64,000 nucleotides of DNA from Acidobacteriota bacterium (lineage in GTDB: Bacteria; Acidobacteriota; Blastocatellia; RBC074). The notes under the pieces were generated by a model, which worked only from the letters and a program-made list of their open reading frames with translations, did not search any database and was not told the DNA's origin. The stretch lies in contig JAEUQO010000341.1 in NCBI GenBank assembly GCA_016789605.1, forward strand, positions 7,751 to 71,750, written 5' to 3'. The position numbers were made by a program, and so were the translations under genes. This document shows positions 1 to 64,000 of the stretch, piece after piece (positions within the stretch are counted from its first letter, which is position 1; every line of letters begins with the position of its first letter).

Positions 1-2427
1 AGTTATCTGGATTACGCCATGTCGGTCATCATCGGGCGCGCCTTGCCCGATGTCCGTGACGGATTGAAACCCGTGCATCGCCGGATTTTGTACTCGATGC
101 ACGAAAAAGGACTGGTTCCCGGCAAACCGTACAAGAAATCGGCCAACGTGGTCGGTGACGTGCTCGGCGCGTATCACCCACACGGAGACAGCGCCGTGTA
201 TGACGCGATGGTGCGTATGGCGCAGGATTTTTCCTTGCGCTATCCCTTGATTGACGGCCAGGGCAACTGGGGGTCGCTCGATGGCGATAACGCGGCAGCC
301 TATCGTTACACCGAAGCCCGCCTGACGCGCATCGCCACCGAAATGCTGGCGGACATCGAAAAAGAAACCGTCCCCTTTGTGCCCAACTATGACGATTCGC
401 GTCAGGAACCGAGCGTGTTGCCGACGCGGATTCCGAACCTGTTGCTGAACGGCGCGGAAGGCATCGCGGTCGGTATGGCGACCAAGATTCCGCCGCACAA
501 CCTCAACGAACTGGTCGAAGCGACGATCCAGCTGGTTCAACATCCCAACACCAAAACCGAAGAAATTCTGAACATCGTCAAAGGGCCGGATTTCCCAACG
601 GGCGGGTTCATTTATGGCCGCGAAGGCATCAAGCAGGCCTACACGACCGGACGTGGTGTGTTGCAGGTGCGTGCGCGCGCCGCGATTGACAAGATCGGAC
701 GCGGCGCTTCTGAACGCGACGCCATCGTCGTGACCGAAATTCCGTATCAGGTCAACAAATCCAAATTGATCGAACAGATCGCCGATCTGGTCAACGAAAA
801 GCGCATCGAAGGCATTTCTGAAATTCGCGACGAAACGGATCGCGAATCCGCCGCGCAAAAGAAAGTTCGCATCGTCATCGAACTCAAACGCGATGCGATT
901 CCGCAGATTATCTTGAACAAACTGTACAAGATGACGCAGCTGCAGACGTCGTTCGGCATCATCAACCTTTCCATCGTCAACGGTCAGCCCAGAATTCTGA
1001 CCCTGGTGGATACGCTCGCCGAATTCATTTCCTTCCGCCGCGAAGTCGTGCGCAACCGCACGATGTACGAGCTGAAAAAAGCCAAGCTCCGCGCGCACAT
1101 CTTGGAAGGCTTGAAGAAGGCGATTGATATCATTGACGAGATCATCAAACTGATTCGCGCGTCCAAATCCACGGATGACGCCAAACAGGGATTGGTCAAT
1201 AAGTTCAAGTTCTCTGAAATTCAGGCGCAGGCGATTCTGGACATGCAGTTGCGCCGTCTGGCGGCCTTGGAACGGCAAAAGATCATTGATGAATACGAAG
1301 AAGTCATCAAATTGATCGCCGAGCTGGAAGAAATCCTGAACAGCGAAACGGCGTTGCGCCGCGTGATCGTCAAGGAATTGCGCGAAGTGCAAAAAGCCTA
1401 TGCCGACGAACGCCGCACGCAGATCGTGGACAGCGGCGTCGAATTGACGCTGGAAGATTTGATCGCCGACGAAGACGTCGTGATTACGCTGACGCATTCC
1501 GGTTACGTCAAACGCACGGCGCTGACGACGTACAAGTCGCAACGTCGCGGCGGCACGGGCCGCAAAGGCATGAGCACGCGTTCAGAAGACGTGGTCTCGG
1601 ACATTTTTATCGCCTCGACGCACAGTTACCTGATGGTGTTCACCACGCAGGGGCAGGTTTACAAATTGAAGGTGCACGAAATTCCCGACGCAACCGCCGC
1701 GGGCAAAGGCAAAGCCATCGTCAATTTGATCAACCTGCCAGGCACGGAAAAAATCGCGGGCGTGATTCCGGTGCGCGAATTTTCGCAAGGCCAGTTCGCC
1801 GTGATGGTGACGCGCAAAGGCATCATCAAAAAGACCGAGCTGTCGGAATTTGCCAACATTCGTTCCAACGGCATCATCGCGATGGGCGTGGACGAAGGCG
1901 ACGAATTGATTGCCGTCGAACTGACTGACGGCAAGAAAAAAATCTTCCTGGCGACGCACGACGGCATGGCCATCTGCTTTGAAGAGGAAGAAGTGCGCGA
2001 CATGGGACGGCAAGCTCGTGGCGTGCGCGGCATCACGCTCAAGGATGAAGATTATGTGGTCGGCGTCGTGGCCGTAAGCGGAGACGAACAGATTCTGAGC
2101 GTCACCGAAAACGGATTCGGCAAGCAGACGTCATTGCGCGAATACCGCATTCAGTCGCGCGGCGGCAAAGGCGTCATCAACATCAAAACCACCGACCGCA
2201 ACGGCAGTGTGGTGGCGGTGATGCCGGTTAACAAAGAAAGCGAAGTGCTCATCATCACCACGGGCGGCAAACTGATTCGCATCGAAGCTGAAACGATTCG
2301 CGCCACGGGCCGCAGCGCTCAGGGAGTGAAGCTGATTGACGCTTCGGGAGGCGATCTGGTGGCCAGCGCTTCGCTGGTTGAGCAACAAACCGGTCAAGTC
2401 GCCGAAGAAGCAGAAGTTGAGAAGTAG
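1..2427 (+). CDS. gyrA: DNA gyrase subunit A, 5'-truncated by the window edge
   Basis: The frame is open from nt 1 ([31 protein letters not shown]). It has the active-site Tyr region [11 protein letters not shown], the GyrA-box-like [10 protein letters not shown], and C-terminal beta-pinwheel repeats. Stop TAG is at 2425-2427. Confidence 0.97.
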
Positions 2428-2431
2428 TCAC

Positions 2432-3304
2432 ATGCTGCAAGAGAAACAACAAAAGACGGAGGCCAAAAGTCAAAATTCGCTGCATCGGTTAAGGCGTTTT
2501 TGCCTTTTGCCTTTTGCCTTTTGCCTTTTGTTTTTGCCGGTCGCCTGTTCGCGACGGGCACAGCTTGACCAGGCGCAGACAGCTTGGGATGGCGGAGATT
2601 ATGCGGGCGCAGCGGATCGTTACGAGGAATTTCTCAAAGACAATCCGCAAAGCGATAAAGCGGCGTTTGCCCGGTTTCAGGTCGCGACGGTCTGTCGTCG
2701 CGACCTGAAACAATTTGATCGCGCCATTCAGCATTACATTCACTTCATCGAGGATTTTCCCAAAGCCCCGGAAATCTATCAGGCGCGCCTTTCGCTGGCG
2801 GAATGTTACGCGGCAACGAAAAACTTCCGCGAAGCCATCGCCGAGTATGAAAACGCGTTGCCCTTGGCCGGCGACGACAAGGAAAAACGACGAGTGCGGC
2901 TGAAAATCGCCGATGCGTATTACGACGCAAAAGACCTTGGCCAGGCCATCGCCGAGTATCAAAAAGTGGTCAAGGATGTTCCCTATGACGAACTGTGCGA
3001 ACTGGCGTATTTGCAGATGGGTGGCATTCGTCTATTGCGCAACGAATACGAAGACGCCGTGCCTTCGTATCAGTTGGTCGCGCAAAATACCCAGGACGCG
3101 ACTTTGCGCCGGATGGCGCGTTATCGTCTGACGGATTGTTACGAACGCATGTTCCAGTACGATCAAGCGGTGCAAACGCTGGAAGGCACGGAACCTGACC
3201 CGAAAGACGCGAACTACATTCCACAGCGCATCGCCAGCATTCGCGAATTGCAACGTCAGCGCAATCTGACCGCGCCCGCCACCTTTGGCAGGCCCCGCAA
3301 GTAA
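2432..3304 (+). CDS. TPR-repeat putative lipoprotein (BamD/YbgF-like)
   Basis: ATG 2432 lies 4 nt after the gyrA stop, in frame with track ORF 2336..3304, whose first 32 codons overlap gyrA. It has a hydrophobic signal ending LFLPVAC (lipobox-like), followed by TPR-like helices (YQARLSLAECYAATKNFREAIAEYE). Confidence 0.7.
   Translation: MLQEKQQKTEAKSQNSLHRLRRFCLLPFAFCLLFLPVACSRRAQLDQAQTAWDGGDYAGAADRYEEFLKDNPQSDKAAFARFQVATVCRRDLKQFDRAIQHYIHFIEDFPKAPEIYQARLSLAECYAATKNFREAIAEYENALPLAGDDKEKRRVRLKIADAYYDAKDLGQAIAEYQKVVKDVPYDELCELAYLQMGGIRLLRNEYEDAVPSYQLVAQNTQDATLRRMARYRLTDCYERMFQYDQAVQTLEGTEPDPKDANYIPQRIASIRELQRQRNLTAPATFGRPRK
2497..2538 (+). repeat. Tandem heptanucleotide repeat (TTTTGCC)n inside the signal-peptide coding region
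   Basis: Read directly: gTTTTTGCC TTTTGCC TTTTGCC TTTTGCC TTTTG TTTTTGCC. It encodes FCLLPFAFCLLFLP. Confidence 0.9.
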
Positions 3305-3417
3305 CACAGGCTGCCCCAGACTGGTGTTTCCCGGCGCAGTTCAGGCAGCCGCGCTCTTTGGCTGCCGCGCAACCACTCAGCTTTTACTGACCCGTTCCTG
3401 AAAAAGGAGGCCGCACG

Positions 3418-4323
3418 ATGGGAGACGAAAATTTCAGTTTCAGTTTTGAAATGCCAGCTGCCGATCGCCGCGCGCTGTTGGCCGAAGCTGCCGAATTGAT
3501 TGATTTGGACGCGGCGCATTTGGGCAGTGGCGGAACACGGCGCGGTCCTACCCGTGATGGCGGCGGACTGGGCGACGATGTGCGCGATGCGTTGGATGAA
3601 GACGCGCGTCTGGCGGCCAGCCCCGATGTTTATAAAATCACCGAACAAGATTACCTGGCGCGTTCGCTGGCGGTGCCGGTTCGTTTTGCCGATCTGACGC
3701 GCGATTTCGATTTTTACTGGGTGCGCTTTCCGGTCGGTTTGCAGCCGCGTCATCACTGGTCGTTCAACATGATCGAAGTCCGCATCGAATTTAATGCGGA
3801 TGAAGCCGCCGGTCATTTGCGCCCCAAAGCCTGGCAAATTCTGCCGAACAAAAAGTTCCAGACGATGCTCAAAGCCGATCAGCATCTGGAATTGCGTCTG
3901 GATGAGAATTTCGAGTTTGCCGCGCAATCGGGTGAACTGAGCGGGCGCGCAGGCAAAATTGACATCGGCGTGGAATCTGTCGCCAATGCGGGCGCGGGCG
4001 TTGTCCTGGGGCCATTCAATTACCAGATCAAACGCGCCCAGATCGAACACAACGCGCCGGGTATGGAATGGGTGTTTTGGCGGTTGGATGGCGCGGAATT
4101 TTTCCAGGAAGACAGCCCGGAATTGGTCGTCATCGCTCAGGTTCCCAAAGTGACCAAAACCGTCAAAATCAACGCGGTCTTGCAAGCGTATCGCAGCTTC
4201 AATTTGTGGAGCGCCAGCTTACAACGCGTGATCGGCAACCTGCCGCAAATGTTTCGCAATTACTTCAAAGGCGGCGCTCCGTTGCGTGACGAAAAGGTCT
4301 GGGATATTTCCACGCGTCTGTAA
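3418..4323 (+). CDS. Hypothetical protein with an acidic N-terminus and a beta-rich body, first gene of the CHAT/FlhA-C cassette
   Basis: AAGGAGG lies 8 nt upstream of ATG 3418. The 301 codons contain no Cys. The first ~70 aa are D/E/A/R/G-rich, and the remainder shows alternating hydrophobic beta-like patterns (FNMIEVRIEFNAD, IDIGVESVANAGAGVVLGPFNYQIKRAQIE). I recognise no family. Confidence 0.7.
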   Translation: MGDENFSFSFEMPAADRRALLAEAAELIDLDAAHLGSGGTRRGPTRDGGGLGDDVRDALDEDARLAASPDVYKITEQDYLARSLAVPVRFADLTRDFDFYWVRFPVGLQPRHHWSFNMIEVRIEFNADEAAGHLRPKAWQILPNKKFQTMLKADQHLELRLDENFEFAAQSGELSGRAGKIDIGVESVANAGAGVVLGPFNYQIKRAQIEHNAPGMEWVFWRLDGAEFFQEDSPELVVIAQVPKVTKTVKINAVLQAYRSFNLWSASLQRVIGNLPQMFRNYFKGGAPLRDEKVWDISTRL

Positions 4324-4370
4324 TCCGCGTCTGTTCTGTCGCGCCTGCTCAGGGCCGTGACTGCAAGCCA

Positions 4371-5921
4371 ATGTCCAACCCAAATCGCGAATTTAAGATC
4401 AGGATTCTCAACGATGGTTCGATCGAAGCCACCGAAGGGGTCAAGGTCTATCGCGCGCAATTGCAACTCGATCCGGTGCGCAGGCAAACCATCGAAGTGC
4501 TGGTGGATATGCTACGCGAAAGCCGCTTGCGCAAACCGCAGGAGTTTCGCGCGCTGGGCGAAAACCTCTATGACTGTTTGCTGGGCAACGACATCGGCAA
4601 ACACCTGAATCAGGCCATCAACAATCGCGAAATTGAATTTCTGCGGGTGGTTCTGGATTTCGGCGAAAAGCAGCAAGCGCTGGCAAGTTGGCCGTGGGAG
4701 TATCTGTATTGCCCATTGCAATTCGGTGTGGGCGGTACGGGCTACTTTCTCGCGACCAAAACGCGGCTGGTGTTGATGCGCGTCTTGCACCTTGACCTTG
4801 ACCCGGTGCCGCTCGAAGTCAAAGACCTGCCGCTGCGCGTGTTGTTCGTGGCTTCCAGTCCTGATGCCGCCGCCGAAAACGAAGAGAAACTGGATGAGGT
4901 TTTGTTCGAGCGATTGCTCGAAGAGTTGACTCAGCTCAAAGACGAAAGCGCAGGCAAAATTGATTTGTTGCCGTTGACCTGGTCGCGGCGTCGCCACGTC
5001 AAACCCGAAGAGCGCGAGCGGATGATCGTTACCAAACGGAATTTCCGCAGCGCATTGCTCAAATTCAATCCGCACGTCATTCACTTCATCGGCCACGGCA
5101 TTTGTAATGAACATGGCGGGCAATTGGCCTTGATGGCAGAAGACGGCACGCCGCATTGGTTGGATGGCGAAGCATTCGTCAATCTGCTCGAAGTCGCGCG
5201 CGATTTGCGGTTGGTCTTTTTGCACGCGTGCGAAAGCGCCCTGGCCGATCCATATCAAGCGGTGTCCAGCGTGGCGATGCGTTTGGCGCATAGCAATATT
5301 CCCGCCGTTGTGGCCATGCAATACAAGGTCGAGCAGGGCATTGCCAGCATCTTTGCCCGCAAGTTTTATCGCGCGTTGGCCGAAGCCAACTCGATTGATC
5401 TGGCTGTGCAAATCGGTCGTAACGAAATCGCGGATCAAGTCGAATCGTTGGCACAGAATTACGCGTTCGGATTGCCGGTGTTGTATTTGCGCGAACCCGG
5501 AACGTTGTTTCGTTTGAACGGTGCGCAGGTCGCCGACGGTCCGCCGTTGCCCAAACCGGCAGCGGGAGGCGCTTCATTGTCCGACGTGCGCGGCACAGCG
5601 GGGGACAATGCCGCACAGGTGATTTGCGACCGGTGCAACAACCCCAATCCGCCGGGACAACCGTTTTGCGACAATTGCGGGAATTCATTGGTGGTTGTGC
5701 CGCGCCTTTGCGCGCAGTGTAAACAGCCGCTGAAACCCAAGGCAAAATTCTGTGGCAATTGCGGCGCGCCCAGTGAAAACGCTACGCGCACTGGCGGGCT
5801 GTCTGCGGCGCCTCCAGCATCCACCACACCAATGCCAGCTTCGACGTCAGAGGCTGGCGGCTTCGATGACAGCCTGCGCATTTGGGGCGCGCGCCAATGG
5901 CAACAACCGGATAAATCATGA
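4371..5921 (+). CDS. CHAT-domain (caspase-like, clan CD) peptidase with C-terminal double zinc ribbon
   Basis: The His/Cys dyad context is typical of CHAT: VIHFIGHG (about nt 5080-5100) and LVFLHACES (about nt 5215-5240). The C-terminus has CDRCNNPNPPGQPFCDNCG and CAQCKQPLKPKAKFCGNCG (two CxxC...CxxC ribbons), then a P/A/S/T-rich tail. Its stop overlaps the next start (ATGA at 5918-5921). Confidence 0.85.
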   Translation: MSNPNREFKIRILNDGSIEATEGVKVYRAQLQLDPVRRQTIEVLVDMLRESRLRKPQEFRALGENLYDCLLGNDIGKHLNQAINNREIEFLRVVLDFGEKQQALASWPWEYLYCPLQFGVGGTGYFLATKTRLVLMRVLHLDLDPVPLEVKDLPLRVLFVASSPDAAAENEEKLDEVLFERLLEELTQLKDESAGKIDLLPLTWSRRRHVKPEERERMIVTKRNFRSALLKFNPHVIHFIGHGICNEHGGQLALMAEDGTPHWLDGEAFVNLLEVARDLRLVFLHACESALADPYQAVSSVAMRLAHSNIPAVVAMQYKVEQGIASIFARKFYRALAEANSIDLAVQIGRNEIADQVESLAQNYAFGLPVLYLREPGTLFRLNGAQVADGPPLPKPAAGGASLSDVRGTAGDNAAQVICDRCNNPNPPGQPFCDNCGNSLVVVPRLCAQCKQPLKPKAKFCGNCGAPSENATRTGGLSAAPPASTTPMPASTSEAGGFDDSLRIWGARQWQQPDKS

Positions 5922-8900
5922 GTACGCCTGCCATCCTTCTTGATCTGCAGCAAGCGCAGCCGTTGCGCCAGCTTTATTATGAGCTGGCGCGCACGTTGCT
6001 GGCGCAAGGGCGTGCGGCTGAGGCGGGCGAATTTGCGCAAAAGGCGTGGCGCGAACCGGGCACGATACCGCCCGACTGGACATTGCGTTACATCGAAGCG
6101 CTTTCAGCGCAGGCGCGCCAAGATGCGAGCGCTGCGTTGCGCGCCTTGCTGGACGTGGCAAAACTGGCCCCAGAGCACATTGCTGAGGTTTTACCGCCTG
6201 CACGAACATTGCTAACCAAACACGTCGCGGGGCTAGAACCCAGTTGGCTGCATAGTGAATTGACGGCCTTGCTGGCGCAGGATGGTTTGTCCGTTGTCAG
6301 TCGCGCTGAGGTGTTGTTCCTCTTAGGCCAAGTTCAGGCCTTCACGGGTGATTGGGCGCAAGCGCGTGCGTCTTTAGAACAAGCGCGCATCCTGACGCCG
6401 GACAACATACAAATTCTGGAAAGTCTGGCGGAAGTGTTGCAGCAAGCGGGCGAGACTGAGCCAGCGGTCGCAACCTTGCGCGAAGCGTTGGCTAAATCCG
6501 GCGCTGCGACAACACAAAGCTTGCGCCTGAAAGTGTCTCTTGCCCGCACCCTGCTCGTGCAACAACGTTACGACGATGCGCTCGCCGAACTTGCCGACGA
6601 AGATGCCTCTGCCGAGCTGGCCTTGTTGCGCGGACAGGTTTTGCTGGCCAAAGGGCAATGGCGCGCAGCACTGGTCGCTGCCGAAAACGTATTGCAAAAC
6701 GCGCCAGAAACGCTTGCAGCACACCTGCTGAAAATTCAGGCGTTGCTGGGGCTACATTGTTATAAGCAAGCCAACAGCGCCATTACGCTGGCGCTGCGCT
6801 ATGACCCGTCTAACGCCGACCTGACCTTTTTCAAAGTACAAGCACTGGTCGAAGGCCAAACCGATCTGGCACACGCCGAACGGTTATTGGCCGATTATTG
6901 CGAAGATGCAGGCCTGGCTGGATTGCGCGCACAACTGATGGCTCCGGCGTTGCTGGCGCGTCAGGCAGACGGCAACGCGCGTTACTTTCAGGCGCAGGTG
7001 TATTGCTGGCGTTCTGCGGACTGGCCGCCTGCCCAGGCGTTGCAGGAAGTCGAAGCGGCGCTTGATCTGGGCCTGAGTGCGGATGCGGACGCCGAAGCGG
7101 AAACGAATCCGGCGGGCGCTGCCTGGGAACTGAAAGGAAAAATCCTCGCCGCCGAGGCTCAAAACATAGCAGCGGCACAAGCCTTTTTTGAGGCGGGGCG
7201 TTCAGCCTATTGGGATGGGGAGTACAAACGCGCGCAGGGATTGTTTCAGCAAGCACATTCCTTGGATGTCGCTGTACAGGAAGTGTATTGGTACCTGGCC
7301 GATTGTTTCTATTTGCTCGCGGCCAGTCAGGTACCGCCGTATTACACCGAAGCGGAATTGCAGCAGGCGCTGACTTGGTGGCAGCGCGGACAAGCATTGG
7401 GCCAGCCTGATGCGGCAACGTCCTGGGCCTTCATCACGCGCGGACGCATCAACAGCGGCTTTGCCCGTCTGGTTGGTTACGACCCCATGGCCTTGCAATG
7501 GGAAGCCACGCTCTATCTGGAACGCGCGATTTTACTGAACGATGAAGAAGAAAATCGCTGGGCTGATTTGGCCATTCTCTGCCGCGATTTGTTGTTGGAT
7601 AACGTTGGCTTGCACGCGGCTGACCGCGCATTGCACATCAATCCAGATTCGCTGTTTGCGTTGGAAACGCGCGCAGCCGCCTTGTTGAATTTGGGCCGGG
7701 ATGAGGAATCAGACATCGCTTTGGCGGAATTGCGCAAACGTGCGCCGGGCCCTGTCTATGATAGTTGGTTGGCGATCATTCGGTTTTATCAGCGGAATTA
7801 CGAGGCGGCGATTGAACTGCTGAATGAAAGCGTCGAAGAAGACAATTTGTGGGCGCGTGCGCAACGTGCCAGTTGTTTTTTGTGTCTGGAACGGCTGGAA
7901 GATGCGCACAACGATTTTGCCTGGATTTGGGAGCGTCGCACCGATCCCGCTTATGCCACCAACGAAAACAGTTTTCCCTGGGCGGCGTTTTGGTTGGGAT
8001 TGCTCGACGAAGCACGCGCGCGCTACGACGCGTTGCTCGCCAAACCTGAAGAAGCGCTCAACGCCCAGCTCAAACTTTGTTTCTGCGAACTGGCTGCGGG
8101 CCGTTTGCCTGAAGCGCGTGCGCATTGGAGCGCCGGGTTGGCATTGGCCAAAAGCGCGCGCGATTTCGATTTTGAAGAGGTGTTGCTCGCGCAACTGGAA
8201 ACGCTTGCCGCGCGGGAACAATGGCCGCACGCGGCTGCGGTGTCCGCGTTGATCCACGGCGAAGATGGGTTGCTGGCAATGGCCGTTGCGCGCCGTACAG
8301 AGTTATTGCGCCAGCCGTTCACCGCGCGCCGTGAATTGGAACGCTGGTTGACGTTGCCACAGGCTCCCGCGCCGGGCAGCGACGCCTGGCTTGCGGTACA
8401 CGCTGAACTGGGCCGGTTCTGCCACGAAGAAGGTGATTGGTTGGCAGCGTTTGAAGCATACAGCGTGTTGTTGCCTTATGCCGAAAAAATCCCCGAAGCG
8501 CATCTGGGGCTGGAAAAAACTTGCGCAAGTTTGACGCCCGCGGATTACTGGCAACTGCGCGACCATTTGTCTGAGATGTTTGCTCGCACGGGAGCGTCCG
8601 TACAGGTGCAAGCCACCGTTCGCACAGCCCTGGAAACGGTTTTGCCCAGCGCCTATCGCCTGGCTGCGGCGCAAGATTGGTGGCCAATGGTCACGCCGCT
8701 TGCTGTTGAACTCAGTCCCAAGCTGGTTCCCGAAGACACCAGTGCGGAATGGGTGTTGTTCAAAACCTACATTCCGGAAATGCGTGCCCGCTTGCAGCAG
8801 GAGATGGGCCTGATCGTGCCGAGCGTCCGTGTGCGCGTCAACGAAGGTGATTTGCCTGAGGATGGCTACCTTATTCTGTTGCACGACGTTCCTGTGGTGA

Positions 8901-9712
8901 TGGGAGCGTTGCCATCGGGCCGCGCATTTTGTCCTGCGCCAATTGCGCAACTGCGCGCGCTGGGCATTCCCGATACCGCTTTGCTGGCAGCGACACATCC
9001 CGATGGCGTGACGCCAGGATGCTGGGTTGAATCGTCGTTTGTCGGCCTGATTCAGGCGCAAGGCATGACGGTCTGGCCTGACGAATGGGCGTTTCTGGTG
9101 CAACACCTCGAAGCGCTGTTGCGCGTCGCCTTGGCAGAGTTTTTGGGCGAACAGGAAGTCGCGGATTGGCTGACGCGTCAGGCACAGTCTGGTGTAAGCG
9201 CTGAGCTGATTGCCGCCGCCATTCCTGATGATTTGCGCCGGTTGCGACTGGGTCGCGTCTTGCGCGCCTTGTTGGCCGAACAAGTTTCGATTGCCGATGG
9301 GCAGGCGATTTTGACTGCGGTGCGCGAGGTCGGTTTGCCGCAAGACGACGTGCAATCGGTGGTCAGTGCTGTGCGGTTGCGTCTGAAAGCGATGTTGCCG
9401 GGCAATCGTCCGACGGATGAATTGATTACGGTTCCGCCAGCCCTCGAGCAATCCATTCCCCCGTATTTGAGCGCACACGGCGGAAAACTATATCTGACCG
9501 TTCCGCCCACGCAGACGCAGGAACTGCTGGCCGAATTTCGCTCGCTGTTAGAGACAGACGGACCCGGCAAAGTGTTGGTTGTGAACGATACGGTTGTGCG
9601 CCCGTTTGTGCGCCGTTTGCTCGAAGTCGAATTTCCACAAGTCATGGTTGTTGCACAGGCTGAGCTGTTGCCTCGCGCGACAGCCGTTGAGAGAGTTCGG
9701 GAACACCGTTGA
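5918..9712 (+). CDS. Large TPR-repeat protein with a C-terminal FlhA/FHIPEP cytoplasmic (FlhA_C-like) domain and no membrane domain
   Basis: About 900 aa of TPR-like helical repeats are followed by aa ~929-1264 (nt ~8700-9709), which align by eye along the whole Salmonella FlhA_C. Matches are EMGLIVPSVRVRVNEGDLPEDGYLILLHDVPVVMG vs DMGFLPPVVHIRDNMDLQPARYRILMKGVEIGSG, LGRVLRALLAEQVSIADGQAILTAV vs LHKVLQNLLAEKVPIRDMRTILETL, and VLVVNDTVVRPFVRRLLEVEFPQVMVVAQAEL vs VLLVNHALRPLLSRFLRRSLPQLVVLSNLEL. I saw no hydrophobic TM segments. Confidence 0.85.
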   Translation: MSTPAILLDLQQAQPLRQLYYELARTLLAQGRAAEAGEFAQKAWREPGTIPPDWTLRYIEALSAQARQDASAALRALLDVAKLAPEHIAEVLPPARTLLTKHVAGLEPSWLHSELTALLAQDGLSVVSRAEVLFLLGQVQAFTGDWAQARASLEQARILTPDNIQILESLAEVLQQAGETEPAVATLREALAKSGAATTQSLRLKVSLARTLLVQQRYDDALAELADEDASAELALLRGQVLLAKGQWRAALVAAENVLQNAPETLAAHLLKIQALLGLHCYKQANSAITLALRYDPSNADLTFFKVQALVEGQTDLAHAERLLADYCEDAGLAGLRAQLMAPALLARQADGNARYFQAQVYCWRSADWPPAQALQEVEAALDLGLSADADAEAETNPAGAAWELKGKILAAEAQNIAAAQAFFEAGRSAYWDGEYKRAQGLFQQAHSLDVAVQEVYWYLADCFYLLAASQVPPYYTEAELQQALTWWQRGQALGQPDAATSWAFITRGRINSGFARLVGYDPMALQWEATLYLERAILLNDEEENRWADLAILCRDLLLDNVGLHAADRALHINPDSLFALETRAAALLNLGRDEESDIALAELRKRAPGPVYDSWLAIIRFYQRNYEAAIELLNESVEEDNLWARAQRASCFLCLERLEDAHNDFAWIWERRTDPAYATNENSFPWAAFWLGLLDEARARYDALLAKPEEALNAQLKLCFCELAAGRLPEARAHWSAGLALAKSARDFDFEEVLLAQLETLAAREQWPHAAAVSALIHGEDGLLAMAVARRTELLRQPFTARRELERWLTLPQAPAPGSDAWLAVHAELGRFCHEEGDWLAAFEAYSVLLPYAEKIPEAHLGLEKTCASLTPADYWQLRDHLSEMFARTGASVQVQATVRTALETVLPSAYRLAAAQDWWPMVTPLAVELSPKLVPEDTSAEWVLFKTYIPEMRARLQQEMGLIVPSVRVRVNEGDLPEDGYLILLHDVPVVMGALPSGRAFCPAPIAQLRALGIPDTALLAATHPDGVTPGCWVESSFVGLIQAQGMTVWPDEWAFLVQHLEALLRVALAEFLGEQEVADWLTRQAQSGVSAELIAAAIPDDLRRLRLGRVLRALLAEQVSIADGQAILTAVREVGLPQDDVQSVVSAVRLRLKAMLPGNRPTDELITVPPALEQSIPPYLSAHGGKLYLTVPPTQTQELLAEFRSLLETDGPGKVLVVNDTVVRPFVRRLLEVEFPQVMVVAQAELLPRATAVERVREHR

Positions 9713-11427
9713 TGGCCCAGTTAGAACAACATTCAGGTGAACCGGTGTTGCGCGCCGAATTGGCTTTGGCGGAACCGGTGGCTGCGCGCGCTGACCTTGC
9801 CTTGTTGCAGCGCGAAGTGCAGCAAGAACTTGCCGCCGTGCAACAAGGCCTGGGTTTGCCCGGACGTTGGGACGTTGTGGTGACCAGTTCGACAGAACTA
9901 GCGCGCGCGCCCTTTGCGCTCACCATCAATGGGGAGCGTTGTTGGTTCAGCCTGGAGCTGCAACAGCGCGTCAGCTCATTGGTTTTGGATCTGCCGCTAG
10001 ATGCTTCTGCCGTGGTCGCACAGGTTTGGACAGAGAAACAGCTTCATCAGTTTTTGCGATTGATGTGCAGCCAGATCGTGAAAGAGCGCCCGACGGTTTT
10101 GCTGACTGCTGACGTTGTGACGGCGTATCGCAATGCGCTGCGGGCAGAAGTTGTTGCAGAAGCGTTGCCAGCCGAAACTGTCTTGCGGGAGATGCTTTCC
10201 GCTGCGCTTTCGTTATGGCTTTCGGTGGTGGATGCGAAAACGGTTGCGCGGGTCTGGCAGGAATCCGCACACGCAAACGATTCTGTCGCCGCCGCGCAAG
10301 AGCTGTTGATTGCGGCTTTACGACCCGGCGAGATCGAAGTGCATTTGAGCGAGGCTTACTTGCGCGAGATGACTTCGCAATCGTCGTCAGAAGAGCAGGG
10401 CATCTTTGGTTTGCTGCGCGAAGGGCTGTTTTATGAACTTGGCCTGCAGTTTCCTGATGTGCGCTTTGTGCTGACGGATGAGCTGCCAGCGCATTGGTTT
10501 CGCTTTCGCCTGAATCATCTGACGACGTTGCCGTGGCGTGGTTTGGCCGCCGGAGAGTGCTTGCTCAACGATGCGGCAGATCGGTTGCGAGTGCTTGGCA
10601 TCGAAAGTCGTCCGGCGTTGAACCCAGCCAACCGCAATGCCGTCAGCGTCGCAACGCAAGAGGCAAAACCTGTGGCTGAACAGGCGGGTGTTATCAGTTG
10701 GAGCCCGCTCGGCTATTTGATTCTGGCGCTTAGCGGTGAATTGCGCGCGCACGCCGCCGGATTCGTGGATGCCAATCTGGTCACCGTGATGCTGGACAAA
10801 TTGCAACAGGTTGCGCCGCAATTGACGGATGCCGCGCGCCAGCGGATTTCTGCGCCGTTGTTGACGCAAACCTTGCGCACGCTGGTGAGTGAAGACATCG
10901 CCATTCGGGACTTGCGTGCGATTTTGCAAGCGATGCTGGAATTCGATTACATCGAGGCCAACGAAACCCAACAGCTCATTTTTGATGCGCGGCTGGCGGT
11001 GTCGCGCGTTCCCGGCGAAGCCTGGTTTTCTGATCCTGTGCCGCGCGCCAGCCACGTGCGCGAACAGCTAAAACGCTATCTCAGTCATAAGTACACTCGC
11101 GGTCAGAGCACTTTGATTGTATATTTGCTGGACTGGCAGATCGAAAACCTGTTGCAGAACGAACATCTGGTTCGTACGGACGAATTCCTGGCGCAGCTTG
11201 CGCCAGAAACCAAGGCGCAAATTTTGGAGGCCGTCCGTGCCGAAGTCAGTAACCTACCAGTGACGGCTTCCGTGCCGGTTGTGCTGACCACCACAGCGGT
11301 GCGCCCGCTTTTACGCGCTATCATTGCACCTGAATTTCCCGCGCTGTCAGTGTTGAGTTATCGGGAACTGGTCGCTTATATGAACATTCAACCGATTGCC
11401 CGCATTGCATTGACCCAAATGCCGTGA
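9709..11427 (+). CDS. Soluble protein built of FlhA_C-like modules (a partial N-terminal copy plus a full C-terminal copy)
   Basis: The start is TTG 9709 or ATG 9712, overlapping the upstream stop (TGATG). Module 2 has ELGLQFPDVRFVLTDELPAHWFRFRLNHL, LTQTLRTLVSEDIAIRDLRAILQAMLEF and VVLTTTAVRPLLRAIIAPEFPALSVLSYREL. Module 1 has GLGLPGRWDVVVTSSTELARAPFALTINGER. No TM segments are present. Confidence 0.8.
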   Translation: MMAQLEQHSGEPVLRAELALAEPVAARADLALLQREVQQELAAVQQGLGLPGRWDVVVTSSTELARAPFALTINGERCWFSLELQQRVSSLVLDLPLDASAVVAQVWTEKQLHQFLRLMCSQIVKERPTVLLTADVVTAYRNALRAEVVAEALPAETVLREMLSAALSLWLSVVDAKTVARVWQESAHANDSVAAAQELLIAALRPGEIEVHLSEAYLREMTSQSSSEEQGIFGLLREGLFYELGLQFPDVRFVLTDELPAHWFRFRLNHLTTLPWRGLAAGECLLNDAADRLRVLGIESRPALNPANRNAVSVATQEAKPVAEQAGVISWSPLGYLILALSGELRAHAAGFVDANLVTVMLDKLQQVAPQLTDAARQRISAPLLTQTLRTLVSEDIAIRDLRAILQAMLEFDYIEANETQQLIFDARLAVSRVPGEAWFSDPVPRASHVREQLKRYLSHKYTRGQSTLIVYLLDWQIENLLQNEHLVRTDEFLAQLAPETKAQILEAVRAEVSNLPVTASVPVVLTTTAVRPLLRAIIAPEFPALSVLSYRELVAYMNIQPIARIALTQMP

Positions 11428-11463
11428 TGGGCAGTAAATTTGTCGAATTTTGGAGGAGATTCT

Positions 11464-11934
11464 ATGCCTACATTCAAAGGCCGCCGTCCGCCTGGAAAGA
11501 AACGTCCGGGAGGAGGAGGACAAGGCAGACCCGGCGGAAAACCAGGCGGACGTCCGGGAGGTAGACCCGGCGGAAAACCTGGCGGTAAACCTGGTGGAAA
11601 GCCCATGGGAAAAGGGGGCAGCAAGAAGTTTGCGAAGAAGAAACGCCCGGTTAAGAAGAAGGTTATCAAGAAACCAGCGATCCCCAATATTGAAAATACG
11701 GGGATGGAAGCCCTCTACTTAAAAGATTTGATGGTGGCCGAAGAATTGGTCGTCGTCGTGTTGCGCTCCGGCGAGGAAATTCTGGGATTCGTGCGGTATT
11801 ACGACAAAGATGTCGTCAGCATCGGTCCGGCGGATGACAGTCCGAAAATGTTATTGCCCAAAGACAGCATCCGATACATTTACGAAGCCGAAGATGCGCT
11901 GGCCAAAGCTGGCGACGAGGAAGACGACGAATAG
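11464..11934 (+). CDS. Sm/Hfq-like-fold protein with an N-terminal basic (PGGK/R)n low-complexity tail
   Basis: GGAGGAG lies 7 nt upstream of ATG 11464; the track ORF starts at TTG 11440. The N-terminus is GGRPGGKPGGRPGGRPGGKPGGKPGGKP. The C-terminus ELVVVVLRSGEEILGFVRYYDKDVVSI...MLLPKDSIRYIYE resembles an Sm1/Sm2 beta-strand pattern. The fold call rests on pattern only. Confidence 0.6.
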   Translation: MPTFKGRRPPGKKRPGGGGQGRPGGKPGGRPGGRPGGKPGGKPGGKPMGKGGSKKFAKKKRPVKKKVIKKPAIPNIENTGMEALYLKDLMVAEELVVVVLRSGEEILGFVRYYDKDVVSIGPADDSPKMLLPKDSIRYIYEAEDALAKAGDEEDDE

Positions 11935-11956
11935 CGGCTGGCGCAAGCGCCGCAAT

Positions 11957-11982
11957 CTGCTTCGTTCTTCAGCACGAAGCAG
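11957..11982 (+). terminator. Hairpin downstream of the Sm-like gene (possible terminator, no U-tract)
   Basis: CTGCTTCGT-tcttcagc-ACGAAGCAG is a 9-bp perfect stem. It is followed by AAAATA rather than a T-run. Confidence 0.35.
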
Positions 11983-12065
11983 AAAATACATCTGAAAGCG
12001 CGGACGTCCAGGCAAGCACTGTGAATGCGCCGGATGTCTGCGCTTTTAGCCTTTGCGAGGTAGTT

Positions 12066-13934
12066 ATGATTCTGAAGCGGCTCCTTCTCCTTTCAGCCTT
12101 GATCGTACTCACTCAGCTCGTTGGCAAGGCACAGACGCCTGAAAAGGGTGCTGCTGCATCGCCCGCCGAAACAGCACAAAAAGCCAAACCGGAACTGGAA
12201 AAAAAAGCGGCTGCCTTGCTGGATGAAGTGGTGACAGATGCGGGGGCGTTGCGCCTGATCGAAAACCGGTTGTTTGTGTTGACCACTGCCGCAAATTTGC
12301 TTTGGGCGCGCGACGAAGCGCGCGCACGCACCTGGTTGCGCGAAGCGATGAATCAGTTTTACGCCATCGAACCGCCCGCACAATCGGCTCCCGTCGGCCC
12401 GGAGCAGATGCAACAATGGGAAATGCGTTCTATGTTGCGCATGCAATTGTTGCAATTCCTGGCCGAACGCGACCCCAAACTCGCGCTGGAGTTTTTACGG
12501 GCTTCGCGGCAGACGCCGCCTGACAGCCTGGTTAAAATGACCGGACGGCAGAGCAACGATTTTGAGCAACAGTTTGAATTGCAATTGGCTGCCAAAATGG
12601 CGGAAAACGACCCGGCAGAGGCGTTGCGCATTGCAGAAGAAACACTCAACAAAGAGCTGAATCACCAGGTTCTCGAAATCCTCTCACTTTTGCAGAAGAA
12701 AGACGCTGCCGCTGCCCGGCGGTTGTCCGGTCAAATCATCACAAAACTGAAATCCGCCGACCTGGTCAAAGGTTACACCTCGTCCAGCATTGCGTTTTCA
12801 ATGTTTTTTGACATCCGCGCACGCATCCAGGCCGCACAGCGTGATCCCAAACAGGCGGCGATCAAAACGGTTGCGCCATTGGCAGACTTGGAGCAGACCT
12901 TGCGCGATCTGCTGGAGATTATGGCGACTGCCGTGCAGAAGGTAACCGCCAGCACGTTGCTCGACATGCAGGAACAGGGGCAGGCGCGCCAACTGCTTTC
13001 GCAGGCGCAAATGATGATGCCCGAATTGGAAAAATACCTGCCGCGTCAGGCGGCGGCTGTCCGTGTGAAACTCAACCAGTTCGACAAGGCGTTTTATCGC
13101 GCGCCAATACCAACTGAGCCAATCGAAGCGATGGAAAAGAAAACGGCTGATGAATTGCTGGCAATGGCCGGCAAAGCGCAGCCGGAAATCAGAGACATGC
13201 TCTATCGTCAGGCTGCCATCAAAGCGGCGGAACAAGGTGACGGAGAGCGCGCACGCCAGATCGTGAAACAGTTTATTCCCGCGGGCACGGATGATCCGAT
13301 TATGCGTGAAATCGAGGGGAAAGAGCGGGAACACGCCGCCGAACAGGGGAAGTTTGAAGAGGCGCGGCAAAGTCTGGCGCAATTGAGCAGCGATCACGAA
13401 CGCGCATTGGCGCTGATCAATCTGGCCCGGCAGGCTGGCACAAAAAATCAGGCGAAGACCCAGCGGCAACTGCTCGAAGAAGCGCGCGCGCTGATCGGTG
13501 AGCGTTTAGAAACGCGTGCGCAAGTCACCGTGCAATTGGCGCTGGCTGGCGGTTATCTGCCGCTTGACCCTGATCGCAGTTTCACCACGCTCGAAACGTC
13601 CATCGAAAAACTCAACACCGTGATGGCTGCGATCATTCTGCTCGACAATTTTGACGCTGTCGAAGGCGGTCTGTTTGGCGGCAGTCGTTTTAAGGATGGG
13701 GAAATGCGCATGACCAACGCTGAGTTCGCTTCGGGATTCACCGACAACTTTGGCGAACTGTTGAACGAATTTGCGCAAGCGGATTTTGACCGTACCAAGA
13801 ACGCGTTGCGCCGTTGGCAGGTCAACGAAGTGCGCCTGATGATGGACCTGCTGATTGCTGAAAACATTCTGAAAGAGAAAAAAGAATCGTCGCCGAATAT
13901 TGGTCGTGGGTATCCGCGCCCCCGCATTTATTGA
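12066..13934 (+). CDS. Secreted alpha-helical repeat protein, hypothetical
   Basis: ATG 12066 gives a classical signal peptide, MILKRLLLLSALIVLTQLVGKAQ. The long A/E/L/R/Q-rich helical sequence matches no family I recognise. Confidence 0.7.
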   Translation: MILKRLLLLSALIVLTQLVGKAQTPEKGAAASPAETAQKAKPELEKKAAALLDEVVTDAGALRLIENRLFVLTTAANLLWARDEARARTWLREAMNQFYAIEPPAQSAPVGPEQMQQWEMRSMLRMQLLQFLAERDPKLALEFLRASRQTPPDSLVKMTGRQSNDFEQQFELQLAAKMAENDPAEALRIAEETLNKELNHQVLEILSLLQKKDAAAARRLSGQIITKLKSADLVKGYTSSSIAFSMFFDIRARIQAAQRDPKQAAIKTVAPLADLEQTLRDLLEIMATAVQKVTASTLLDMQEQGQARQLLSQAQMMMPELEKYLPRQAAAVRVKLNQFDKAFYRAPIPTEPIEAMEKKTADELLAMAGKAQPEIRDMLYRQAAIKAAEQGDGERARQIVKQFIPAGTDDPIMREIEGKEREHAAEQGKFEEARQSLAQLSSDHERALALINLARQAGTKNQAKTQRQLLEEARALIGERLETRAQVTVQLALAGGYLPLDPDRSFTTLETSIEKLNTVMAAIILLDNFDAVEGGLFGGSRFKDGEMRMTNAEFASGFTDNFGELLNEFAQADFDRTKNALRRWQVNEVRLMMDLLIAENILKEKKESSPNIGRGYPRPRIY

Positions 13935-13970
13935 TATTTAGATCAGATTTCATTTTGGCGTACGGGTTTT

Positions 13971-14035
13971 GCCACAGAGGCACAGAGCCGCAGAGTTTTT
14001 CAAGTATTTCTCTGAGCCTCCGTGGCTCTGTGGCC
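13971..14035. repeat. Imperfect palindromic (REP-like) hairpin, possible terminator
   Basis: GCCACAGAGGCACAGAGCCGCAGAG ... CTCTGAGCCTCCGTGGCTCTGTGGC has 9-bp perfect outer arms plus an imperfect inner stem. It lies 37 nt after the upstream stop. Confidence 0.45.
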
Positions 14036-14255
14036 AATCCGTAAAGCAAATTGAAAAACGATCTAGGTTCGGTCGCCGCAACATTTCGCCACACATTGCG
14101 GGAATAATTCGCCGCGCTCTTGGCATTCAAGAGTTGACGGCGATTTGTGTTTGTACGCCAACCCGTGCGGCCAAGTGAAAACTGATCTGGCGCCTGCTTC
14201 GGCTTGGCGCTTTGGAATTGTGCGACTGCTCGCATTCTCAGAATAGGAGACCGTT

Positions 14256-14510
14256 TTGCTGGAAGGCTTGCTTACGTTGGCGGCTTGTTATGTCGGGCTC
14301 GGGCTGACGTTTGCGCTTATTTTTGTCATTGCGGGCATTCAGCGAGTTGATCCGGCTGCTCGTGGCGCGTCGGTGGGATTTCGGCTACTGATTTTGCCAG
14401 GGGCTGCGGCATTCTGGCCGTTATTGTTGTGGCGCTGGTGGCGCGGCGTGGTGATACCTCCGACAGAGCGCAATGCGCACCGCAAGCGAGCGCAGGAGGC
14501 GCGCAAATGA
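14256..14510 (+). CDS. Small integral membrane protein
   Basis: AGGAGA lies 5 nt upstream of TTG 14256. There are two hydrophobic helices (LTLAACYVGLGLTFALIFVIAGI, LLILPGAAAFWPLLLW). Its stop overlaps the next start (ATGA). Confidence 0.5.
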   Translation: MLEGLLTLAACYVGLGLTFALIFVIAGIQRVDPAARGASVGFRLLILPGAAAFWPLLLWRWWRGVVIPPTERNAHRKRAQEARK

Positions 14511-14671
14511 TCCAACCTTTACGCAGACAGCATAGATTTATGATCACTGTGCTGGCCGTGATCCTGGTGGTGTTGTTCGTCGCGGGGTTATTGGTGCGGC
14601 GGACGATTCCTGCCAACCCGCATTTACCTGAAGCTGTTCTCACGTCTCCTTCAGTCAGGAACGAGCAATGA
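14507..14671 (+). CDS. Small single-pass membrane protein
   Basis: ATG 14507 overlaps the upstream stop (14508-14510). It has one TM helix (MITVLAVILVVLFVAGLLV), and its stop overlaps the next start (ATGA at 14668-14671). Confidence 0.45.
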   Translation: MIQPLRRQHRFMITVLAVILVVLFVAGLLVRRTIPANPHLPEAVLTSPSVRNEQ

Positions 14672-15708
14672 GCCATACCTACAGCGCAATCGGTTGGAAC
14701 CGGCAAAAAAGGCTTTACGATGGTGTCGTCGTTGCGGGCGTGATTTTATACCTGGCGCTCTTTGCTGGCGTTGGTGCACTGGTTCATCCCAATGCGACCA
14801 TTGAAACCTTGCTGATTCGTGGCTTGGGAACCTGTGCGTTGCTGTTGTTGCACGTGATTTTGCTGATCGGACCGTTATGTCGTTTGCAGCCGCAATTGTT
14901 GCCCTTGCTCTATAACCGGCGGCATTTGGGCGTGACGATGTTTTTGGTGGCCTTGGCGCACGGCGTGTTTTCGCTCATTCAATTTCATGCGCTGGGAGAT
15001 TTGTCTCCGCTGGTGAGCTTGTTTGTCAGCAACACGCGTTACGACAGTCTGGCGAATTTTCCTTTTCAGCCGTTGGGGTTTATCGCGTTGTTGATTCTGT
15101 TTTTGATGGCGGCAACCAGTCACGACTTTTGGCTGGCAAATTTGACTGCGCCGGTCTGGAAGCGGCTGCACATGCTGGTGTATGTGGCGTACGGGCTGAT
15201 CGTTGCGCATGTCGTGTTGGGCGTGTTGCAGGCCGAAACCAGTCCCTGGTTGGCGATTCTGCTGGGCAGCGGTTTGCTGGCAGTGCTCGGGTTGCATTTA
15301 TGGGCAGGGTATCGTGAACGTCACCATGACCAGGAGCTTGCTGCGCCGAACCACGATGGCTGGGTGGATGTTTGCGCGGTAAAGGACATTCCGGCCAATC
15401 GTGCATGTATTGCGACCGTCGCGGGCGAACGCATCGCCGTCTTCAAATACGAAGGCAAAGTCTCGGCTCTTTCCAACGTTTGCCAGCATCAAAACGGCCC
15501 TTTAGGCGAAGGCGAAATCATTGACGGATGTGTGACTTGTCCCTGGCACGGGTATCAATATTTGCCAGACACGGGAGCTTCGCCGCCGCCGTTCACTGAA
15601 AAAGTGCCAACCTTCAACGTCAAAATCGTGAATGAGCGTGTGTTCGTGGACCCGTGTCCAAATGCGCCCGGAACACGCGTGGAACCGGCTTTGGTGTCAA
15701 ACGAATAA
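14668..15708 (+). CDS. Ferric-reductase-like (MsrQ/YedZ-type) transmembrane domain fused to a C-terminal Rieske [2Fe-2S] domain
   Basis: The N-terminal half has six hydrophobic helices with conserved His (RRHLGVTMFLVALAHGV, HMLVYVAYGLIVAHVV). The C-terminus carries the Rieske motifs CQHQNGPL and CPWHGYQY. Confidence 0.8.
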   Translation: MSHTYSAIGWNRQKRLYDGVVVAGVILYLALFAGVGALVHPNATIETLLIRGLGTCALLLLHVILLIGPLCRLQPQLLPLLYNRRHLGVTMFLVALAHGVFSLIQFHALGDLSPLVSLFVSNTRYDSLANFPFQPLGFIALLILFLMAATSHDFWLANLTAPVWKRLHMLVYVAYGLIVAHVVLGVLQAETSPWLAILLGSGLLAVLGLHLWAGYRERHHDQELAAPNHDGWVDVCAVKDIPANRACIATVAGERIAVFKYEGKVSALSNVCQHQNGPLGEGEIIDGCVTCPWHGYQYLPDTGASPPPFTEKVPTFNVKIVNERVFVDPCPNAPGTRVEPALVSNE

Positions 15709-15722
15709 AGGAACAGCGCATC

Positions 15723-16490
15723 GTGAATCCGTCTGAACAACGAGAGTTTTACATCGGCTATCTGTCGCAAGCGCCGCGCGGCATCCGCCGCTGGATGCGT
15801 GCCGCGGTTATCGCATTGTTATCGCTGGTTGTTCTCGTCGCGCTTTGGGTGGTATGGGGACAGCAGAAATTTGCGGCCAGCAGGTTTGAATTTGGAACCG
15901 TGCGCGAATTTTCCGGTGTGATTCAAGCTTCACCCTATCCTGTTTTGCTCGTAGGGACAGGCGCAGACAAGAGCGCCGTTCGCTACACGCTGGTTGCTCC
16001 TGGCAAGCACGGAGCAGACGCATTGGTGTCGCCGTTTGCGGGACAGTCTGTGCGTTTGCGCGGCACGCTGATTTACCGCGATGACTTGCAGATGATCGAG
16101 GTCGAGCCCGATTCGTTGCAGCCTGCGCAATTGGACGGGCGGCTTCCTGCTGCGCCAGAGACGCTCGGTTCGTTGACGTTGTTTGGCGAAATTGTGGATA
16201 GCAAATGTTATCTGGGGGTGATGAATCCCGGGCACACCAAACCGCATCGCGAATGCGCGGCGAATTGTATTCGTGGCGGCATCCCGCCGTTGTTTGTTGT
16301 GCGCGATGGCGACGGCAAGAGTGCTGTGTTGTGGCTGACGGGGGCGCAAGGGGAAGGATTCCAAGGGGAAGCACTCCGCCAGCTTCTAGACGTTGTCGCT
16401 GAACCGGTTTCCATCACCGGTGAGGTTTCGCGTGTGGATGGACAACTTTTCCTTCGCGCAGCCCCCGCTTCGATTCGTCGCATTCCCTGA
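15723..16490 (+). CDS. Membrane-anchored hypothetical protein with a Cys/His-containing C-terminal domain
   Basis: GTG 15723 follows AAGGAA; the track ORF starts at 15654 and overlaps the previous gene. It has a TM anchor (AAVIALLSLVVLVALWVVW) and a possible metal site (KCYLGVMNPGHTKPHRECAANCIRGG). Confidence 0.55.
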   Translation: MNPSEQREFYIGYLSQAPRGIRRWMRAAVIALLSLVVLVALWVVWGQQKFAASRFEFGTVREFSGVIQASPYPVLLVGTGADKSAVRYTLVAPGKHGADALVSPFAGQSVRLRGTLIYRDDLQMIEVEPDSLQPAQLDGRLPAAPETLGSLTLFGEIVDSKCYLGVMNPGHTKPHRECAANCIRGGIPPLFVVRDGDGKSAVLWLTGAQGEGFQGEALRQLLDVVAEPVSITGEVSRVDGQLFLRAAPASIRRIP

Positions 16491-16760
16491 ACCTGAGCTC
16501 GCCCGCGCCGTGGCGTATTCTGTCATTTTTGTCGTATCCACAAACCCTGTATCTGCCTGAGTAGTTGATTTTTACACCGCCTCGCTGATCCATTGGCAAA
16601 CCCGCACGGTTGAATCCTGTCTTGCCGCAATCCCTGTTTGCATCTATCAGATTTTGATTTAGACTACAGCGGCTTTTGCGTAGCTTTTTCAGGCCCACAC
16701 AACTACCAAGCAGGCCGAAACGAAGCGACTTTTCCAGCACGAAAAAGAGAACGTACATCC

Positions 16761-19412
16761 ATGACCTTCTGTACCAATTGCGGCAAGAAATTGAACGTGG
16801 GCGCAACGAAGTGTGATACCTGCGGCATTGGTGTGATTGCTGTTCGGCCGACTCCTCCCGAAGCACCTGCGAAGGGCACGGTAGCGGATTCTGATGACCT
16901 CAAAACTCAAATCAAACAATTTCATACAAGCAGCCCTGAGGGGGACGTTGGTATGACCGAAAAATTGGCGTCGGCGTTTCCGCTAGGCTCGCAAGTTGGC
17001 CGCGTGTTGGGCGGGCGATATCAGTTGGATGATTGCATCGGTGGTGGCGGCATGGGCGAGATTTACCGCGCGCGTCGCTTGCATATTGGCGACACCGTGG
17101 CCGTCAAAGTGTTGCGGCCCGATGTGGTGGAAAATGAAAAGTCGCGCCAACGGTTTTATCGCGAAGCCCGCGCGGCGGCGATGTTGCACCATCCCAACGC
17201 GGTCGTGATTCACGATTTCGGCGAAGACAGCGACGGCACCGCCTATATTGTGATGGAGCTTTTGGTGGGCCGGAATTTGCGCCAGTTGTTGGTGGATGAA
17301 GGGCCGATCAGTCCCGTGCGCGCTTATGGGATCATCAAGCAAACTTGTGCTGCGCTGGAGGCGGGGCATCGCAACGGCATCGTGCACCGCGACATCAAAC
17401 CTGACAACATCGTGTTGCTGGATTCACACGATGACACCGACCACGTGAAGCTGCTTGATTTCGGGATTGCCAAAGTGCTCGACAAAGCGCTTGATACGCT
17501 CAGCCTGGAACAGCGCTTGACCAACGTCGGCACCGTGATCGGCACACCGCATTACATGTCGCCTGAACAGTGTCAGGGAGAAGAAGCCGATCCTCGTTCT
17601 GATATCTATAGCCTTGGCGTTGTGTTGTATGAATTGTTGACGGGCGTTGTGCCGTTCATCGCGAAAACGCCCACAGGCGTCGCGATCAAACATGTGACCG
17701 AAGCGCCCCGTCCGTTGCACGAACTAAATCCTTCGATTCCGATTACGGTGGAATCTGTGGTATTGCGTGCTTTGGAAAAAGAACCGGGCGCACGCCAGCC
17801 CTCAGCGCTGGAATTGGCGCGCGAATTTGAACTGGCGGTGCGCAGTTCTGCGCCGCTCGAAGACACGACGCAAATCCTCAACACTTCCGCCGAACGGCAA
17901 ATGGCCGAGCAGTTGAAAAAAGCGCCTCCGGCGGCGACCGATCTGCTCACGCCTGCGGCGGATACTGGAAACCAAAAGAAACTGGGGACCAAACCCCAGA
18001 GCTTTGACACGATGATTTCCACGCCGGCAGGGGGAGACGGCGAAGCACAGGCAAATACCAATATCTTGCCCGCTTCGAAGCAAACCGGCGAACAGAAGCT
18101 TTCGACGCAAGATTTACGGACACAAGTCATCGAGCCGGCTTCACCGACGCCACAGGAAAAAGTAAAGTCAGAACCGGCCAAGACTGCCCCCCAGAAGCCC
18201 GCCAAACAAAAAGAAACCAGTACGCAAAAAACGCCTGCCAGTGCCGCGACAGAAGCCTTTCGCACAGATCCTTTTGCGGGCACGGATATATTGTCGGACG
18301 CAAAACCGGAACCCCAAAAACAACCTAGTGCTGTCGTTAGCGAAGCCAAACCAGTCGCACCAGCCAAACCAGCCGCGCCAGCCAGTATGGCGGCTGCTCC
18401 GGCGAAATCACGTGCGCCAATGTTGATCGGGTTGGGGGTGGTTGTATTGGCTTTGGCCGGAGCCGGAGCATGGTTGTTCAGCTCCGGTGGCGAAAAGTCC
18501 GGCGGATCATCTGCGACGCCGTCTGCATCGCCTGGGGCGGTTGCTTCGTCACAATCGTCGCCATCGGCAGTTCAAACCTATCCGGCACAAGCTGCACCCG
18601 AAGGAATGGTTTATGTGATTGGCGGCCCCATTCGCATCGGTCGTGACGACGGAGAAGAAAGCGAACGGCCTGCGCATACGATGACGGTCAAACCGTTTTA
18701 CATTGACCTGACCGAAGTCACCAACGAGCAGTATCAAAAGTTTATTGACGAAAAAGGCTATCCTGCGCCGCCTTCGTGGCAGGGAAATCGCTTCCCGGCG
18801 GGGTCTGAAAAGCTTCCCGTGACGGACGTCAGTTGGGAAGATGCCAACGCTTATGCGCAATGGGCAGGCAAGCGATTGCCCACCGAAGAAGAGTGGGAAT
18901 TTGCCGCGCGTGGTTCTGATGACCGCAAGATTTTCCCCTGGGGCGAAGATTGGCGCGACAATGCAGCCAATGTAATGGCAGACGAAAAGGATCAAAAACA
19001 GTTGGTTGCGGTCGGCCAGTTTTCTGCAGGAGCCAGCATCTTTGGCGTTCTTGATCTCATCGGAAATGCGTGGGAATGGACGGCCAGCGATTATCAGGCT
19101 TACCCGGGCGGCAAAGTGGAAGCGCTGCCGGGTTTTTCAAACCTGAAAGTGATTCGCGGCGGCTCATTCCAAAGCCTGGCGAAAAAGACCACCGCTACGT
19201 TGCGTCGCGGCTGGCCTGGCAGCCGGAAAGATTGGCCTGCCAACCGCAAGCCGGATTACGGTCAAACGGGCTTCCGCTGTGCACAAGACGCCAAATCAAC
19301 GGCTTATTGGCAAGCGCCGGAATTGCATCGCTCGCAAGTTGCTGAAGTCGTGCTGAACAAAGCCGCGAGTGTGCGGCGACGAGTTAATCGCCTACAAAAT
19401 CGTTTCTTATAG
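16761..19412 (+). CDS. Ser/Thr protein kinase with an N-terminal zinc ribbon, one TM helix and a C-terminal FGE-sulfatase (SUMF1-like) domain
   Basis: It starts [17 protein letters not shown]. Hanks motifs are [34 protein letters not shown] and [15 protein letters not shown]-rich linker leads to the TM helix [23 protein letters not shown] motifs are [40 protein letters not shown] and RGGSF. Confidence 0.9.
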
Positions 19413-19420
19413 GATCGTGT

Positions 19421-20475
19421 ATGAAGAGACAACTTTTCTCCTGTGCAGTACTTTTGGTGTTGATTCTCTTCGCCCCGTTCAACGCCTCTTTCAAGGTTTA
19501 TGGGCAAGGCGGCGATGGCAAGCTGACGCCTGATCCGAAACCAACCCCCACACCCAAAGGCGGAAAAGGCGCAAAGCCAGCCGCTCCGGTAACGCCAACG
19601 CTGTCTTTCAATGAAGAAGAAAAAGGGCGCTTTGACCCGCGTGCGGCAGAGAAGTTCGAAGAGTTTTTGCTCGCCGCGAAAAGTTCAGACTGGTTGACCT
19701 TCAAACTTACCAGCGAAAATCCTGCGCTCAACCTGCAGCTTCTCGACAAAGACAAAACTGAAATTCCCTTGAGCAAAGACGCTGCGAGCGGCGAATTCAA
19801 AGTGGCAACGGCTTCGGGGGCTTTGCCTGCTGATGGTGAATATCGTGTTCGCGTGACGGGACCGGGCACTGGTCGCACGGCGATTCCGTTCACCCTGAAA
19901 GTCAATCGCTTGGGATTGCTGACAAGCGTATACAACGAACGCTTCCAGAAAATTGTCTTGAACTATCGCGAAGAAGATCAGGCAGCCGCAGACGAGGCGG
20001 TCAACAAACTGGAAGAGTTGGTCAAGGAAGATGCAAACCGGGCGAGTACGTTTGAAATGCTCGGCATCATTTACTTGTACAACAAACACGATTACGAAAA
20101 AGCTGAACAGGCGATGGCGCAGGCAATCAAACTGAATGGCGCTGCGGTGGTCAAAATCACCTATGACGCACAATGGCGGCGCGTGGCGAAATTGCGCACA
20201 GGCAAATTCGGCTGGGAAGAGGCGCGCACAGGCTGGCTGCGGATTCGGCCCGGCCAACTGGTTTTGACTGACCCGAGCAACAAGTCACTGGCTTCGCTGA
20301 ATGGGCAACAGATCAGAGAATTGTCCAAGATTGTGACGGCGGCCAGCTATATGGTTTCAATTACGGCTGAGAATATGCGCCGTCCGTTTATTTTTGCACC
20401 GGCCAGTTTGCAATCGGCGGAAGCCGATCTGGTCGTTAAGCTAATTCAAAATCACGTGATGGGGAAAACTAACTG

Positions 20476-20476
<1 letters not shown>
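19421..20476 (+). CDS. Secreted hypothetical protein
   Basis: It has a signal peptide (MKRQLFSCAVLLVLILFAPFNASFKVYGQ). AGGA lies upstream of the ATG. Its stop overlaps the argH start (TGATG). Confidence 0.7.
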
Positions 20477-21852
<1,376 letters not shown>

Positions 21853-21939
21853 GGGATTTGCCTACTTGTAGGAGAAAATTCGACTGTGTTCTATAAAAAA
21901 TTAAAGCCGACCGGTAAGCTTGGGACCATCCGATCGGCT

Positions 21940-21977
<38 letters not shown>

Positions 21978-22317
21978 GTAGGTATTATTTACACGGTGTA
22001 TTTTTCTGTCAAGCCTAAAAATTAGAATTCTCAGCCGTCAATATAAAGAAACCCTGTGCAAACTGGATATTCTTAATCTAGAAGTCTGCTCTTTGGCAAA
22101 AAAATAAAAATTTTCAGTAATTTTTTTATCCCCATGGCCATGTCGAGGCTTTTTCAGCATCTTTATCAAGCGAACAGGGAGAAATCTACCGGCTAGATTT
22201 CTTTCGCTTTCATAAAGCCTGCTTGTGGAGTGATTTAGTCTGAGGTGGAACGCAAGCAGGTTTTACAGCCATCTTGCCGGGCAATCAAACGTCATTTCCT
22301 TAAGCGAGGGAATGATG

Positions 22318-22412
22318 TGACAACAGGCTGATGTGCAATGGGTTTGAGATTGAGGTTACCGGGGTGGTATTTCTTCTCAGTGTCAAAACCGGCGCACATC
22401 AGCCTGTTGTCA
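22318..22412. repeat. 19-bp perfect inverted repeat enclosing a 57-nt loop (large hairpin)
   Basis: TGACAACAGGCTGATGTGC (22318-22336) is the exact reverse complement of GCACATCAGCCTGTTGTCA (22394-22412). It lies 38 nt downstream of the stop of the minus-strand aminotransferase gene. Confidence 0.85.
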
Positions 22413-22450
22413 TTTGAGAGGAAGAGATGAGCTGGGTGAGAAGGTGCGGT

Positions 22451-23635
22451 TTAGCGAAGCTTCAATAGCTTTTCTGCTGCGGCGTGTAACGTTTCATCAC
22501 GTTTGCAATAGCAAAAGCGCACTTGCTGGGCTCCTAGTTCAGGTTTGCGGTAAAAACTGCTACCCGGCACAACCGCTACACCGATATCTCGTACTAGGTG
22601 TTTGGTGAATTCGATATCATTCTCAAAGCCGAACTTGGTGATGTCCGTCATGATGTAATACGCCCCATCCGGTTTGAAACACTTGAAACCTGCTTCTTCC
22701 AGCACGCCCAATAAGTAATCCCTGCGCGTTCTATATTCCTGCTGCAAATGGTCGTAATAGTTCTGTGGAAGATTGAGTGCGTAAACACCAGCTTCTTGTA
22801 GTGGGGCAGCGGCTCCTACCGTGAGAAAGTCGTGAACTTGGCGAATCCCATTGATCAAATCCGGAGCGGCAATCGCATAACCAACACGCCAACCGGTTAC
22901 AGAATAGGTTTTAGAGAGGCTGTTGATCGTGACCGTACGGTCTCGCATGCCTTCAATCGTCGCGAGAGAGACGTGTTGGATATTGCGGGCAGGGTCGGGA
23001 TACCAGATGTGTTCGTAAATTTCGTCCGTCAGGGCTAAGACGTCGTGTTCAATACAAAGATCGGCAATAAAACGAAGCTCCTCACGAGAAAAGACTTTGC
23101 CCGTGGGGTTATGCGGCGTGGTGATAATAATTGCCTTTGTCTTGTCATTAAAGGTTGAGCGCAGCTCTTGCGGATCAAAGTGCCATTCAGGACGGTCTGT
23201 GGTGGGAGGATACAATGTGACATACCGTACGACGGCATCGGAAAGGATCGCATCTGGCCCATAGTTTTCATAATAGGGCTCAAAAACAATGACTTCGTCT
23301 CCCGGATTGATAACCGCCAACATCGTCGCAATCATCGCTTCGGTTGAACCGCAGGTCACCACTACTTCTCGGTCAGGATCAATTTCCAGCCCTAAATGCC
23401 ATTTCGTTTTGGCCGCGATTGCTTCACGAAAGCGCTTAGCGCCCCAGGTAATGGCGTATTGATTGATGTCCGCATTAATGGCATCGCAAGCAGCCTGTTT
23501 GATGTCATTGGGAGCGGGGAAATCAGGAAATCCTTGTGAAAGGTTGACGGCTCCGTAGAGCAAGGCTTGTCGGCTCATCTCGCGGATGACCGACTCGGTA
23601 AAGCTAGAGGCTTTGCGCGAAATGCGGTTTAGCAT
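22451..23635 (-). CDS. Class I/II pyridoxal-phosphate aminotransferase (YbdL / kynurenine-aminotransferase-like)
   Basis: It has NLSQGFPDFPAP and the PLP-lysine motif SLSKTYSVTGWRVGY. The start is probably ATG 23635 (MLNRISRKASSF); the track's GTG 23665 is the alternative. Confidence 0.9.
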   Translation of the reverse strand: MLNRISRKASSFTESVIREMSRQALLYGAVNLSQGFPDFPAPNDIKQAACDAINADINQYAITWGAKRFREAIAAKTKWHLGLEIDPDREVVVTCGSTEAMIATMLAVINPGDEVIVFEPYYENYGPDAILSDAVVRYVTLYPPTTDRPEWHFDPQELRSTFNDKTKAIIITTPHNPTGKVFSREELRFIADLCIEHDVLALTDEIYEHIWYPDPARNIQHVSLATIEGMRDRTVTINSLSKTYSVTGWRVGYAIAAPDLINGIRQVHDFLTVGAAAPLQEAGVYALNLPQNYYDHLQQEYRTRRDYLLGVLEEAGFKCFKPDGAYYIMTDITKFGFENDIEFTKHLVRDIGVAVVPGSSFYRKPELGAQQVRFCYCKRDETLHAAAEKLLKLR

Positions 23636-23697
23636 GTTGGTGTGTGGTTGAGCGATAAAGGACACGCAAACGACCGAAGGCGAGCCGCTGCAAAGCG

Positions 23698-23919
23698 TTA
23701 GCGATTAATGCGTGTAACAACGCGATTGCCGGCTCCGCGTTTGATCGTGCGTTTGACGAACTGCTCGACGTCCTGCGGAGACAGCCACTTCGCACCATCT
23801 TGTTCGATCACGCGGAGCGAGCCCTGGGCTGCAGCCAGTTCCAACGTCATCACAGGTACATCAAATTCACGCGCTGCAGCCTTAAAGCTGAGCAGCTCTT
23901 TGCTGTCATAAACACTCAT
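23698..23919 (-). CDS. Small putative helix-turn-helix DNA-binding protein
   Basis: GGGAGAA lies 6 nt upstream of ATG 23919. ELLSFKAAAREFDVPVMTLELAAAQGSL resembles a MerR/excisionase-type HTH. This is a pattern-level call only. Confidence 0.45.
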   Translation of the reverse strand: MSVYDSKELLSFKAAAREFDVPVMTLELAAAQGSLRVIEQDGAKWLSPQDVEQFVKRTIKRGAGNRVVTRINR

Positions 23920-24101
23920 TGTTGTTTCTCCCACTTGAATTGAGTTTTAGGATTGTTGGACGATGAAAACGAGATGATAGAGACCCCTTTGCTTGGTGTC
24001 AAAGCCCGCCTCAGGTCTGTCGCAAAAACAAAAGCCGTGTGAGTGAGAATTGTCTCAACCACACGGCTTTCGCCAATTTTTTATCGCGTGTGCCGGTTCG
24101 C

Positions 24102-24617
24102 CTATGCAGCAATCTTTTTGGTTCTGGTTTTCTTTCCGGCGAGCGCGTTATCAATCATCTCTTCAACTTCTTCGGGCGTCGCTTTGGTCACGTGCGAAAT
24201 CTCACGAATGATCAAGTACCGTGCACGAGCCATTGTCTGCTGTTCTTCGGGTGAGAGGGTCTTGGATTTGCTGAGCTTGGCCATCGTTTTCAGCGAATCT
24301 GCAACTTCGTAAATTTCGCCTGATGCCATACGTTCAGCATTTTTGGCGTTACGTTTTCGATGATCGCTGGCCACCTCGATATCTTTGCCCAAAAACTTGA
24401 GCAGCTTTGGAATGTCTTCCTTTTCAATTAGCTTGCGGACACCAACTTCCTCGGCTTTATTGACCGGAACTAGGACAGTTGTGGTGTCTTGGTGATCTAC
24501 AGGTTTAAGTGCGTAAAGCTTAACTGTTGTATCCCCAACAGTTTGCTCTACAATACCATTGACTCGACAAATGCCGAGCCGCGGATAAATGACTTTGTTG
24601 CCTTCTCTGTATGTCAA
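24102..24617 (-). CDS. carD: CarD/CdnL-family RNA-polymerase-binding transcription regulator
   Basis: TTG start has GGAGAG 7 nt upstream. The N-terminal Tudor-like motif is GNKVIYPRLGICRVNGI, and the C-terminal domain is helical. Confidence 0.8.
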   Translation of the reverse strand: MTYREGNKVIYPRLGICRVNGIVEQTVGDTTVKLYALKPVDHQDTTTVLVPVNKAEEVGVRKLIEKEDIPKLLKFLGKDIEVASDHRKRNAKNAERMASGEIYEVADSLKTMAKLSKSKTLSPEEQQTMARARYLIIREISHVTKATPEEVEEMIDNALAGKKTRTKKIAA

Positions 24618-24795
24618 AGTGTTGCTCTCCTATCTCACCAAAAAGTAAGCGCAGTATAGCACAAGTACCCCATTTCAGAACCTATAGAGTCAGAAATTCA
24701 TTTTCGTCTTCTTTTGATGCAATTTTGCTTGAGTAGAAAGGAGATTGACGCGGCGGGTGGGAAACGTGAACTATTTTGGGGCAGAAGATTAAAGA

Positions 24796-27234
24796 TTATC
24801 GTCGTTGACCGATATTTTGCGTGCCGAAGGTGCCGATACCTTTTAGTGTAAAAGCAAACACAATCCGGTTTTCGTTACGGAAGCCTGCGTTAAAGGTGAC
24901 AGTTTGCACGTTGAAGCTGCAACAATCCCACGCCCAGCCTGCACTCGAATTGAAGATGATCAGCCGCCGGTCTCGGGGAGAGCCATCGAAGAAGCGGTCG
25001 CGCAAATCGTAAACCATCGAAAACCCACCATAGGGGCCGCGAGCTGGATTCCCAACAAATGCCGCAAGGTCCAATTGGTTACCCGGAAAGGTTGTTGGGT
25101 CAAAGCGCAATTGGTCTTCGCGGAATTTGTCCACGGCGACGCGGCGCGTATAAAACCACGATTGACTGAGCGTGATGAATTTTTTCGTGTATCCCGCACC
25201 GACAATAAAATCTCGCAAGTCATGGTAGCGCGTGTCGTAGTTAAGGCGGACGTCGGCAAAAACGGCTTCGGTTGGTCGTAATCTTGCTCGCAAGTTGAGT
25301 GGCGAGACATTACGTTGTAACCCGCCATAGGAAAAACCAGAGAGCGTATTAATCGGAGAAATTTGATTGCGAATGCTCGCGCGTAACGCGCCGCCAAACG
25401 TCGGATCGAAAAAGTATTTTTGTGTGATTGTGATGTCCAGCAGTTCGTGCGGTTGCGGGGCTGAGCCGTCTGCCGGTTTGCGTTTGACCAAAAAACGATT
25501 GCTGACACCGTAAGTTACTTCGTTCGTATCCGCGATGATGTCGCGTTCATCAATGCGAATCGTTCGGTCAAATTCGTCAATTCCCGCCACACGGCGATAT
25601 TCGACAAATGGTTCAATGATGTGTTTGAACCAGGGCGTGCCATTGCGATGCCGGAACACCTTGGCCAATGCAGGTGGCCGCAGGTCTACTTGCAGATCGG
25701 CATAATTGCGCAACAGGTTTTGCCCGATGACCTGACGCGTAAGCGGATTGAGGCTGTCACTATAAAACGTTGAGCGTACACCCACGCTGGGCGTCAAGGT
25801 GAAGCCCGCAAAAGAGCGCAGCGGAAACGTCACACGTGGCGAAAAATCCATGCGCTGCACAACTGACGGTGTTTTCAAGTCAATCGTGTCGCCAGAAGTT
25901 TCGCTACGACGAACACCTTCGAGCGCTGCGCCAAATGAGAAATAGGCTGGAAACGATTCCGAGATTTTTGTGTTGCGCTGATTCAGTTCGAAGCTGGGAA
26001 ATTGCCGGACTTTGACAATGCGGTCGCTGATAAAAAAGCTTTGTTCGCCGAATTGTGAATTGAAACTGAACGAGCGCCAGTTTTTGTTGACGTAAAAGAT
26101 CGAGCGCTCTTCTGGTGAAATGGCCGTCGCAACGTTGTCTGAGAATACTTGGCGAAAGGCGAACGAAGATGTGATGTTTACGTCAGCGACTGCAACGAAA
26201 CCATTTTTGAAATACTGAACGGCATCCGCATAGAAACTACTGCCGCCTTGATCCGGCAATTTACAGCCATCGGCTTCGAGATTGGGATCACAACCCGGAC
26301 GGCGCTTTTGTCCCAGCAACCGGTCAAAGACCAAAAACGAGCCGAACGAAATGCTCGATTTCTCATTCGTACGGGCACGGAAATCAAAGCCCAAGCCGAT
26401 GCCGCGCTGGCTGTATACGTCCGTGCGGACCAGCATGTCTGCACTGCGACCCAGTGTTTGGTAATACGCCAGATGCAACGTTCGGCCCTTAATCGAAGAC
26501 GACCCGGAGCTGGGCAATAGAAATCCCGATGAGCGATCTTTTTTGCTGATGGAGATTGATGCGTATGGCAAATAAAAGACCGGGATGTTTTTTACGCGCA
26601 GCAACGCGTTATAAACCTTGGCGCGATGATCCAGGCGAATCCGGGCGCGCTTGGCCGTGAACGTCCATTTGGGCACACGTTCCTGACAGGCAGTCAGCCG
26701 GACATTTTCCAGACGATAAACATCGTCGCCCGTTTTGTCTGCGCGGTCAGCATCCACAATCAGGACGGTGCCGTCTGGTGTGCGGCTGGTGAAGGCTGTG
26801 GGGGTATAAATCGTGCCGCGTTTGGTCTTGTAGTTGAATTCGAGCCGCTCGCCGGTCAACCGCTGGCCTTGTTGTTCAAAAAATACGTTGCCCTCAGCCA
26901 GCAGATCATTCGTTAACTTATTGAACGTTGCGCGATCGGCAATGATCAACACATCGGCATAGGTGACTTGCACATTACCCGAGGCAACAACGACGTCGCC
27001 CTGGACCTGTTGATCATCAGCATCAATATCAACCTTGTCATCGCCCGCAGCGGTAGGGGCGCTAATAGAGATTTTTCGTGGTGTGGTTTGGCGTTGGGCC
27101 TTGCGTTGCTCTTCTGCTTGGCCAATCGGATTTTCGACCTTTTTCTCAACGCTGCCTGGTTGTTGTGCCGGCAGTGGAAATGTACAAACCAAGGCCAGCA
27201 GCAAACAGCGAAGGAAAAACGTGAACTGAAACAT
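24796..27234 (-). CDS. lptD: LPS-assembly outer-membrane protein LptD (OstA family)
   Basis: It has a signal peptide and an OstA-like N-terminal jellyroll (VQVTYADVLIIADRATFNKLTNDLLAEGNVFFEQQGQRLTGERLEF). The long C-terminal region is beta-barrel-like and rich in aromatic-x-aromatic strands. Confidence 0.85.
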   Translation of the reverse strand: MFQFTFFLRCLLLALVCTFPLPAQQPGSVEKKVENPIGQAEEQRKAQRQTTPRKISISAPTAAGDDKVDIDADDQQVQGDVVVASGNVQVTYADVLIIADRATFNKLTNDLLAEGNVFFEQQGQRLTGERLEFNYKTKRGTIYTPTAFTSRTPDGTVLIVDADRADKTGDDVYRLENVRLTACQERVPKWTFTAKRARIRLDHRAKVYNALLRVKNIPVFYLPYASISISKKDRSSGFLLPSSGSSSIKGRTLHLAYYQTLGRSADMLVRTDVYSQRGIGLGFDFRARTNEKSSISFGSFLVFDRLLGQKRRPGCDPNLEADGCKLPDQGGSSFYADAVQYFKNGFVAVADVNITSSFAFRQVFSDNVATAISPEERSIFYVNKNWRSFSFNSQFGEQSFFISDRIVKVRQFPSFELNQRNTKISESFPAYFSFGAALEGVRRSETSGDTIDLKTPSVVQRMDFSPRVTFPLRSFAGFTLTPSVGVRSTFYSDSLNPLTRQVIGQNLLRNYADLQVDLRPPALAKVFRHRNGTPWFKHIIEPFVEYRRVAGIDEFDRTIRIDERDIIADTNEVTYGVSNRFLVKRKPADGSAPQPHELLDITITQKYFFDPTFGGALRASIRNQISPINTLSGFSYGGLQRNVSPLNLRARLRPTEAVFADVRLNYDTRYHDLRDFIVGAGYTKKFITLSQSWFYTRRVAVDKFREDQLRFDPTTFPGNQLDLAAFVGNPARGPYGGFSMVYDLRDRFFDGSPRDRRLIIFNSSAGWAWDCCSFNVQTVTFNAGFRNENRIVFAFTLKGIGTFGTQNIGQRR

Positions 27235-27254
27235 GAAGTGAGTTGTCTCGGGGC

Positions 27255-27728
27255 TTATCGGCGTGAACCACCGGCAGCGACGCGGCTGGTCGCGGCAAAA
27301 ATACGTTCGTAAAGTTCGGACGGCACTTCGACCTGTTCGGGTTCGGTCAGTGATTCGCGCACGCCTTGCACCAGGCGGCGACAGCTATCACAAACGGCGA
27401 AGTGTTCGTTGAAAATCGTTTCGTAGGAGCTTTCAATCAGGCCATCGAAATAATCAGAGATCAGCGCATCCAGCGTGCGGCAACTGAGCATTTCGCCGGG
27501 CGGCGTCGCCTGAATGATGCGTGCCTTGACGTCCAGGTAGCGGGAGCTTTCCGCCAATTGCATTTCCTTCCATTCCCGGCAGCCGTCCAGGGCTTCGCGC
27601 ACGTCATTGAAGAGTTGATGACACGGGCGACACGCCAACAAGTGTTCGCAGAAACTGCGGCGTACAGGCCGCGCCAGCCCGCAATCCAGATAATCGCTAA
27701 TCAATTCTTCGAAGTGAGTGCACTTCAT
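27255..27728 (-). CDS. Soluble protein with two tandem zf-HC2 (anti-sigma-type) zinc fingers
   Basis: GGAG lies 9 nt upstream of ATG 27728. Finger 1 is CTHFEELISDYLD...FCEHLLACRPC and finger 2 is CRTLDALISDYFD...FNEHFAVCDSC. There is no TM helix. The gene ends 20 nt upstream of lptD on the same strand. Confidence 0.7.
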   Translation of the reverse strand: MKCTHFEELISDYLDCGLARPVRRSFCEHLLACRPCHQLFNDVREALDGCREWKEMQLAESSRYLDVKARIIQATPPGEMLSCRTLDALISDYFDGLIESSYETIFNEHFAVCDSCRRLVQGVRESLTEPEQVEVPSELYERIFAATSRVAAGGSRR

Positions 27729-27920
27729 TCGCTTTTCTCCAATACTTCTTATGAGATCAGGTGAGCGAGCGGCATTGTAGTAAGCGGAACCGCGGATTTC
27801 AAGCCTTCCATTTACTGTCATTTACCAAGGAAGAACTGCTGTTTTCAGTCGTCCTGCTGTGATACATTGCGCCCGTTTTGCGATGACGCACTTTCCGGCA
27901 CAAATTCGAAGGGAATTACA

Positions 27921-28841
27921 ATGACAAAGTTGCGCTACCGTTGTGTATCTGTTGTTTGGCTTTTGTTGTCATTCACCGTGACCGCTTGGTCGCAAAGCGC
28001 CGCTGCAGCATCGGCGAGTAAAGAAGTAGAAATTTACGGACAGAGGATCGTCTATCAAGAAGCAGGGACGCCCGGCAATCCGAAAGTGATTTTGCTGCAC
28101 GGCCTGGGTGGGGATATGAGCAACTGGGCCATGACTGTTCCCGCCCTGGCAGCGAAATATCACGTGTTTGTGCCCGATCAGGTCGGTTTCGGCAAATCAG
28201 ACAAACCGGTGATGAACTATCGCGTCGCGACGTTGGTCGAATTCCTAAATGTGTTTTGCAAGAAGCTCGGTATTGAAAAAGCTTCGCTGGTGGGAAATTC
28301 GCTGGGCGGATGGACTGCCGCCGCATTTACCATTGCCTATCCTGAAAAAGTAGACAAATTGGTGTTGGTGGATGCCGCTGGTTACAGTCCGAAACGCTGG
28401 GGCGGGCCAGAGCCGAATGCGCAGTTGATTTCCACGCTTAATCCTTCGACTACGGCAGATATGAAAGCCGCCTTTGGGTTGATCTTTTACAACAAGGCGA
28501 TGCAAAGCGATGCCTTCATCGAGCAGGCTTTCACGGCAAAGCTCAAACGCGGTGACGGAGCAACAATCAACTCCTTTATCGAAAATGCGCTGCTTGGGCT
28601 GGATTATCTGGACGATAAGGTGAAAGCGATCAAAGCGCCGACCCTTGTCATTTGGGGAAAGCAGGATGGACTGACGCCGCTGGCGTTAGGCGAACTGTTT
28701 GCCAAAGATATCGCCGGAGCGCAATTGGTCGTTTTTGACCAATGCGGCCACGTTCCGCAACTTGAAAAAGGTGGGGATTTCAATAGAGCTGTACTCAAGT
28801 TTCTGGGAGGAGCAGCCTCGGCCTCTACCAATGGGAACTGA
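27921..28841 (+). CDS. Secreted alpha/beta-fold hydrolase
   Basis: It has a signal peptide (MTKLRYRCVSVVWLLLSFTVTAWSQ), HGLGG, the nucleophile elbow GNSLGGW, and a C-terminal QCGHVPQLE. Confidence 0.85.
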   Translation: MTKLRYRCVSVVWLLLSFTVTAWSQSAAAASASKEVEIYGQRIVYQEAGTPGNPKVILLHGLGGDMSNWAMTVPALAAKYHVFVPDQVGFGKSDKPVMNYRVATLVEFLNVFCKKLGIEKASLVGNSLGGWTAAAFTIAYPEKVDKLVLVDAAGYSPKRWGGPEPNAQLISTLNPSTTADMKAAFGLIFYNKAMQSDAFIEQAFTAKLKRGDGATINSFIENALLGLDYLDDKVKAIKAPTLVIWGKQDGLTPLALGELFAKDIAGAQLVVFDQCGHVPQLEKGGDFNRAVLKFLGGAASASTNGN

Positions 28842-28892
28842 CACCGCCTGGTGTGTTAACAGTTTGAAGATCGTCACAGGAATAGCAGTTTT

Positions 28893-29600
28893 ATGACTTT
28901 GACTTCACAAGCCTTTGCCAGCATTGATTTGAGCGAACTCAACATTCAACTGTTCCGGGATTTGCCGCCGGAACAGTTGAATGTGCTGGAAGAGTTCCTG
29001 CACCGCAAGAAATTTGCTGCCGACACAACGCTCATGACGGCGGAACAGGCTGGCGAAGTTGTGTATTTCATTGTCAGTGGCACGGTCAAGGTTCATATCG
29101 AACAGCCGGATGGCGGCGATGTGATTGTAGCGATTCTGGGGCCGGGAGACGTCGTGGGAGAAATGAGCGCTCTCGGCCAGCAAAACCGTTCTGCCAGCGT
29201 GGTGACGTTGGAAAGCTCGCTTCTGCTCTGGATGGATCGGGGCGCATTTCAAAGCTGTTTACGGAAAGTTCCCGGGTTGGCTTACAACCTTGCCTGCATT
29301 CTGGCGACCCGCATACGCAATGACAACGAAAAGATTCAGGCCTTGGCCACGCAATCGGTCGAAAGCCGCGTCGCCCGCCAAATTCTCTTTTTTGCCGATC
29401 AATATGGCCAGCCACAACCGGACGGCAGCATTTACGTCAATATTCGCCTGACGCAAAGCGATATGGCGTCACTCATTGGCGCTTCGCGTGAACACGTCAA
29501 CCGTGTGATGGTTTCTTACAAAGAGCGCGGATATCTTTCCATAGATCGCCAATTTCACCTCACGGTGCTGAATCCGGCGGCGCTGCTCAAACGCTGCTAA
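28893..29600 (+). CDS. Crp/Fnr-family transcriptional regulator
   Basis: It has a cNMP-binding beta-barrel (GPGDVVGEMSAL) and a C-terminal HTH (TQSDMASLIGASREHVNRVMVSY). Confidence 0.85.
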   Translation: MTLTSQAFASIDLSELNIQLFRDLPPEQLNVLEEFLHRKKFAADTTLMTAEQAGEVVYFIVSGTVKVHIEQPDGGDVIVAILGPGDVVGEMSALGQQNRSASVVTLESSLLLWMDRGAFQSCLRKVPGLAYNLACILATRIRNDNEKIQALATQSVESRVARQILFFADQYGQPQPDGSIYVNIRLTQSDMASLIGASREHVNRVMVSYKERGYLSIDRQFHLTVLNPAALLKRC

Positions 29601-30038
29601 CTCCTGTCATTTAAGTAATTACCGTCTCTGCGCCTTTCCTCTTTTGGTTGGGAAGGGCGGCCCTTGCCTGTTCATTCCCGCCCACTTCCGTTCTCTCTTT
29701 TTCTAATTTTCAGCCTGCTTTCAGGAGCGTGTGACCATTGTCACACTGGCCTTGTGACCAGTGACGTAACGGCATTTTCCCAACTCGGCTACTTTACGCG
29801 TGCAACGACAGAGAGAGAGAGAAGGAGGGAGGTAAGCGTCATGAAAAACGAAAACGAGATGATGAAAAGAACGACAGAACGCGACCTCCGGGAACACAAA
29901 AACGCTAGCTGGTTAGGAGGAGGCCAGCTAGCGGTTCCGACAACAGAAGCTAGCAAAACGATTGAGTTAATTAGCGTCACGTCAGCCAAGCAGGAAGAGG
30001 GAAATACGTCGTCAATGAAAGGAAAAGGAGTCACACCA

Positions 30039-30383
30039 ATGTCGCCCCGCCAAAATCGCCACCACAAATCTTTCGCGTCAATTGCCTGCCTCAGCTTACT
30101 TGCCATTTCCTTGTTGGCTGGAACAGCCAGCGCCAACACCTTTCAACAAGACGAACGCGCCCGCCAGAGCTATTTCTGGCAAACCGCCGATCAACGGCCA
30201 GACAATTTCAATACGCCGAGCCAACGTAGCCGGAAAGTGGAAGCGGAGGCGCCGAATACAACCCGCAAAGCGCAATTCAATGCCGTGCGTGGTGCTGAAT
30301 ACCAAACGCTGAGCTTTACGCGTGGCGGTAGCTTCAGCCCGCAAGTGCGGACGGTGCGGGCAGCAGCCATTCGTCGCCATTGA
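30039..30383 (+). CDS. Small secreted hypothetical protein (start uncertain)
   Basis: AAGGAG lies 8 nt upstream of ATG 30039 and gives the signal peptide MSPRQNRHHKSFASIACLSLLAISLLAGTASA. An alternative in-frame start at ATG 29841 also has a GGAGG upstream. Confidence 0.4.
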   Translation: MSPRQNRHHKSFASIACLSLLAISLLAGTASANTFQQDERARQSYFWQTADQRPDNFNTPSQRSRKVEAEAPNTTRKAQFNAVRGAEYQTLSFTRGGSFSPQVRTVRAAAIRRH

Positions 30384-30426
30384 TCGAGCAGGAGCTTTAC
30401 CAAACAACAGCCAACAATTCCTGAAT

Positions 30427-30487
30427 GAAAAAAGCTGGGGTGTAGAGATTGAACCGTGAGTTCAACCACTACACCCCAGCTTTTTTA
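30427..30487. terminator. Bidirectional Rho-independent terminator between convergent genes
   Basis: GAAAAAAGCTGGGGTGTAG...CTACACCCCAGCTTTTTT has a 13-bp perfect outer stem plus an inner TTGAAC/GTTCAA stem. It is flanked by an A-tract and a T-tract. Confidence 0.85.
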
Positions 30488-30507
30488 TTTGGCTTGGAAG
30501 CCAAGGC

Positions 30508-32883
30508 TTACTTTTTCCAGTCTGCCAATTTGGCAAACGGATTATTGAACGCACCTTTGCCCGGTGCGGGGGCAGGTTTGTCATCGCGCCGTTTTTGCGG
30601 TTTGCCTTGTTGCGGACGGCGAGGCTGATCGCCTGCCGGTTTTTCCGCCGCTTTGGCGCGCATTGTTTCAGCATCGCTTTTCATGGTCAGGGCGATCTGG
30701 TTTTTCTCCAGATTGACTTCGAGCACGCGCACGGTTACGCGGTCGCCTGGGCTGACCACATCACGCGGGTCTTTGACGAAGCGATCCGCCAATTGGGAAA
30801 TGTGTACCAAACCATCCTGATGGACGCCAATATCCACAAACGCGCCAAAATTCGTCACATTGGTCACGATGCCAGGACAAACCATGCCGGGTTGCAAATC
30901 GGAGACTTCGTGAATGTCTTCGCGGTAAGCAAAGGCCGAAAAGCCCTCGCGCGGATCGCGTCCCGGTTTGGCCAGTTCGGCGACAATGTCAGCAAACGTG
31001 AATTCGCCGACTTTGGCTTTGAACTCTTCGTCGTGTTTGACTAATTCGACGCCGTTGCCGGTCAATTCAACCACGCTTTTGCCCAATTTGGTCGCCAGGG
31101 ATTCCAGTTCGGGGTAGCGTTCCGGGTGAACGCCTGTGTTGTCGAGCGGATGGGTTGCATTCGGAATCCGCAAAAAGCCTGCGGCTTGCTCAAAGGTCTT
31201 TTTGGTGAAGCGGGGAATGTCCAGTAATTGCTGGCGCGAGGTGAACAGTCCGGCGGTCGAACGATGTTCGACGATCTTTTTCGCCATTGACGGGCCAATG
31301 CCTGATACGTGCGCCAGCAAATGATAGGACGCGGTGTTGAGATTCACGCCAACCGAGTTCACGCACACATCCACCACCAGATCGAGCGACTTTTTGAGCG
31401 CCGGTTGTGAAACATCGTGCTGATACTGACCGACACCGATACTTTTCGGATCAATTTTGACCAGTTCGGCCAGCGGGTCTTGCAAACGGCGGGCAATCGA
31501 AATCGCGCCGCGCACGGTGACATCCAGTTCGGGGAATTCTTCGCGGGCAGTTTCGCTGGCGCTGTAAATGCTCGCGCCGGATTCGTTGACCATCACGACT
31601 GGAACATTGTGACCAAATTCTTTCAGCGCTTCGCGGACAAAGGTTTCAGTTTCGCGTCCGGCGGTGCCATTGCCGACGGCGATGGCACGGATGTTGCCGT
31701 TTTTGATGGTTTCGTTGAGCAGCTTTTTCGCCTTTTCCTGTTCGTGGTTGGATTGCAGATACATCACTGTCGAGGCGATGAATTTGCCTGCATCATCTAC
31801 CACCGCCAGTTTGCAGCCGGTGCGAATGCCCGGGTCAACGCCCAACACGGCTTTGGCGCCGAAAGGCGCAGACAACAGCAATTTGCGCACGTTTTCGGCG
31901 AAAACCCTGATGGCGGCTTCGTCGGCGATTTCTTTCAGGTTGCGATGAACTTCAGTTTCGATGCTGGGCAGGACGTAGGCTTTCAAGGCGAGCCGAGAGG
32001 CTTTGCGCAGCACATCAGCGCCGGGCGCTTCTGCTACGGAGCAGGCCGCTGATTCGAATTGCGCGAGCAGGATTTGTTCGTACGAATCCACTGCGGCCTC
32101 GGCGGAAGCTTCCAGGCCTGCGGGCGCAGGCTGGCCGCCGATGGTCAATTGCAGCTCTTCTTCCATCCAACCGCGCCGCATGGCCAGATAGCGATGAGAG
32201 TTTTCCGGCTTGAGCAGGGATTCAATCGGCTCGAAGTAATCGAAATACCGTTCGTATTTGCTGTGTGGTTTTGCTTTTTCGGCTTTGCCCGTGCGCAAAT
32301 TGCCGCGCTCGAAAACGGTTTGCCGGGTGAATTCGCGCAGTTCCTGCGTTTCGGCCAGCCGTTCGGTCAGAATATCCTGTGCGCCAGCAATGGCCGTCGC
32401 AGCATCGTTGATGTTTTTTTCCGGGTTGTAAAACGCCAGGGCGTAAACGTCCAACGTCTGGCCGACTTCGGGCGTCACCGCGCCGTGTCCGCAATCCCAA
32501 ATCCAGTTGGCGAGCGGTTCCAAACCTGCTTCCTTGGCAATGGTTGCTTTGGTTTTGCGCTTTTGCTTGTAAGGCAGGTAAATGTCTTCGAGCGAATCGA
32601 GGTTGTAGGTCGAAAGAATTTTCTCTTTCAGCTCGTCGGTCAATTTGCCTTGCCGTTCGATTTCTTCGACGATGAACGCCTGACGTTTGATGATTTCGTC
32701 CCAGCGCTCTTTGGCGTCAATGGAAGTCTGGATGGCAACTTCGTCCAGATTGCCGGTTTGTTCTTTGCGATAGCGGGCGATGAAAGGGACGGTGCCGCCT
32801 TCTTCAACCAGCTTCAGCACGGCGAGTGCGGAAGGCACGGGGATGTCTGCGTGTAGCGATTGAAACCAGGATTCAAAAGTCAT
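30508..32883 (-). CDS. tex: Tex-like transcription accessory protein (YqgF/HhH/S1 domains)
   Basis: It has FIARYRKEQTGNLDE, a YqgF-like VLGVDPGIRTGCKLAVVD, and the C-terminal S1 domain GMVCPGIVTNVTNFGAFVDIGVHQDGLVHISQL. Confidence 0.9.
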   Translation of the reverse strand: MTFESWFQSLHADIPVPSALAVLKLVEEGGTVPFIARYRKEQTGNLDEVAIQTSIDAKERWDEIIKRQAFIVEEIERQGKLTDELKEKILSTYNLDSLEDIYLPYKQKRKTKATIAKEAGLEPLANWIWDCGHGAVTPEVGQTLDVYALAFYNPEKNINDAATAIAGAQDILTERLAETQELREFTRQTVFERGNLRTGKAEKAKPHSKYERYFDYFEPIESLLKPENSHRYLAMRRGWMEEELQLTIGGQPAPAGLEASAEAAVDSYEQILLAQFESAACSVAEAPGADVLRKASRLALKAYVLPSIETEVHRNLKEIADEAAIRVFAENVRKLLLSAPFGAKAVLGVDPGIRTGCKLAVVDDAGKFIASTVMYLQSNHEQEKAKKLLNETIKNGNIRAIAVGNGTAGRETETFVREALKEFGHNVPVVMVNESGASIYSASETAREEFPELDVTVRGAISIARRLQDPLAELVKIDPKSIGVGQYQHDVSQPALKKSLDLVVDVCVNSVGVNLNTASYHLLAHVSGIGPSMAKKIVEHRSTAGLFTSRQQLLDIPRFTKKTFEQAAGFLRIPNATHPLDNTGVHPERYPELESLATKLGKSVVELTGNGVELVKHDEEFKAKVGEFTFADIVAELAKPGRDPREGFSAFAYREDIHEVSDLQPGMVCPGIVTNVTNFGAFVDIGVHQDGLVHISQLADRFVKDPRDVVSPGDRVTVRVLEVNLEKNQIALTMKSDAETMRAKAAEKPAGDQPRRPQQGKPQKRRDDKPAPAPGKGAFNNPFAKLADWKK

Positions 32884-32891
32884 CGGATTGC

Positions 32892-33434
32892 TTAACGAAG
32901 GTTGGAGGTTTTGCGAACCATACGCAGGACGGATTCTTCCTGCGTTAGTTGGTGAATGTTTTCCAGCGGCACCCAGGCCAGCGATTTCGATTCGCTGGAA
33001 ACGGTCAAGGGCGCGTGGCGATCAGCGGTGAAAAGAAAACGTATGTCGTAATGAAAGTGTGCCGGGTCTTTGGCATTTGCCGGGATCTCGTGGACATCCA
33101 CATCAAAAATGTGGGGCGTGAGCGGCTGAACATCCGTCAAGCCGGATTCCTCGCGCGCTTCGCGCCAGGATGCGCTCAACAAATCGGGATCGTTTTCCAC
33201 ATGACCGCCAAGTTGAACCCACAGGTTGAGTTTTCCGTGATGGGTGAGCAGGGCTGCGGCGCGTTCGTGGTCTATGACCCAGGCCGAACCGGTCAGATGG
33301 CCGACTTCCAGCGTGCGCGAGTGGCAATTTTCATAGGCGCGCACAAAATCCTTGATGCGTTGCAACAGATCAGCTTCGCGCTGATCGAATGGGTGATGCG
33401 CGTCGAGTTGTTGCAGAATGTGTGCTTGTTTCAT
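32892..33434 (-). CDS. NUDIX hydrolase
   Basis: The Nudix box is GGHVENDPDLLSASWREAREESGL. The gene ends 8 nt upstream of tex on the same strand. Confidence 0.85.
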   Translation of the reverse strand: MKQAHILQQLDAHHPFDQREADLLQRIKDFVRAYENCHSRTLEVGHLTGSAWVIDHERAAALLTHHGKLNLWVQLGGHVENDPDLLSASWREAREESGLTDVQPLTPHIFDVDVHEIPANAKDPAHFHYDIRFLFTADRHAPLTVSSESKSLAWVPLENIHQLTQEESVLRMVRKTSNLR

Positions 33435-33638
33435 GCGTTGGGAATCTATCGGTGTGCCCCTTTCAGGCGGGCAGGGCGGATGTTAATCGCCCGCTGAATT
33501 TCTTGCAACGGACTTTTTCTTTTGAACGTCTCTAGCTTAGCGATTTAACTTCGCGTATCCATGTCTAGTACAATCAAGATTTGATTCATCATCCCAAACA
33601 GGAATCCATCTTCTTTGCGGGGAACAGGTTAGGACTTT

Positions 33639-36600
33639 ATGCAGAAGCTTGCGGAAATCTGTATTCAACGCCCGGTCTTTGCGGCAATGATCATTTTGGC
33701 GCTGGTTGTGGTCGGCGCCGACAGTTATTTCAAACTGGGAGTTGACCGCTTCCCTTCGATTGACGTGCCCACGATTTACATTCGGACCAGCTTGCCCGGC
33801 GCTTCTCCTGAAGAGATGGAAGCCTCGGTTGCCCAGCCGATCGAAGAAGTGGTTAACCGCGTCGAGGGCATTGAGCAGTTGCGCTCGGTTTCACGTCAGG
33901 GCGCTGCCTTCATTATTTTGACGTTTGATTTGAACCGCGATATTGACGCCGCCGCGCAAGACGTGCGCGACCGCGTGCAGTCTGTGTTGCGGGAATTGCC
34001 CCCCGGCACCGATCCGCCCACCGTCAACAAATCCGATAGCGATTCCCAGCCGGTGATGACCATTTCGTTGTCGGGCAACCGTTCGCAACGCGAGTTGGCC
34101 GAAATCGCCGACAAGCGTGTCAAGGTTGAACTGGAACGCTCTGCGGGCGTCGGCGAAGTGTTTATCAACGGCGGACCGAATCGCGCCATCAACGTCTGGG
34201 CCGATGCCGACCGGCTGGCTGCCTACCGGATTCCGATTACACAGGTGCAACAGGCTCTGGTACGCCAGAACGCCGAATTGCCCGGCGGCAACGTGGATCA
34301 GGGGCGTCGCGAACTGACCTTGCGCACGATGGGGCGCGTCATGAAGCCGGAAGATTTCAGCGAATTGGTCGTCAGCCAGATCAATGGTGCGCCCATTCGC
34401 GTCAAAGACATTGGCTATGTGACGGACGGCACCAAAGAGCAGCGCTCGCTGGCGCGGCTGAATGGCGTGCCTTCGGTTTCGCTGGGAATCATCCGCCAAT
34501 CTGGCTCCAACACTGTCGCGGTGATCGAAGAAGTAAAGAAGAAGCTGGACCGGTTAGAGCAGCAACTGCCCGCAGACATCCACCTGGAGGTCATCCAGGA
34601 CCAATCTCGCTACATTTATAACGCGCTGCACGAAATCAACGTCCACCTTGTCCTGGGCAGTATCCTGGCCTGTTTGGTCGTGTTGCTGTTTATGCGCTCC
34701 TGGCGCTCGACAGTGATCGCGGGCGTAGCGATTCCCACGTCAGTGGTCGCCACTTTCGGGTTGATGCGTGCGCTGGATTTCACGCTGAACAGTGTGACGA
34801 TGCTGGCGTTGGTGTTGATGGTCGGTATCGTGATTGACGACGCCATCGTGGTGCTGGAAAACATCTTCCGCTTTGTCGAAGAGAAGAAGATGCATCCGAT
34901 GGAGGCCGCCAAAGAAGCAACCAAGGAAATCGGTCTGGCGGTTATGGCGACGACCTTATCGCTGGTCGTGATCTTCTTGCCCGTCGGATTTATGAGTTCG
35001 ATTTCGGGGCGTTTTCTGTATCAATTCGCCTGGACAGCCGCTTTCGCCATCATGATCAGCTTGCTGGTCTCGTTCACGCTGACGCCGATGATGAGCGCAC
35101 GGTTGTTGCGCGCGGATGACGCCAAAGGACACGATGACGCACATTCCAGAGGCGGGTTTTATGGGTACATTGACCGCAGCTATACCTGGATGTTGCGCTT
35201 GGTGATGCGCCATCGAATCGTGATGTTGTTGCTTGCCATCGGCGTGATCGCCTCGTCGAGTTATTTTTACCGGCAGGTGCGCCAGGAATACATTCCTTCG
35301 AACGTGGACGAAGGCGAATTTACCGTTAACCTCAACGCGCCTGAAGGCACCAGCTTGATGGCCATGAACGAGGCGATGGAAGCGGTCGAAAAAGACCTGC
35401 GCGAATTTCCTGAAATCAAATTGATGCTGGCTGCAGTCGGCGGCGGCATGGGCTTTTCCAGTTCGATCAACAATGGTGACATTTATGTGCGTATGGCTCC
35501 GCACGAAGAGCGCACGATCAATTTCACCAAGTTTTGGAAAGGATTGAAGCAGGGCAAGCCGATGGCGGTGTTTGAAGGCAATTACACCGCGCGTGACCTG
35601 ATGCAGAAGATTCGTGTGAAGCTGCGCAAATACACGCATTTGCGCCCCAGCGTGCGCAATCCGCAATCCATCAACCTGGGCACTGGGCCATCGGATTTGG
35701 ATTTCTCGTTGCGTGGCCCCGATCTGATGACGCTGTATGAGAACGCCAACAAAATGCGTGAATGGGGCGCGCAAAACGGGTTGCTTGACCCGGACGTGAC
35801 GCTGAAACTCGATAAACCCGAATTGCGCGTGCAAATTGATCGCGCACGGGCGGCTGACCTGGGCGTAGATACGACGGATATTGCCACGGCGTTGCGTTTG
35901 ATGGTTGGCGGCAATGACCGCGTGTCGCGGTATCGCGACGAAGACCTAAATGAAGATTACGACGTTGAATTGCGGTTGAAACAGGGCGATCGCAATGATC
36001 CGGCCACCATCGGCACATTGTTTGTGCCGTCAAGCAAGGCCGGATTGGTGCGTCTCGATAATTTGGTGACGATGCAAGCGACCACTGCGCCTTCGCGTAT
36101 TGACCGCCTGGATCGTCAGCGTGTGGTGGGGGTGCGCGCTTCGATTGCCCCTGGTTTTGGGCTGCGTGACCGCATTGACGCGATGCGCGATCAATTCAGC
36201 AAGCTTGGCTTGCCTGCGGAATACAACGTGACCATCGGCGGTCGCGGTCGTGAGTTGGAACGCACCTTCGGCGAATTCATCCTCGCGTTTATGTTGTCGG
36301 TCGCTTTCATGTACATGATTCTGGCGTCGCAATTTGAAAGCGTGATTCACCCGGTGACGATTCTGCTCAGCTTGCCGCTGTCAGTGCCGTTTGCGTTGCT
36401 TTCGTTGTGGGCGACTGCTGATACGCTGAATTTGTATTCAGCGCTCGGCATTCTGGTGTTGTTCGGGGTGGTCAAGAAGAACTCGATTTTGCAGATTGAC
36501 CATACGTTGAATTTGCGCCGTGCGGGATACGGTCGTGACGATGCGATCATTCAAGCCAACCGTGACCGTTTGCGTCCGATTCTGATGACGACGCTGGCTT

Positions 36601-36899
36601 TGGTGGCTGGCATGTTGCCGTTGGCAGTGGGCAGCGGACCCGGCGCAGAAGAACGCCGGTCTATCGCCACGGTGGTTATCGGTGGTCAGACGTTGTCGCT
36701 GCTGCTGACGTTGTTGGTTACGCCGGTGGCGTATTCAGTGTTTGACGACATCGGCGCCTGGTTCCGGCGACGTTTTCCGTCGCGGCAATCGACAGACGGC
36801 AAGACACCGCCTTCTGCTAAAACTCCTGTCACGCCAACCGGCAACGACGTACCTGATCTGCCGCCAGTGACCATTGCGCGCAGTGAAGCCGGCGATTAG
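33639..36899 (+). CDS. RND efflux transporter permease subunit (AcrB/HAE family)
   Basis: The 1086 aa show the 12-TM/2-large-loop RND layout (MQKLAEICIQRPVFAAMIILALVV, IVIDDAIVVLENIFRF, SLPLSVPFALL). No adjacent membrane-fusion or outer-membrane partner lies in the window. Confidence 0.92.
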   Translation: MQKLAEICIQRPVFAAMIILALVVVGADSYFKLGVDRFPSIDVPTIYIRTSLPGASPEEMEASVAQPIEEVVNRVEGIEQLRSVSRQGAAFIILTFDLNRDIDAAAQDVRDRVQSVLRELPPGTDPPTVNKSDSDSQPVMTISLSGNRSQRELAEIADKRVKVELERSAGVGEVFINGGPNRAINVWADADRLAAYRIPITQVQQALVRQNAELPGGNVDQGRRELTLRTMGRVMKPEDFSELVVSQINGAPIRVKDIGYVTDGTKEQRSLARLNGVPSVSLGIIRQSGSNTVAVIEEVKKKLDRLEQQLPADIHLEVIQDQSRYIYNALHEINVHLVLGSILACLVVLLFMRSWRSTVIAGVAIPTSVVATFGLMRALDFTLNSVTMLALVLMVGIVIDDAIVVLENIFRFVEEKKMHPMEAAKEATKEIGLAVMATTLSLVVIFLPVGFMSSISGRFLYQFAWTAAFAIMISLLVSFTLTPMMSARLLRADDAKGHDDAHSRGGFYGYIDRSYTWMLRLVMRHRIVMLLLAIGVIASSSYFYRQVRQEYIPSNVDEGEFTVNLNAPEGTSLMAMNEAMEAVEKDLREFPEIKLMLAAVGGGMGFSSSINNGDIYVRMAPHEERTINFTKFWKGLKQGKPMAVFEGNYTARDLMQKIRVKLRKYTHLRPSVRNPQSINLGTGPSDLDFSLRGPDLMTLYENANKMREWGAQNGLLDPDVTLKLDKPELRVQIDRARAADLGVDTTDIATALRLMVGGNDRVSRYRDEDLNEDYDVELRLKQGDRNDPATIGTLFVPSSKAGLVRLDNLVTMQATTAPSRIDRLDRQRVVGVRASIAPGFGLRDRIDAMRDQFSKLGLPAEYNVTIGGRGRELERTFGEFILAFMLSVAFMYMILASQFESVIHPVTILLSLPLSVPFALLSLWATADTLNLYSALGILVLFGVVKKNSILQIDHTLNLRRAGYGRDDAIIQANRDRLRPILMTTLALVAGMLPLAVGSGPGAEERRSIATVVIGGQTLSLLLTLLVTPVAYSVFDDIGAWFRRRFPSRQSTDGKTPPSAKTPVTPTGNDVPDLPPVTIARSEAGD

Positions 36900-36924
36900 C
36901 CGCTTCTGCTCGTGCTGAAATGAC

Positions 36925-36985
36925 ACGGGGAGTTTGCGCTTGCTGCCAAGCTGATTCGTCAGCGCCGCGCGCGCAAACTCCCCGT
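36925..36985 (+). terminator. Hairpin terminator after the RND gene
   Basis: ACGGGGAGTTTGCGC (36925-36939) pairs with GCGCAAACTCCCCGT (36971-36985) as a 15-bp perfect stem. It is followed by ACGTATTTTGTGTT. Confidence 0.6.
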
Positions 36986-37112
36986 ACGTATTTTGTGTTC
37001 AATTGGCGCGTAATTTTGTTGGTGCGTAGTTGCCAAATCATGAGCACTGCGGTAGAACTCTCGCCGTCTTCGCTTTCCATCAACAGATACATTCTCTCAA
37101 CGGAGGTTCCAG

Positions 37113-38201
37113 ATGACTCGACCGGACCGTGACCGCCTGAGTCGCCGTCACTTTCTGCAGGGAGTGGCTTGCACCGCCACAGCTTCTGCATTTACGTCAA
37201 GCAGTCTTTTTTCCGCACTCGCGGCGTACAAGGCAGACGATAAACCGCTCATTGTTGGCGCAGGCAACCATCGCTATGAATGGGTGCGCGGGTGGGGGCA
37301 ATTGCCCGCAGGCATGAAATACGGCAGCACACATGGCGGCGTGGTTGTTGATGCACAAAACCACATTTACTTCAGCACGGACGGCGATCAGTCCATCATC
37401 GTGCTGGATCAGGCAGGCAAGCACGTGCGCTCAATCGGCAAAGAGTGGAAGCCAGACAAAGACGGAAACGGCACGCACGACATGCAATTGCACCGCGAAG
37501 GCAGGCAGGAATTCATTTATCTGGTCAGTCTGTTTCGCAATGAATTCGCCAAAATCACGCTGACCGGCGAAATCGTGTGGGTCAAAGGCTTTCCCGAACA
37601 ATCCGGTATTTACAAGGCGAAAACCGAATTCAAACCGACCGGCATCACGGTCGCTCCGAACGGCGATTTTTATGTAACGGACGGTTATGGCGCGAATTAT
37701 GTTCACCGTTACAACGCCAAAGGCGAATATCTGAGCTCCTGGGGGGGCAAGAGCACGGCGGCCAAAGAAGACGGCAAATTCAGCACGCCGCACAAGATCA
37801 TCATTGATGAACGTGGCAAAACGCCGACCGTGTTGGTGACCGACCGTGCCAATCATCGGTTGCAATGGTTCACGCTGGAAGGCAAACACATCAAAACGCT
37901 CGACGGCACCGACAACGACTTTTTGCGTTTGCCATCCGTGCTCAACATTCGCGGCGGCGATGTCGCCATCGGCGATCTGAAAGGCCGCGTGACCATTCTG
38001 GACAAAGACAACAAGTTGGTCACGCACATCGGCGATAGCGGCGACGCCAAAAAACAGGCGACCAATCGCATCACGCCCGATCAGTGGGTGGATGGGCAAT
38101 TCATCGCCGCGCACGGATTGAGCTGGGATAAACAGGGAAATCTGTATGTCGCAGAGTGGAACCTTTCCGGTCGCGTCGTGAAATTGAAACGCCTGAAATA
38201 G
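37113..38201 (+). CDS. Tat-exported NHL-repeat beta-propeller protein
   Basis: GGAGG lies 6 nt upstream. The twin-arginine signal is SRRHFLQGVACTATASAF. NHL-like blades repeat (GITVAPNGDFYVTDGYGANYVHRYN, VLVTDRANHRLQWF, GLSWDKQGNLYVAEW). Confidence 0.8.
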   Translation: MTRPDRDRLSRRHFLQGVACTATASAFTSSSLFSALAAYKADDKPLIVGAGNHRYEWVRGWGQLPAGMKYGSTHGGVVVDAQNHIYFSTDGDQSIIVLDQAGKHVRSIGKEWKPDKDGNGTHDMQLHREGRQEFIYLVSLFRNEFAKITLTGEIVWVKGFPEQSGIYKAKTEFKPTGITVAPNGDFYVTDGYGANYVHRYNAKGEYLSSWGGKSTAAKEDGKFSTPHKIIIDERGKTPTVLVTDRANHRLQWFTLEGKHIKTLDGTDNDFLRLPSVLNIRGGDVAIGDLKGRVTILDKDNKLVTHIGDSGDAKKQATNRITPDQWVDGQFIAAHGLSWDKQGNLYVAEWNLSGRVVKLKRLK

Positions 38202-38286
38202 TCCGCGCCAGGTTTTCGGCAAACCGTTAATTCGATAAAGCGGCGCATTGTCAAAAGCAGTGCGCCGCCTTCTTTACTTTGGGAAT

Positions 38287-40131
38287 ATGAAAAAGATCGT
38301 CAGACAGTCCTTCCTGGTTCTGGTTGTTGGGCTTTTGTCTTCGCTGATTGCTTATGCGCAAGCGCCGCAACCGTCCGCCGTTGAATTTGAGCGGATTGAA
38401 GCAATGGTGCCGATGCGCGATGGCGTCAAGTTGTTCACCGTCATCTTTGTACCGAAGCAGATGGCAGAGCCTCTACCGATTTTGATGCAACGCACACCAT
38501 ACGGCGTGTCCGGGTGGACGGCGCAGCGCGTGAATGCCGCGCATCGGGAGTTGACCGCTGACGGATACATCTTTGCGTTTCAGGATATTCGTGGCCAGAA
38601 CCGATCCGAAGGGCAGTTTCGTATGAACCGTCCACCGCGCGACCGCCGCGATCCGAAATCTGTGGATGAAAGCAGTGACACGTACGACGCGATTGATTGG
38701 CTGATCAAAAATGTCAAAAACAACAACGGTCGCGTGGGGATTTTTGGCGTGTCTTACCCCGGCTGGCTGGCGGTAGTCCCGCTGTTGGAACCCCATCCGG
38801 CCTTAAAAGCCCTTTCGCCACAGGCGTTGATGGGCGATACCTGGTTGGGCGATGACTTCTTTCATCAGGGCGGATTTCGGCTCAGCTACGGTTATGAATA
38901 CGTTGACAGCATGGAAAACAGTAAGAGTGGAGATACGCCGCTCTTTGATACCTATGATGTGTTTGAGTGGTATTTGAAAAAAGGCGCGCTGAGCAATTAT
39001 CTCAAACCGACTTTGCCGACGTGGAAAGATTTCATCGAACACCCATCGTTTGATGAGTTTTGGAAAGCGCGCTCGGCTTCGCACTATTTGAAAGATGTCA
39101 CAGTGCCGACGTTGCATGTCGCTGGCTGGTTCGACCAGGAAGACTTTTACGGGCCGATGAAGGCCTATGCAAAACTTGAGCAAAACGATAAGCAGAAGAT
39201 GAATTTCATCGTCGTTGGGCCGTGGAATCACGGCGGATGGGGACGTGGCGAAGGCGACCGACTCGGTAATCTGGAATTCAAACAAGCCACCGGGCGATAT
39301 TTTCGCGAAAAGATTCAAGCGCCCTGGTTTGCGTTTCATCTGAAAGGGAAGGGGAGTTTGAATTTTCCCGAAGCGCAGATGTTCCAGACCGGCAGCAATG
39401 AATGGAAGTCCTATGAGCAATGGCCGCCGCTGAACCATACGACGGAACGTAAACTGTATTTTCACGCCAACGGAAAGCTCTCGTTTGATCCGCCTTCTGA
39501 CACAAATGACAAGGCGTTTGATAGCTATCTTTCCGATCCGAAACACCCCGTCCCTTACCGCAAACGCCCGATTGAACCAACCTATTCGCCAAAAGGTTCA
39601 GGGTGGTCGGAATGGCAAACTGAAGACCAACGATTTGTTGCCAACCGACCTGATGTGTTGATGTTCGAGACGGATGTTTTAACCGAAGACGTGACCATTT
39701 CGGGCGAGATCGTTGCTCAGTTGTTTGCTTCGACCTCAGGCACAGATAGCGATTGGGTCGTGAAATTGATTGATGTCTTTCCGCAAGAATGGCCCGGCAA
39801 TCATCGTCTGGGCGGTTATCAAATGATGGTGGCAGGCGAAGTGTTGCGTGGACGATATCATCAAGGTTTCGACAAACCGCAGCCGCTCGTGGCGGACAAG
39901 GTGACCGAGTTCAACGTTGATCTGATTCATAAAGATCACAGCTTCAAGAAAGGCCACAAAATCATGGTGCAAGTGCAAAGCACCTGGTTTCCTGTGATAG
40001 ACCGCAATCCGCAGAAATTCGTGCCGAATATCTTCAAGGCGATGGACGCCGATTATCAGGCGGCGACACAACGCGTCTTTCGCTCACGAGCATATCCGTC
40101 GGGCATCAAATTGCCCGTGGTCACAAAGTGA
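38287..40131 (+). CDS. CocE/NonD-family (peptidase S15-like) hydrolase, secreted
   Basis: ATG 38287 gives the signal MKKIVRQSFLVLVVGLLSSLIAYAQ. It has a nucleophile elbow (GVSYPGW) and a C-terminal jelly-roll region. Confidence 0.85.
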   Translation: MKKIVRQSFLVLVVGLLSSLIAYAQAPQPSAVEFERIEAMVPMRDGVKLFTVIFVPKQMAEPLPILMQRTPYGVSGWTAQRVNAAHRELTADGYIFAFQDIRGQNRSEGQFRMNRPPRDRRDPKSVDESSDTYDAIDWLIKNVKNNNGRVGIFGVSYPGWLAVVPLLEPHPALKALSPQALMGDTWLGDDFFHQGGFRLSYGYEYVDSMENSKSGDTPLFDTYDVFEWYLKKGALSNYLKPTLPTWKDFIEHPSFDEFWKARSASHYLKDVTVPTLHVAGWFDQEDFYGPMKAYAKLEQNDKQKMNFIVVGPWNHGGWGRGEGDRLGNLEFKQATGRYFREKIQAPWFAFHLKGKGSLNFPEAQMFQTGSNEWKSYEQWPPLNHTTERKLYFHANGKLSFDPPSDTNDKAFDSYLSDPKHPVPYRKRPIEPTYSPKGSGWSEWQTEDQRFVANRPDVLMFETDVLTEDVTISGEIVAQLFASTSGTDSDWVVKLIDVFPQEWPGNHRLGGYQMMVAGEVLRGRYHQGFDKPQPLVADKVTEFNVDLIHKDHSFKKGHKIMVQVQSTWFPVIDRNPQKFVPNIFKAMDADYQAATQRVFRSRAYPSGIKLPVVTK

Positions 40132-40145
40132 ATTGAACTCGCTTG

Positions 40146-41063
40146 TTATGGCGAAAGAACGCTTAGGTCAAACTGCGGAATTTCAAGTTGTGTGTGGGGC
40201 GCTGCCAGACCCAGCGTGCTGGTCAAACGAGCAAAACAAGCTGGGTGAATAAGCGCGTGCATCCGTTCGACTTTGATCTGATTTTTCGCGCTGGCATCGT
40301 GACTGCTGAACATCTGCGTGGGAGCGGAGCTGCATTGAGGCGTAAAGTTTTCAGACACAAGGCAGCTTGTGCTCCAAGGCGTGAATCTTCGTAAACAATC
40401 ATCCACCAGCGTTTGGTATTTGGTTGTGTCTGCCTGGGCTTGAATCCGTTCTTCTCCGCTGCGTCCCCGAACGACGGTCAGAACACTGCCAAAGCGTGTT
40501 TTTAACGCTCGAATAAGTTGACCCTTGCGAGCACGCCAGTACGATTCATCTTTGGCGCGCTCCTGATTTTGCGTCACCAGGTGATATAGCAGAATGGCCT
40601 CTGTGGTGCTGTAATTGTGTAGCACGCGACTGATACCGATCATTACGTGAAACGAATTGCGTGATACGGTGAGCATTACCAGATGTTTGACGTAATGGAT
40701 GAGAAGTTCTTCCGTCAAATCACGCGATTGGGGCAAGGCGTTGGTTCTTCCCTGGCACAAGGCATCAAGCAAAAATTCTGATTCCCGGTAAATCAGATAT
40801 TGTAGTAAGTCCGTTTCGCTCAGGATGATTTTGCTACGCGTGGCATCAGTTTGAGAAACCCGCAAGCTCGGCTGATAGTAACGGCGTTTGTCTTGAGCAG
40901 CAGCAGCGACACGCAACCGATTGACGGCGCGCGCTGAAATCTGGGCGGCAAGATCCTCGTGCCCACTCAGGAAAAACGCAAGCTCCCAAGCCTGATTTGG
41001 TACTGCCTGGCCTGTCATATGACCGCAGTCCGATCGCGAACTACCAAATGATTCCACCTGCAT
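40146..41063 (-). CDS. Hypothetical regulator-like protein, paralogue A (short, soluble form)
   Basis: It is collinear for about 300 aa with the N-terminal half of ORF 44876..46915. Examples are NSFHVMIGISRVLHNYSTTEAILLYHLV vs NSFYTTLGITRLLCRYTTAEAMDIYNLV, YWRARKGQLIRALKTRFG vs YWRSRKGHLMQDMRERFG, and ERMHALIHPACFARL vs ARMHTVLHPGCFDRL. Confidence 0.65.
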   Translation of the reverse strand: MQVESFGSSRSDCGHMTGQAVPNQAWELAFFLSGHEDLAAQISARAVNRLRVAAAAQDKRRYYQPSLRVSQTDATRSKIILSETDLLQYLIYRESEFLLDALCQGRTNALPQSRDLTEELLIHYVKHLVMLTVSRNSFHVMIGISRVLHNYSTTEAILLYHLVTQNQERAKDESYWRARKGQLIRALKTRFGSVLTVVRGRSGEERIQAQADTTKYQTLVDDCLRRFTPWSTSCLVSENFTPQCSSAPTQMFSSHDASAKNQIKVERMHALIHPACFARLTSTLGLAAPHTQLEIPQFDLSVLSP

Positions 41064-41695
41064 CGTTCACCCATCCAGTCTTTCGAAGTTTTTGGTTTCA
41101 GCTACCTGATCGTTTCCGACAGAAGATAAATTGTAGACGATGATACAATTTTTCTAGAATTTTTCTGAAAATCTCACACCAATTTGTAGGATAAAGTACT
41201 ATAATCTACGCCGCAAAAGCGCCAAAAACAGTGGCGATCTTAATTTCATTGACATCGCTAATCCAGATAGGAGGCAAAAGAATGACATTTTAGCGTTTGG
41301 TAGAAGACAGTGGTTTTCGCTAAATCCTTTGCGCTGTTTTGCCTGGTAGTTTTGCATCCAGTGCCTGGATTTGCTCTGAAGCATCGGCCTGCTTCTCAGC
41401 CCCCCACAACTGAGAATTCCCTGACTCTCTGCCTCATTTCCCGCACGTTTCGGCTTGGTAAAAGCTGTCCATCTTGACAGGTTCCTACCAGGTGAATTGA
41501 GCATCAATAACGGTAACGGCTAAGCGGAACGAGGCACGCTCCCAAGACAAGATAAGATTTCGATGAACGCCAATAGGTGAAAGAGGTTTGTGACCCTAAC
41601 AAACTTCTCGATCGGAACGTCATTGTCTGGGCTTTGCATTACGCACTCCTTCCCGCTACAAGCCACAGCCGCTCAACAATTTGAGGTATAAGACA

Positions 41696-44600
41696 ATGAT
41701 TCGACTTCTCCCCCCATTCGTGTCGAATTCAGTGGTTAGTTCTTTGCGAAAGAGACCGTCAATTGCATTGCTGTCGACGCTTACCATCACAGGATTGCTT
41801 CTGTTTAGCAGCTTCTTTCCACAGGTAAGTGAGGGGCAGTCAACTCCTTTAACAACACAACACGAAGAAACCTTAGAACAGGGAGCTGTTCGTGAGCGCG
41901 CAATTTCCATTGGCGAAGCACACGCTTACCGGGTGCAATTGGGCGCAGGCCAATATTTACGCATCGCTGTCGAACAACATGGCGTTGCCGTCACTACTGC
42001 CGTTTTTCTGGAAAATGGCATTCCCTCCAACGAGAAGGGCATCCCGCAGCCTTCTGAAAAAGCAACCAGCCAAAAACTCATTGAAGTCGATAGCGCCGGT
42101 ATAGAGCGCGCATCAGTTATTTCTACTGACGCCGCCAGCTATCGCATTGTGATCCAGGCAAGCAAAAGCCAGTCTGCTGGCCACTACCTGATCAAAATCG
42201 AAGAAAAGCGTCCGGCTTATCCACAGGATCAAACTCGCGTTGCGGCGGAAAAAGCCATGGCTGATGCCGTGCAATTTACGCGGCAAAACAAGCGAGAGGC
42301 TTTGCTCAAATCCGCAGAGCTATACCGCATGGCTTTGGGGCTTTGGCAATCTTTGCCTGATCGGCAAATGGCGGATCGGCAACAAGAGGCGCGGGCTCGT
42401 TACTTATTGGCTTTGCGCCATCAGGATTTGGGCGACATCCAGCAGGGAATCGGTCACGCATTGGAAGCGCTTGCCATCAGTCGTGAGACCTTTGATCGCA
42501 TACGTGAAACCGCTGTTCTGAATGCGCTTGGCTCAATGTATTTTGCGCTGGGCGATAAGATGAAAGCGGTGGCATATTTTGAACAAGCGCTGTCTGCCAG
42601 CCGAATCATCAACGATCAAGCGACAGAGCTTGCGGTGTTGATCAATATGGGCGTGGCGTATAAATCTGCTGGCGCTTCAGCGCAAGCCATTGATATTTAT
42701 CAACAGGCTTTGCCAACGGCGCGTGCCATCGGTGATCTGACCGTCGAAGCTGCTGCGCTTACCAATCTGGCTCGCCTCTACGATTTGCAGGGAGATCGTC
42801 AGCGCGCACTCGAACACAATCAGCAAGCGCTCAAATTGTGGCGTAAGTTGGAAAATACGGATGGCGAAGCGACGGCGCTGAAAAACCTGGGTGCGCTTCA
42901 GGAAGCAAGCAGGAATTACCGGGAGGCGTTGTCTTATTTTCAGCAGGCGTTGGCGCTCAGCGAAACCTTGGGTGATTTGCATCGTGAAGCCCATATTCGC
43001 GGAGATTTAGCGCGGCTGTATCGCACGCAAGGTGATCTGAAAAATTCCGGCGCGCAAATAGAGCGCTCACTGGCAATTTTTGAGTCTTTGCGAGGCAAAC
43101 TGGTTTCTCCTGATCTGCGCTCCTCTTTTTTGGCGGCGCAGCGACGCTACTATGAATTTTACGTCTCCTTGTTGATGCAAATGCATCAGGCACAACCGAG
43201 CGCCGGACACGACACGGCTGCATTACGCGTCAGCGAACGCGCTCGTGCCCGCTCGTTGGTTGAGATGTTGCAAGAAGCGCGCACAGACATTCGGCAGGGC
43301 GTTGACATCTCTTTGCTTGAGCGCGAACGGAGCCTGGAGCAAATGCTACAAGCCAAAGAGCAAGAGCGCTTGCGTTTGAGCAAGCGCAAAGCTCCGGTGG
43401 CGGCCGTTGCGGAAGTTGAGCAGGCGTTGTTGTCGCTGAGCACCGAGTATGAGCAGGTGCAGACGAAAATTCGCCAAGCCAGCCCTCATTATGCTTCGTT
43501 GACGCAACCGCAGATTCTCTCGCTTGCCGACATGCAGAAGCAGCTTGTCTCGGCGGACACCTTGTTACTGGAATACGGTCTGGGTGAAGAGCGAAGCTTT
43601 TTGTGGGTCGTCAGCGATACGTCGTTGCAAAGTTTTTCTTTGCCGCCGCGCGCGGAAATCGAGCAAACCGTACGGAAATTTTACGAGGCGTTAACCGCTC
43701 GTGGACGCACGGTGAAATTCGAAACTGAAGAAAAACGGCAGGCGCGTATTGCACGGGCAGATGCAGAATACGCGGCCTTGGCGCAATCACTCAGCCAGAT
43801 GTTGCTGGGCCCGGCGCGCGAACTGTTGGGCCAAAAACGCCTGTTGATTGTGCCAGATCGTGTGCTGCATTACGTCCCATTTGGCGCGTTGCCAGAAACC
43901 AGACTGGCTGGTCAGGCGCAAGACGCCACACCGCTGATCGTCAATCACGAAGTTGTTCACCTGCCGTCAGCGACTTCGTTGGCAGTCCTGCGTCAGGAAA
44001 TTGCGCAGCGCCCGCCCGCGCCAAAATCCATTGCCGTGTTGGCTGACCCGGTGTTCGACTCCGCGGATCAACGGGTCAAGGCCGTTGTGTCACAAAAGGT
44101 CTCTTCGACCGACAACGTGGCGCAACATACTGGCAGCCTCGCCTGGTTGCGCGATGAAATGGCGTCTAGCTTACAAAACGCCTGTCCGGAGGTTGATCGG
44201 GTAGAAACGCGCGAGAGCATGGTTCGGTTGCCGTATACGCGGAAGGAAGCGCAAGCGATTATGTCGCTTGCGCCTACCGCCAACAGCAAGATCGCACTTG
44301 ATTTCGATGCGGATCGAAAGGCCGCGACTGATAGCGCGTTAGGGCAATATCGTTATCTGCATTTCGCCACACACGGTTTGCTCAATGACAAGCACCCGGC
44401 GCTTTCCGGCCTGGCGCTTTCGTTTGTTGGGCGAAACGGCGTTGAGCAGGACGGGTATCTGCGCGCGATGGACATCTTTAATATGAAGTTGCCAGCGGAA
44501 CTCGTTGTTCTGAGCGGTTGTCGTACCGGGTTGGGCAAAGAGGTCCGTGGCGAAGGCATGATCGGTCTGACGCGTAGTTTTATGTATGCCGGTGCTGCGC

Positions 44601-44797
44601 GCGTGCTGGTCAGCCTTTGGAACATCAATGACCAGGCGACCGCAGACTGGATGGAGCGGTTTTACCGCGAATTGCTAGGAAAAGGGCAGAGTCCTGCTGC
44701 CGCCCTGCGCGCGGCGCAAATCGCTCTTTGGCAAGAGAAACAATGGCAAGCGCCCTATTACTGGGCAGCATTTGTCCTGCAAGGCGAGCCACGCTAA
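41696..44797 (+). CDS. Secreted or membrane-anchored PPC-like / TPR / CHAT-domain protein
   Basis: Start is ATG 41696; the track gives TTG 41681. It has an N-terminal hydrophobic segment (IALLSTLTITGLLLFSSFF) and a pre-peptidase-C-like beta domain (AHAYRVQLGAGQYLRIAVEQ...AGHYLIKIEE). Multiple TPR_12-type repeats follow (NLGALQEASRNYREALSYFQQAL). The CHAT dyad context is YLHFATHG and LVVLSGCRTG. Confidence 0.85.
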   Translation: MIRLLPPFVSNSVVSSLRKRPSIALLSTLTITGLLLFSSFFPQVSEGQSTPLTTQHEETLEQGAVRERAISIGEAHAYRVQLGAGQYLRIAVEQHGVAVTTAVFLENGIPSNEKGIPQPSEKATSQKLIEVDSAGIERASVISTDAASYRIVIQASKSQSAGHYLIKIEEKRPAYPQDQTRVAAEKAMADAVQFTRQNKREALLKSAELYRMALGLWQSLPDRQMADRQQEARARYLLALRHQDLGDIQQGIGHALEALAISRETFDRIRETAVLNALGSMYFALGDKMKAVAYFEQALSASRIINDQATELAVLINMGVAYKSAGASAQAIDIYQQALPTARAIGDLTVEAAALTNLARLYDLQGDRQRALEHNQQALKLWRKLENTDGEATALKNLGALQEASRNYREALSYFQQALALSETLGDLHREAHIRGDLARLYRTQGDLKNSGAQIERSLAIFESLRGKLVSPDLRSSFLAAQRRYYEFYVSLLMQMHQAQPSAGHDTAALRVSERARARSLVEMLQEARTDIRQGVDISLLERERSLEQMLQAKEQERLRLSKRKAPVAAVAEVEQALLSLSTEYEQVQTKIRQASPHYASLTQPQILSLADMQKQLVSADTLLLEYGLGEERSFLWVVSDTSLQSFSLPPRAEIEQTVRKFYEALTARGRTVKFETEEKRQARIARADAEYAALAQSLSQMLLGPARELLGQKRLLIVPDRVLHYVPFGALPETRLAGQAQDATPLIVNHEVVHLPSATSLAVLRQEIAQRPPAPKSIAVLADPVFDSADQRVKAVVSQKVSSTDNVAQHTGSLAWLRDEMASSLQNACPEVDRVETRESMVRLPYTRKEAQAIMSLAPTANSKIALDFDADRKAATDSALGQYRYLHFATHGLLNDKHPALSGLALSFVGRNGVEQDGYLRAMDIFNMKLPAELVVLSGCRTGLGKEVRGEGMIGLTRSFMYAGAARVLVSLWNINDQATADWMERFYRELLGKGQSPAAALRAAQIALWQEKQWQAPYYWAAFVLQGEPR

Positions 44798-44814
44798 GCG
44801 CGTGGGCCAAAACG

Positions 44815-44849
44815 CCAAGGCCCGACAACGATTCGTTGTCGGGCCTTGG
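44815..44849. terminator. Perfect 35-nt palindrome, bidirectional terminator between convergent genes
   Basis: CCAAGGCCCGACAACGAtTCGTTGTCGGGCCTTGG lies between the stop at 44797 (+) and the stop at 44876 (-). Confidence 0.75.
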
Positions 44850-44875
44850 CACTCGAAATCTCAGTTTTTCGTTAG

Positions 44876-46915
44876 TTACTTTTCTTGCTCGTTTGCTGGC
44901 AGGCTTCGGCGTGTTGCCGCTAGCAACTGAGTCACGATTTGAGCTGCGATTTTGTCTGCTGTTCCCCGATACACAGACTTGCCGCGCCACAGTGTCTGGC
45001 CGTTTTCGTTCACCAATTGACACGTAATCCCATTCCCCACAGAGCTAGGCAGAATCATCAAGGCCGCATCCGCCTCATCCATGTTTGTGATCGTCCAACG
45101 ACCACTGGCCGACAGGCGTTTCTGTAATTGCTCGCGCAGGGCAGGATCAAGTGACTGTCCTTCTTCCAACTCGAGATAAATCTTGCTGACTGCTGCCAAC
45201 GACGTGTTGGCTGTGGTGGTTTCGCTATCTCTCGTCACGTTGCTGGGCGCTGACGGAAGTGTGTTCCGTCCACCCAGACGCTTTTCCGCGCCGAGGTTAC
45301 TGGCGGGAGGAGGTGTGGTGCTGTCTGGCGCCTGGTTTCCGGTCGGCGCAATAGCAACAGTTTGCGTCGAGGCAGGGTTGGGAGAATTATTTACCGCCAC
45401 GTCTGACTGTTGATCAACTGTGCGTGACGAATAGAGCCACAACCCACCTGCAATCGTCAGCGCCAGAAAGAGTGTCGGCAGCGCATAACGGAAAAACGCC
45501 AGCTCGCCGAGTATTTGTGTCGGGGCGAGTTTGGCGAAGACCGAATGGGACCATTGCCAAACTGCGCTGAAACTGGTGACGCGATAGCCCACTTCGACCA
45601 ATGCGCCAGCAGGTTCCACGCCGACGGCATCTGCGGCAGTGATCTGGAAGGCAATCTTGCGTCCTCGTCCCAATGGAGTCACAAACGTTGTCGCTGGTTT
45701 GCTTTGTTGCAATTCGTCATAGCTCAACATGTGCGCGGCCAACAAAATGTCACCGGCGTCCGGTGTGGTGCGCACTTCGATCATTTCCGCGCCTTCCTGC
45801 ACGGCAAAGCGTGCCTGACGTTCACGGTCGAGATCGAGTAACGCCCGCTCTCGACCATCAACCAGAATCCGCAAACGGTTTGGCGTGGCGCGACGGCGTT
45901 CTTGATTGGATTGAGACACGCGGCGCTCGATTGCCGCAAAGTCAATTTGGTGAGGACCCGAACTTCGCCCCGGCCCAGAGATTGAGTGGCGGCTTTCTGT
46001 CGTGGCTGGTTTTCTATCTTGATTTTGCGTCGCGAAAAAGTGCGGCAATTCCAGGCGCTGCACAAATGACGGCAGCGACAACGCAGTTAAAAGGCGATCA
46101 AAACAGCCAGGGTGTAAGACTGTGTGCATGCGCGCCAGTTCAATGCGATGTTCTTCATCCGGGTCAGAACCACGAAACATAAGTGTATTGATTTCTCGAT
46201 TGGTAAGGGCTGAGTCTGCCGGCAAGGGGCAGATTGTTTTCCAGGGCATAAACATCTCCAGACACTCTTTGACCAGAGTGAGATAGCTGGACGCATCCGC
46301 GCGCGCGACAAAACGTTCTTCGCCGCGCGTGCCACGGCTGGATTGCAAGAACGGACCGAACCGCTCTCTCATATCCTGCATCAAGTGGCCTTTACGTGAG
46401 CGCCAGTAATAATCGTCTTTGACACGTGCAGGGTCCTGCACGACCAGGTTGTAAATATCCATTGCTTCAGCGGTCGTATAGCGGCAGAGCAAGCGGGTGA
46501 TGCCGAGGGTGGTATAAAACGAATTCCGCTTTAGGGTGACGCTGACCAGGTGTTTTAGGTAATGAACGATCATCCTTCGTTGATCGGGTTTGGTTTGAAA
46601 ATACAGCTCGGTTTGCCGCTCATAGGGCTCCGATTCGTGAAAGAGAATGCGTTGCAAGAGGTGAAGCTCGCTCAACATGATTTTGTTGCGTGCACGAATG
46701 CCCTGCGATGCACGCCCACCAGGTTCATAGAGATAGCGTCGGTCTTGCGCCACGGCAGCGGCATTCAGTTTGATCAATGCCTCTGTCGTAATGTGCGCGG
46801 CCAGCTCCTGGTCCCGATGAATGAAATAAGCCAGGCGCATGGCTTGGTTAATCATGACCTCGCGAGCCGATTGCGCCGGGACTCCTTTTAACTTTTTGAA
46901 CGCTTCCTGTAGCAC
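44876..46915 (-). CDS. Hypothetical regulator-like protein, paralogue B (long form with a TM helix and a C-terminal extracytoplasmic region)
   Basis: The N-terminal ~300 aa are homologous to ORF 40146..41063. A middle domain follows, then one TM helix (FFRYALPTLFLALTIAGGLWLY), a P/S/T/N-rich linker and a ~100-aa C-terminal domain. Confidence 0.7.
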   Translation of the reverse strand: MLQEAFKKLKGVPAQSAREVMINQAMRLAYFIHRDQELAAHITTEALIKLNAAAVAQDRRYLYEPGGRASQGIRARNKIMLSELHLLQRILFHESEPYERQTELYFQTKPDQRRMIVHYLKHLVSVTLKRNSFYTTLGITRLLCRYTTAEAMDIYNLVVQDPARVKDDYYWRSRKGHLMQDMRERFGPFLQSSRGTRGEERFVARADASSYLTLVKECLEMFMPWKTICPLPADSALTNREINTLMFRGSDPDEEHRIELARMHTVLHPGCFDRLLTALSLPSFVQRLELPHFFATQNQDRKPATTESRHSISGPGRSSGPHQIDFAAIERRVSQSNQERRRATPNRLRILVDGRERALLDLDRERQARFAVQEGAEMIEVRTTPDAGDILLAAHMLSYDELQQSKPATTFVTPLGRGRKIAFQITAADAVGVEPAGALVEVGYRVTSFSAVWQWSHSVFAKLAPTQILGELAFFRYALPTLFLALTIAGGLWLYSSRTVDQQSDVAVNNSPNPASTQTVAIAPTGNQAPDSTTPPPASNLGAEKRLGGRNTLPSAPSNVTRDSETTTANTSLAAVSKIYLELEEGQSLDPALREQLQKRLSASGRWTITNMDEADAALMILPSSVGNGITCQLVNENGQTLWRGKSVYRGTADKIAAQIVTQLLAATRRSLPANEQEK

Positions 46916-47237
46916 GGCATTTTTCGTTGAGTTTCAGTGTTCTGCGAAACGCGAGGCATTCTAGCGTAGCTACAGTTTCTTAGGGGAAAGTAGCTTCGAA
47001 AATGCCACGCAAGATCAGTCGTTTGAAGTTTACAATTCTTCCTGCGTAAAGCTCCCTCAGAGTGTGGTTATTGCTAGCTACACAAGGAGCCGCACGCAAA
47101 ACATTCTCGCCGGCTACGTCTCCCACAACTTCCCGGCTGTACAAAATCATTTCAGAACTATTGTTCGCAGGCCCATTTTTGCGGGGACACTTTTATGTCT
47201 CCAGGGAGTTGTGTGCCTGCTACTTGCGGAGTTTGCC

Positions 47238-47555
47238 ATGTCACATATTTCTACCTCTCATACATCCGTGAAACCGAATGACTCTGCGCCGATCCCGTCG
47301 GGACGGCGTGCGCTGGCCTGGGGACTGGCGTGGCTGCTAACGCTTGCTGTCTTACTCACCGGACTTTCTTTTGCCGTATGGGGACCGCAATGGATGCGCC
47401 ACGTCAGGCCGGCGACAGCCACTTCCGCACCCGTTCAAGGGCGCGATGCTGTACGCGAAGACGCCTCTGCCAACCCGGACGAAGCCGCGCCAACGTTGGA
47501 AGAAGAGAAGCATGAATCCAACGGCGATGATGTGTTGGTTCGTATCGAACGCTAG
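47238..47555 (+). CDS. Small membrane-anchored hypothetical protein
   Basis: ATG 47238 is in frame with track ORF 47064..47555. It has a TM helix (LAWGLAWLLTLAVLLTGLSFAVW). I see no recognisable family and no clear RBS. Confidence 0.3.
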   Translation: MSHISTSHTSVKPNDSAPIPSGRRALAWGLAWLLTLAVLLTGLSFAVWGPQWMRHVRPATATSAPVQGRDAVREDASANPDEAAPTLEEEKHESNGDDVLVRIER

Positions 47556-48587
47556 GTTGGCCAGCGAGTCAGAGAGGGTTTTCCTTAACTACCCTGTCGC
47601 GTCTGTCTGTCGTGGGTGTAGGAAAGGTGGAAGCCTAGAGACCGTAGTACCGTCGAAAATGACACGCTGATTTTTCTGTTATCGCGCTACTCTCTCAATG
47701 GGCGAACGAAAAGACGGGCAACGAAATTTTCGAAGCATTCTCTGCCAGTCTTTTGGGGCGCGAGGCCGATGAAGAAGTTAGGGCGACGTTAACGCTGTAA
47801 CAATCTGTTCGCAGGGGGATTGTTTGGGCAGGCGTGATGATGAAGTCCACGGCATCGTGCTTGATTCGCTGCTCTGCAATAGCCATCGCGCAATAACGGG
47901 TTTGACGCGAACGGTTGTCGCAGCGCTTTTCACTCAACCAGGCTTCATTCGAGCGGGCCGGTCTTTCTTCACTGGGGGCCCAACGCTCTATCGCGGATGA
48001 ACGTCTGGCCGTCTCCGGTTTGGCTGGGTCGTGGGGATGCAAGCCAAACCGGAGGCGACTAATCGGTGGTTTTGATCGGTGTATGGGAAAGGATGCTGCC
48101 TGCCGTCAGGTGCGCGGCTATCAGTAGCGCTTGCGACTGTTGCGTCAGATTTTCTGGGCTTGCCTACACTTTCCATTCGAACAAAGAGATGGCCTCTCCC
48201 ACTAGAGGCAACGTTTCCACGCGCATTCTGCGCGATCTTCAACGCGACAAATTGTTGCTCTGCCGCGCACAGGCTTCTACGTGATGAGTTGCTGTTGGGC
48301 TGAGCTTGCGGTGAAACGCTCGTCAGCAAACAGCGGCGACGCTTGCTTTGGCATTCGCCGGTAATCGTAGACCTTGGCCCAGGCAGATCGTCAGGCTTGA
48401 AGAATGATTTTATCCCGCTCGTGCGCTTGATTGTGGGGTGGCGCTCAAAGCGGGGAAGAGGCTGAGGCGAGCAGCCTGGGGCGCCTCAGCCAGAGTTTCT
48501 TCGTCGCCGGTGATTTATCGTCCGGCAATAGGTTTCGGCATTGTAAGCCAGTCTTTTTCATTGGGACCTACAGGTAAGGATCAAGTT

Positions 48588-49373
48588 ATGGTTTCACTAA
48601 CATCCAGTTCACCAGTGCCCAACTCGAAACACCCCATTTTGATCATCTGTGAACAGCGCCTGGTTGGTGAAGGCGTCAAGCTGTTGGTCAACGCGCAACC
48701 CGATATGGAGGTCGTGCGCGAAGTACAGCAGTATTCTGAAGCAATCCCCTTGTTGCAGGCCTGCCAGCCCGAAGTGGTTATCTTTGTACCGGGAGAGCCA
48801 CGTTGTTCCCAGACTGATGTGTCAGCGCAAATTCCTGAAATCGTTTCGCGTCTAAAAAACGCTTATGCCAAAGCCAAAGTGCTCGTGTTGGCTGCCGCAC
48901 GCGATGTTGGTTCAGTACGTCAATTTCTCAAAGCTGGCGCGTCTGGTTGTCTGTTGACTTCCGCACCGACCCAGGCGTTGTTTCAGGCGATTCGCACGTT
49001 GGCTGGCGGTGGCGTTTACCTGGATGATGATTTGATTGACACCTTTGTTTCGTTGCTTGCTCCCCGGCCAATAGGGCACTTGCGCAACGCGGGCGGTGAA
49101 TTGACTGCCCGCGAGGAAGAGGTGTTGCGCTTTGTTGCCCGCGGATTGCAAACGCGCGAAATTGCCGCGCGGTTAAAAATTGGCATCAAGACGGTTGATA
49201 CGCATCGCGCGCGCGCAATGAGGCGCTTGAACCTACACCGGCGCGCGGAAGTGGTGGCATATGGCGTCAGACACGGTTGGCTCACCGACGCAGGAGAAGA
49301 CGCGGACAATCTGCCAGGCCGTTCGGGGCCTAAAGAGTTGCGGAGTTTGAAACAGGCTGGCGCGCTCATGTGA
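48588..49373 (+). CDS. LuxR/NarL-family regulator with a degenerate (pseudo-)receiver domain
   Basis: AAGGA lies 7 nt upstream of ATG 48588. The C-terminal HTH is LTAREEEVLRFVARGLQTREIAARLKIGIKTVDTHRARAMRRL. The receiver-like N-terminus lacks the phospho-chemistry residues (see findings). Confidence 0.8.
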   Translation: MVSLTSSSPVPNSKHPILIICEQRLVGEGVKLLVNAQPDMEVVREVQQYSEAIPLLQACQPEVVIFVPGEPRCSQTDVSAQIPEIVSRLKNAYAKAKVLVLAAARDVGSVRQFLKAGASGCLLTSAPTQALFQAIRTLAGGGVYLDDDLIDTFVSLLAPRPIGHLRNAGGELTAREEEVLRFVARGLQTREIAARLKIGIKTVDTHRARAMRRLNLHRRAEVVAYGVRHGWLTDAGEDADNLPGRSGPKELRSLKQAGALM

Positions 49374-49397
49374 GCGTGTTCAGCCTGTTTTTGTTTT
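49350..49397 (+). terminator. Rho-independent terminator overlapping the regulator stop codon
   Basis: AAACAGGCTG (49350-49359) pairs with CAGCCTGTTT (49381-49390), followed by TTGTTTT. The TGA stop at 49371-49373 lies in the loop. Confidence 0.7.
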
Positions 49398-49609
49398 ACG
49401 AACACCTAACGTTGTATCCAGCAGCAATTGTTGGTTGACCCCCAGACATGGGCGGCAGGCAGTGCGGTCTGTCATCCGTGGTGGGAGCGGTCTGTCTTTC
49501 TGGCGGCAGTCTCACCGCCGCCAACTTGCAGGCGTGTGTGATCCCGCTTTGCACACGCCAGGGGAATTCCCCGCAAGATCATTGAAATCACTGAACATCA
49601 AGAAACACT

Positions 49610-52600
49610 ATGCAAATTACACACACTCTCACACAGTTCATTCGCACACTCCTCGGCGCACTCTCCCGTAGACGGCGGGCGCACATCGCAGGAGCAAAAA
49701 CAAAAGCAAAACACAATTCAGAGAGCGGCGGTCCCGCACAACCGGGACGCAGCCCAGAATTGAGCCCGCGCCTGCTGGCCCGGAACGGTGTGTTCCAGCG
49801 TGGGCGCGTCGTGCTGTCTTTGCTGGTGTTATTGGTGATTCTGACTACCTCAGCAGTCTTTTTGACCTCAACAGCACGAGCATTTGGTTGGTCACAGGCA
49901 TATACAAAAGTCGCATCCGTGCTGAGCAACGGTAAGCAATACCTGTCTGCTTGGATGGGGGGGGCGAATGGGAGCGAGCTTACGCCTGCCGCTTGCACCT
50001 TAACGCAGGAAGTGACCGTCAGCAGTTGTTATTACACCACAGGCTCAAGAGCGACGGTCAGTGTCGAAGTTGCCTGGACCGGTGCGATTAATGGCGACAC
50101 GATCACCGTTTCACTTGATGGCGGAGCGCAAACGCGCACCATCAAACCGGAATCATTGTACGACCCCGGAACGGGATCTGCTGTGGCAGGGCCTATTTCA
50201 TCACCACAAGTTGTGGCCTTTGAAATCACTGCTGATGGCGCGGCACACACGATTTCTTCTTCGCTTTCAGGCGCAATGAGCTGTGGCGCAGGAACGACCA
50301 ATTTCAACGCGCCAGCAGGCTGTGTTCCGAACCTGTGCACTTCAGGTGAATTGGGCGGCACGGTGTATTTTGATTATGACGCCGATGGCGTGAAAGATTC
50401 CGGTGAAACGAATGGCGCCGCAGGCGTCACAGTGATGGCCTTTGACGTGAACGGAACCACATACAGCGCCACCAGTGATTCGGCGGGGCGCTATGAGTTC
50501 AGTGCCGCCAATGGAAATGCGATTCCTGCCGGTTCCTACCCGGTCCGTTTAGAGTTCACGAATTTACCTGCCAGCGGTTTTCAGACCACGACACCGCACG
50601 GTGCCAATAACTCTACCAGCGTACAATTTGCTGCTAGCTCAGCCTGCAATTTCGATCTCGGTGTGATGGAGCAAATCGGATTCTGTCAAGATAATCCATA
50701 CGTTGTAACGCCGTGTTACGTGAACGGCGATCCAGCACCGACAAGCGGTTCTAATCTGGCAGGCGATGGTGATGCGTTGGTCGCCTTTCCTTATAACAGT
50801 TCTGGCGGACCGACGCCGGCGACGATGTTGCATCTGGCTACAGCGCGTCAGGTCGGGTCAGTTTGGGGCGTAGCCTATAACAAATTCACGAAGAAGGTCT
50901 TCACTTCGGCAATGTTGCGTCGTCACGTAGGACTTGGGCCGCAGGGATTAGGTGGTATGTACGTCACTGATATGACTGTCCCAGCTTCAGCCACGACCAG
51001 CAATTTTATTGATGTCGTAGCCGATCTGGGCATTGACGTCGGGCAGGCTTCTGTGCCGAGTGTGGCAACCAGAGGTTTATCATCAAACAAAACCAACCCC
51101 AGTTATGACACGGCGGTGTTTGGCCTGGTCGGTAAAGTGGGTATCGGCGACATAGATATTTCCGATGATGGCAATACGCTATGGTTCGTTAACCTATTCG
51201 ATAAAAAACTTTATGGTTTAGATCTCACGGCTTACAACACCAGCAACACTCTGCCGACCTCTGCTGAGATTCTCTTTTCAACCACAATCCCTGGGCCGAC
51301 GTGTACAAACGGAACGATCCGGCCCTGGGGCGCGAAGTTTAAAGGCGGCAAGTTATACGCTGGGTCGGTCTGTGACGCCAGCAGTGGCGGTTCTTCAGAC
51401 TTAAGAGCCCGCGTTTCGTATTTTGACCCCTCGACAAATCTCTGGACGACCGCCTTTGAATTTCCTCTGACCTATCCCAAAGGCTTTCCCATTTTCAGTT
51501 TGCCGCAGGCTACTGGTTGGTATCGGTGGACGGACAGTTTTGCCGAAGTTACGACATTCAACGGTCTTTTTGATGCTGGGTTTGGAACCGGAACGATGGT
51601 TGAGCGCCCGCAGCCCATCCTGTCGGATATTGAATTCGATTTGGATGGAACAATGATCCTCACATTGATGGATCGGCAGGGGCTTCAACTGGGCTACATG
51701 AATTATGGTCCTAACTCTCCTGACACAACGCTCTACATGACCTCAGTTGGTGGTGATGTGCTTCGGGCCTTCTCATCAAATGGCGCATACATTCTCGAAA
51801 ATAATGCCCAGGCCGGTCCTGAGACCGGGGCCGGGCCAAATAACAATCAGGGGCCAGGGTTCGGCGAGTTTTACAACGATAACTGGATTGTCAATGGTTT
51901 CCTGGCGCATACCGAACATTCCATGGGCGCGCTGGCACTAAAACCCGGATCAGGCGAAACAATCAACGTCGTGATTGACCCTGTTAATAACACGCCAAAT
52001 TCAGGTGGGGTCAGATGGTTGAGTAACACATCAGGTCAGCCAAACAGGTCATATAACGTTTACACAGGCAGCGCCAATGGTGGTGTCGGCGGAAACGGTC
52101 TCTTTGGCAAAGCGGTTGGGCTAGGCGATGTGGAGTTGACCTGCGAACCAGTGAGTTACTTGGAGATCGGCAACCGCCTTTGGATGGACACGGATCGCGA
52201 TGGGGTGCAAGACCCGGGTGAAATGCCAATTGCTGGTGTGACATTGCGGTTATACACCCCGGCAGGCAGAGACGGCATCGCGGGGAACGCGGATGATCTG
52301 ACCCCCATTGCCACTGCGGTGACAGATGCCAATGGTACGTTCTATTTCACTTCACAGGATGCCAATGAGGATGGCATCCCTGACAGTGATGCCAATACCG
52401 CGAACAATACAGGCCTGGTGGGCGGCGGCGCAGCCAATCCAACTTATCCAGCGATTCAACCGAACACCCGCTATGTCATTCGTGCAGATCGTCCGCAAGA
52501 CTATCAATCGGGTGGGGCTTTGTATGGCAAGCTGCTGACAGCGGCAGATTTTGGTAGCGGAACGTTGGGCAGCCCGGCTGATTTGCGCGATTCTGACGCA

Positions 52601-55600
52601 GCTCTGGCGAACGTGCTGGGGATTGCAGGTGGCAATTTTCCAGAGGTCGAGGTCAAACATCTAGTCAATGGCGCTCCGACCAATGGCACGGGGGCGTTTG
52701 GCGAAGATGATCACACGCTCGATATGGGGTTCCAGGCATTTTATGACTTTGGCGATGCGCCTGATCCGACCTTCCCAACACTGTTGGCAAACAACGGCGC
52801 CAGACACGTCATTGTTGCAGGTGTTCATCTGGGCGCCGGCGTGGATGATGATGCCGACGGGCAACCAGGCGTCAACCACGACGGTGACGACAACGACGTT
52901 GACGGCGATGATGAAGACGGCGTTGTTTTGCCGACCTTGATCGCCGGGCAAACTGCCACGATTCAGGTTACGGCCAGTGTGGCTGGTATCCTGAACGGCT
53001 GGATTGACTGGAATAACGATGGCAGTTGGGGGGCTGGCGAACAGATCTTTAACGATCTGGCTGTCGTCGCAGGTATAAACAACCTGAACATCAACGTTCC
53101 GTTGGGCGCGGTGCAGGCGACGGTTTGTACGCGCTTCCGGTTTGTGGCCGCAGCGGATGGCAACGCCGCCGTCAATTCACCCACCGGCCAGGCGCCCAGC
53201 GGTGAAGTCGAAGACTATCCCGCGACCGTCCTCAAAAACATCTCCCTCGGCAACCAGGTCTTTTACGACACCAACAACAACGGCCTGCGCGATGGTGGCG
53301 AAGCCGGTATCAATGGGGTCGTCGTGGAACTCTATGCCGATAGCGATATGAACGGCACTCCTGATACGGCCTTCCCGCTGGATCGCAAGACCACTGCCAC
53401 AGTCGGTCTGACAGATGGGTTGTTCCTGTTTACGCAACAGACCCTCAATACCACAACGGGCGTAGCGCTGGGCGCGCCGATCGGGTTGATACCTGGCAAA
53501 TATGTGGTGTGTTTGCCTGCCTCGAATTTCACCGGCACTGGTGCGCTGGTCGGATTGTGGAGCAGTGGCACGACCGCCGGACTCACGGGCGCAACTACCG
53601 AAACGACTGCGCCGGATCCCAACACGGGCGGTGCGGTCAGCAATCCTGGCATTGACAACGACGACAACGGCACGCGCGACGGCAGCGGCAAAGTGCTCAG
53701 CCGTACGATTGATGTCGGCATAAACGAGCCGCTGACGGAAAACCCATACAACAACAACGACGCCACCGTGCCGGATACGCTCAGCAACCTGACCGTGGAC
53801 TTCGGGTTCTATGGGCTGAGCGTCGGCAACCTGGTCTTTAATGACGGCGGCGCGGGCGGCAATTACAACAATGCTGCGTTCGATTCCGGCGAAACCGGGA
53901 TCGGCGGCGTGACCGTGCGGCTCTATGCCGAAAACGGCACGTCGTTGCTGATGACCAAGACAACGGACAACAACGGCAAATATCTGTTCCCCGGATTGGC
54001 TGCCGGCAAGTATTACGTTGAAGTCGTGCGCGACGCGGTGCTCAATGGTTTTGTGAGCAGCCGCGACGGCGTGAATGTCAACAACACGAACGCCGCCGAT
54101 AGCGACGACAACGGCCCGCAAGCCAATGTTACGCCGAGTGCCGTGCGCAGCCCGCAGATCATGCTGGTCGCCGGCGACAGCACGGCCACGGGCGAAAGCG
54201 ATCAGGCGCAATCTGCCTCGCCGGGCTTCGGTAATCCGGCGATGACCGACAACGCGGCCACGCCGGACGCAAACTCCAACCTGGAAGTGGATTTCGGGTT
54301 TGTGCGTGTCTATAGCCTGGGCAACCGTGTCTGGAAAGACCTGGACAACAGCGGCACGCTCAATGGCAGCGAAGTTGGCATTGACAACGTCACGCTGCGG
54401 TTGCTGGTTTCACCGGCATTGACGCAAGCCACCGACCTTTATGGGGCGACCATCGCGGATCAAACCACTGCAAGCGGCGGTTACTTCCGCTTCGACAATG
54501 TGCCGCGCGGCGATTATGTAATCGAAGTGCGCGCCACCAATTTCTCGGGCGTGCTCAACGGTTGTATCAGCAGCACGGCTGACGCTGGCGATCCCGATAC
54601 CGACACCGATGACAGCGATGACAATGGCGTCGGCTCCACGCCGAATGTCAGCAACGGCATTCGCAGTGTGGCGGTGACTTTGGGCGAAGGCAGCGGCACC
54701 GCCGAACCCATCAACGACAACGATCCGGCCACGAATCCGCAAACCAACGAAGCGCCGGACAATCAATCCAACCGCACGGTGGATTTTGGCTTCACGCCGA
54801 TTTACAGCCTGGGCAATCGTGTCTGGAAAGACCTCAACAACAGCGGCACGATTGATGCGGCGGATGGCGGCACGCCGGGTGTGGATGGCGTGATCGTGCG
54901 TTTGCTCAACGCCAACACGTTGGCGCAAGCCACGGATTACACCGGCGCACTCGTGGCGGATCAAACCACGAGCGGAGGCGGTTATTACCGCTTTGATAAC
55001 TTGCTGGCGGGCGATTATGTGGCCGAAGTCCGCGCCGCAAACTTCACTGGTGTCGGCGTGCTGGTGGGCTGTATGTCCAGCAGCGCAGATGCCGGTGACC
55101 CCGATACCGATGTTGACGATAGCGACGACAACGGCGTCGGTATTGCGCCCAATGTGACCACGGGCATTCGCAGCGCCGCGATTACCTTGGGACCGGCTGT
55201 CGGCAGCGAACCTACCAACGACAACGATCCGGCGACCAACCCGCTGCCGGGTGAAGCGCGCAACGATCAATCCAACCGCACGCTCGATTTCGCTTTTGTG
55301 CCGGTTTACAGCCTGGGCAACCGGGTTTGGGAAGACCGCAACAACAACGGCGCCTTTGACGGCGGCGAAAACAGCATTGACGGTGTGTTTGTGCGGCTGC
55401 TGGATGGCACGGGCGCACCCGCCAGTGACATCTTCGGTACGCCAGTGCCTGATCAGACAACGAGTGGCGGCGGTTATTACCGGTTCGACAACTTGCTGAC
55501 GGGCGATTACATCGTCGAAATCATTTCGGCCAACTTCACCAGTGGCGTCTTGCAAGGCACGGTCAGCAGCGTGCCTGACGCGGGCGATCCGGATGTTGAC

Positions 55601-58600
55601 CAGGATGACAACGACGACAACGGCGTTGGTGTTTTCCCCGGCGCAAACGGCGTGCGCAGCCTGGCTGTGACGCTCGGTCCCGGATTGGGAACAGAGCCGA
55701 CCACCGACAATGATCCGACAACCAATCCGCTGCCGGGCGAAGCGCCTAACGGCCAATCCAACCGTACAGTGGATTTCGGCTTCGTGCGTGTTTACAGCCT
55801 GGGCAATCGCGTGTGGCGCGATTTGAACAACAGCGGCACGATTGACGCGGCGGATGGGGCCACGCCGGGCATCGCGGGCGTGCAAGTGCGCTTGCTCGAT
55901 AGCGCGGGCGTGCTCTCGGCGCGTGACATCGAGGGCAAAGTTATTTCGCCGGTGGTGACCGATACAGACGGTTGCTATCGCTTCGACCTGCTGCCCGCCG
56001 GGGATTACATCGTCGAAATCGGCGCGGTCAGCTTCCAGACGGGCGGGCCGTTGGTCAATCACACGTCCAGCACCGGCGCGTTCGCGACCACTGGTCCGAA
56101 CGAACCCGGACCCGACCCGGACACCAATCCGAACGACAACGATGACAACGGCACGATGCAGTATGCCAACAACACACCGTTGTCGGCCCGCAGCGCCGTG
56201 ATCACGCTCGGCGAAGGCAACGGCCAACAAGAACCGACACCAGACGCTGACGAATGCGTGGGCGATCCGGGCGCGTTCACCACCGATAACCAGTCCAACC
56301 TGACCGTGGATTTCGGATTTGTACCGCTGCTCAGTTTGGGCAACGTCGTGTGGAAAGACGTCAACAACAACGGCATTTTTGAGCCGCCGGCTGAAACGGG
56401 GGTTGCGCTGGTGACGTTGAATCTCTATCGCGACAACGGAGCAACGCCGGGAGCCTTCGACGCGGGTGACACGCTGGTGACTTCAACGGTGTCCAGCGGC
56501 GGTTCTGTCGGAACCGAAGGACGCTACCTGTTTACGGGCTTGTTGCCGGGCGATTATTTGGTGCAGGTTGCGCCGCTTAACTTCCAGGCCGGTGGCGCGT
56601 TGTTGGGCTGTCTGAGTTCCACCACCACCACGCCTGATCCTGACACGCCGTTGCCGATTGGCGGCACGGATGACGACGACAACGGTATAGACAATCCAAC
56701 GCCTGCGACAGGCGGTATTGTCAGCGGCGTGATTTCGCTCTTCCCCTTTGGCGAGCCCGATACGCCGATTGATACCGATGGCACGCTCGGCAACCTGACG
56801 CTGGATTTCGGATTCTACAGCACGCTGAATCTGGGCAACCTGGTTTGGAAAGACAACGACAACGACGGCACGCGCGATGCGGGCGAACCCGGCATTGATG
56901 GTGTCGCTGTTGAGCTCTTCCTTGACCGCAACAACAACAATACCCTTGAGCCAACGGGCGGCGACGCTCCGGCGTTTGCCACGACCTCGACAGTAAACGG
57001 AGGCTTCTATAACTTTACCGGATTGGTGCCGGGCAATTTCTTCGTGCGTATCCCGCCGACGGAATTCCAGGGGCCGAATGGACGGTTGCTGAATTGTTTC
57101 AGCTCGACGCCCTCCGAGACCACGCCAAACAACGACGTAGACAACAACGACAACGGCTTGCAACAAGGCACGCCCGCGACCGACGGTGTTTACAGCGGTT
57201 TGGTGACCATGCAACCCAACACGGAGCCTGACACCAACGTAGACACTGATGGCCGCAGCGGTAACCTGACGGTTGACTTCGGTTTCTATGGTCAGGTCAG
57301 TCTGGGCAACCTGGTCTGGAAAGACATGAACAACAACGGTCTGCGCGATAACGGCGAACCGGGCGTTGGTGATGTCACAGTCCTGGCCTATCGTGACGAT
57401 GGCAACAATACCTTCGACTTGCCTGCGGATCAGTTGGCAGGCACGGCGACGACCAGCACTGCGCCAGCGACGTTGGGACAATACCTGTTCCCGAATCTGG
57501 CGCCGGGGAATTACTTCGTCGTCATCCCGGCGGCGGAGTTCCAAGCGGGTGGTGATTTGTTCGGCTGTCTCAGTTCGACCCAAACAGCCACCGATCCCAA
57601 TGCACCACCCGCTGTCGGGGGCGTGGATAACGACGACAACGGTCTGGACAATCCTGCGCCCGCTTCAAATGGCATCGTCAGCGGTTTGGTTTCGCTGACG
57701 CAAAACGGCGAGCCACCGGCCAATTTGGACGGCGACGATGCCAATGGCAATTTGACGGTGGATTTCGGCTTCTATTCGCCGATGACGCTGGGCAACCTGG
57801 TTTGGAAAGACGTCAACAACAATGGCGTGCGCGATCTGGCGCCGACGCCTGAAGCAGGTATCGGCAACGTCACGGTGCAACTCTACCGCGACAACGGCGA
57901 CGGTCAGTTCGTGCTCGGTCCTGATGTGTTCGTCACTTCGACCACAACCAGCACTGCTCCGGCGACGTTGGGCCAGTATCAATTCCCGGGTCTGTTGCCG
58001 GGCAATTACTTCGTGGTGATTCCGGCGGCGGAATTCCAGACAGGCGGCGATCTGGCGGGTTGTCTCAGTTCGACGCCGACCGAACTCAATCCCAACGCGG
58101 ATGGCGACAATAACGACAACGGCCTGAACAGCACGACGCCTGCGACCACGGGCATCACCAGTGGTTTGGTCACGTTGCTCAGCCAGACCGAGCCGCCGGT
58201 CGTGACCGACGGCGACGACATCAACGGCAATCAGACGGTGGACTTCGGGTTCTATGCCACGCTGACGCTGGGCAATCTGATCTGGAAGGATTACGACAAC
58301 GACGGTGTGCGTGATTTGACGCCCACGCCTGAACCGGTCGTACCGAACGTGACCATCGAACTGTTCGCCGATCGCAACAATAACAACACCTTTGAACCGA
58401 ACGGTGCTGATGCTCCGCGCGTGGCTGTCACCGTGACAGACGCCAACGGTCTCTATCAATTCAGCAACCTGTTGCCGGGCGATTACTTCGTGTTGGTGTC
58501 GGCCAGCAACTTCCAGACGGGCCAACCGCTGGCGGGCTGCCTGAGTTCGACCGGCGCAGACACGACCGATCAGGTAGACAACAACGACAACGGTCTTGAC

Positions 58601-61600
58601 AGTGCCACGGCGGCCAACAACGGCATCGTCAGCACGCGCGTGACGCTGACCGGTTTGGGCGAACCTGCCGCAGGCGTGGACGGCGACGACACCAATGGCA
58701 ATCAGACGATTGACTTTGGTTTCTATCCGCCGCTCAGCCTGGGCAACTTGTTGTGGAAAGACCTCGACAACGATGGTGTTTTTGACAACAACGAACCGCT
58801 GGTCAACGGCGTGACCGTTGAACTGTTCCTCGACCGCAACAACAGCAACTCGCTCGAACCGACCGGAGCCGATGCGCCAGTGTTGCAAACGACGGTTTCG
58901 GCCAACGGCGGAAAATACCAATTCAACGGTTTGGCGCCGGGCACCTATTTCGTGCGCATCGCCGCCAGCAACTTCGCGCCGGGCGGAGTGCTCGAAGGCT
59001 GTCTCAGTTCGACGGGCAATGATCCGGGCGACAGCACGGACAACAACGACAACGGTATTGATAACCCGACGCCGACCAACGGTGGCGTGGTGACGCCGCC
59101 GATCCCGGTCAGCGGCAATACCGAACCGCCTACCAACGTGGACGGCGACGGTCCCAACGGCAACCAGACGATTGACTTCGGTTTCATTCCACAAATGGGC
59201 CTGGGCAATCTGGTTTGGAAAGACAACAACAACAACGGCGTGGTGGATGCGGGCGAACCGGGCATCGGCAATGTCACGGTCGAGCTGTATCGCGAAACCA
59301 ACAGCACGGCAGGTCTGCAACTGGGCGGCGGCGGCGATACGCTGGCCGGATCGGTCACGACCAGCGCAGTGCCGGCCACACTTGGTCAGTACAACTTCAC
59401 GAATCTGGTGCCGGGCACGTATTACGTGCGCATTCCGGCGGCGGAATTCGCGGTTGGCGGCGATCTGGCGGGCTGCTTCAGCTCGACGGTCACCACGACC
59501 AATCCCAACCTGCCGCCGAACGTGGGCGGTGTGGACAATGATGACAACGGTCTGGATGCGGCAACGCCTGCCACCACCGGACTCAACACCGATGCCATCG
59601 TGCTGGTGGGTTCGCTCGAACCGCCGCTGCCGGTTGATGGTGACGACAACAATGGCAACCAGACAATTGATCTGGGCTTCTATCCGCCGATGTCGTTGGG
59701 CAATTTGGTCTGGAAAGACTACGACAACGACGGGCAGCGCGACACAGCCAACCCGGCAGAGCCAGGTGTGGGAGGAGTAACGGTTGAACTGTGGCGTGAC
59801 AACGGTGACGGCGTGTTCAATCCGGCTTCTGATGGTGCCCCGGCAGGCACGCCGCTCACCACCAGCACCAGCAGCGCACCCGCCACATTGGGGCAATATC
59901 AATTCACGGGTCTGTTGCCGGGCAACTATTTCGTGCGCATTCCGGCGGCGGAGTTCGCGGTGGGGGGCGATCTGGCGGGCTGTCTCAGTTCGACGGTCAG
60001 CGACCTAACGCCCAACAATGACGAAGACAATGACGACAACGGCCCGGACAATCTGACTCCGGCCACGGGCGGCATTGTCAGCAACCTCGTCACCTTGCTG
60101 GGGAACAGCGAACCGCCCCCAGGCGTGGACGGCGATGACGCCAACGGCAACCAGACGGTTGACTTTGGTTTCTACACGCCGATGACGCTGGGCAATCTGG
60201 TCTGGAAGGATTACGACAACGACGGCGTGCGTGATCTGACGCCAACGCCGGAACCGGGTGTCGCCAATGTCGTGGTTGAGTTGTATCGCGACAACGGCAA
60301 CAACAGCTTCCAACCGAATGCCGATACGCTGGTCACCACCACGACCACGGGCGCAAACGGTGATTACAGCTTCAGCAACCTGCCGCCGGGCGTGTACTTC
60401 GTCCGTCTGGCAGCGAGCAACTTCGCGTCGGGTGGCGTGCTGGCGGGCTGTCTCAGCTCCACGGGCGCTGACAACGGCGATGTGGACAACAACGACAACG
60501 GTGTGGATGGTTCCAATCCGCCACTGGATGGCATCGTCAGCACGCCCGTGACGTTGATCAACACGACTGAACCGAATACGCCAGTGGACGGCGACGACAC
60601 GAACGGCAATCAGACGATTGATTTCGGTCTGTATGCGCCGCTTACGTTGGGCAATCTGGTTTGGAAGGATTACGACAACGACGGCGTGCGCGACACAGCC
60701 AATCCGGCGGAACCCGGCGTAGCGGGCGTCACGGTGCAACTGTACCGCGAAACCAACAGCACACCCGGACTGCAATTGGGCGGCGGCGGCGACACGCTGG
60801 CGGGAACGGCCCAGACCGATACGTTGGGACTCTACAGCTTCAACGGCTTGGTGCCAGGCGACTACTACGTGCGCATTCCCGAAACGGAATTCGCCACGGG
60901 CGGTGATCTTGCCGGTTGTCTGTCCTCTGAACCGACCGAAGCCACGCCGAACAGCGATGGTGACAACAACGACAACGGTGTCAACAACCCGACGCCGCAA
61001 ACCAGCGGCATCGCCAGCGGTGTGGTCACCCTGACGGGCAACAGCGAACCGACCAATGACGGTGACGGCCCGAACGGTAACCAGACGGTGGACTTCGGCT
61101 TCATTCCGCAAATGACGCTGGGCAACCTGCTCTGGAAAGACTTCGATAACGATGGCGTGCGCGACACGGTCAACCCGGTCGAACCCGGGGTGGGCAATGT
61201 CACACTCGAACTCTATCGCGAAACCAACGGCACGGCGGGATTGCAACTGGGCGGCGGCGGCGACCAACTCGTCGGCACGACGACGACCAGCAACACGCCC
61301 GCGACCTTGGGGCAATACAGCTTCACCGGCTTGGCTCCGGCGACCTACTACGTGCGCATTCCGGCGGCGGAATTCGCCACGGGCGGAGACCTGGCCGGTT
61401 GCTTGTCTTCCGAACCGACCGAGCTTGATCCCAACGCCGACGGCGATAACAACGACGATGGCGTGAACAACCCGAATCCGGGTGTGAACGGCATCAATTC
61501 CGGCCCGGTCGTGTTGATTGGCAACAGCGAACCTGCCAACGAAGGTGACGGCACCAATGGCAACCAGACGGTGGACTTCGGCTTCATTCCGCAAATGACG

Positions 61601-64000
61601 CTGGGCAACCTGGTCTGGAAAGACCTCGACAACGACGGGCAGCGCGACCTGACGCCCACGCCGGAAGCTGGCGTCGGCAACGTCACGGTTGAGTTGTATC
61701 GCGAAGCCAACGGCACGGGCGGATTGCAAATCGGCAGTGACACGCTGATTGGTACGACAACGACCAGCGCGGTGCCTGCGACCTTGGGGCAATACTCCTT
61801 TGGCAACTTGCCTCCGGCGGTGTACTACGTGCGCATTCCGGCGGCAGAGTTCGCCACAGGCGGTGATCTGGCAGGCTGTCTCAGCTCAACGCCGACTGAC
61901 CTCGATCCGAACAACGATCAGGACAACGATGACAACGGCATTGACAGCGCCACTCCTCCCGCGAGCGGCATTGCCACCGGCCCCATCGTCTTGATCGGCA
62001 GCAGGGAGCCGGATACCGCGGTTGACGGCGACAACAACAACGGAAACCAAACCATTGACCTGGGCTTCTATCCGCCGATGTCGTTGGGCAATCTGGTCTG
62101 GAAAGACCTCGACAACGACGGTCAGCGCGATCTGACGCCCACGCCGGAACCCGGTGTTGGCAATGTCACGGTCGAACTCTATCGCGACAATGGCAACGGT
62201 CAGCTTGATCTGCCGGGCGACACGTTGACGGCGGTGACGACAACCAGCAACGCGTCGGCCACGCTCGGAGCCTACAGCTTCAACAACCTTTCGCCGGGCA
62301 ATTACTTTGCGCGTATTCCTGCCGCAGAGTTCCAACCAGGCGGCAGTCTGGTCGGTTGCCAAAGCTCTACGCCGACGGTGACTGACCCGAACAACAACGT
62401 GGACAACGACGACAACGGCATTGATAGCGCCAATCCGGCCAGTAACGGCGTCACGACCGGTCTGATCGTGCTCGTTGGCACAACCGAACCTGACACGGCG
62501 GTGGATGGCGATGACACCAATGGCAACCAGACGGTGGACTTCGGCTTCTTTGCGCCGCTCAGTTTGGGCAACCTGGTGTGGAAAGATTACGACAATGATG
62601 GTCAGCGCGATCTGACCCCGACGCCGGAACCCTGCGTGGCCAACGTCACGGTCGAACTCTTCCGCGATAACGGCAACAGCACCTTTGAACCGGGTACGGA
62701 TCAACTGGTGACCAGCGTGCTCACGGCGACAAACGGCGAATACCGGTTCAACAATCTGCAACCCGGTAACTACTTCGTGCGTGTCGCTCCGGGCGAGTTC
62801 ACCTCGGGCGGTGATCTGTTCGGTTGCGCCAGTTCGACGCCGACGGTCAGCAATCCGAACAACGACGTAGACAACGACGACAACGGCATTGACAACGCCA
62901 ACCAGCCAGTCAATGGCGTCGTCAGCGGCTTGATTGCGTTGCAGGCGGGCACCGAACCTGACACGGCGGTGGATGGTGATGGCACCAGCGGCAACCAGAC
63001 GATTGACTTCGGGTTCTTCACGCCGATGACCTTGGGCAATCTGGTGTGGAAAGACCTGAACGACAACGGCAAGCGCGATACGTCGCCTGCGCTCGAACCG
63101 GCGGTCGCCAATGTCACGGTCGAACTTTTCCGCGACAACGGCAACAACACCTTTGATCCGCCGAACGATCCGCTGGTGGATTCAAAGACCACCAACAGCA
63201 ACGGCAACTACCAATTCACCAACCTGCCGCCGGGCAATTACTTCGTGCGCTTGCCAGCCAGCAACTTCACCAGCGGTGGCGCGTTGTTTGGTTGCAGCAG
63301 CAGCTCTGTCACGGCCAGCGACCCGAATACGGACGTTGACAATGACGACAACGGGCTGAACACGAGCAACCCGCCTGCGGCGGGAGTCGCCAGCGGTTTG
63401 GTGATCCTGGTGGGCAACAGCGAACCCGACACGCAAGTGGACGGCGACGGTCTGTTTGGCAACCAGACGGTGGACTTCGGATTCGTGACCGGTAGCCTGC
63501 AATTGGGCAACCTGGTGTGGAAAGACACCAACGGCAACGGGTTGCGCGAAGCCACTGAACTGCCGGTCGCCAATGTGCTGCTCGAACTGTTCCGTGACAG
63601 CAATGGTAACCAGAGTTTGCAGCCGGGCACTGACACGCAGGTCGCAACCACGACCACCGATGCCAACGGCAAGTATCTGTTTGCCAATCTGACGCCGGGC
63701 GATTACTTCGTCCGCGTCGCGAGCAGTAACTTTGCGGGCAACGGGCCGCTGGCTGGTTGCGTCAGCACGCTGGGCAGCCAAACCGCCAACAACGACCGCG
63801 ACAACGATGACAACGGCTCGGATAGTTTGAATCCGGCGGCCAATCCTCCGGCGTCGAGCGTTATCACCCTGACCCAAAACGGCGAACCTGACACCGCCGT
63901 GGATGGTGATGATCGTAACGGCAACCAGACGATTGACTTCGGCTTCTACAATCCGCTGACGGTGAGCATTACCGATCCGGCGACTTGTGTGGGACCGGGT
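49610..64000 (+). CDS. Giant secreted repeat protein (unknown head domain, GEVED domain, more than 20 SdrD-B-like Ca-binding modules), 3'-truncated by the window edge and absent from the supplied ORF track
   Basis: Hand translation in the frame starting at 49610 is open to nt 64000. A TGA at 49592-49594 closes the frame upstream. GTG 49790 is an alternative start giving the signal peptide VVLSLLVLLVILTTSAVFLTSTARA/FGW. No + strand ORF in this frame appears in the track, consistent with one unterminated ORF. Motifs are FYDFGDAPDP...SGEVEDY (GEVED domain, about 52740-53215) and repeated LGNLVWKDxDNDGxRD...NGxYxFxxLxPGxYFVRI...GCLSST...DNDDNG...VDGDDxNGNQTVDFGFY. Confidence 0.9.
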   Translation, partial: MQITHTLTQFIRTLLGALSRRRRAHIAGAKTKAKHNSESGGPAQPGRSPELSPRLLARNGVFQRGRVVLSLLVLLVILTTSAVFLTSTARAFGWSQAYTKVASVLSNGKQYLSAWMGGANGSELTPAACTLTQEVTVSSCYYTTGSRATVSVEVAWTGAINGDTITVSLDGGAQTRTIKPESLYDPGTGSAVAGPISSPQVVAFEITADGAAHTISSSLSGAMSCGAGTTNFNAPAGCVPNLCTSGELGGTVYFDYDADGVKDSGETNGAAGVTVMAFDVNGTTYSATSDSAGRYEFSAANGNAIPAGSYPVRLEFTNLPASGFQTTTPHGANNSTSVQFAASSACNFDLGVMEQIGFCQDNPYVVTPCYVNGDPAPTSGSNLAGDGDALVAFPYNSSGGPTPATMLHLATARQVGSVWGVAYNKFTKKVFTSAMLRRHVGLGPQGLGGMYVTDMTVPASATTSNFIDVVADLGIDVGQASVPSVATRGLSSNKTNPSYDTAVFGLVGKVGIGDIDISDDGNTLWFVNLFDKKLYGLDLTAYNTSNTLPTSAEILFSTTIPGPTCTNGTIRPWGAKFKGGKLYAGSVCDASSGGSSDLRARVSYFDPSTNLWTTAFEFPLTYPKGFPIFSLPQATGWYRWTDSFAEVTTFNGLFDAGFGTGTMVERPQPILSDIEFDLDGTMILTLMDRQGLQLGYMNYGPNSPDTTLYMTSVGGDVLRAFSSNGAYILENNAQAGPETGAGPNNNQGPGFGEFYNDNWIVNGFLAHTEHSMGALALKPGSGETINVVIDPVNNTPNSGGVRWLSNTSGQPNRSYNVYTGSANGGVGGNGLFGKAVGLGDVELTCEPVSYLEIGNRLWMDTDRDGVQDPGEMPIAGVTLRLYTPAGRDGIAGNADDLTPIATAVTDANGTFYFTSQDANEDGIPDSDANTANNTGLVGGGAANPTYPAIQPNTRYVIRADRPQDYQSGGALYGKLLTAADFGSGTLGSPADLRDSDAALANVLGIAGGNFPEVEVKHLVNGAPTNGTGAFGEDDHTLDMGFQAFYDFGDAPDPTFPTLLANNGARHVIVAGVHLGAGVDDDADGQPGVNHDGDDNDVDGDDEDGVVLPTLIAGQTATIQVTASVAGILNGWIDWNNDGSWGAGEQIFNDLAVVAGINNLNINVPLGAVQATVCTRFRFVAAADGNAAVNSPTGQAPSGEVEDYPATVLKNISLGNQVFYDTNNNGLRDGGEAGINGVVVELYADSDMNGTPDTAFPLDRKTTATVGLTDGLFLFTQQTLNTTTGVALGAPIGLIPGKYVVCLPASNFTGTGALVGLWSSGTTAGLTGATTETTAPDPNTGGAVSNPGIDNDDNGTRDGSGKVLSRTIDVGINEPLTENPYNNNDATVPDTLSNLTVDFGFYGLSVGNLVFNDGGAGGNYNNAAFDSGETGIGGVTVRLYAENGTSLLMTKTTDNNGKYLFPGLAAGKYYVEVVRDAVLNGFVSSRDGVNVNNTNAADSDDNGPQANVTPSAVRSPQIMLVAGDSTATGESDQAQSASPGFGNPAMTDNAATPDANSNLEVDFGFVRVYSLGNRVWKDLDNSGTLNGSEVGIDNVTLRLLVSPALTQATDLYGATIADQTTASGGYFRFDNVPRGDYVIEVRATNFSGVLNGCISSTADAGDPDTDTDDSDDNGVGSTPNVSNGIRSVAVTLGEGSGTAEPINDNDPATNPQTNEAPDNQSNRTVDFGFTPIYSLGNRVWKDLNNSGTIDAADGGTPGVDGVIVRLLNANTLAQATDYTGALVADQTTSGGGYYRFDNLLAGDYVAEVRAANFTGVGVLVGCMSSSADAGDPDTDVDDSDDNGVGIAPNVTTGIRSAAITLGPAVGSEPTNDNDPATNPLPGEARNDQSNRTLDFAFVPVYSLGNRVWEDRNNNGAFDGGENSIDGVFVRLLDGTGAPASDIFGTPVPDQTTSGGGYYRFDNLLTGDYIVEIISANFTSGVLQGTVSSVPDAGDPDVDQDDNDDNGVGVFPGANGVRSLAVTLGPGLGTEPTTDNDPTTNPLPGEAPNGQSNRTVDFGFVRVYSLGNRVWRDLNNSGTIDAADGATPGIAGVQVRLLDSAGVLSARDIEGKVISPVVTDTDGCYRFDLLPAGDYIVEIGAVSFQTGGPLVNHTSSTGAFATTGPNEPGPDPDTNPNDNDDNGTMQYANNTPLSARSAVITLGEGNGQQEPTPDADECVGDPGAFTTDNQSNLTVDFGFVPLLSLGNVVWKDVNNNGIFEPPAETGVALVTLNLYRDNGATPGAFDAGDTLVTSTVSSGGSVGTEGRYLFTGLLPGDYLVQVAPLNFQAGGALLGCLSSTTTTPDPDTPLPIGGTDDDDNGIDNPTPATGGIVSGVISLFPFGEPDTPIDTDGTLGNLTLDFGFYSTLNLGNLVWKDNDNDGTRDAGEPGIDGVAVELFLDRNNNNTLEPTGGDAPAFATTSTVNGGFYNFTGLVPGNFFVRIPPTEFQGPNGRLLNCFSSTPSETTPNNDVDNNDNGLQQGTPATDGVYSGLVTMQPNTEPDTNVDTDGRSGNLTVDFGFYGQVSLGNLVWKDMNNNGLRDNGEPGVGDVTVLAYRDDGNNTFDLPADQLAGTATTSTAPATLGQYLFPNLAPGNYFVVIPAAEFQAGGDLFGCLSSTQTATDPNAPPAVGGVDNDDNGLDNPAPASNGIVSGLVSLTQNGEPPANLDGDDANGNLTVDFGFYSPMTLGNLVWKDVNNNGVRDLAPTPEAGIGNVTVQLYRDNGDGQFVLGPDVFVTSTTTSTAPATLGQYQFPGLLPGNYFVVIPAAEFQTGGDLAGCLSSTPTELNPNADGDNNDNGLNSTTPATTGITSGLVTLLSQTEPPVVTDGDDINGNQTVDFGFYATLTLGNLIWKDYDNDGVRDLTPTPEPVVPNVTIELFADRNNNNTFEPNGADAPRVAVTVTDANGLYQFSNLLPGDYFVLVSASNFQTGQPLAGCLSSTGADTTDQVDNNDNGLDSATAANNGIVSTRVTLTGLGEPAAGVDGDDTNGNQTIDFGFYPPLSLGNLLWKDLDNDGVFDNNEPLVNGVTVELFLDRNNSNSLEPTGADAPVLQTTVSANGGKYQFNGLAPGTYFVRIAASNFAPGGVLEGCLSSTGNDPGDSTDNNDNGIDNPTPTNGGVVTPPIPVSGNTEPPTNVDGDGPNGNQTIDFGFIPQMGLGNLVWKDNNNNGVVDAGEPGIGNVTVELYRETNSTAGLQLGGGGDTLAGSVTTSAVPATLGQYNFTNLVPGTYYVRIPAAEFAVGGDLAGCFSSTVTTTNPNLPPNVGGVDNDDNGLDAATPATTGLNTDAIVLVGSLEPPLPVDGDDNNGNQTIDLGFYPPMSLGNLVWKDYDNDGQRDTANPAEPGVGGVTVELWRDNGDGVFNPASDGAPAGTPLTTSTSSAPATLGQYQFTGLLPGNYFVRIPAAEFAVGGDLAGCLSSTVSDLTPNNDEDNDDNGPDNLTPATGGIVSNLVTLLGNSEPPPGVDGDDANGNQTVDFGFYTPMTLGNLVWKDYDNDGVRDLTPTPEPGVANVVVELYRDNGNNSFQPNADTLVTTTTTGANGDYSFSNLPPGVYFVRLAASNFASGGVLAGCLSSTGADNGDVDNNDNGVDGSNPPLDGIVSTPVTLINTTEPNTPVDGDDTNGNQTIDFGLYAPLTLGNLVWKDYDNDGVRDTANPAEPGVAGVTVQLYRETNSTPGLQLGGGGDTLAGTAQTDTLGLYSFNGLVPGDYYVRIPETEFATGGDLAGCLSSEPTEATPNSDGDNNDNGVNNPTPQTSGIASGVVTLTGNSEPTNDGDGPNGNQTVDFGFIPQMTLGNLLWKDFDNDGVRDTVNPVEPGVGNVTLELYRETNGTAGLQLGGGGDQLVGTTTTSNTPATLGQYSFTGLAPATYYVRIPAAEFATGGDLAGCLSSEPTELDPNADGDNNDDGVNNPNPGVNGINSGPVVLIGNSEPANEGDGTNGNQTVDFGFIPQMTLGNLVWKDLDNDGQRDLTPTPEAGVGNVTVELYREANGTGGLQIGSDTLIGTTTTSAVPATLGQYSFGNLPPAVYYVRIPAAEFATGGDLAGCLSSTPTDLDPNNDQDNDDNGIDSATPPASGIATGPIVLIGSREPDTAVDGDNNNGNQTIDLGFYPPMSLGNLVWKDLDNDGQRDLTPTPEPGVGNVTVELYRDNGNGQLDLPGDTLTAVTTTSNASATLGAYSFNNLSPGNYFARIPAAEFQPGGSLVGCQSSTPTVTDPNNNVDNDDNGIDSANPASNGVTTGLIVLVGTTEPDTAVDGDDTNGNQTVDFGFFAPLSLGNLVWKDYDNDGQRDLTPTPEPCVANVTVELFRDNGNSTFEPGTDQLVTSVLTATNGEYRFNNLQPGNYFVRVAPGEFTSGGDLFGCASSTPTVSNPNNDVDNDDNGIDNANQPVNGVVSGLIALQAGTEPDTAVDGDGTSGNQTIDFGFFTPMTLGNLVWKDLNDNGKRDTSPALEPAVANVTVELFRDNGNNTFDPPNDPLVDSKTTNSNGNYQFTNLPPGNYFVRLPASNFTSGGALFGCSSSSVTASDPNTDVDNDDNGLNTSNPPAAGVASGLVILVGNSEPDTQVDGDGLFGNQTVDFGFVTGSLQLGNLVWKDTNGNGLREATELPVANVLLELFRDSNGNQSLQPGTDTQVATTTTDANGKYLFANLTPGDYFVRVASSNFAGNGPLAGCVSTLGSQTANNDRDNDDNGSDSLNPAANPPASSVITLTQNGEPDTAVDGDDRNGNQTIDFGFYNPLTVSITDPATCVGPG
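54317..63955 (+). repeat. In-frame tandem array of 21 repeat units of about 460-540 bp inside the giant ORF
   Basis: The (C/T)TGGGCAA(C/T) motif encoding LGN starts at 54317, 54809, 55313, 55799, 56336, 56831, 57302, 57788, 58268, 58739, 59201, 59696, 60188, 60647, 61118, 61601, 62084, 62564, 63032 and 63503. More divergent copies lie at about 52168, 53250 and 53825. Confidence 0.9.

Follow-up and report, generated by a model that had tools for sequence, protein, structure and literature searches.

Craspase, the type III-E CRISPR assembly, combines gRAMP with TPR-CHAT/Csx29, and CHAT proteases also have non-conflict roles. Toxins of the alpha-hemolysin/leukocidin type carry a membrane-inserting stem at their central segment. 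The cytoplasmic domain of the injectisome export gate, SctV_C, ancestrally docks chaperone–substrate complexes, and TPR proteins serve as class II chaperones of pore-forming translocators. Bacterial gasdermin operons pair a bacterial gasdermin (bGSDM) with a protease of the caspase-like, CHAT or trypsin type, and frequently include TPR, LRR, WD40 or NACHT domains (bioRxiv 10.1101/2021.06.07.447441), and STAND/NLR-like conflict systems with effector-associated domains have also been described (eLife 2020;9:e52696). The term FlhA occurs in neither paper, and FHIPEP, SctV and ‘type III secretion’ are likewise absent from the second. Full-text literature searches, together with these term searches, yielded no description of soluble FHIPEP C-domains, which supports an earlier proposal that the free-standing and TPR-fused SctV_C domains reported here represent a new use of this fold.

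The window, which is the whole 64-kb stretch of Acidobacteriota DNA that was analysed, contains a four-gene operon in which two such domains are encoded beside a CHAT protease and a protein that resembles a pore-former (Table 1). The paired proteins, called type A (ORF1) and type B (ORF2), appear from sequence comparisons to be the conserved core of this operon.

Table 1 Features of the four-gene operon, numbered by position in the window.
Feature	Coordinates	Strand	Description	Basis
w301	3418..4323	+	301-aa protein, candidate protease-activated pore-forming executioner	Alpha-hemolysin/leukocidin-like predicted fold
CHAT protease	4371..5921	+	Caspase-like (clan CD), 516 aa, C-terminal double zinc ribbon	Pfam CHAT, DZR
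Type A protein (ORF1)	5918-9712	+	About 900-920 aa of TPR, then complete FHIPEP cytoplasmic domain	
Type A N-terminal part	5918..8674	+	TPR/helical-repeat array, putative sensor/adaptor arm	Pfam TPR matches
Type A FHIPEP (SctV/FlhA) cytoplasmic domain	8675..9712	+	ORF1 aa 920-1264	Pfam and PDB matches
Type B protein (ORF2)	9712-11427	+	571 aa; N-domain, then second complete FHIPEP cytoplasmic copy	
Type B N-domain	9712..10323	+	Family-specific, about 205 aa	High-confidence prediction; conserved across 26 family members
Type B FHIPEP (SctV/FlhA) cytoplasmic domain	10324..11427	+	SD1-SD4	Pfam, NCBIfam, PDB, AF2 and Foldseek

ORF1 and ORF2 are intact, and both are soluble paralogues of the ring-forming cytoplasmic domain of SctV/FlhA, the type III export gate. 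Residues 920–1252 of ORF1 correspond to positions 326–654 of the 657-position Pfam FHIPEP profile (E 8.5e-37, 127 bits, cut-off 29.1), and ORF2 matches positions 246–554 as well as the profile's C-terminal part (E 5.2e-37, 128 bits). Sequence searches of the PDB align about 330 residues of each protein collinearly with Chlamydia CdsV_C (E 2.5e-24 for ORF1, E 4e-33 for ORF2), with YscV, FlhA, InvA, EscV, MxiA and SsaV ranking after CdsV (for ORF1, YscV at 3e-20 and FlhA at 5e-17). An AF2 model of ORF2 (pLDDT 87, pTM 0.88) retrieves the C-domains of CdsV, YscV and FlhA in Foldseek searches (E 1e-21; target-normalised TM 0.84 to CdsV_C), and so shares the four-subdomain fold. Also conserved are ‘..SIR(D/N)LR.IL..’ in SD3 and, at the C-terminus, ‘..NIQPI.RI’. 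NCBIfam models for FlhA and SctV match the C-terminal parts only, with scores (104 and 134 bits) far under the equivalog cut-offs of 772 and 692. Both domains are no more distant from injectisome SctV than from FlhA. The first-pass annotation, made from the letters of the sequence, had assigned both ORFs to FlhA_C/FHIPEP; the Pfam, PDB and Foldseek matches bear this out, and every peptide it quoted is found in the translations.

Its description of ORF2 as carrying a second complete copy also holds, but the proposed start at 9709 gives way to the ATG at 9712, which is most likely the true start and yields the same 571-aa length as a 98%-identical homologue (P0001). A partial third copy had been suggested for the N-terminal region of this protein. 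The secondary-structure order of the N-domain in the AF2 model indeed resembles SD1 plus SD3, and hhalign aligns it collinearly but weakly with those subdomains of the C-domain (E 0.018, probability 2.5%), a result that is suggestive rather than establishing a copy. The N-domain is shortened in Bacteroidota, and a linker of about 35–45 aa takes its place in proteins in which A and B are fused. In the type A protein, several Pfam TPR families match between residues 18 and 597, and a search of the TPR part for a Walker A motif found none. This part is 30–35% identical to its counterpart at six other loci (L001, L004, L011, L012, L016 and L019).

Unlike SctV and FlhA, neither protein carries the 8-TM domain. 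No TM helix is present in ORF1 or ORF2 (maximum 19-residue Kyte-Doolittle means of 1.36 and 1.49), in keeping with the earlier reading that the membrane part is missing. Equally, Pfam and NCBIfam scans of essentially all ORFs of at least 150 aa in the 64-kb window (those lying outside longer ORFs, about 15 of which gave no match at all) detected no T3SS or flagellar family, so that the pair lies, as first proposed, outside any flagellar or injectisome context. The pair is unlinked to SctRSTU/FliPQR–FlhB, ATPase, rod or hook genes. Further departures from the export gate are the pairing of two diverged paralogue types, the fusion of type A to TPR, the protease partners and the occurrence of the pair in phyla that lack a T3SS.

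The missing TM domain, together with the fragmented appearance of one related locus (L060), would fit decaying flhA or sctV remnants of a lost T3SS or flagellum, or a membrane domain concealed by an assembly or frameshift error, which the first-pass annotation had named as a pitfall. Such an origin is vanishingly improbable and is effectively refuted by the comparative data. The ORFs are intact, ORF1 directly abuts ORF2 and begins with TPR rather than a membrane domain, and the same architecture is present in over 25 independent assemblies that represent six or more phyla, with full-length homologues 38–45% identical and with domain order, pairing and fusions conserved. An exhaustive HMMER search recovers at least 286 type A clusters at 50% identity (representatives at E<1e-30). 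Among the best 150 of these 286 representatives, the domain lies mostly near the C-terminus of proteins of about 1200–1700 aa, and the remainder are proteins of about 450–1000 aa, fragments and a few with a mid-protein domain. None of these 150 shows the pattern of a gate, which would be a protein of about 700 aa matched from residue 340–360 or so.

The similarity to genuine gates raises another explanation, in which a T3SS or flagellar export gate exists elsewhere in the genome and the pair serves as its soluble regulator or decoy, titrating chaperone–substrate complexes, the stalk protein or the gatekeeper away from that gate or directing them to it. Both domains retain the full SD1–SD4 fold and the most highly conserved of the SctV motifs, the type B C-domain is 42–45% identical to the C-domain of 716-aa Myxococcota SctV proteins, and the host genome is seen only through the 64-kb window. 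We nevertheless regard a decoy as very unlikely. Neither the window nor the neighbourhoods at the other loci, covered by Pfam tables for L001, L004, L006, L008 and L090–L094 and by clustering and spot checks only for the rest, revealed an export-apparatus gene, and the conserved partners are proteases and candidate lytic effectors instead of secretion genes. Moreover, members of the Bacteroidota encode the pair, among them Pelagihabitans pacificus, a cultured flavobacterium. This phylum is not known to possess flagella or injectisomes.

The two proteins are consistently encoded together. Type A precedes type B in all 17 family loci from a genome scan (one of which, L020, ends at a contig edge upstream of B, and another is the fragmented L060) and in six further loci (L001, L004, L006, L090, L091 and L094). 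This adjacency holds at every family locus with upstream sequence and spans Acidobacteriota, Chloroflexota, Desulfobacterota, Bacteroidota, Verrucomicrobiota and Gammaproteobacteria; at one more remote locus (L008), type B stands by itself. In the window, the CHAT stop codon overlaps the start of ORF1 (ATGA at 5918–5921) and the ORF1 stop overlaps the start of ORF2 (TGATG at 9710–9714), and A and B are predicted to be translationally coupled. Natural fusions in A–B order also exist in two or more lineages (L039, 1388 aa; P0086, 877 aa), and several type A representatives show more than one matched stretch.

In a phylogeny of FHIPEP C-domains, a check proposed at the outset, all type A domains group in one clade and all type B domains in another, and the branching within the two is congruent. 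On average, types A and B are 20% identical to one another; against Myxococcota SctV, the figure is 31% for A and 42% for B. The two types have co-diversified (Mantel r=0.69, a value reached by 0 of 5000 permutations), and they are best described, on these alignments, as ancient paralogues and as distinct co-evolving types rather than simple duplicates. Their phylogeny departs from taxonomy and their distribution is patchy, crossing phyla. Type A is fused to a domain called f360 in some relatives, and in two others (L032 and L071) FHIPEP_C is fused to a STAND NTPase (nSTAND1, Walker A GAGGTGKS), which places the domain within an NLR-like domain network.

The protease encoded immediately upstream matches Pfam CHAT (E 1.1e-20, aa 61–354) and DZR (E 4e-10, aa 419–465), and its catalytic dyad is intact, with both the His (FIGHGIC) and the Cys (FLHACESA) present. 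PADLOC returns only a weak SAVED_CHAT domain match for it. Orthologues 33–38% identical occupy the same position at seven loci (L001, L004, L011, L012, L014, L015 and L073). A protease is usually encoded upstream of the A/B pair, often along with a candidate effector that would damage membranes. Proteases linked to the pair are CHAT in at least ten loci, caspase C14 in four (L018, L039, L069 and L094) and trypsin-like in one (L017). Some of the C14 proteins carry the adaptor domain EAD2, and the CHAT protein of L001 has a weak EAD7 match. Death-effector candidates linked to the pair, besides w301, are a patatin (L018), an LCAT/PGAP1-like lipase (L006) and an MBL-fold protein (L017).

The first gene of the operon, w301, encodes a protein with no Pfam family and no sequence match in the PDB, and belongs to a family of 106 clusters of about 300 aa. 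Its AF2 model (pLDDT 82.5, pTM 0.82) has 65 Foldseek matches in the PDB at E<1e-3 (best E 6e-7, TM only 0.32–0.36), and the best 50 of these are almost all alpha-hemolysin, leukocidin, NetF, NetB and delta/beta-toxin. A central Gly/Ala/Val-rich, low-confidence segment of about 45 residues (residues 165–205, 36–52 aa) lies at the position of the stem in these toxins, and residues 30–62 form a poorly conserved linker. Unlike these toxins, which are secreted virulence factors, w301 is encoded beside a protease and possesses an additional helical region at its N-terminus. Neither a hydrophobic signal nor a TM segment was found, and w301 would therefore be cytoplasmic. In each of the five contexts reached from w301 homologues, and at three other loci (L004, L014 and L069), the gene immediately precedes one for CHAT, and with w301 alone as the starting point the four-gene operon was recovered in two more phyla. 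The w301 gene is restricted to a subset of A/B loci, however, with others carrying the unrelated f360 family or unknown genes, and the w301–CHAT pair also accompanies TPR giants that lack FHIPEP_C (L092 and L093). The A/B pair thus seems to be one of several alternative partners.

A membrane-free A/B pair associated with a caspase-like protease across phyla, and here also with a pore-former-like protein, looks like a cell-death or defence module. We give about even weight to the reading that the operon is an undescribed, NTPase-free conflict or cell-death system whose SctV_C-like hetero-oligomer, with its TPR arm, controls a protease and a pore-former, and not part of a secretion machine. Strict adjacency, translational coupling, co-diversification and natural A–B fusions lead us to infer that A and B would co-assemble, possibly as a ring or stacked rings. 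The TPR arm, the clefts that in SctV_C receive substrates and chaperones, or both, might bind a trigger or hold partners. The assembly could then activate CHAT through recruitment or proximity, much as the apoptosome or inflammasome does with caspases. By analogy with gasdermin operons, CHAT would cleave w301, probably in the variable N-terminal linker, and the freed protein would penetrate the inner membrane from the cytoplasmic side with its Gly-rich hairpin, with cell death as abortive infection or altruistic death. The w301 step is suggested by fold resemblance and gene linkage, and A/B may act as sensor, scaffold or regulator.

This scheme resembles gasdermin operons in its small cytoplasmic candidate pore-former beside a CHAT or C14 protease, its repeat-type sensor domains, its patchy cross-phylum distribution and its predicted logic of proteolytic release. 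It differs in that the w301 fold is not that of gasdermin (PADLOC gives no gasdermin match, and none of its models matches w301, A or B) and in that the putative sensor or scaffold is an SctV_C paralogue pair. As in STAND/NLR-like and Avs/bNACHT-type systems, a modular sensor or scaffold is combined with adaptors and protease or lipase effectors; EAD2/EAD7 adaptors, TPR super-structure repeats and the STAND NTPase–FHIPEP_C relatives extend the likeness. The four proteins in the window differ from those systems in having no P-loop, and in this NTPase-free version the FHIPEP_C oligomer would fill the scaffold role of STAND/NLR ATPases elsewhere. Also reminiscent of Craspase is the proposed control of a CHAT protease by a large partner through a TPR module, leading to cleavage of a co-encoded substrate. 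Here, however, TPR and CHAT reside on separate polypeptides and TPR is fused to FHIPEP_C; furthermore, window scans found no cas-like protein family and no Rfam match, which would include CRISPR direct-repeat families.

The docking function of SctV_C and the resemblance of w301 to secreted beta-PFTs would also suit a cytoplasmic holding or sorting platform from which w301 or other cargo passes to some unrelated exporter and is deployed against competitors, CHAT serving as the maturation protease. There is structural precedent in PDB 7qij (YscV with YscX:YscY), which is among the structural matches of the ORF2 model and in which a TPR-type class II chaperone docks on YscV_C. We consider a platform unlikely, as the conserved module has no membrane component, exporter or signal peptide, and the linked genes vary among patatin, lipase, MBL-fold protein, EAD2-bearing caspases and STAND NTPase, a signature of intracellular conflict systems rather than a dedicated secretion route.

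Genomic context bears on one further reading, that the module performs regulated proteolysis in development or cell division, with an A/B scaffold and a HetF-like CHAT controlling a housekeeping or differentiation substrate. HetF is the best, albeit weak, NCBIfam match of the CHAT protein, hosts are often filamentous or complex (Chloroflexota, Ktedonobacteraceae, Acidobacteriota), and the window locus lies among housekeeping genes and not in an obvious defence island (nearby are gyrA, argH and genes for a TPR protein and a Rieske/ferric-reductase protein). A developmental role is quite unlikely given the patchy, taxonomy-discordant distribution, the interchangeable proteases and effectors, and the linkage to a pore-former-like protein and, at other loci, to TIR, TIR-CHAT, NB-ARC-WD40 and HipA genes.

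An earlier reading of this DNA from sequence alone, the first-pass annotation, claimed that ORF1 and ORF2 each contain a full copy of the cytoplasmic domain of the export gate protein FlhA (FHIPEP_C), and every peptide it quoted occurs in the two translations. Profile searches bear out both copies. The Pfam FHIPEP model, whose cut-off is 29 bits, matches ORF1 over profile positions 326–654 of 657 (E 8.5e-37, 127 bits) and also matches ORF2 (E 5.2e-37, 128 bits). Among PDB sequences, the C-domain of Chlamydia CdsV is the best match for ORF2 (E 4e-33) and for the C-domain of ORF1, ORF1_C (E 2.5e-24), collinear over ~330 residues, and is followed by Yersinia YscV, Salmonella FlhA, InvA, EscV, MxiA and SsaV. 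The structure search that had been suggested as a check gives the same answer. Specifically, an AF2 model of ORF2 based on 26 family members (pLDDT 87, pTM 0.88) retrieves the CdsV, YscV and FlhA C-domains with Foldseek (E 1e-21), with a TM score against CdsV_C of 0.84 normalised to the target. The cytoplasmic domain with its four subdomains (SD1–SD4) is therefore present in both proteins, by sequence for ORF1_C and also by model for ORF2.

Features of the four-gene operon (window positions) and of the f360 family in related loci (locus positions)
Feature	Coordinates	Length	Assignment
w301	3418–4323	301 aa	one gene upstream of CHAT
CHAT protease	4371–5921		Pfam CHAT, E 1e-20; double zinc ribbon at C terminus
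ORF1 (type A)	5918–9712	1264 aa	FHIPEP at aa 920–1252; several TPR families in first 600 aa (Pfam)
ORF2 (type B)	9709–11427 as first called; start ATG 9712	572 aa as first called; 571 aa from ATG 9712	FHIPEP (Pfam)
f360, locus L011	1388–2470
f360, locus L012	4171–5241
f360, locus L015	3013–4101
f360, locus L073	3283–4362

The most likely start of ORF2 is the ATG at 9712, which gives it the length of P0001, a homologous protein of 98% identity. With this start, the ORF1 stop and ORF2 start codons overlap as TGATG, and the CHAT stop and ORF1 start codons overlap as ATGA. The annotation also saw a partial FlhA-type copy at the N terminus of ORF2. This N-domain (aa 1–205) is confidently folded in the AF2 model, and the order of its elements does resemble the SD1 and then the SD3 helices, but a duplication is not established: the hhalign alignment of N-domain and C-domain is collinear but weak and insignificant (E 0.018, probability 2.5%), leaving internal duplication as suggestive. 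The phage protein family phrog_12657 (PHROG; function unassigned, 579 positions) matches the FHIPEP_C regions at 8498–9712 (E 2e-18) and 9712–11427 (E 1e-12), which suggests that FHIPEP-like genes may occur among what is classified as phage or prophage sequence. A Foldseek search of viral structures (BFVD) with the ORF2 model returned nothing below E 0.1.

The N-terminal membrane domain of a FHIPEP gate protein comprises about 8 TM helices in about 330 aa. As the annotation had stated, this part is missing here, with no 19-residue Kyte–Doolittle window reaching 1.6 in ORF1 or ORF2. The confident FHIPEP match of ORF1 starts at about profile position 326 and its N terminus consists of TPR units instead; the Pfam alignment of ORF2 extends back to profile position 246, without hydrophobic helices there. 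The NCBIfam equivalog models for FlhA (TIGR01398) and SctV (TIGR01399) match both proteins only through their C-terminal thirds. With the two models in that order, ORF1 scores 104 and 93 bits and ORF2 scores 99.5 and 134 bits, below the equivalog cut-offs of 772 and 692. The further claim that no flagellar or injectisome gene lies within the 64 kb agrees with the domain searches. Practically every window ORF of at least 150 aa outside longer ORFs was scanned with Pfam and NCBIfam (~15 of them without any match), and no flagellar or injectisome component came up. The genes found instead include gyrA, argH, lptD, tex, an RND pump, peptidases and a second TPR–CHAT protein, and CarD is encoded besides LptD; these two suggest a diderm. 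Export-apparatus, ATPase or rod genes are likewise absent from those related loci for which Pfam tables are available; the remaining related loci were screened as neighbourhoods, not whole genomes, by clustering and spot checks only. As whole proteins, A and B fall outside the export-gate family, since they lack both a TM domain and linkage to export genes and score below the equivalog cut-offs, yet they clearly share its C-domain.

Proteins of this kind form a widespread family. A database search with ORF2 yields about 30 clusters of ~560–615-aa proteins with homology along the whole protein (38–45% identity), and below them hundreds of 716-aa SctV proteins from Myxococcota and ‘Deltaproteobacteria’ that match in the C-domain only (42–45% identity). 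Across GTDB species, each represented in the scan by a single genome, type B proteins occur in Acidobacteriota (Blastocatellia, Chloracidobacterium, Bryobacterales and Pyrinomonadaceae), Chloroflexota (Ardenticatenaceae, Promineifilaceae and Anaerolineae), Bacteroidota (cultured Pelagihabitans pacificus TP-CH-4, Ferruginibacter and Draconibacterium), ‘Deltaproteobacteria’, Smithella, Verrucomicrobiae and Thiodiazotropha. This conservation across loci excludes the explanation that A and B are the decaying remnant of a gate gene or an artefact. That the pair regulates, or acts as a decoy for, the T3SS of its own cell is unlikely because no export genes are linked to it and because Bacteroidota carry it; we know of no T3SS or flagella in that phylum.

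For type A, a word-index search with ORF1_C gave three weak FlhA matches, which reflects failure of the index and not absence: with the type A domain as query, exhaustive HMMER searching reaches 2066 representatives at E<1e-3, of which 286 pass E<1e-30; clusters counted at 50% identity number at least 286. Among the best 150 of these matches, the domain mostly lies near the C terminus of a long protein (~1200–1700 aa), and the rest are shorter proteins (~450–1000 aa), fragments and a few proteins with the domain in the middle. None of the 150 has the gate-like pattern of a ~700-aa protein matched from residue 340–360, and several show two or three matched stretches, indicating further fusions.

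A type A protein carries FHIPEP_C at its C terminus behind a long N-terminal extension. Wherever upstream sequence is present, A lies directly upstream of B, in all 17 scan loci as well as in further metagenomic contigs (in locus L020 the contig breaks off upstream of B, and L060 is in fragments). Within L060, from a Pyrinomonadaceae MAG, the A/B region (9473–11414) is split into several short ORFs, representing either a decayed copy or assembly frameshifts. In L008, a more distant locus, type B stands without A, beside a peptidase M3 gene. Fusions in the order A–B occur in L039 (Verrucomicrobiae, 1388 aa) and in the homologous protein P0086 (877 aa). Whether these domains form a separate clade, a point raised in the annotation, was examined with a simple neighbour-joining tree of limited SctV and FlhA sampling, in which all A sequences fall into one clade and all B sequences into another, with congruent branching inside the two. 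On average, identity is 20% between A and B, 31% between A and Myxococcota SctV, 42% between B and Myxococcota SctV, and 20–26% to FlhA-like sequences. Across 19 loci the A and B pairwise distance matrices correlate with r=0.69, which 0 of 5000 label permutations reach. Judged by these congruent clades and correlated distances, A and B are an ancient paralogue pair that is inherited and exchanged as a unit. Their co-diversification, the A–B fusions and the stop–start codon overlaps speak indirectly for their acting as one complex.

Two loci encode a third FHIPEP_C protein (L032, 1897–6378; L071, 357–4775). This is a STAND NTPase with a Walker A motif (GAGGTGKS), an nSTAND1 match and FHIPEP_C at its C terminus, located just upstream of a ~900-aa gene without assignment and the A/B pair.

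In most loci the upstream neighbour of A is a protease. It is a CHAT protein in the window and in L001, L004, L011, L012, L014, L015, L073, L090 and L091, a caspase C14 in L018, L039, L069 and L094 (some with the adaptor domain EAD2) and a trypsin-like protease in L017. The CHAT protein of the window keeps both the catalytic His (FIGHGIC; GHG) and the catalytic Cys (FLHACESA; HAC), and thus has the dyad; its only PADLOC result is a weak SAVED_CHAT domain match. Neither a Walker A motif nor an NTPase Pfam match is found in w301, CHAT, ORF1 or ORF2. Two ORFs downstream of ORF2 (11440–11934 and 12021–13934) were considered as module members and rejected, having no homologue in any related locus. 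A scan for promoters and terminators found no more of them than shuffled sequence would yield.

The gene preceding the protease encodes a candidate executioner. PADLOC has no match for A, B or w301, and w301 also lacks any Pfam, NCBIfam or PHROG match, but its family is well conserved (106 clusters). Five distant w301 homologues served as starting points independent of FHIPEP genes. The order w301, CHAT and a large TPR protein recurs, complete through the third gene in four of the five contexts, with the fifth contig ending inside that gene, and the full w301–CHAT–A–B operon comes back in two (a Ktedonobacteraceae-like contig and a Pyrinomonadaceae MAG). In L092 (2743–10855) and L093 (8001–16177), w301–CHAT accompanies TPR giants in which FHIPEP_C is undetected, which indicates a portable effector cassette that serves more than one kind of partner. 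In every context examined, w301 adjoins CHAT.

The AF2 model of w301 (pLDDT 82.5, pTM 0.82) has 65 PDB matches in Foldseek at E<1e-3 (best E 6e-7), with TM scores of only 0.32–0.36. Almost all of the best 50 belong to the alpha-hemolysin, leukocidin, NetF, NetB and delta/beta-toxin family, and gasdermin is absent among them; a w301 profile search of PDB sequences found nothing. Residues 30–62 form a poorly conserved linker behind the N-terminal helix, and residues 165–205 a 36–52-residue segment that is 45% Gly/Ala/Val and has low model confidence. Toxins of the alpha-hemolysin type carry their membrane hairpin at the place of this segment. On the basis of this low-TM match, w301 is predicted to have a pore-former-like fold. 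The protein has no signal peptide, an acidic N terminus and a maximum Kyte–Doolittle value of 1.08. It is possible that A and B are a holding platform for a secreted toxin, although the lack of both an exporter and a signal peptide speaks against such a role.

Other proteins can take the effector position. In four loci, w301 is replaced upstream of CHAT by f360, a family of about 360 aa with 45–56% identity and a charged helical C terminus; the one member scanned has no Pfam match. L071 (7530–9548) has f360 fused to the N terminus of a type A FHIPEP_C protein. By hhalign, f360 and w301 have no relationship. L018 has a patatin phospholipase in this position, L006 an LCAT/PGAP1-like lipase together with a small P-loop protein, and L017 an MBL-fold protein together with an AAA ATPase. 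Neighbours of the related loci include TIR and TIR–CHAT proteins, an NB-ARC–WD40 giant and a HipA toxin. Systems of bacterial conflict or programmed cell death have as their hallmark the combination seen here, namely a conserved core, interchangeable proteases and putative lytic effectors, effector-associated adaptor domains, STAND fusions and a phylogeny that ignores taxonomy. A module for developmental proteolysis is a possible alternative, given that the CHAT protein weakly matches HetF (NCBIfam), but it is a poor fit with the modular effectors.

That the operon is a protease-linked conflict module, and not one for secretion, is the better-founded part of our reading. Taken whole, as a protease-linked conflict or cell-death operon with its mechanism, the reading is evenly poised, and the complete chain of steps is more doubtful. 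In this chain, A and B would form a SctV_C-like hetero-oligomer, and a trigger or partners would be bound by the TPR arm, by docking clefts inherited from SctV_C, or by both. Assembly of A and B would then activate CHAT by proximity, and CHAT would cleave w301, which would perforate the inner membrane from inside. YscV with YscX:YscY (PDB 7qij, present in the Foldseek listing) offers a structural precedent for docking of a TPR-type chaperone on SctV_C. In true SctV and FlhA, the nonameric ring is stabilised by a linker (SctV_L/FlhA_L) that precedes SD1 (PMC8213127).

A far more speculative version, which we regard as very improbable, makes A and B a soluble SctV_C-type ring that would serve as a death platform on which caspases are activated, in effect an apoptosome made out of a gate domain. 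At its boldest, this ring would be an immune decoy of the export gate. Its docking clefts would have been kept to recognise type III-style cargo of invaders or mimics of it, such as phage proteins or predator effectors. The predators named by this version are Myxococcota/Bdellovibrionota, with SctV the closest relative at 42–45% identity; CHAT and the hemolysin-like pore-former would fire inside.

Bacterial gasdermin operons are the closest worked example for the logic of w301 and CHAT. Their CHAT or C14 protease, frequently combined with TPR, LRR, WD40 or NACHT domains, cuts the gasdermin encoded in the same operon and so triggers pore formation (bioRxiv 10.1101/2021.06.07.447441); by analogy, cleavage may release toxicity here. 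Both arrangements place a protease with an intact catalytic dyad beside a candidate executioner, but w301 is predicted to lack the gasdermin fold. In contrast to STAND/NLR-like systems, the four proteins of the window have no P-loop NTPase core, whereas the relatives in L032 and L071 have STAND–FHIPEP_C proteins. The operon resembles gasdermin- and STAND-type conflict systems and differs from them in its new core scaffold or sensor and its different candidate executioner.

To our knowledge, the FlhA/SctV cytoplasmic domain has been known only as the ring under the type III export gate, and the novelty in this use of the FHIPEP_C fold is substantial. In the full-text literature we found neither an account of FHIPEP C-domains that lack the membrane part nor one that links them to caspase-like proteases. 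The sole co-mention of FHIPEP and CHAT found (PMC9019756) concerns a genuine flhA gene, and term searches of the main conflict-systems paper and of the gasdermin paper show no description of soluble FHIPEP C-domains. The family described here is large and cross-phylum, with FHIPEP_C freed from the membrane, duplicated into co-evolving paralogues and linked to caspase-like proteases and candidate lytic effectors. Some of its host phyla, as far as we know, have no T3SS at all. If the proposed mechanism is correct, A and B would be a new class of scaffold or sensor in bacterial cell death or immunity that works without an NTPase, and w301 would add to the gasdermins another family of candidate internal pore-formers gated by a protease. 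The operon would then also be a clear exaptation of a secretion-machine part for signalling, with a bearing on the evolution of T3SS components. As a soluble and probably easily purified homologue, A/B could serve studies of SctV_C ring assembly and ligand docking, and the cultured host P. pacificus TP-CH-4, whose locus lies at about 377–398 kb of NZ_VIKU02000001.1, makes experiments feasible.

The window holds several other unusual regions. A second, unrelated caspase-like protein (41681–44797, plus strand, 1038 aa) combines a TPR_12 array with CHAT (E 2.9e-70); the ORF that comes after it, on the other strand, has 679 aa and no family match. Pfam and NCBIfam match nothing in seven consecutive minus-strand ORFs at 53177–63877 (344, 606, 366, 745, 595, 291 and 231 aa), which form a block with a GC content of about 0.60 versus about 0.55 and a positive AT skew. 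In the adjoining stretch of about 3.8 kb (~49400–53170) ORFs do not exceed 136 aa, and neither an Rfam family nor a tRNA or tandem repeat is present; Rfam, tRNA and tandem-repeat scans were empty for all window DNA scanned. A 346-aa protein (14668–15708, plus strand) is an unusual fusion of a ferric-reductase-like transmembrane domain and a Rieske [2Fe-2S] domain, unrelated to the A/B module. About 5 kb downstream of ORF2 starts a gene (16638–19412, plus strand, 924 aa) whose product joins a Ser/Thr kinase domain to an FGE-sulfatase (SUMF1-like) domain and has a single predicted TM segment, and similar kinase genes lie near the module in L004 and L012.

Follow-up and report, generated by a model that had tools for sequence, protein, structure and literature searches.

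In the staphylococcal MSCRAMMs SdrC, SdrD, SdrE and SdrG, an N-terminal ligand-binding head is followed by a spacer of B-type repeats that have an Ig fold and acidic Ca2+ loops; these B domains are about 110 aa long and number two to five per protein. The RTX adhesins LapA, MpIBP and SiiE reach several thousand residues and carry a ligand-binding region at one end of a tandem stalk of Ca2+-binding Ig-like repeats. The staphylococcal B domains each coordinate three Ca2+ ions and owe a mechanostability above 2 nN to calcium (PMC6232131). West-Roberts et al. surveyed multi-kilobase, repeat-rich genes whose products are extracellular and implicated in attachment; in their usage, “large” denotes proteins exceeding 10,000 aa and “giant” those with 30,000 aa or more (bioRxiv 10.1101/2023.11.21.568195). 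Environmental bacteria further encode a family annotated by NCBI as “SdrD B-like domain-containing protein”; our literature searches found no experimental study of these environmental proteins, and nothing relevant on SdrD-B-like giant proteins in Acidobacteria.

The giant gene that we report here, from the genome of a member of the Blastocatellia (Acidobacteriota), a class to which the Tex protein encoded on this DNA assigns the host, is an ordinary new member of this widespread, already known family. Family members have the same head module, at 40–70% identity, together with SdrD_B arrays like those described below and, in some cases, GEVED. Examples include P0172 (2752 aa), P0002 (1725 aa) and P0010 (2051 aa) from Acidobacteriota-type MAGs, Caldilineaceae MFN8488963.1 (4919 aa), and proteins of Spirosoma, Fibrella and Runella. 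The domain order of P0172 matches that of our gene, including the GEVED region and counterparts of five repeat units (R02–R06). At a predicted total of ~5215 aa, the protein would be the longest among the close orthologues found (the others span 1725–3166 aa), owing to 16 lineage-specific units; some more distant relatives exceed it, with lengths of up to 7971 aa.

With the MSCRAMMs, the protein shares B-type Ig-fold repeats with acidic loops and, as proposed here, the logic of an N-terminal head followed by a B-repeat spacer. However, it has 24 B domains, in units of ~160 aa that are ~50 aa longer than the staphylococcal ones; it lacks an N2-N3 IgG-like A domain, a Ser-Asp dipeptide region and an LPXTG signal (neither an (SD)n run nor LPxTG occurs in its 4797 available residues or in the homologues P0002, P0010, P0128 and P0172); and its host is a diderm acidobacterium. 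Membership among the MSCRAMMs was rejected, as the NCBIfam models scored 434.7 against a cut-off of 2500 (MSCRAMM_SdrD) and 339 against 1700 (MSCRAMM_SdrC). The resemblance to RTX adhesins lies in size, in the predicted Ca2+-binding Ig-like stalk and in the head at one end, whereas RTX nonapeptides and adjacent T1SS genes are absent; an RTX adhesin was rejected because no GG.G.D motif is present in the part encoded here. As a putative N-terminal Sec-type signal replaces the C-terminal T1SS signal, the orientation is probably opposite to that of RTX adhesins, with the head N-terminal. Compared with the proteins of West-Roberts et al., ours has ~5,200 aa, one hydrophobic segment and no SecA-like domain.

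The window, that is, the whole 64,000-nt stretch of DNA analysed, ends within the gene; coordinates below are window positions, on the + strand except for the antisense ORFs. The frame starts at ATG 49610, the first start codon after an upstream TGA (49592-49594), and runs open through base 64000. An earlier note on this DNA had claimed as much, naming an in-frame stop as one observation that would overturn it, and computational translation found none in 4797 codons. From base composition, the chance of such a stop-free run is ~1e-73; among the other five frames, the longest open run is 779 codons, in the codon-opposite antisense frame, with at most 228 in the rest. The gene thus occupies the last 14.4 kb, or 22%, of the window and is its largest, the runners-up encoding 1264 and 1086 aa; as the same note had observed, it is missing from the ORF list, because that list omits ORFs running off the window end. 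The encoded part (495 kDa, pI 4.05) is rich in Gly (13.0%), Thr (10.2%), Asn (9.4%), Asp (9.1%) and Pro (6.9%), and GC3 is 0.69 overall and 0.69–0.77 in the repeat part, in keeping with the composition proposed earlier.

We regard it as nearly certain that 49610-64000 represents the first ~92% of a single ~15.6 kb gene, on the strength of Pfam SdrD_B and GEVED matches, purifying selection in the sense frame and full-length homologues. Repeat arrays are easily misassembled, and same-species metagenome contigs stop short of the gene (in ENA, those that encode an identical AcrB protein reach no further than about window position 48460), so one might ask whether the long frame was created in assembly or belongs to a decaying pseudogene, with a true gene that is much shorter. 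This is very improbable: the units are at most 74% identical in DNA and no exact repeat exceeds 51 nt, leaving no ambiguity to an assembler and making misassembly of the array unlikely, while the 4797 codons are free of stops, dN/dS between paralogous units is 0.17–0.26 in every pair compared, and relatives of 3937–7971 aa are known. Seven long ORFs are instead listed on the minus strand within 53177..63877, namely 53177-54211, 54410-56230, 56483-57583, 57665-59902, 60005-61792, 61886-62761 and 63182-63877 (344, 606, 366, 745, 595, 291 and 231 aa), all in the codon-opposite frame. Their length, in a frame with up to 779 open codons, is what would speak for some of them being real overlapping genes, a reading to which we give practically no credence. 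They have no Pfam match, their coding scores per codon are 0.01–0.10 against 0.28–0.38 for the sense frame, and the antisense-frame dN/dS between repeat units is about 1 (0.78–1.41). Stops in the codon-opposite frame arise only opposite sense TTA, CTA and TCA codons, which the GC3-rich repeats hardly ever use, and this accounts for the long antisense frames; the ORF ends coincide exactly with the only seven such codons after 53177. Likewise, the richness of these ORFs in Ala, Val, Arg and Gly mirrors sense codon usage, since the commonest sense codons GGC, AAC, GAC, ACG and CCG, when reversed, specify Ala, Val, Val, Arg and Arg. The minus-strand ORFs are therefore artefacts of sense codon usage, as first proposed from the letters alone. 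An annotation trusting the ORF list, which hid a gene covering more than a fifth of the window and placed seven spurious ORFs there, would get this region wrong, and herein lies the main value of the finding.

The protein begins with a predicted export signal (aa 1-91; 49610..49882), identified by a hydropathy scan and inspection of the sequence, in which a basic extension precedes a hydrophobic segment at aa ~64-88 and an ARA/FG signal-peptidase-type site. The scan found this single hydrophobic segment (aa 60-90) in the whole encoded part. An alternative start at GTG 49790 would yield a signal peptide of canonical length; the first 16 residues from the ATG weakly resemble the N-terminus of the homologue P0002 (E 0.045). 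A Tat signal was rejected because the RRRR run lies ~40 residues ahead of the hydrophobic core.

A conserved head module follows. Its first domain is an Ig-like beta-sandwich (aa ~127-235; 49988..50314), conserved in homologues and modelled by AF2 with a pLDDT of about 90 and strands at 4-107 in model numbering. Next comes the first SdrD_B domain (aa ~238-352; 50321..50665), supported by the AF2 model and by Pfam at E 3e-10 when the N-terminal fragment was searched. The third is a beta-propeller (aa ~355-845; 50672..52144), an all-beta model (pLDDT 90, pTM 0.91) with 28 strands in aa ~364-819 and probably seven blades. Foldseek matched it to many propellers with a probability of 1.00 and a target-normalised TM of up to 0.71, but these matches are generic, at 6–12% identity (1npe TM 0.71, 3hfq 0.52, 3tc9, YncE, Lp49), and single out no specific propeller family; searches of the propeller region against Pfam, NCBIfam and PDB sequences found no match, and a PDB sequence search with the head returned nothing useful. 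More than 100 homologues, from different phyla, retain the head module. It turns up again (about aa 125-920) in the top-ranking matches when 4576 protein clusters were found at E <= 1e-30, many of which match parts of the query other than the head.

Behind the propeller lies the stalk. An SdrD_B unit with insertions (R00, aa 846-1041; 52145..52732), assigned by Pfam and unit alignment, leads into a GEVED region (aa 1042-1205; 52733..53224), where PF20009 matches aa 1128-1204 with 51 bits (cut-off 24.4) and the GEVED motif itself sits at aa 1198. Then follow 22 tandem SdrD_B units of ~160 aa with DxDxDG-type loops, R01–R06 (aa 1206-2237; 53225..56320) and R07–R22 (aa 2238-4779; 56321..63946). 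Comparison of the units separates these two blocks. R02–R06 pair one-to-one with units of P0172 at 79, 75, 71, 62 and 51% identity and are, by this alignment, ancestral units. In contrast, the 16 units R07–R22 (153–165 aa each) are 50–73% identical to each other versus 43–57% to any homologue unit, and so form a lineage-specific tandem expansion. They share the motifs LGNLVWKD-DxDxDG, DN(N/D)DNG and GD..GNQT(V/I)DFGF, and TRF detects periods of 468–483 nt with a 74% match in the array.

Over the encoded part, SdrD_B (PF17210) matches 24 stretches with a total of 954.3 bits (cut-off 29.7). Of the three Pfam families that the earlier note had named, SdrD_B and GEVED are thus found, while Cna_B is absent from the matches; the related SpaA and CarboxypepD_reg models overlap SdrD_B units. 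A PDB search with a single repeat unit returned nothing useful, whereas a 21-unit profile matches solved SdrD B1/B2 structures (10ps_A, E 8e-21; 8vdk_A; 4jdz, E 4.5e-9), over unit positions 2-82 only, that is, the first halves of the units. Twenty-four domains carry a D-x-[DN]-x-[DN]-G..[DE] loop close to their start, and 17 have an additional DN[ND]DNG loop; the total for the first pattern, D-x-[DN]-x-[DN]-G, is 48 and that for DN[ND]DNG is 17, and acidic residues (D+E, 575) face far fewer basic ones (K+R, 177). Together, the predicted signal peptide, the pI of 4.05, the acidic loops and the match to the SdrD B profile support a calcium-binding, surface or secreted product, so this part of the original proposal stands as a prediction from sequence features.

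The window closes with 54 nt (63947..64000) that encode the first 18 residues (YNPLTVSITDPATCVGPG) of a conserved C-terminal region and align to the same junction in P0002, P0010, P0128 and P0172, which have this C-terminal region in common with our gene. In these homologues, 416–419 residues follow, in agreement with the earlier suggestion that the 3' end lies beyond the window, and their C-termini end in ...IPVFPPxC. By homology, the missing part would comprise a DUF11-like domain and a conserved ~290 aa domain (SVLIYPIYTS ... GWMK ... IPVFPPxC-stop). This tail domain is strictly C-terminal, with an invariant final Cys in 13 sequences; SdrD_B-array and DUF11-array proteins share it, and it is further found as a stand-alone small secreted protein (L019). 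No Pfam, NCBIfam or PDB match was found for it, a search of the C-terminal profile against PDB included, and an AF2 model of the C-terminal region from six sequences reached a pLDDT of 50. Searches for the remainder of the gene itself gave no exact match to the last 54 nt among genome contigs, no match above 59% identity and no same-species extension for the last 330 aa among proteins up to ~1.75 times the query length, and, for the C-terminal alignment among genome and metagenome contigs, relatives 45–100% identical to P0002 but none from this organism.

The homologues' C-termini also bear on the suggestion that a PEP-CTERM, T9SS CTD or T1SS signal might be found downstream; they support none of these. 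The orthologue tails (...TIPVFPPxC) lack a PEP-CTERM hydrophobic helix and basic tail. T9SS cargo was rejected, as the sole match is internal (aa 3574-3604), partial (profile positions 32-66) and inside a repeat unit; no stretch passes singly for Por_Secre_tail or TIGR04183, and the C-terminal 434 aa of the homologues are without a match. No T1SS genes adjoin the gene in the window or lie beside the homologues, where the neighbours are unrelated, and neither sortase genes nor conserved neighbours occur beside the homologues. Indeed, no adjoining secretion genes were found in the window or beside homologues for this protein of ~540 kDa in a diderm host. The family could serve for asking how acidobacteria export and anchor proteins of ~540 kDa that carry no recognisable sorting signal.

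Taken together, these features make it fairly probable that the product is a Sec-exported, Ca2+-stiffened fibrillar adhesin or tether. In this model, the N-terminal signal peptide would direct Sec export, and a distal head (Ig-like domain, one B-type domain and propeller) would bind a target. The stalk, with its 23 SdrD-B-type Ig-fold domains and GEVED, is long and would be made stiff and mechanically strong by Ca2+ bound to its acidic DxDxDG-type loops, as in staphylococcal B domains; tandem duplication of 16 units in this lineage has brought it to two to three times the length seen in relatives. The C-terminal domain, by its position, is a candidate for attachment to the cell envelope, although an anchoring role is speculation. 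The head could instead be an enzyme of the lactonase, lyase or hydrolase type, merely displayed or spaced by the repeats as a tethered exo-enzyme, since Foldseek matches include 6-phosphogluconolactonases (3hfq, 6nau, 4qrj), the PL24 lyase 6byp, strictosidine synthase and Diels-Alderases. We consider this improbable, because identities are 6–12% and the fit to binding-type propellers (nidogen/LRP YWTD, BT_3476, XusB, Lp49) is just as good, while no catalytic family model matches the region and no catalytic residues were identified in it. Somewhat less remote, if still unlikely, is that a protein of the same architecture is released rather than anchored, acting as an unattached scaffold of the extracellular matrix or biofilm, or as a Ca2+-buffering protein. 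Its extreme acidity would suit such a role, as would homologue C-termini devoid of LPXTG, PEP-CTERM, T9SS CTD and RTX signals and the existence of the tail domain as the stand-alone secreted L019, by which an anchor role is not required. Nevertheless, anchored fibrillar adhesins typically show the arrangement seen here, in which a head, a stalk and a tail are combined with a conserved domain at the terminus, and the strict C-terminal placement and invariant final Cys of the tail suggest a role specific to the terminus.

The anchored adhesin or tether that we favour would add one more large Ca2+-repeat surface protein from a poorly studied soil and freshwater phylum, and the locus brings out two conserved modules for which no family model exists, the ~490-aa propeller head and the ~290-aa Cys-terminated tail. 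A bolder proposal, which we consider doubtful, is that the tail may be an undescribed envelope-anchoring or sorting module of Acidobacteriota and may, together with the propeller head, define a new class of fibrillar surface proteins; our gene would then be the longest close member of that class.

Upstream of the gene, an inverted repeat (AACAGGCTG ... CAGCCTGTT) followed by TTTTTGTTTT can be read directly in the sequence at 49352..49398, spanning the stop codon (49371-49373) of a response-regulator gene. We read this element as a probable intrinsic terminator; a consensus scan for terminators missed it because its loop exceeds 8 nt. With a terminator at this position, the giant gene would form its own transcription unit. 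A functional tie to this NarL-type regulator or to the CHAT-TPR gene was rejected, neither being conserved beside homologues. The true start of the regulator itself probably lies ~60 codons downstream of its longest-ORF start.

The plus-strand frame beginning at ATG 49610, the first start codon after the TGA at 49592–49594, translates to the last base of the window, position 64000, as 4797 codons without a single in-frame stop. At a stop probability of 0.034 per random codon, calculated from the base composition of this region, the chance of such a run is ~1e-73; among the other frames, the codon-opposite antisense one has the longest open run, 779 codons, and the rest reach no more than 228. 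The next-largest genes in the window encode 1264 and 1086 aa. The ORF list, which leaves out ORFs running off either end of its source, contains no plus-strand ORF at 49610–64000, and shows within 53177–63877 seven long minus-strand ORFs of 344, 606, 366, 745, 595, 291 and 231 aa. All seven lie in the frame whose codons are exact reverse complements of the sense codons, where an antisense stop can arise only opposite a sense TTA, CTA or TCA codon. Of the 48 codons of this kind in the giant gene, 41 lie before 53177 and just seven at or beyond it (53177, 54410, 56483, 57665, 60005, 61886 and 63182), and these seven are exactly the minus-strand ORF boundaries. The long antisense ORFs are confined to this later part because GC3 is higher in the repeat region (0.69–0.77 over 52610–64000) than in the first 3 kb encoding the head (0.54–0.55 over 49610–52610); ten other genes of the window average 0.62. 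Codon bias of the repeat residues and biased gene conversion among the repeats are candidate causes of the jump.

The Ala/Val/Arg/Gly-rich composition of the minus-strand ORFs follows likewise, since the commonest sense codons of the repeat region (GGC, AAC, GAC, ACG and CCG) reverse to Ala, Val, Val, Arg and Arg. A Pfam search of these ORFs returned no match, and they score 0.01–0.10 bits per codon for codon usage, where the sense frame of the same stretches scores 0.28–0.38. Comparison of paralogous repeat units gives a dN/dS of 0.17–0.26 in the sense frame and 0.78–1.41 in the antisense frame. The long minus-strand ORFs are artefacts, and the chance that they are real antisense genes is negligible. 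The earlier note, which had described an unlisted giant gene accompanied by antisense artefacts, is thus borne out in every particular of its observation, a correct and useful annotation catch. A further minus-strand ORF of 136 aa (49588–49998) overlaps the gene's start and probably represents one more antisense by-product.

The window part of the protein (495 kDa, pI 4.05) is strongly acidic, with 575 Asp+Glu versus 177 Lys+Arg. Pfam assigns SdrD_B to 24 stretches (954 bits) and GEVED to aa 1128–1204, two of the three families named in the earlier note; the third, Cna_B, is not among the matches, and prealbumin-like models, CarboxypepD_reg and SpaA among them, overlap SdrD_B units. Motifs and alignment set the order of parts: a basic N-terminal extension with a hydrophobic segment (aa ~64–88, the only one in the protein) and an ARA/FG site (aa 1–91), an Ig-like sandwich (aa ~127–235), an SdrD_B domain (aa ~238–352), a ~490-aa domain without a family match (aa ~355–845, window 50672–52144), SdrD_B unit R00 (aa 846–1041), GEVED (aa 1042–1205), units R01–R22 (aa 1206–4779) and, in the last 18 residues, the start of a new non-repeat region. 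In the units, LGNLVWKD-DxDxDG..D near the start is followed by a central DN(N/D)DNG and a terminal GD..GNQT(V/I)DFGF, and a 21-unit profile matches, over positions 2–82 only, solved SdrD B1/B2 structures (10ps_A, E 8e-21; 4jdz, E 4.5e-9). In staphylococci, B domains coordinate three Ca2+ ions each and, with calcium, withstand unfolding forces above 2 nN (PMC6232131).

Units R02–R06 have one-to-one best matches in P0172, a full-length homologue of 2752 aa, at 79, 75, 71, 62 and 51% identity. Units R07–R22 are 50–73% identical to one another versus 43–57% to units of P0172, of the homologues P0002 (1725 aa) and P0010 (2051 aa) and of L007, a relative in the C-terminal region; being mutually closest, these sixteen units stem from tandem duplication within this lineage. 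Elsewhere, units of this type number ~3 in P0172 and 2 in P0002. The duplications are not recent: neighbouring units share only ~74% DNA identity, and with a longest exact repeat of 51 nt, misassembly of the array is unlikely. We regard it as very improbable that the gene is a misassembly or a pseudogene.

An AlphaFold2 model of aa 127–860, built with 50 aligned homologues (pLDDT 90, pTM 0.91), predicts the family-less ~490-aa domain to be a beta-propeller of 28 strands and therefore probably of seven blades. Foldseek against the PDB retrieved only generic propellers at 6–12% identity (nidogen/LRP YWTD, lactonases, Bacteroides BT_3476, YncE and Lp49), so that the fold is clear and no specific function can be derived. 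The domain, for which there is no family model, is kept at 35–70% identity in more than 100 proteins of Bacteroidota (Spirosoma, Fibrella, Runella), Chloroflexota, Acidobacteriota and Actinomycetota, at an N-terminal or internal position (for example aa 866–1602 of carrier P0006).

The gene belongs to the large NCBI-named set "SdrD B-like domain-containing protein", and is one more member of a protein set already known. When 1.84 billion cluster representatives were searched with its first 1200 aa, 13,665 clusters matched at E <= 1e-3, of which 4576 reached E <= 1e-30; the matches include proteins of 3937–7971 aa, many with the same head module of Ig-like, SdrD_B and propeller domains; one relative is a Caldilineaceae protein of 4919 aa. 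The gene falls below the size classes in the survey of very large bacterial genes by West-Roberts et al. An MSCRAMM assignment was rejected (below NCBIfam cut-offs, without SD repeats or LPXTG), as were RTX adhesin and, because the sole match is internal and partial, T9SS cargo.

Judged from sequence, the host is a diderm acidobacterium; among named proteins, the window's Tex protein is closest, at 80% identity, to those of Blastocatellales and Blastocatellia MAGs. ENA metagenome assemblies contain identical AcrB-bearing contigs, all ending before the giant gene. Directly upstream lies a NarL/FixJ-type response regulator (48438–49373, +), whose stop codon is spanned by an inverted repeat and T-run. 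Since its family matches begin at ~residue 64 of the longest ORF, for which the look-up gave no exact protein match, translation probably starts ~60 codons downstream of 48438. The regulator does not recur upstream of the homologous giant genes. Further upstream, a 1038-aa protein (41681–44797, +) combines TPR repeats with a C-terminal CHAT (caspase-like protease) domain, and PADLOC gave it a generic TPR model only; family-less ORFs flank its gene at 40146–41063 (−), 44876–46915 (−, 679 aa) and 47064–47555 (+). In five other genomes, the genes next to the homologues all differ (MFS transporter, TIR protein, HupE, ATP-grasp protein, aminotransferase), and no conserved operon, T1SS or sortase stands beside family members in these genomes or the window.

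We envision that the protein would be exported by Sec through its N-terminal signal, that the propeller head probably binds a ligand, and that the 23 B-type domains and GEVED probably form a Ca2+-stiffened stalk, estimated, at ~4–5 nm per Ig-like domain, to be ~100 nm long to an order of magnitude. The C-terminal module is a speculative candidate for envelope attachment. A matrix protein released from the cell is a less probable reading that nevertheless carries some weight, and a tethered enzyme seems distinctly unlikely.

That the true 3' end lies outside the window, as had been proposed, is supported by homologues sharing the same junction. The window part ends ...NQTIDFGFYNPLTVSITDPATCVGPG, and the matching junctions read FGFVTVLDLTLSDPAVCVGPG in P0172, FGFVNPLGVIVSDPITCLGPG in the further full-length homologue P0128, FGFLSPLMTIVENGGSCIGSG in P0002 and FGFVNPVAMQVASTAVCLGSG in P0010. 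A further 416–419 residues follow in these four, predicting by homology a full length of about 5213–5216 aa. Their tail combines a DUF11-like sandwich with a strongly conserved ~290-aa domain (SVLIYPIYTS ... GWMK ... IPVFPPxC) that ends ...TIPVFPPxC with an invariant Cys at the extreme C-terminus, the stop following directly or one residue later; L009, among the C-terminal-region relatives, reads on further. Pfam, NCBIfam and PDB sequence searches gave no match for the tail, and its AF2 model is poor (pLDDT 50). The ~290-aa domain, which would start just past window position 64000, is present in L005–L012, L015–L021, P0128 and P0172. It is modular, following DUF11 arrays in L009 and L012, a mixed SdrD_B/HYR/DUF11 protein in L016 and SdrD_B arrays in L007 and the giant gene's family, and standing alone behind a signal peptide in L019. 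Together with the propeller head, it makes two conserved domains without a family model, of modest side interest. The paralogues P0002 and P0010 are both carried by MAGs labelled "uncultured Heliobacteriaceae" (L005 and L006, contigs CAYXVZ010000002.1 and CAYXVZ010000042.1; also L010), a label that looks mis-assigned because the other named carriers of the C-terminal region are Acidobacteriota MAGs.
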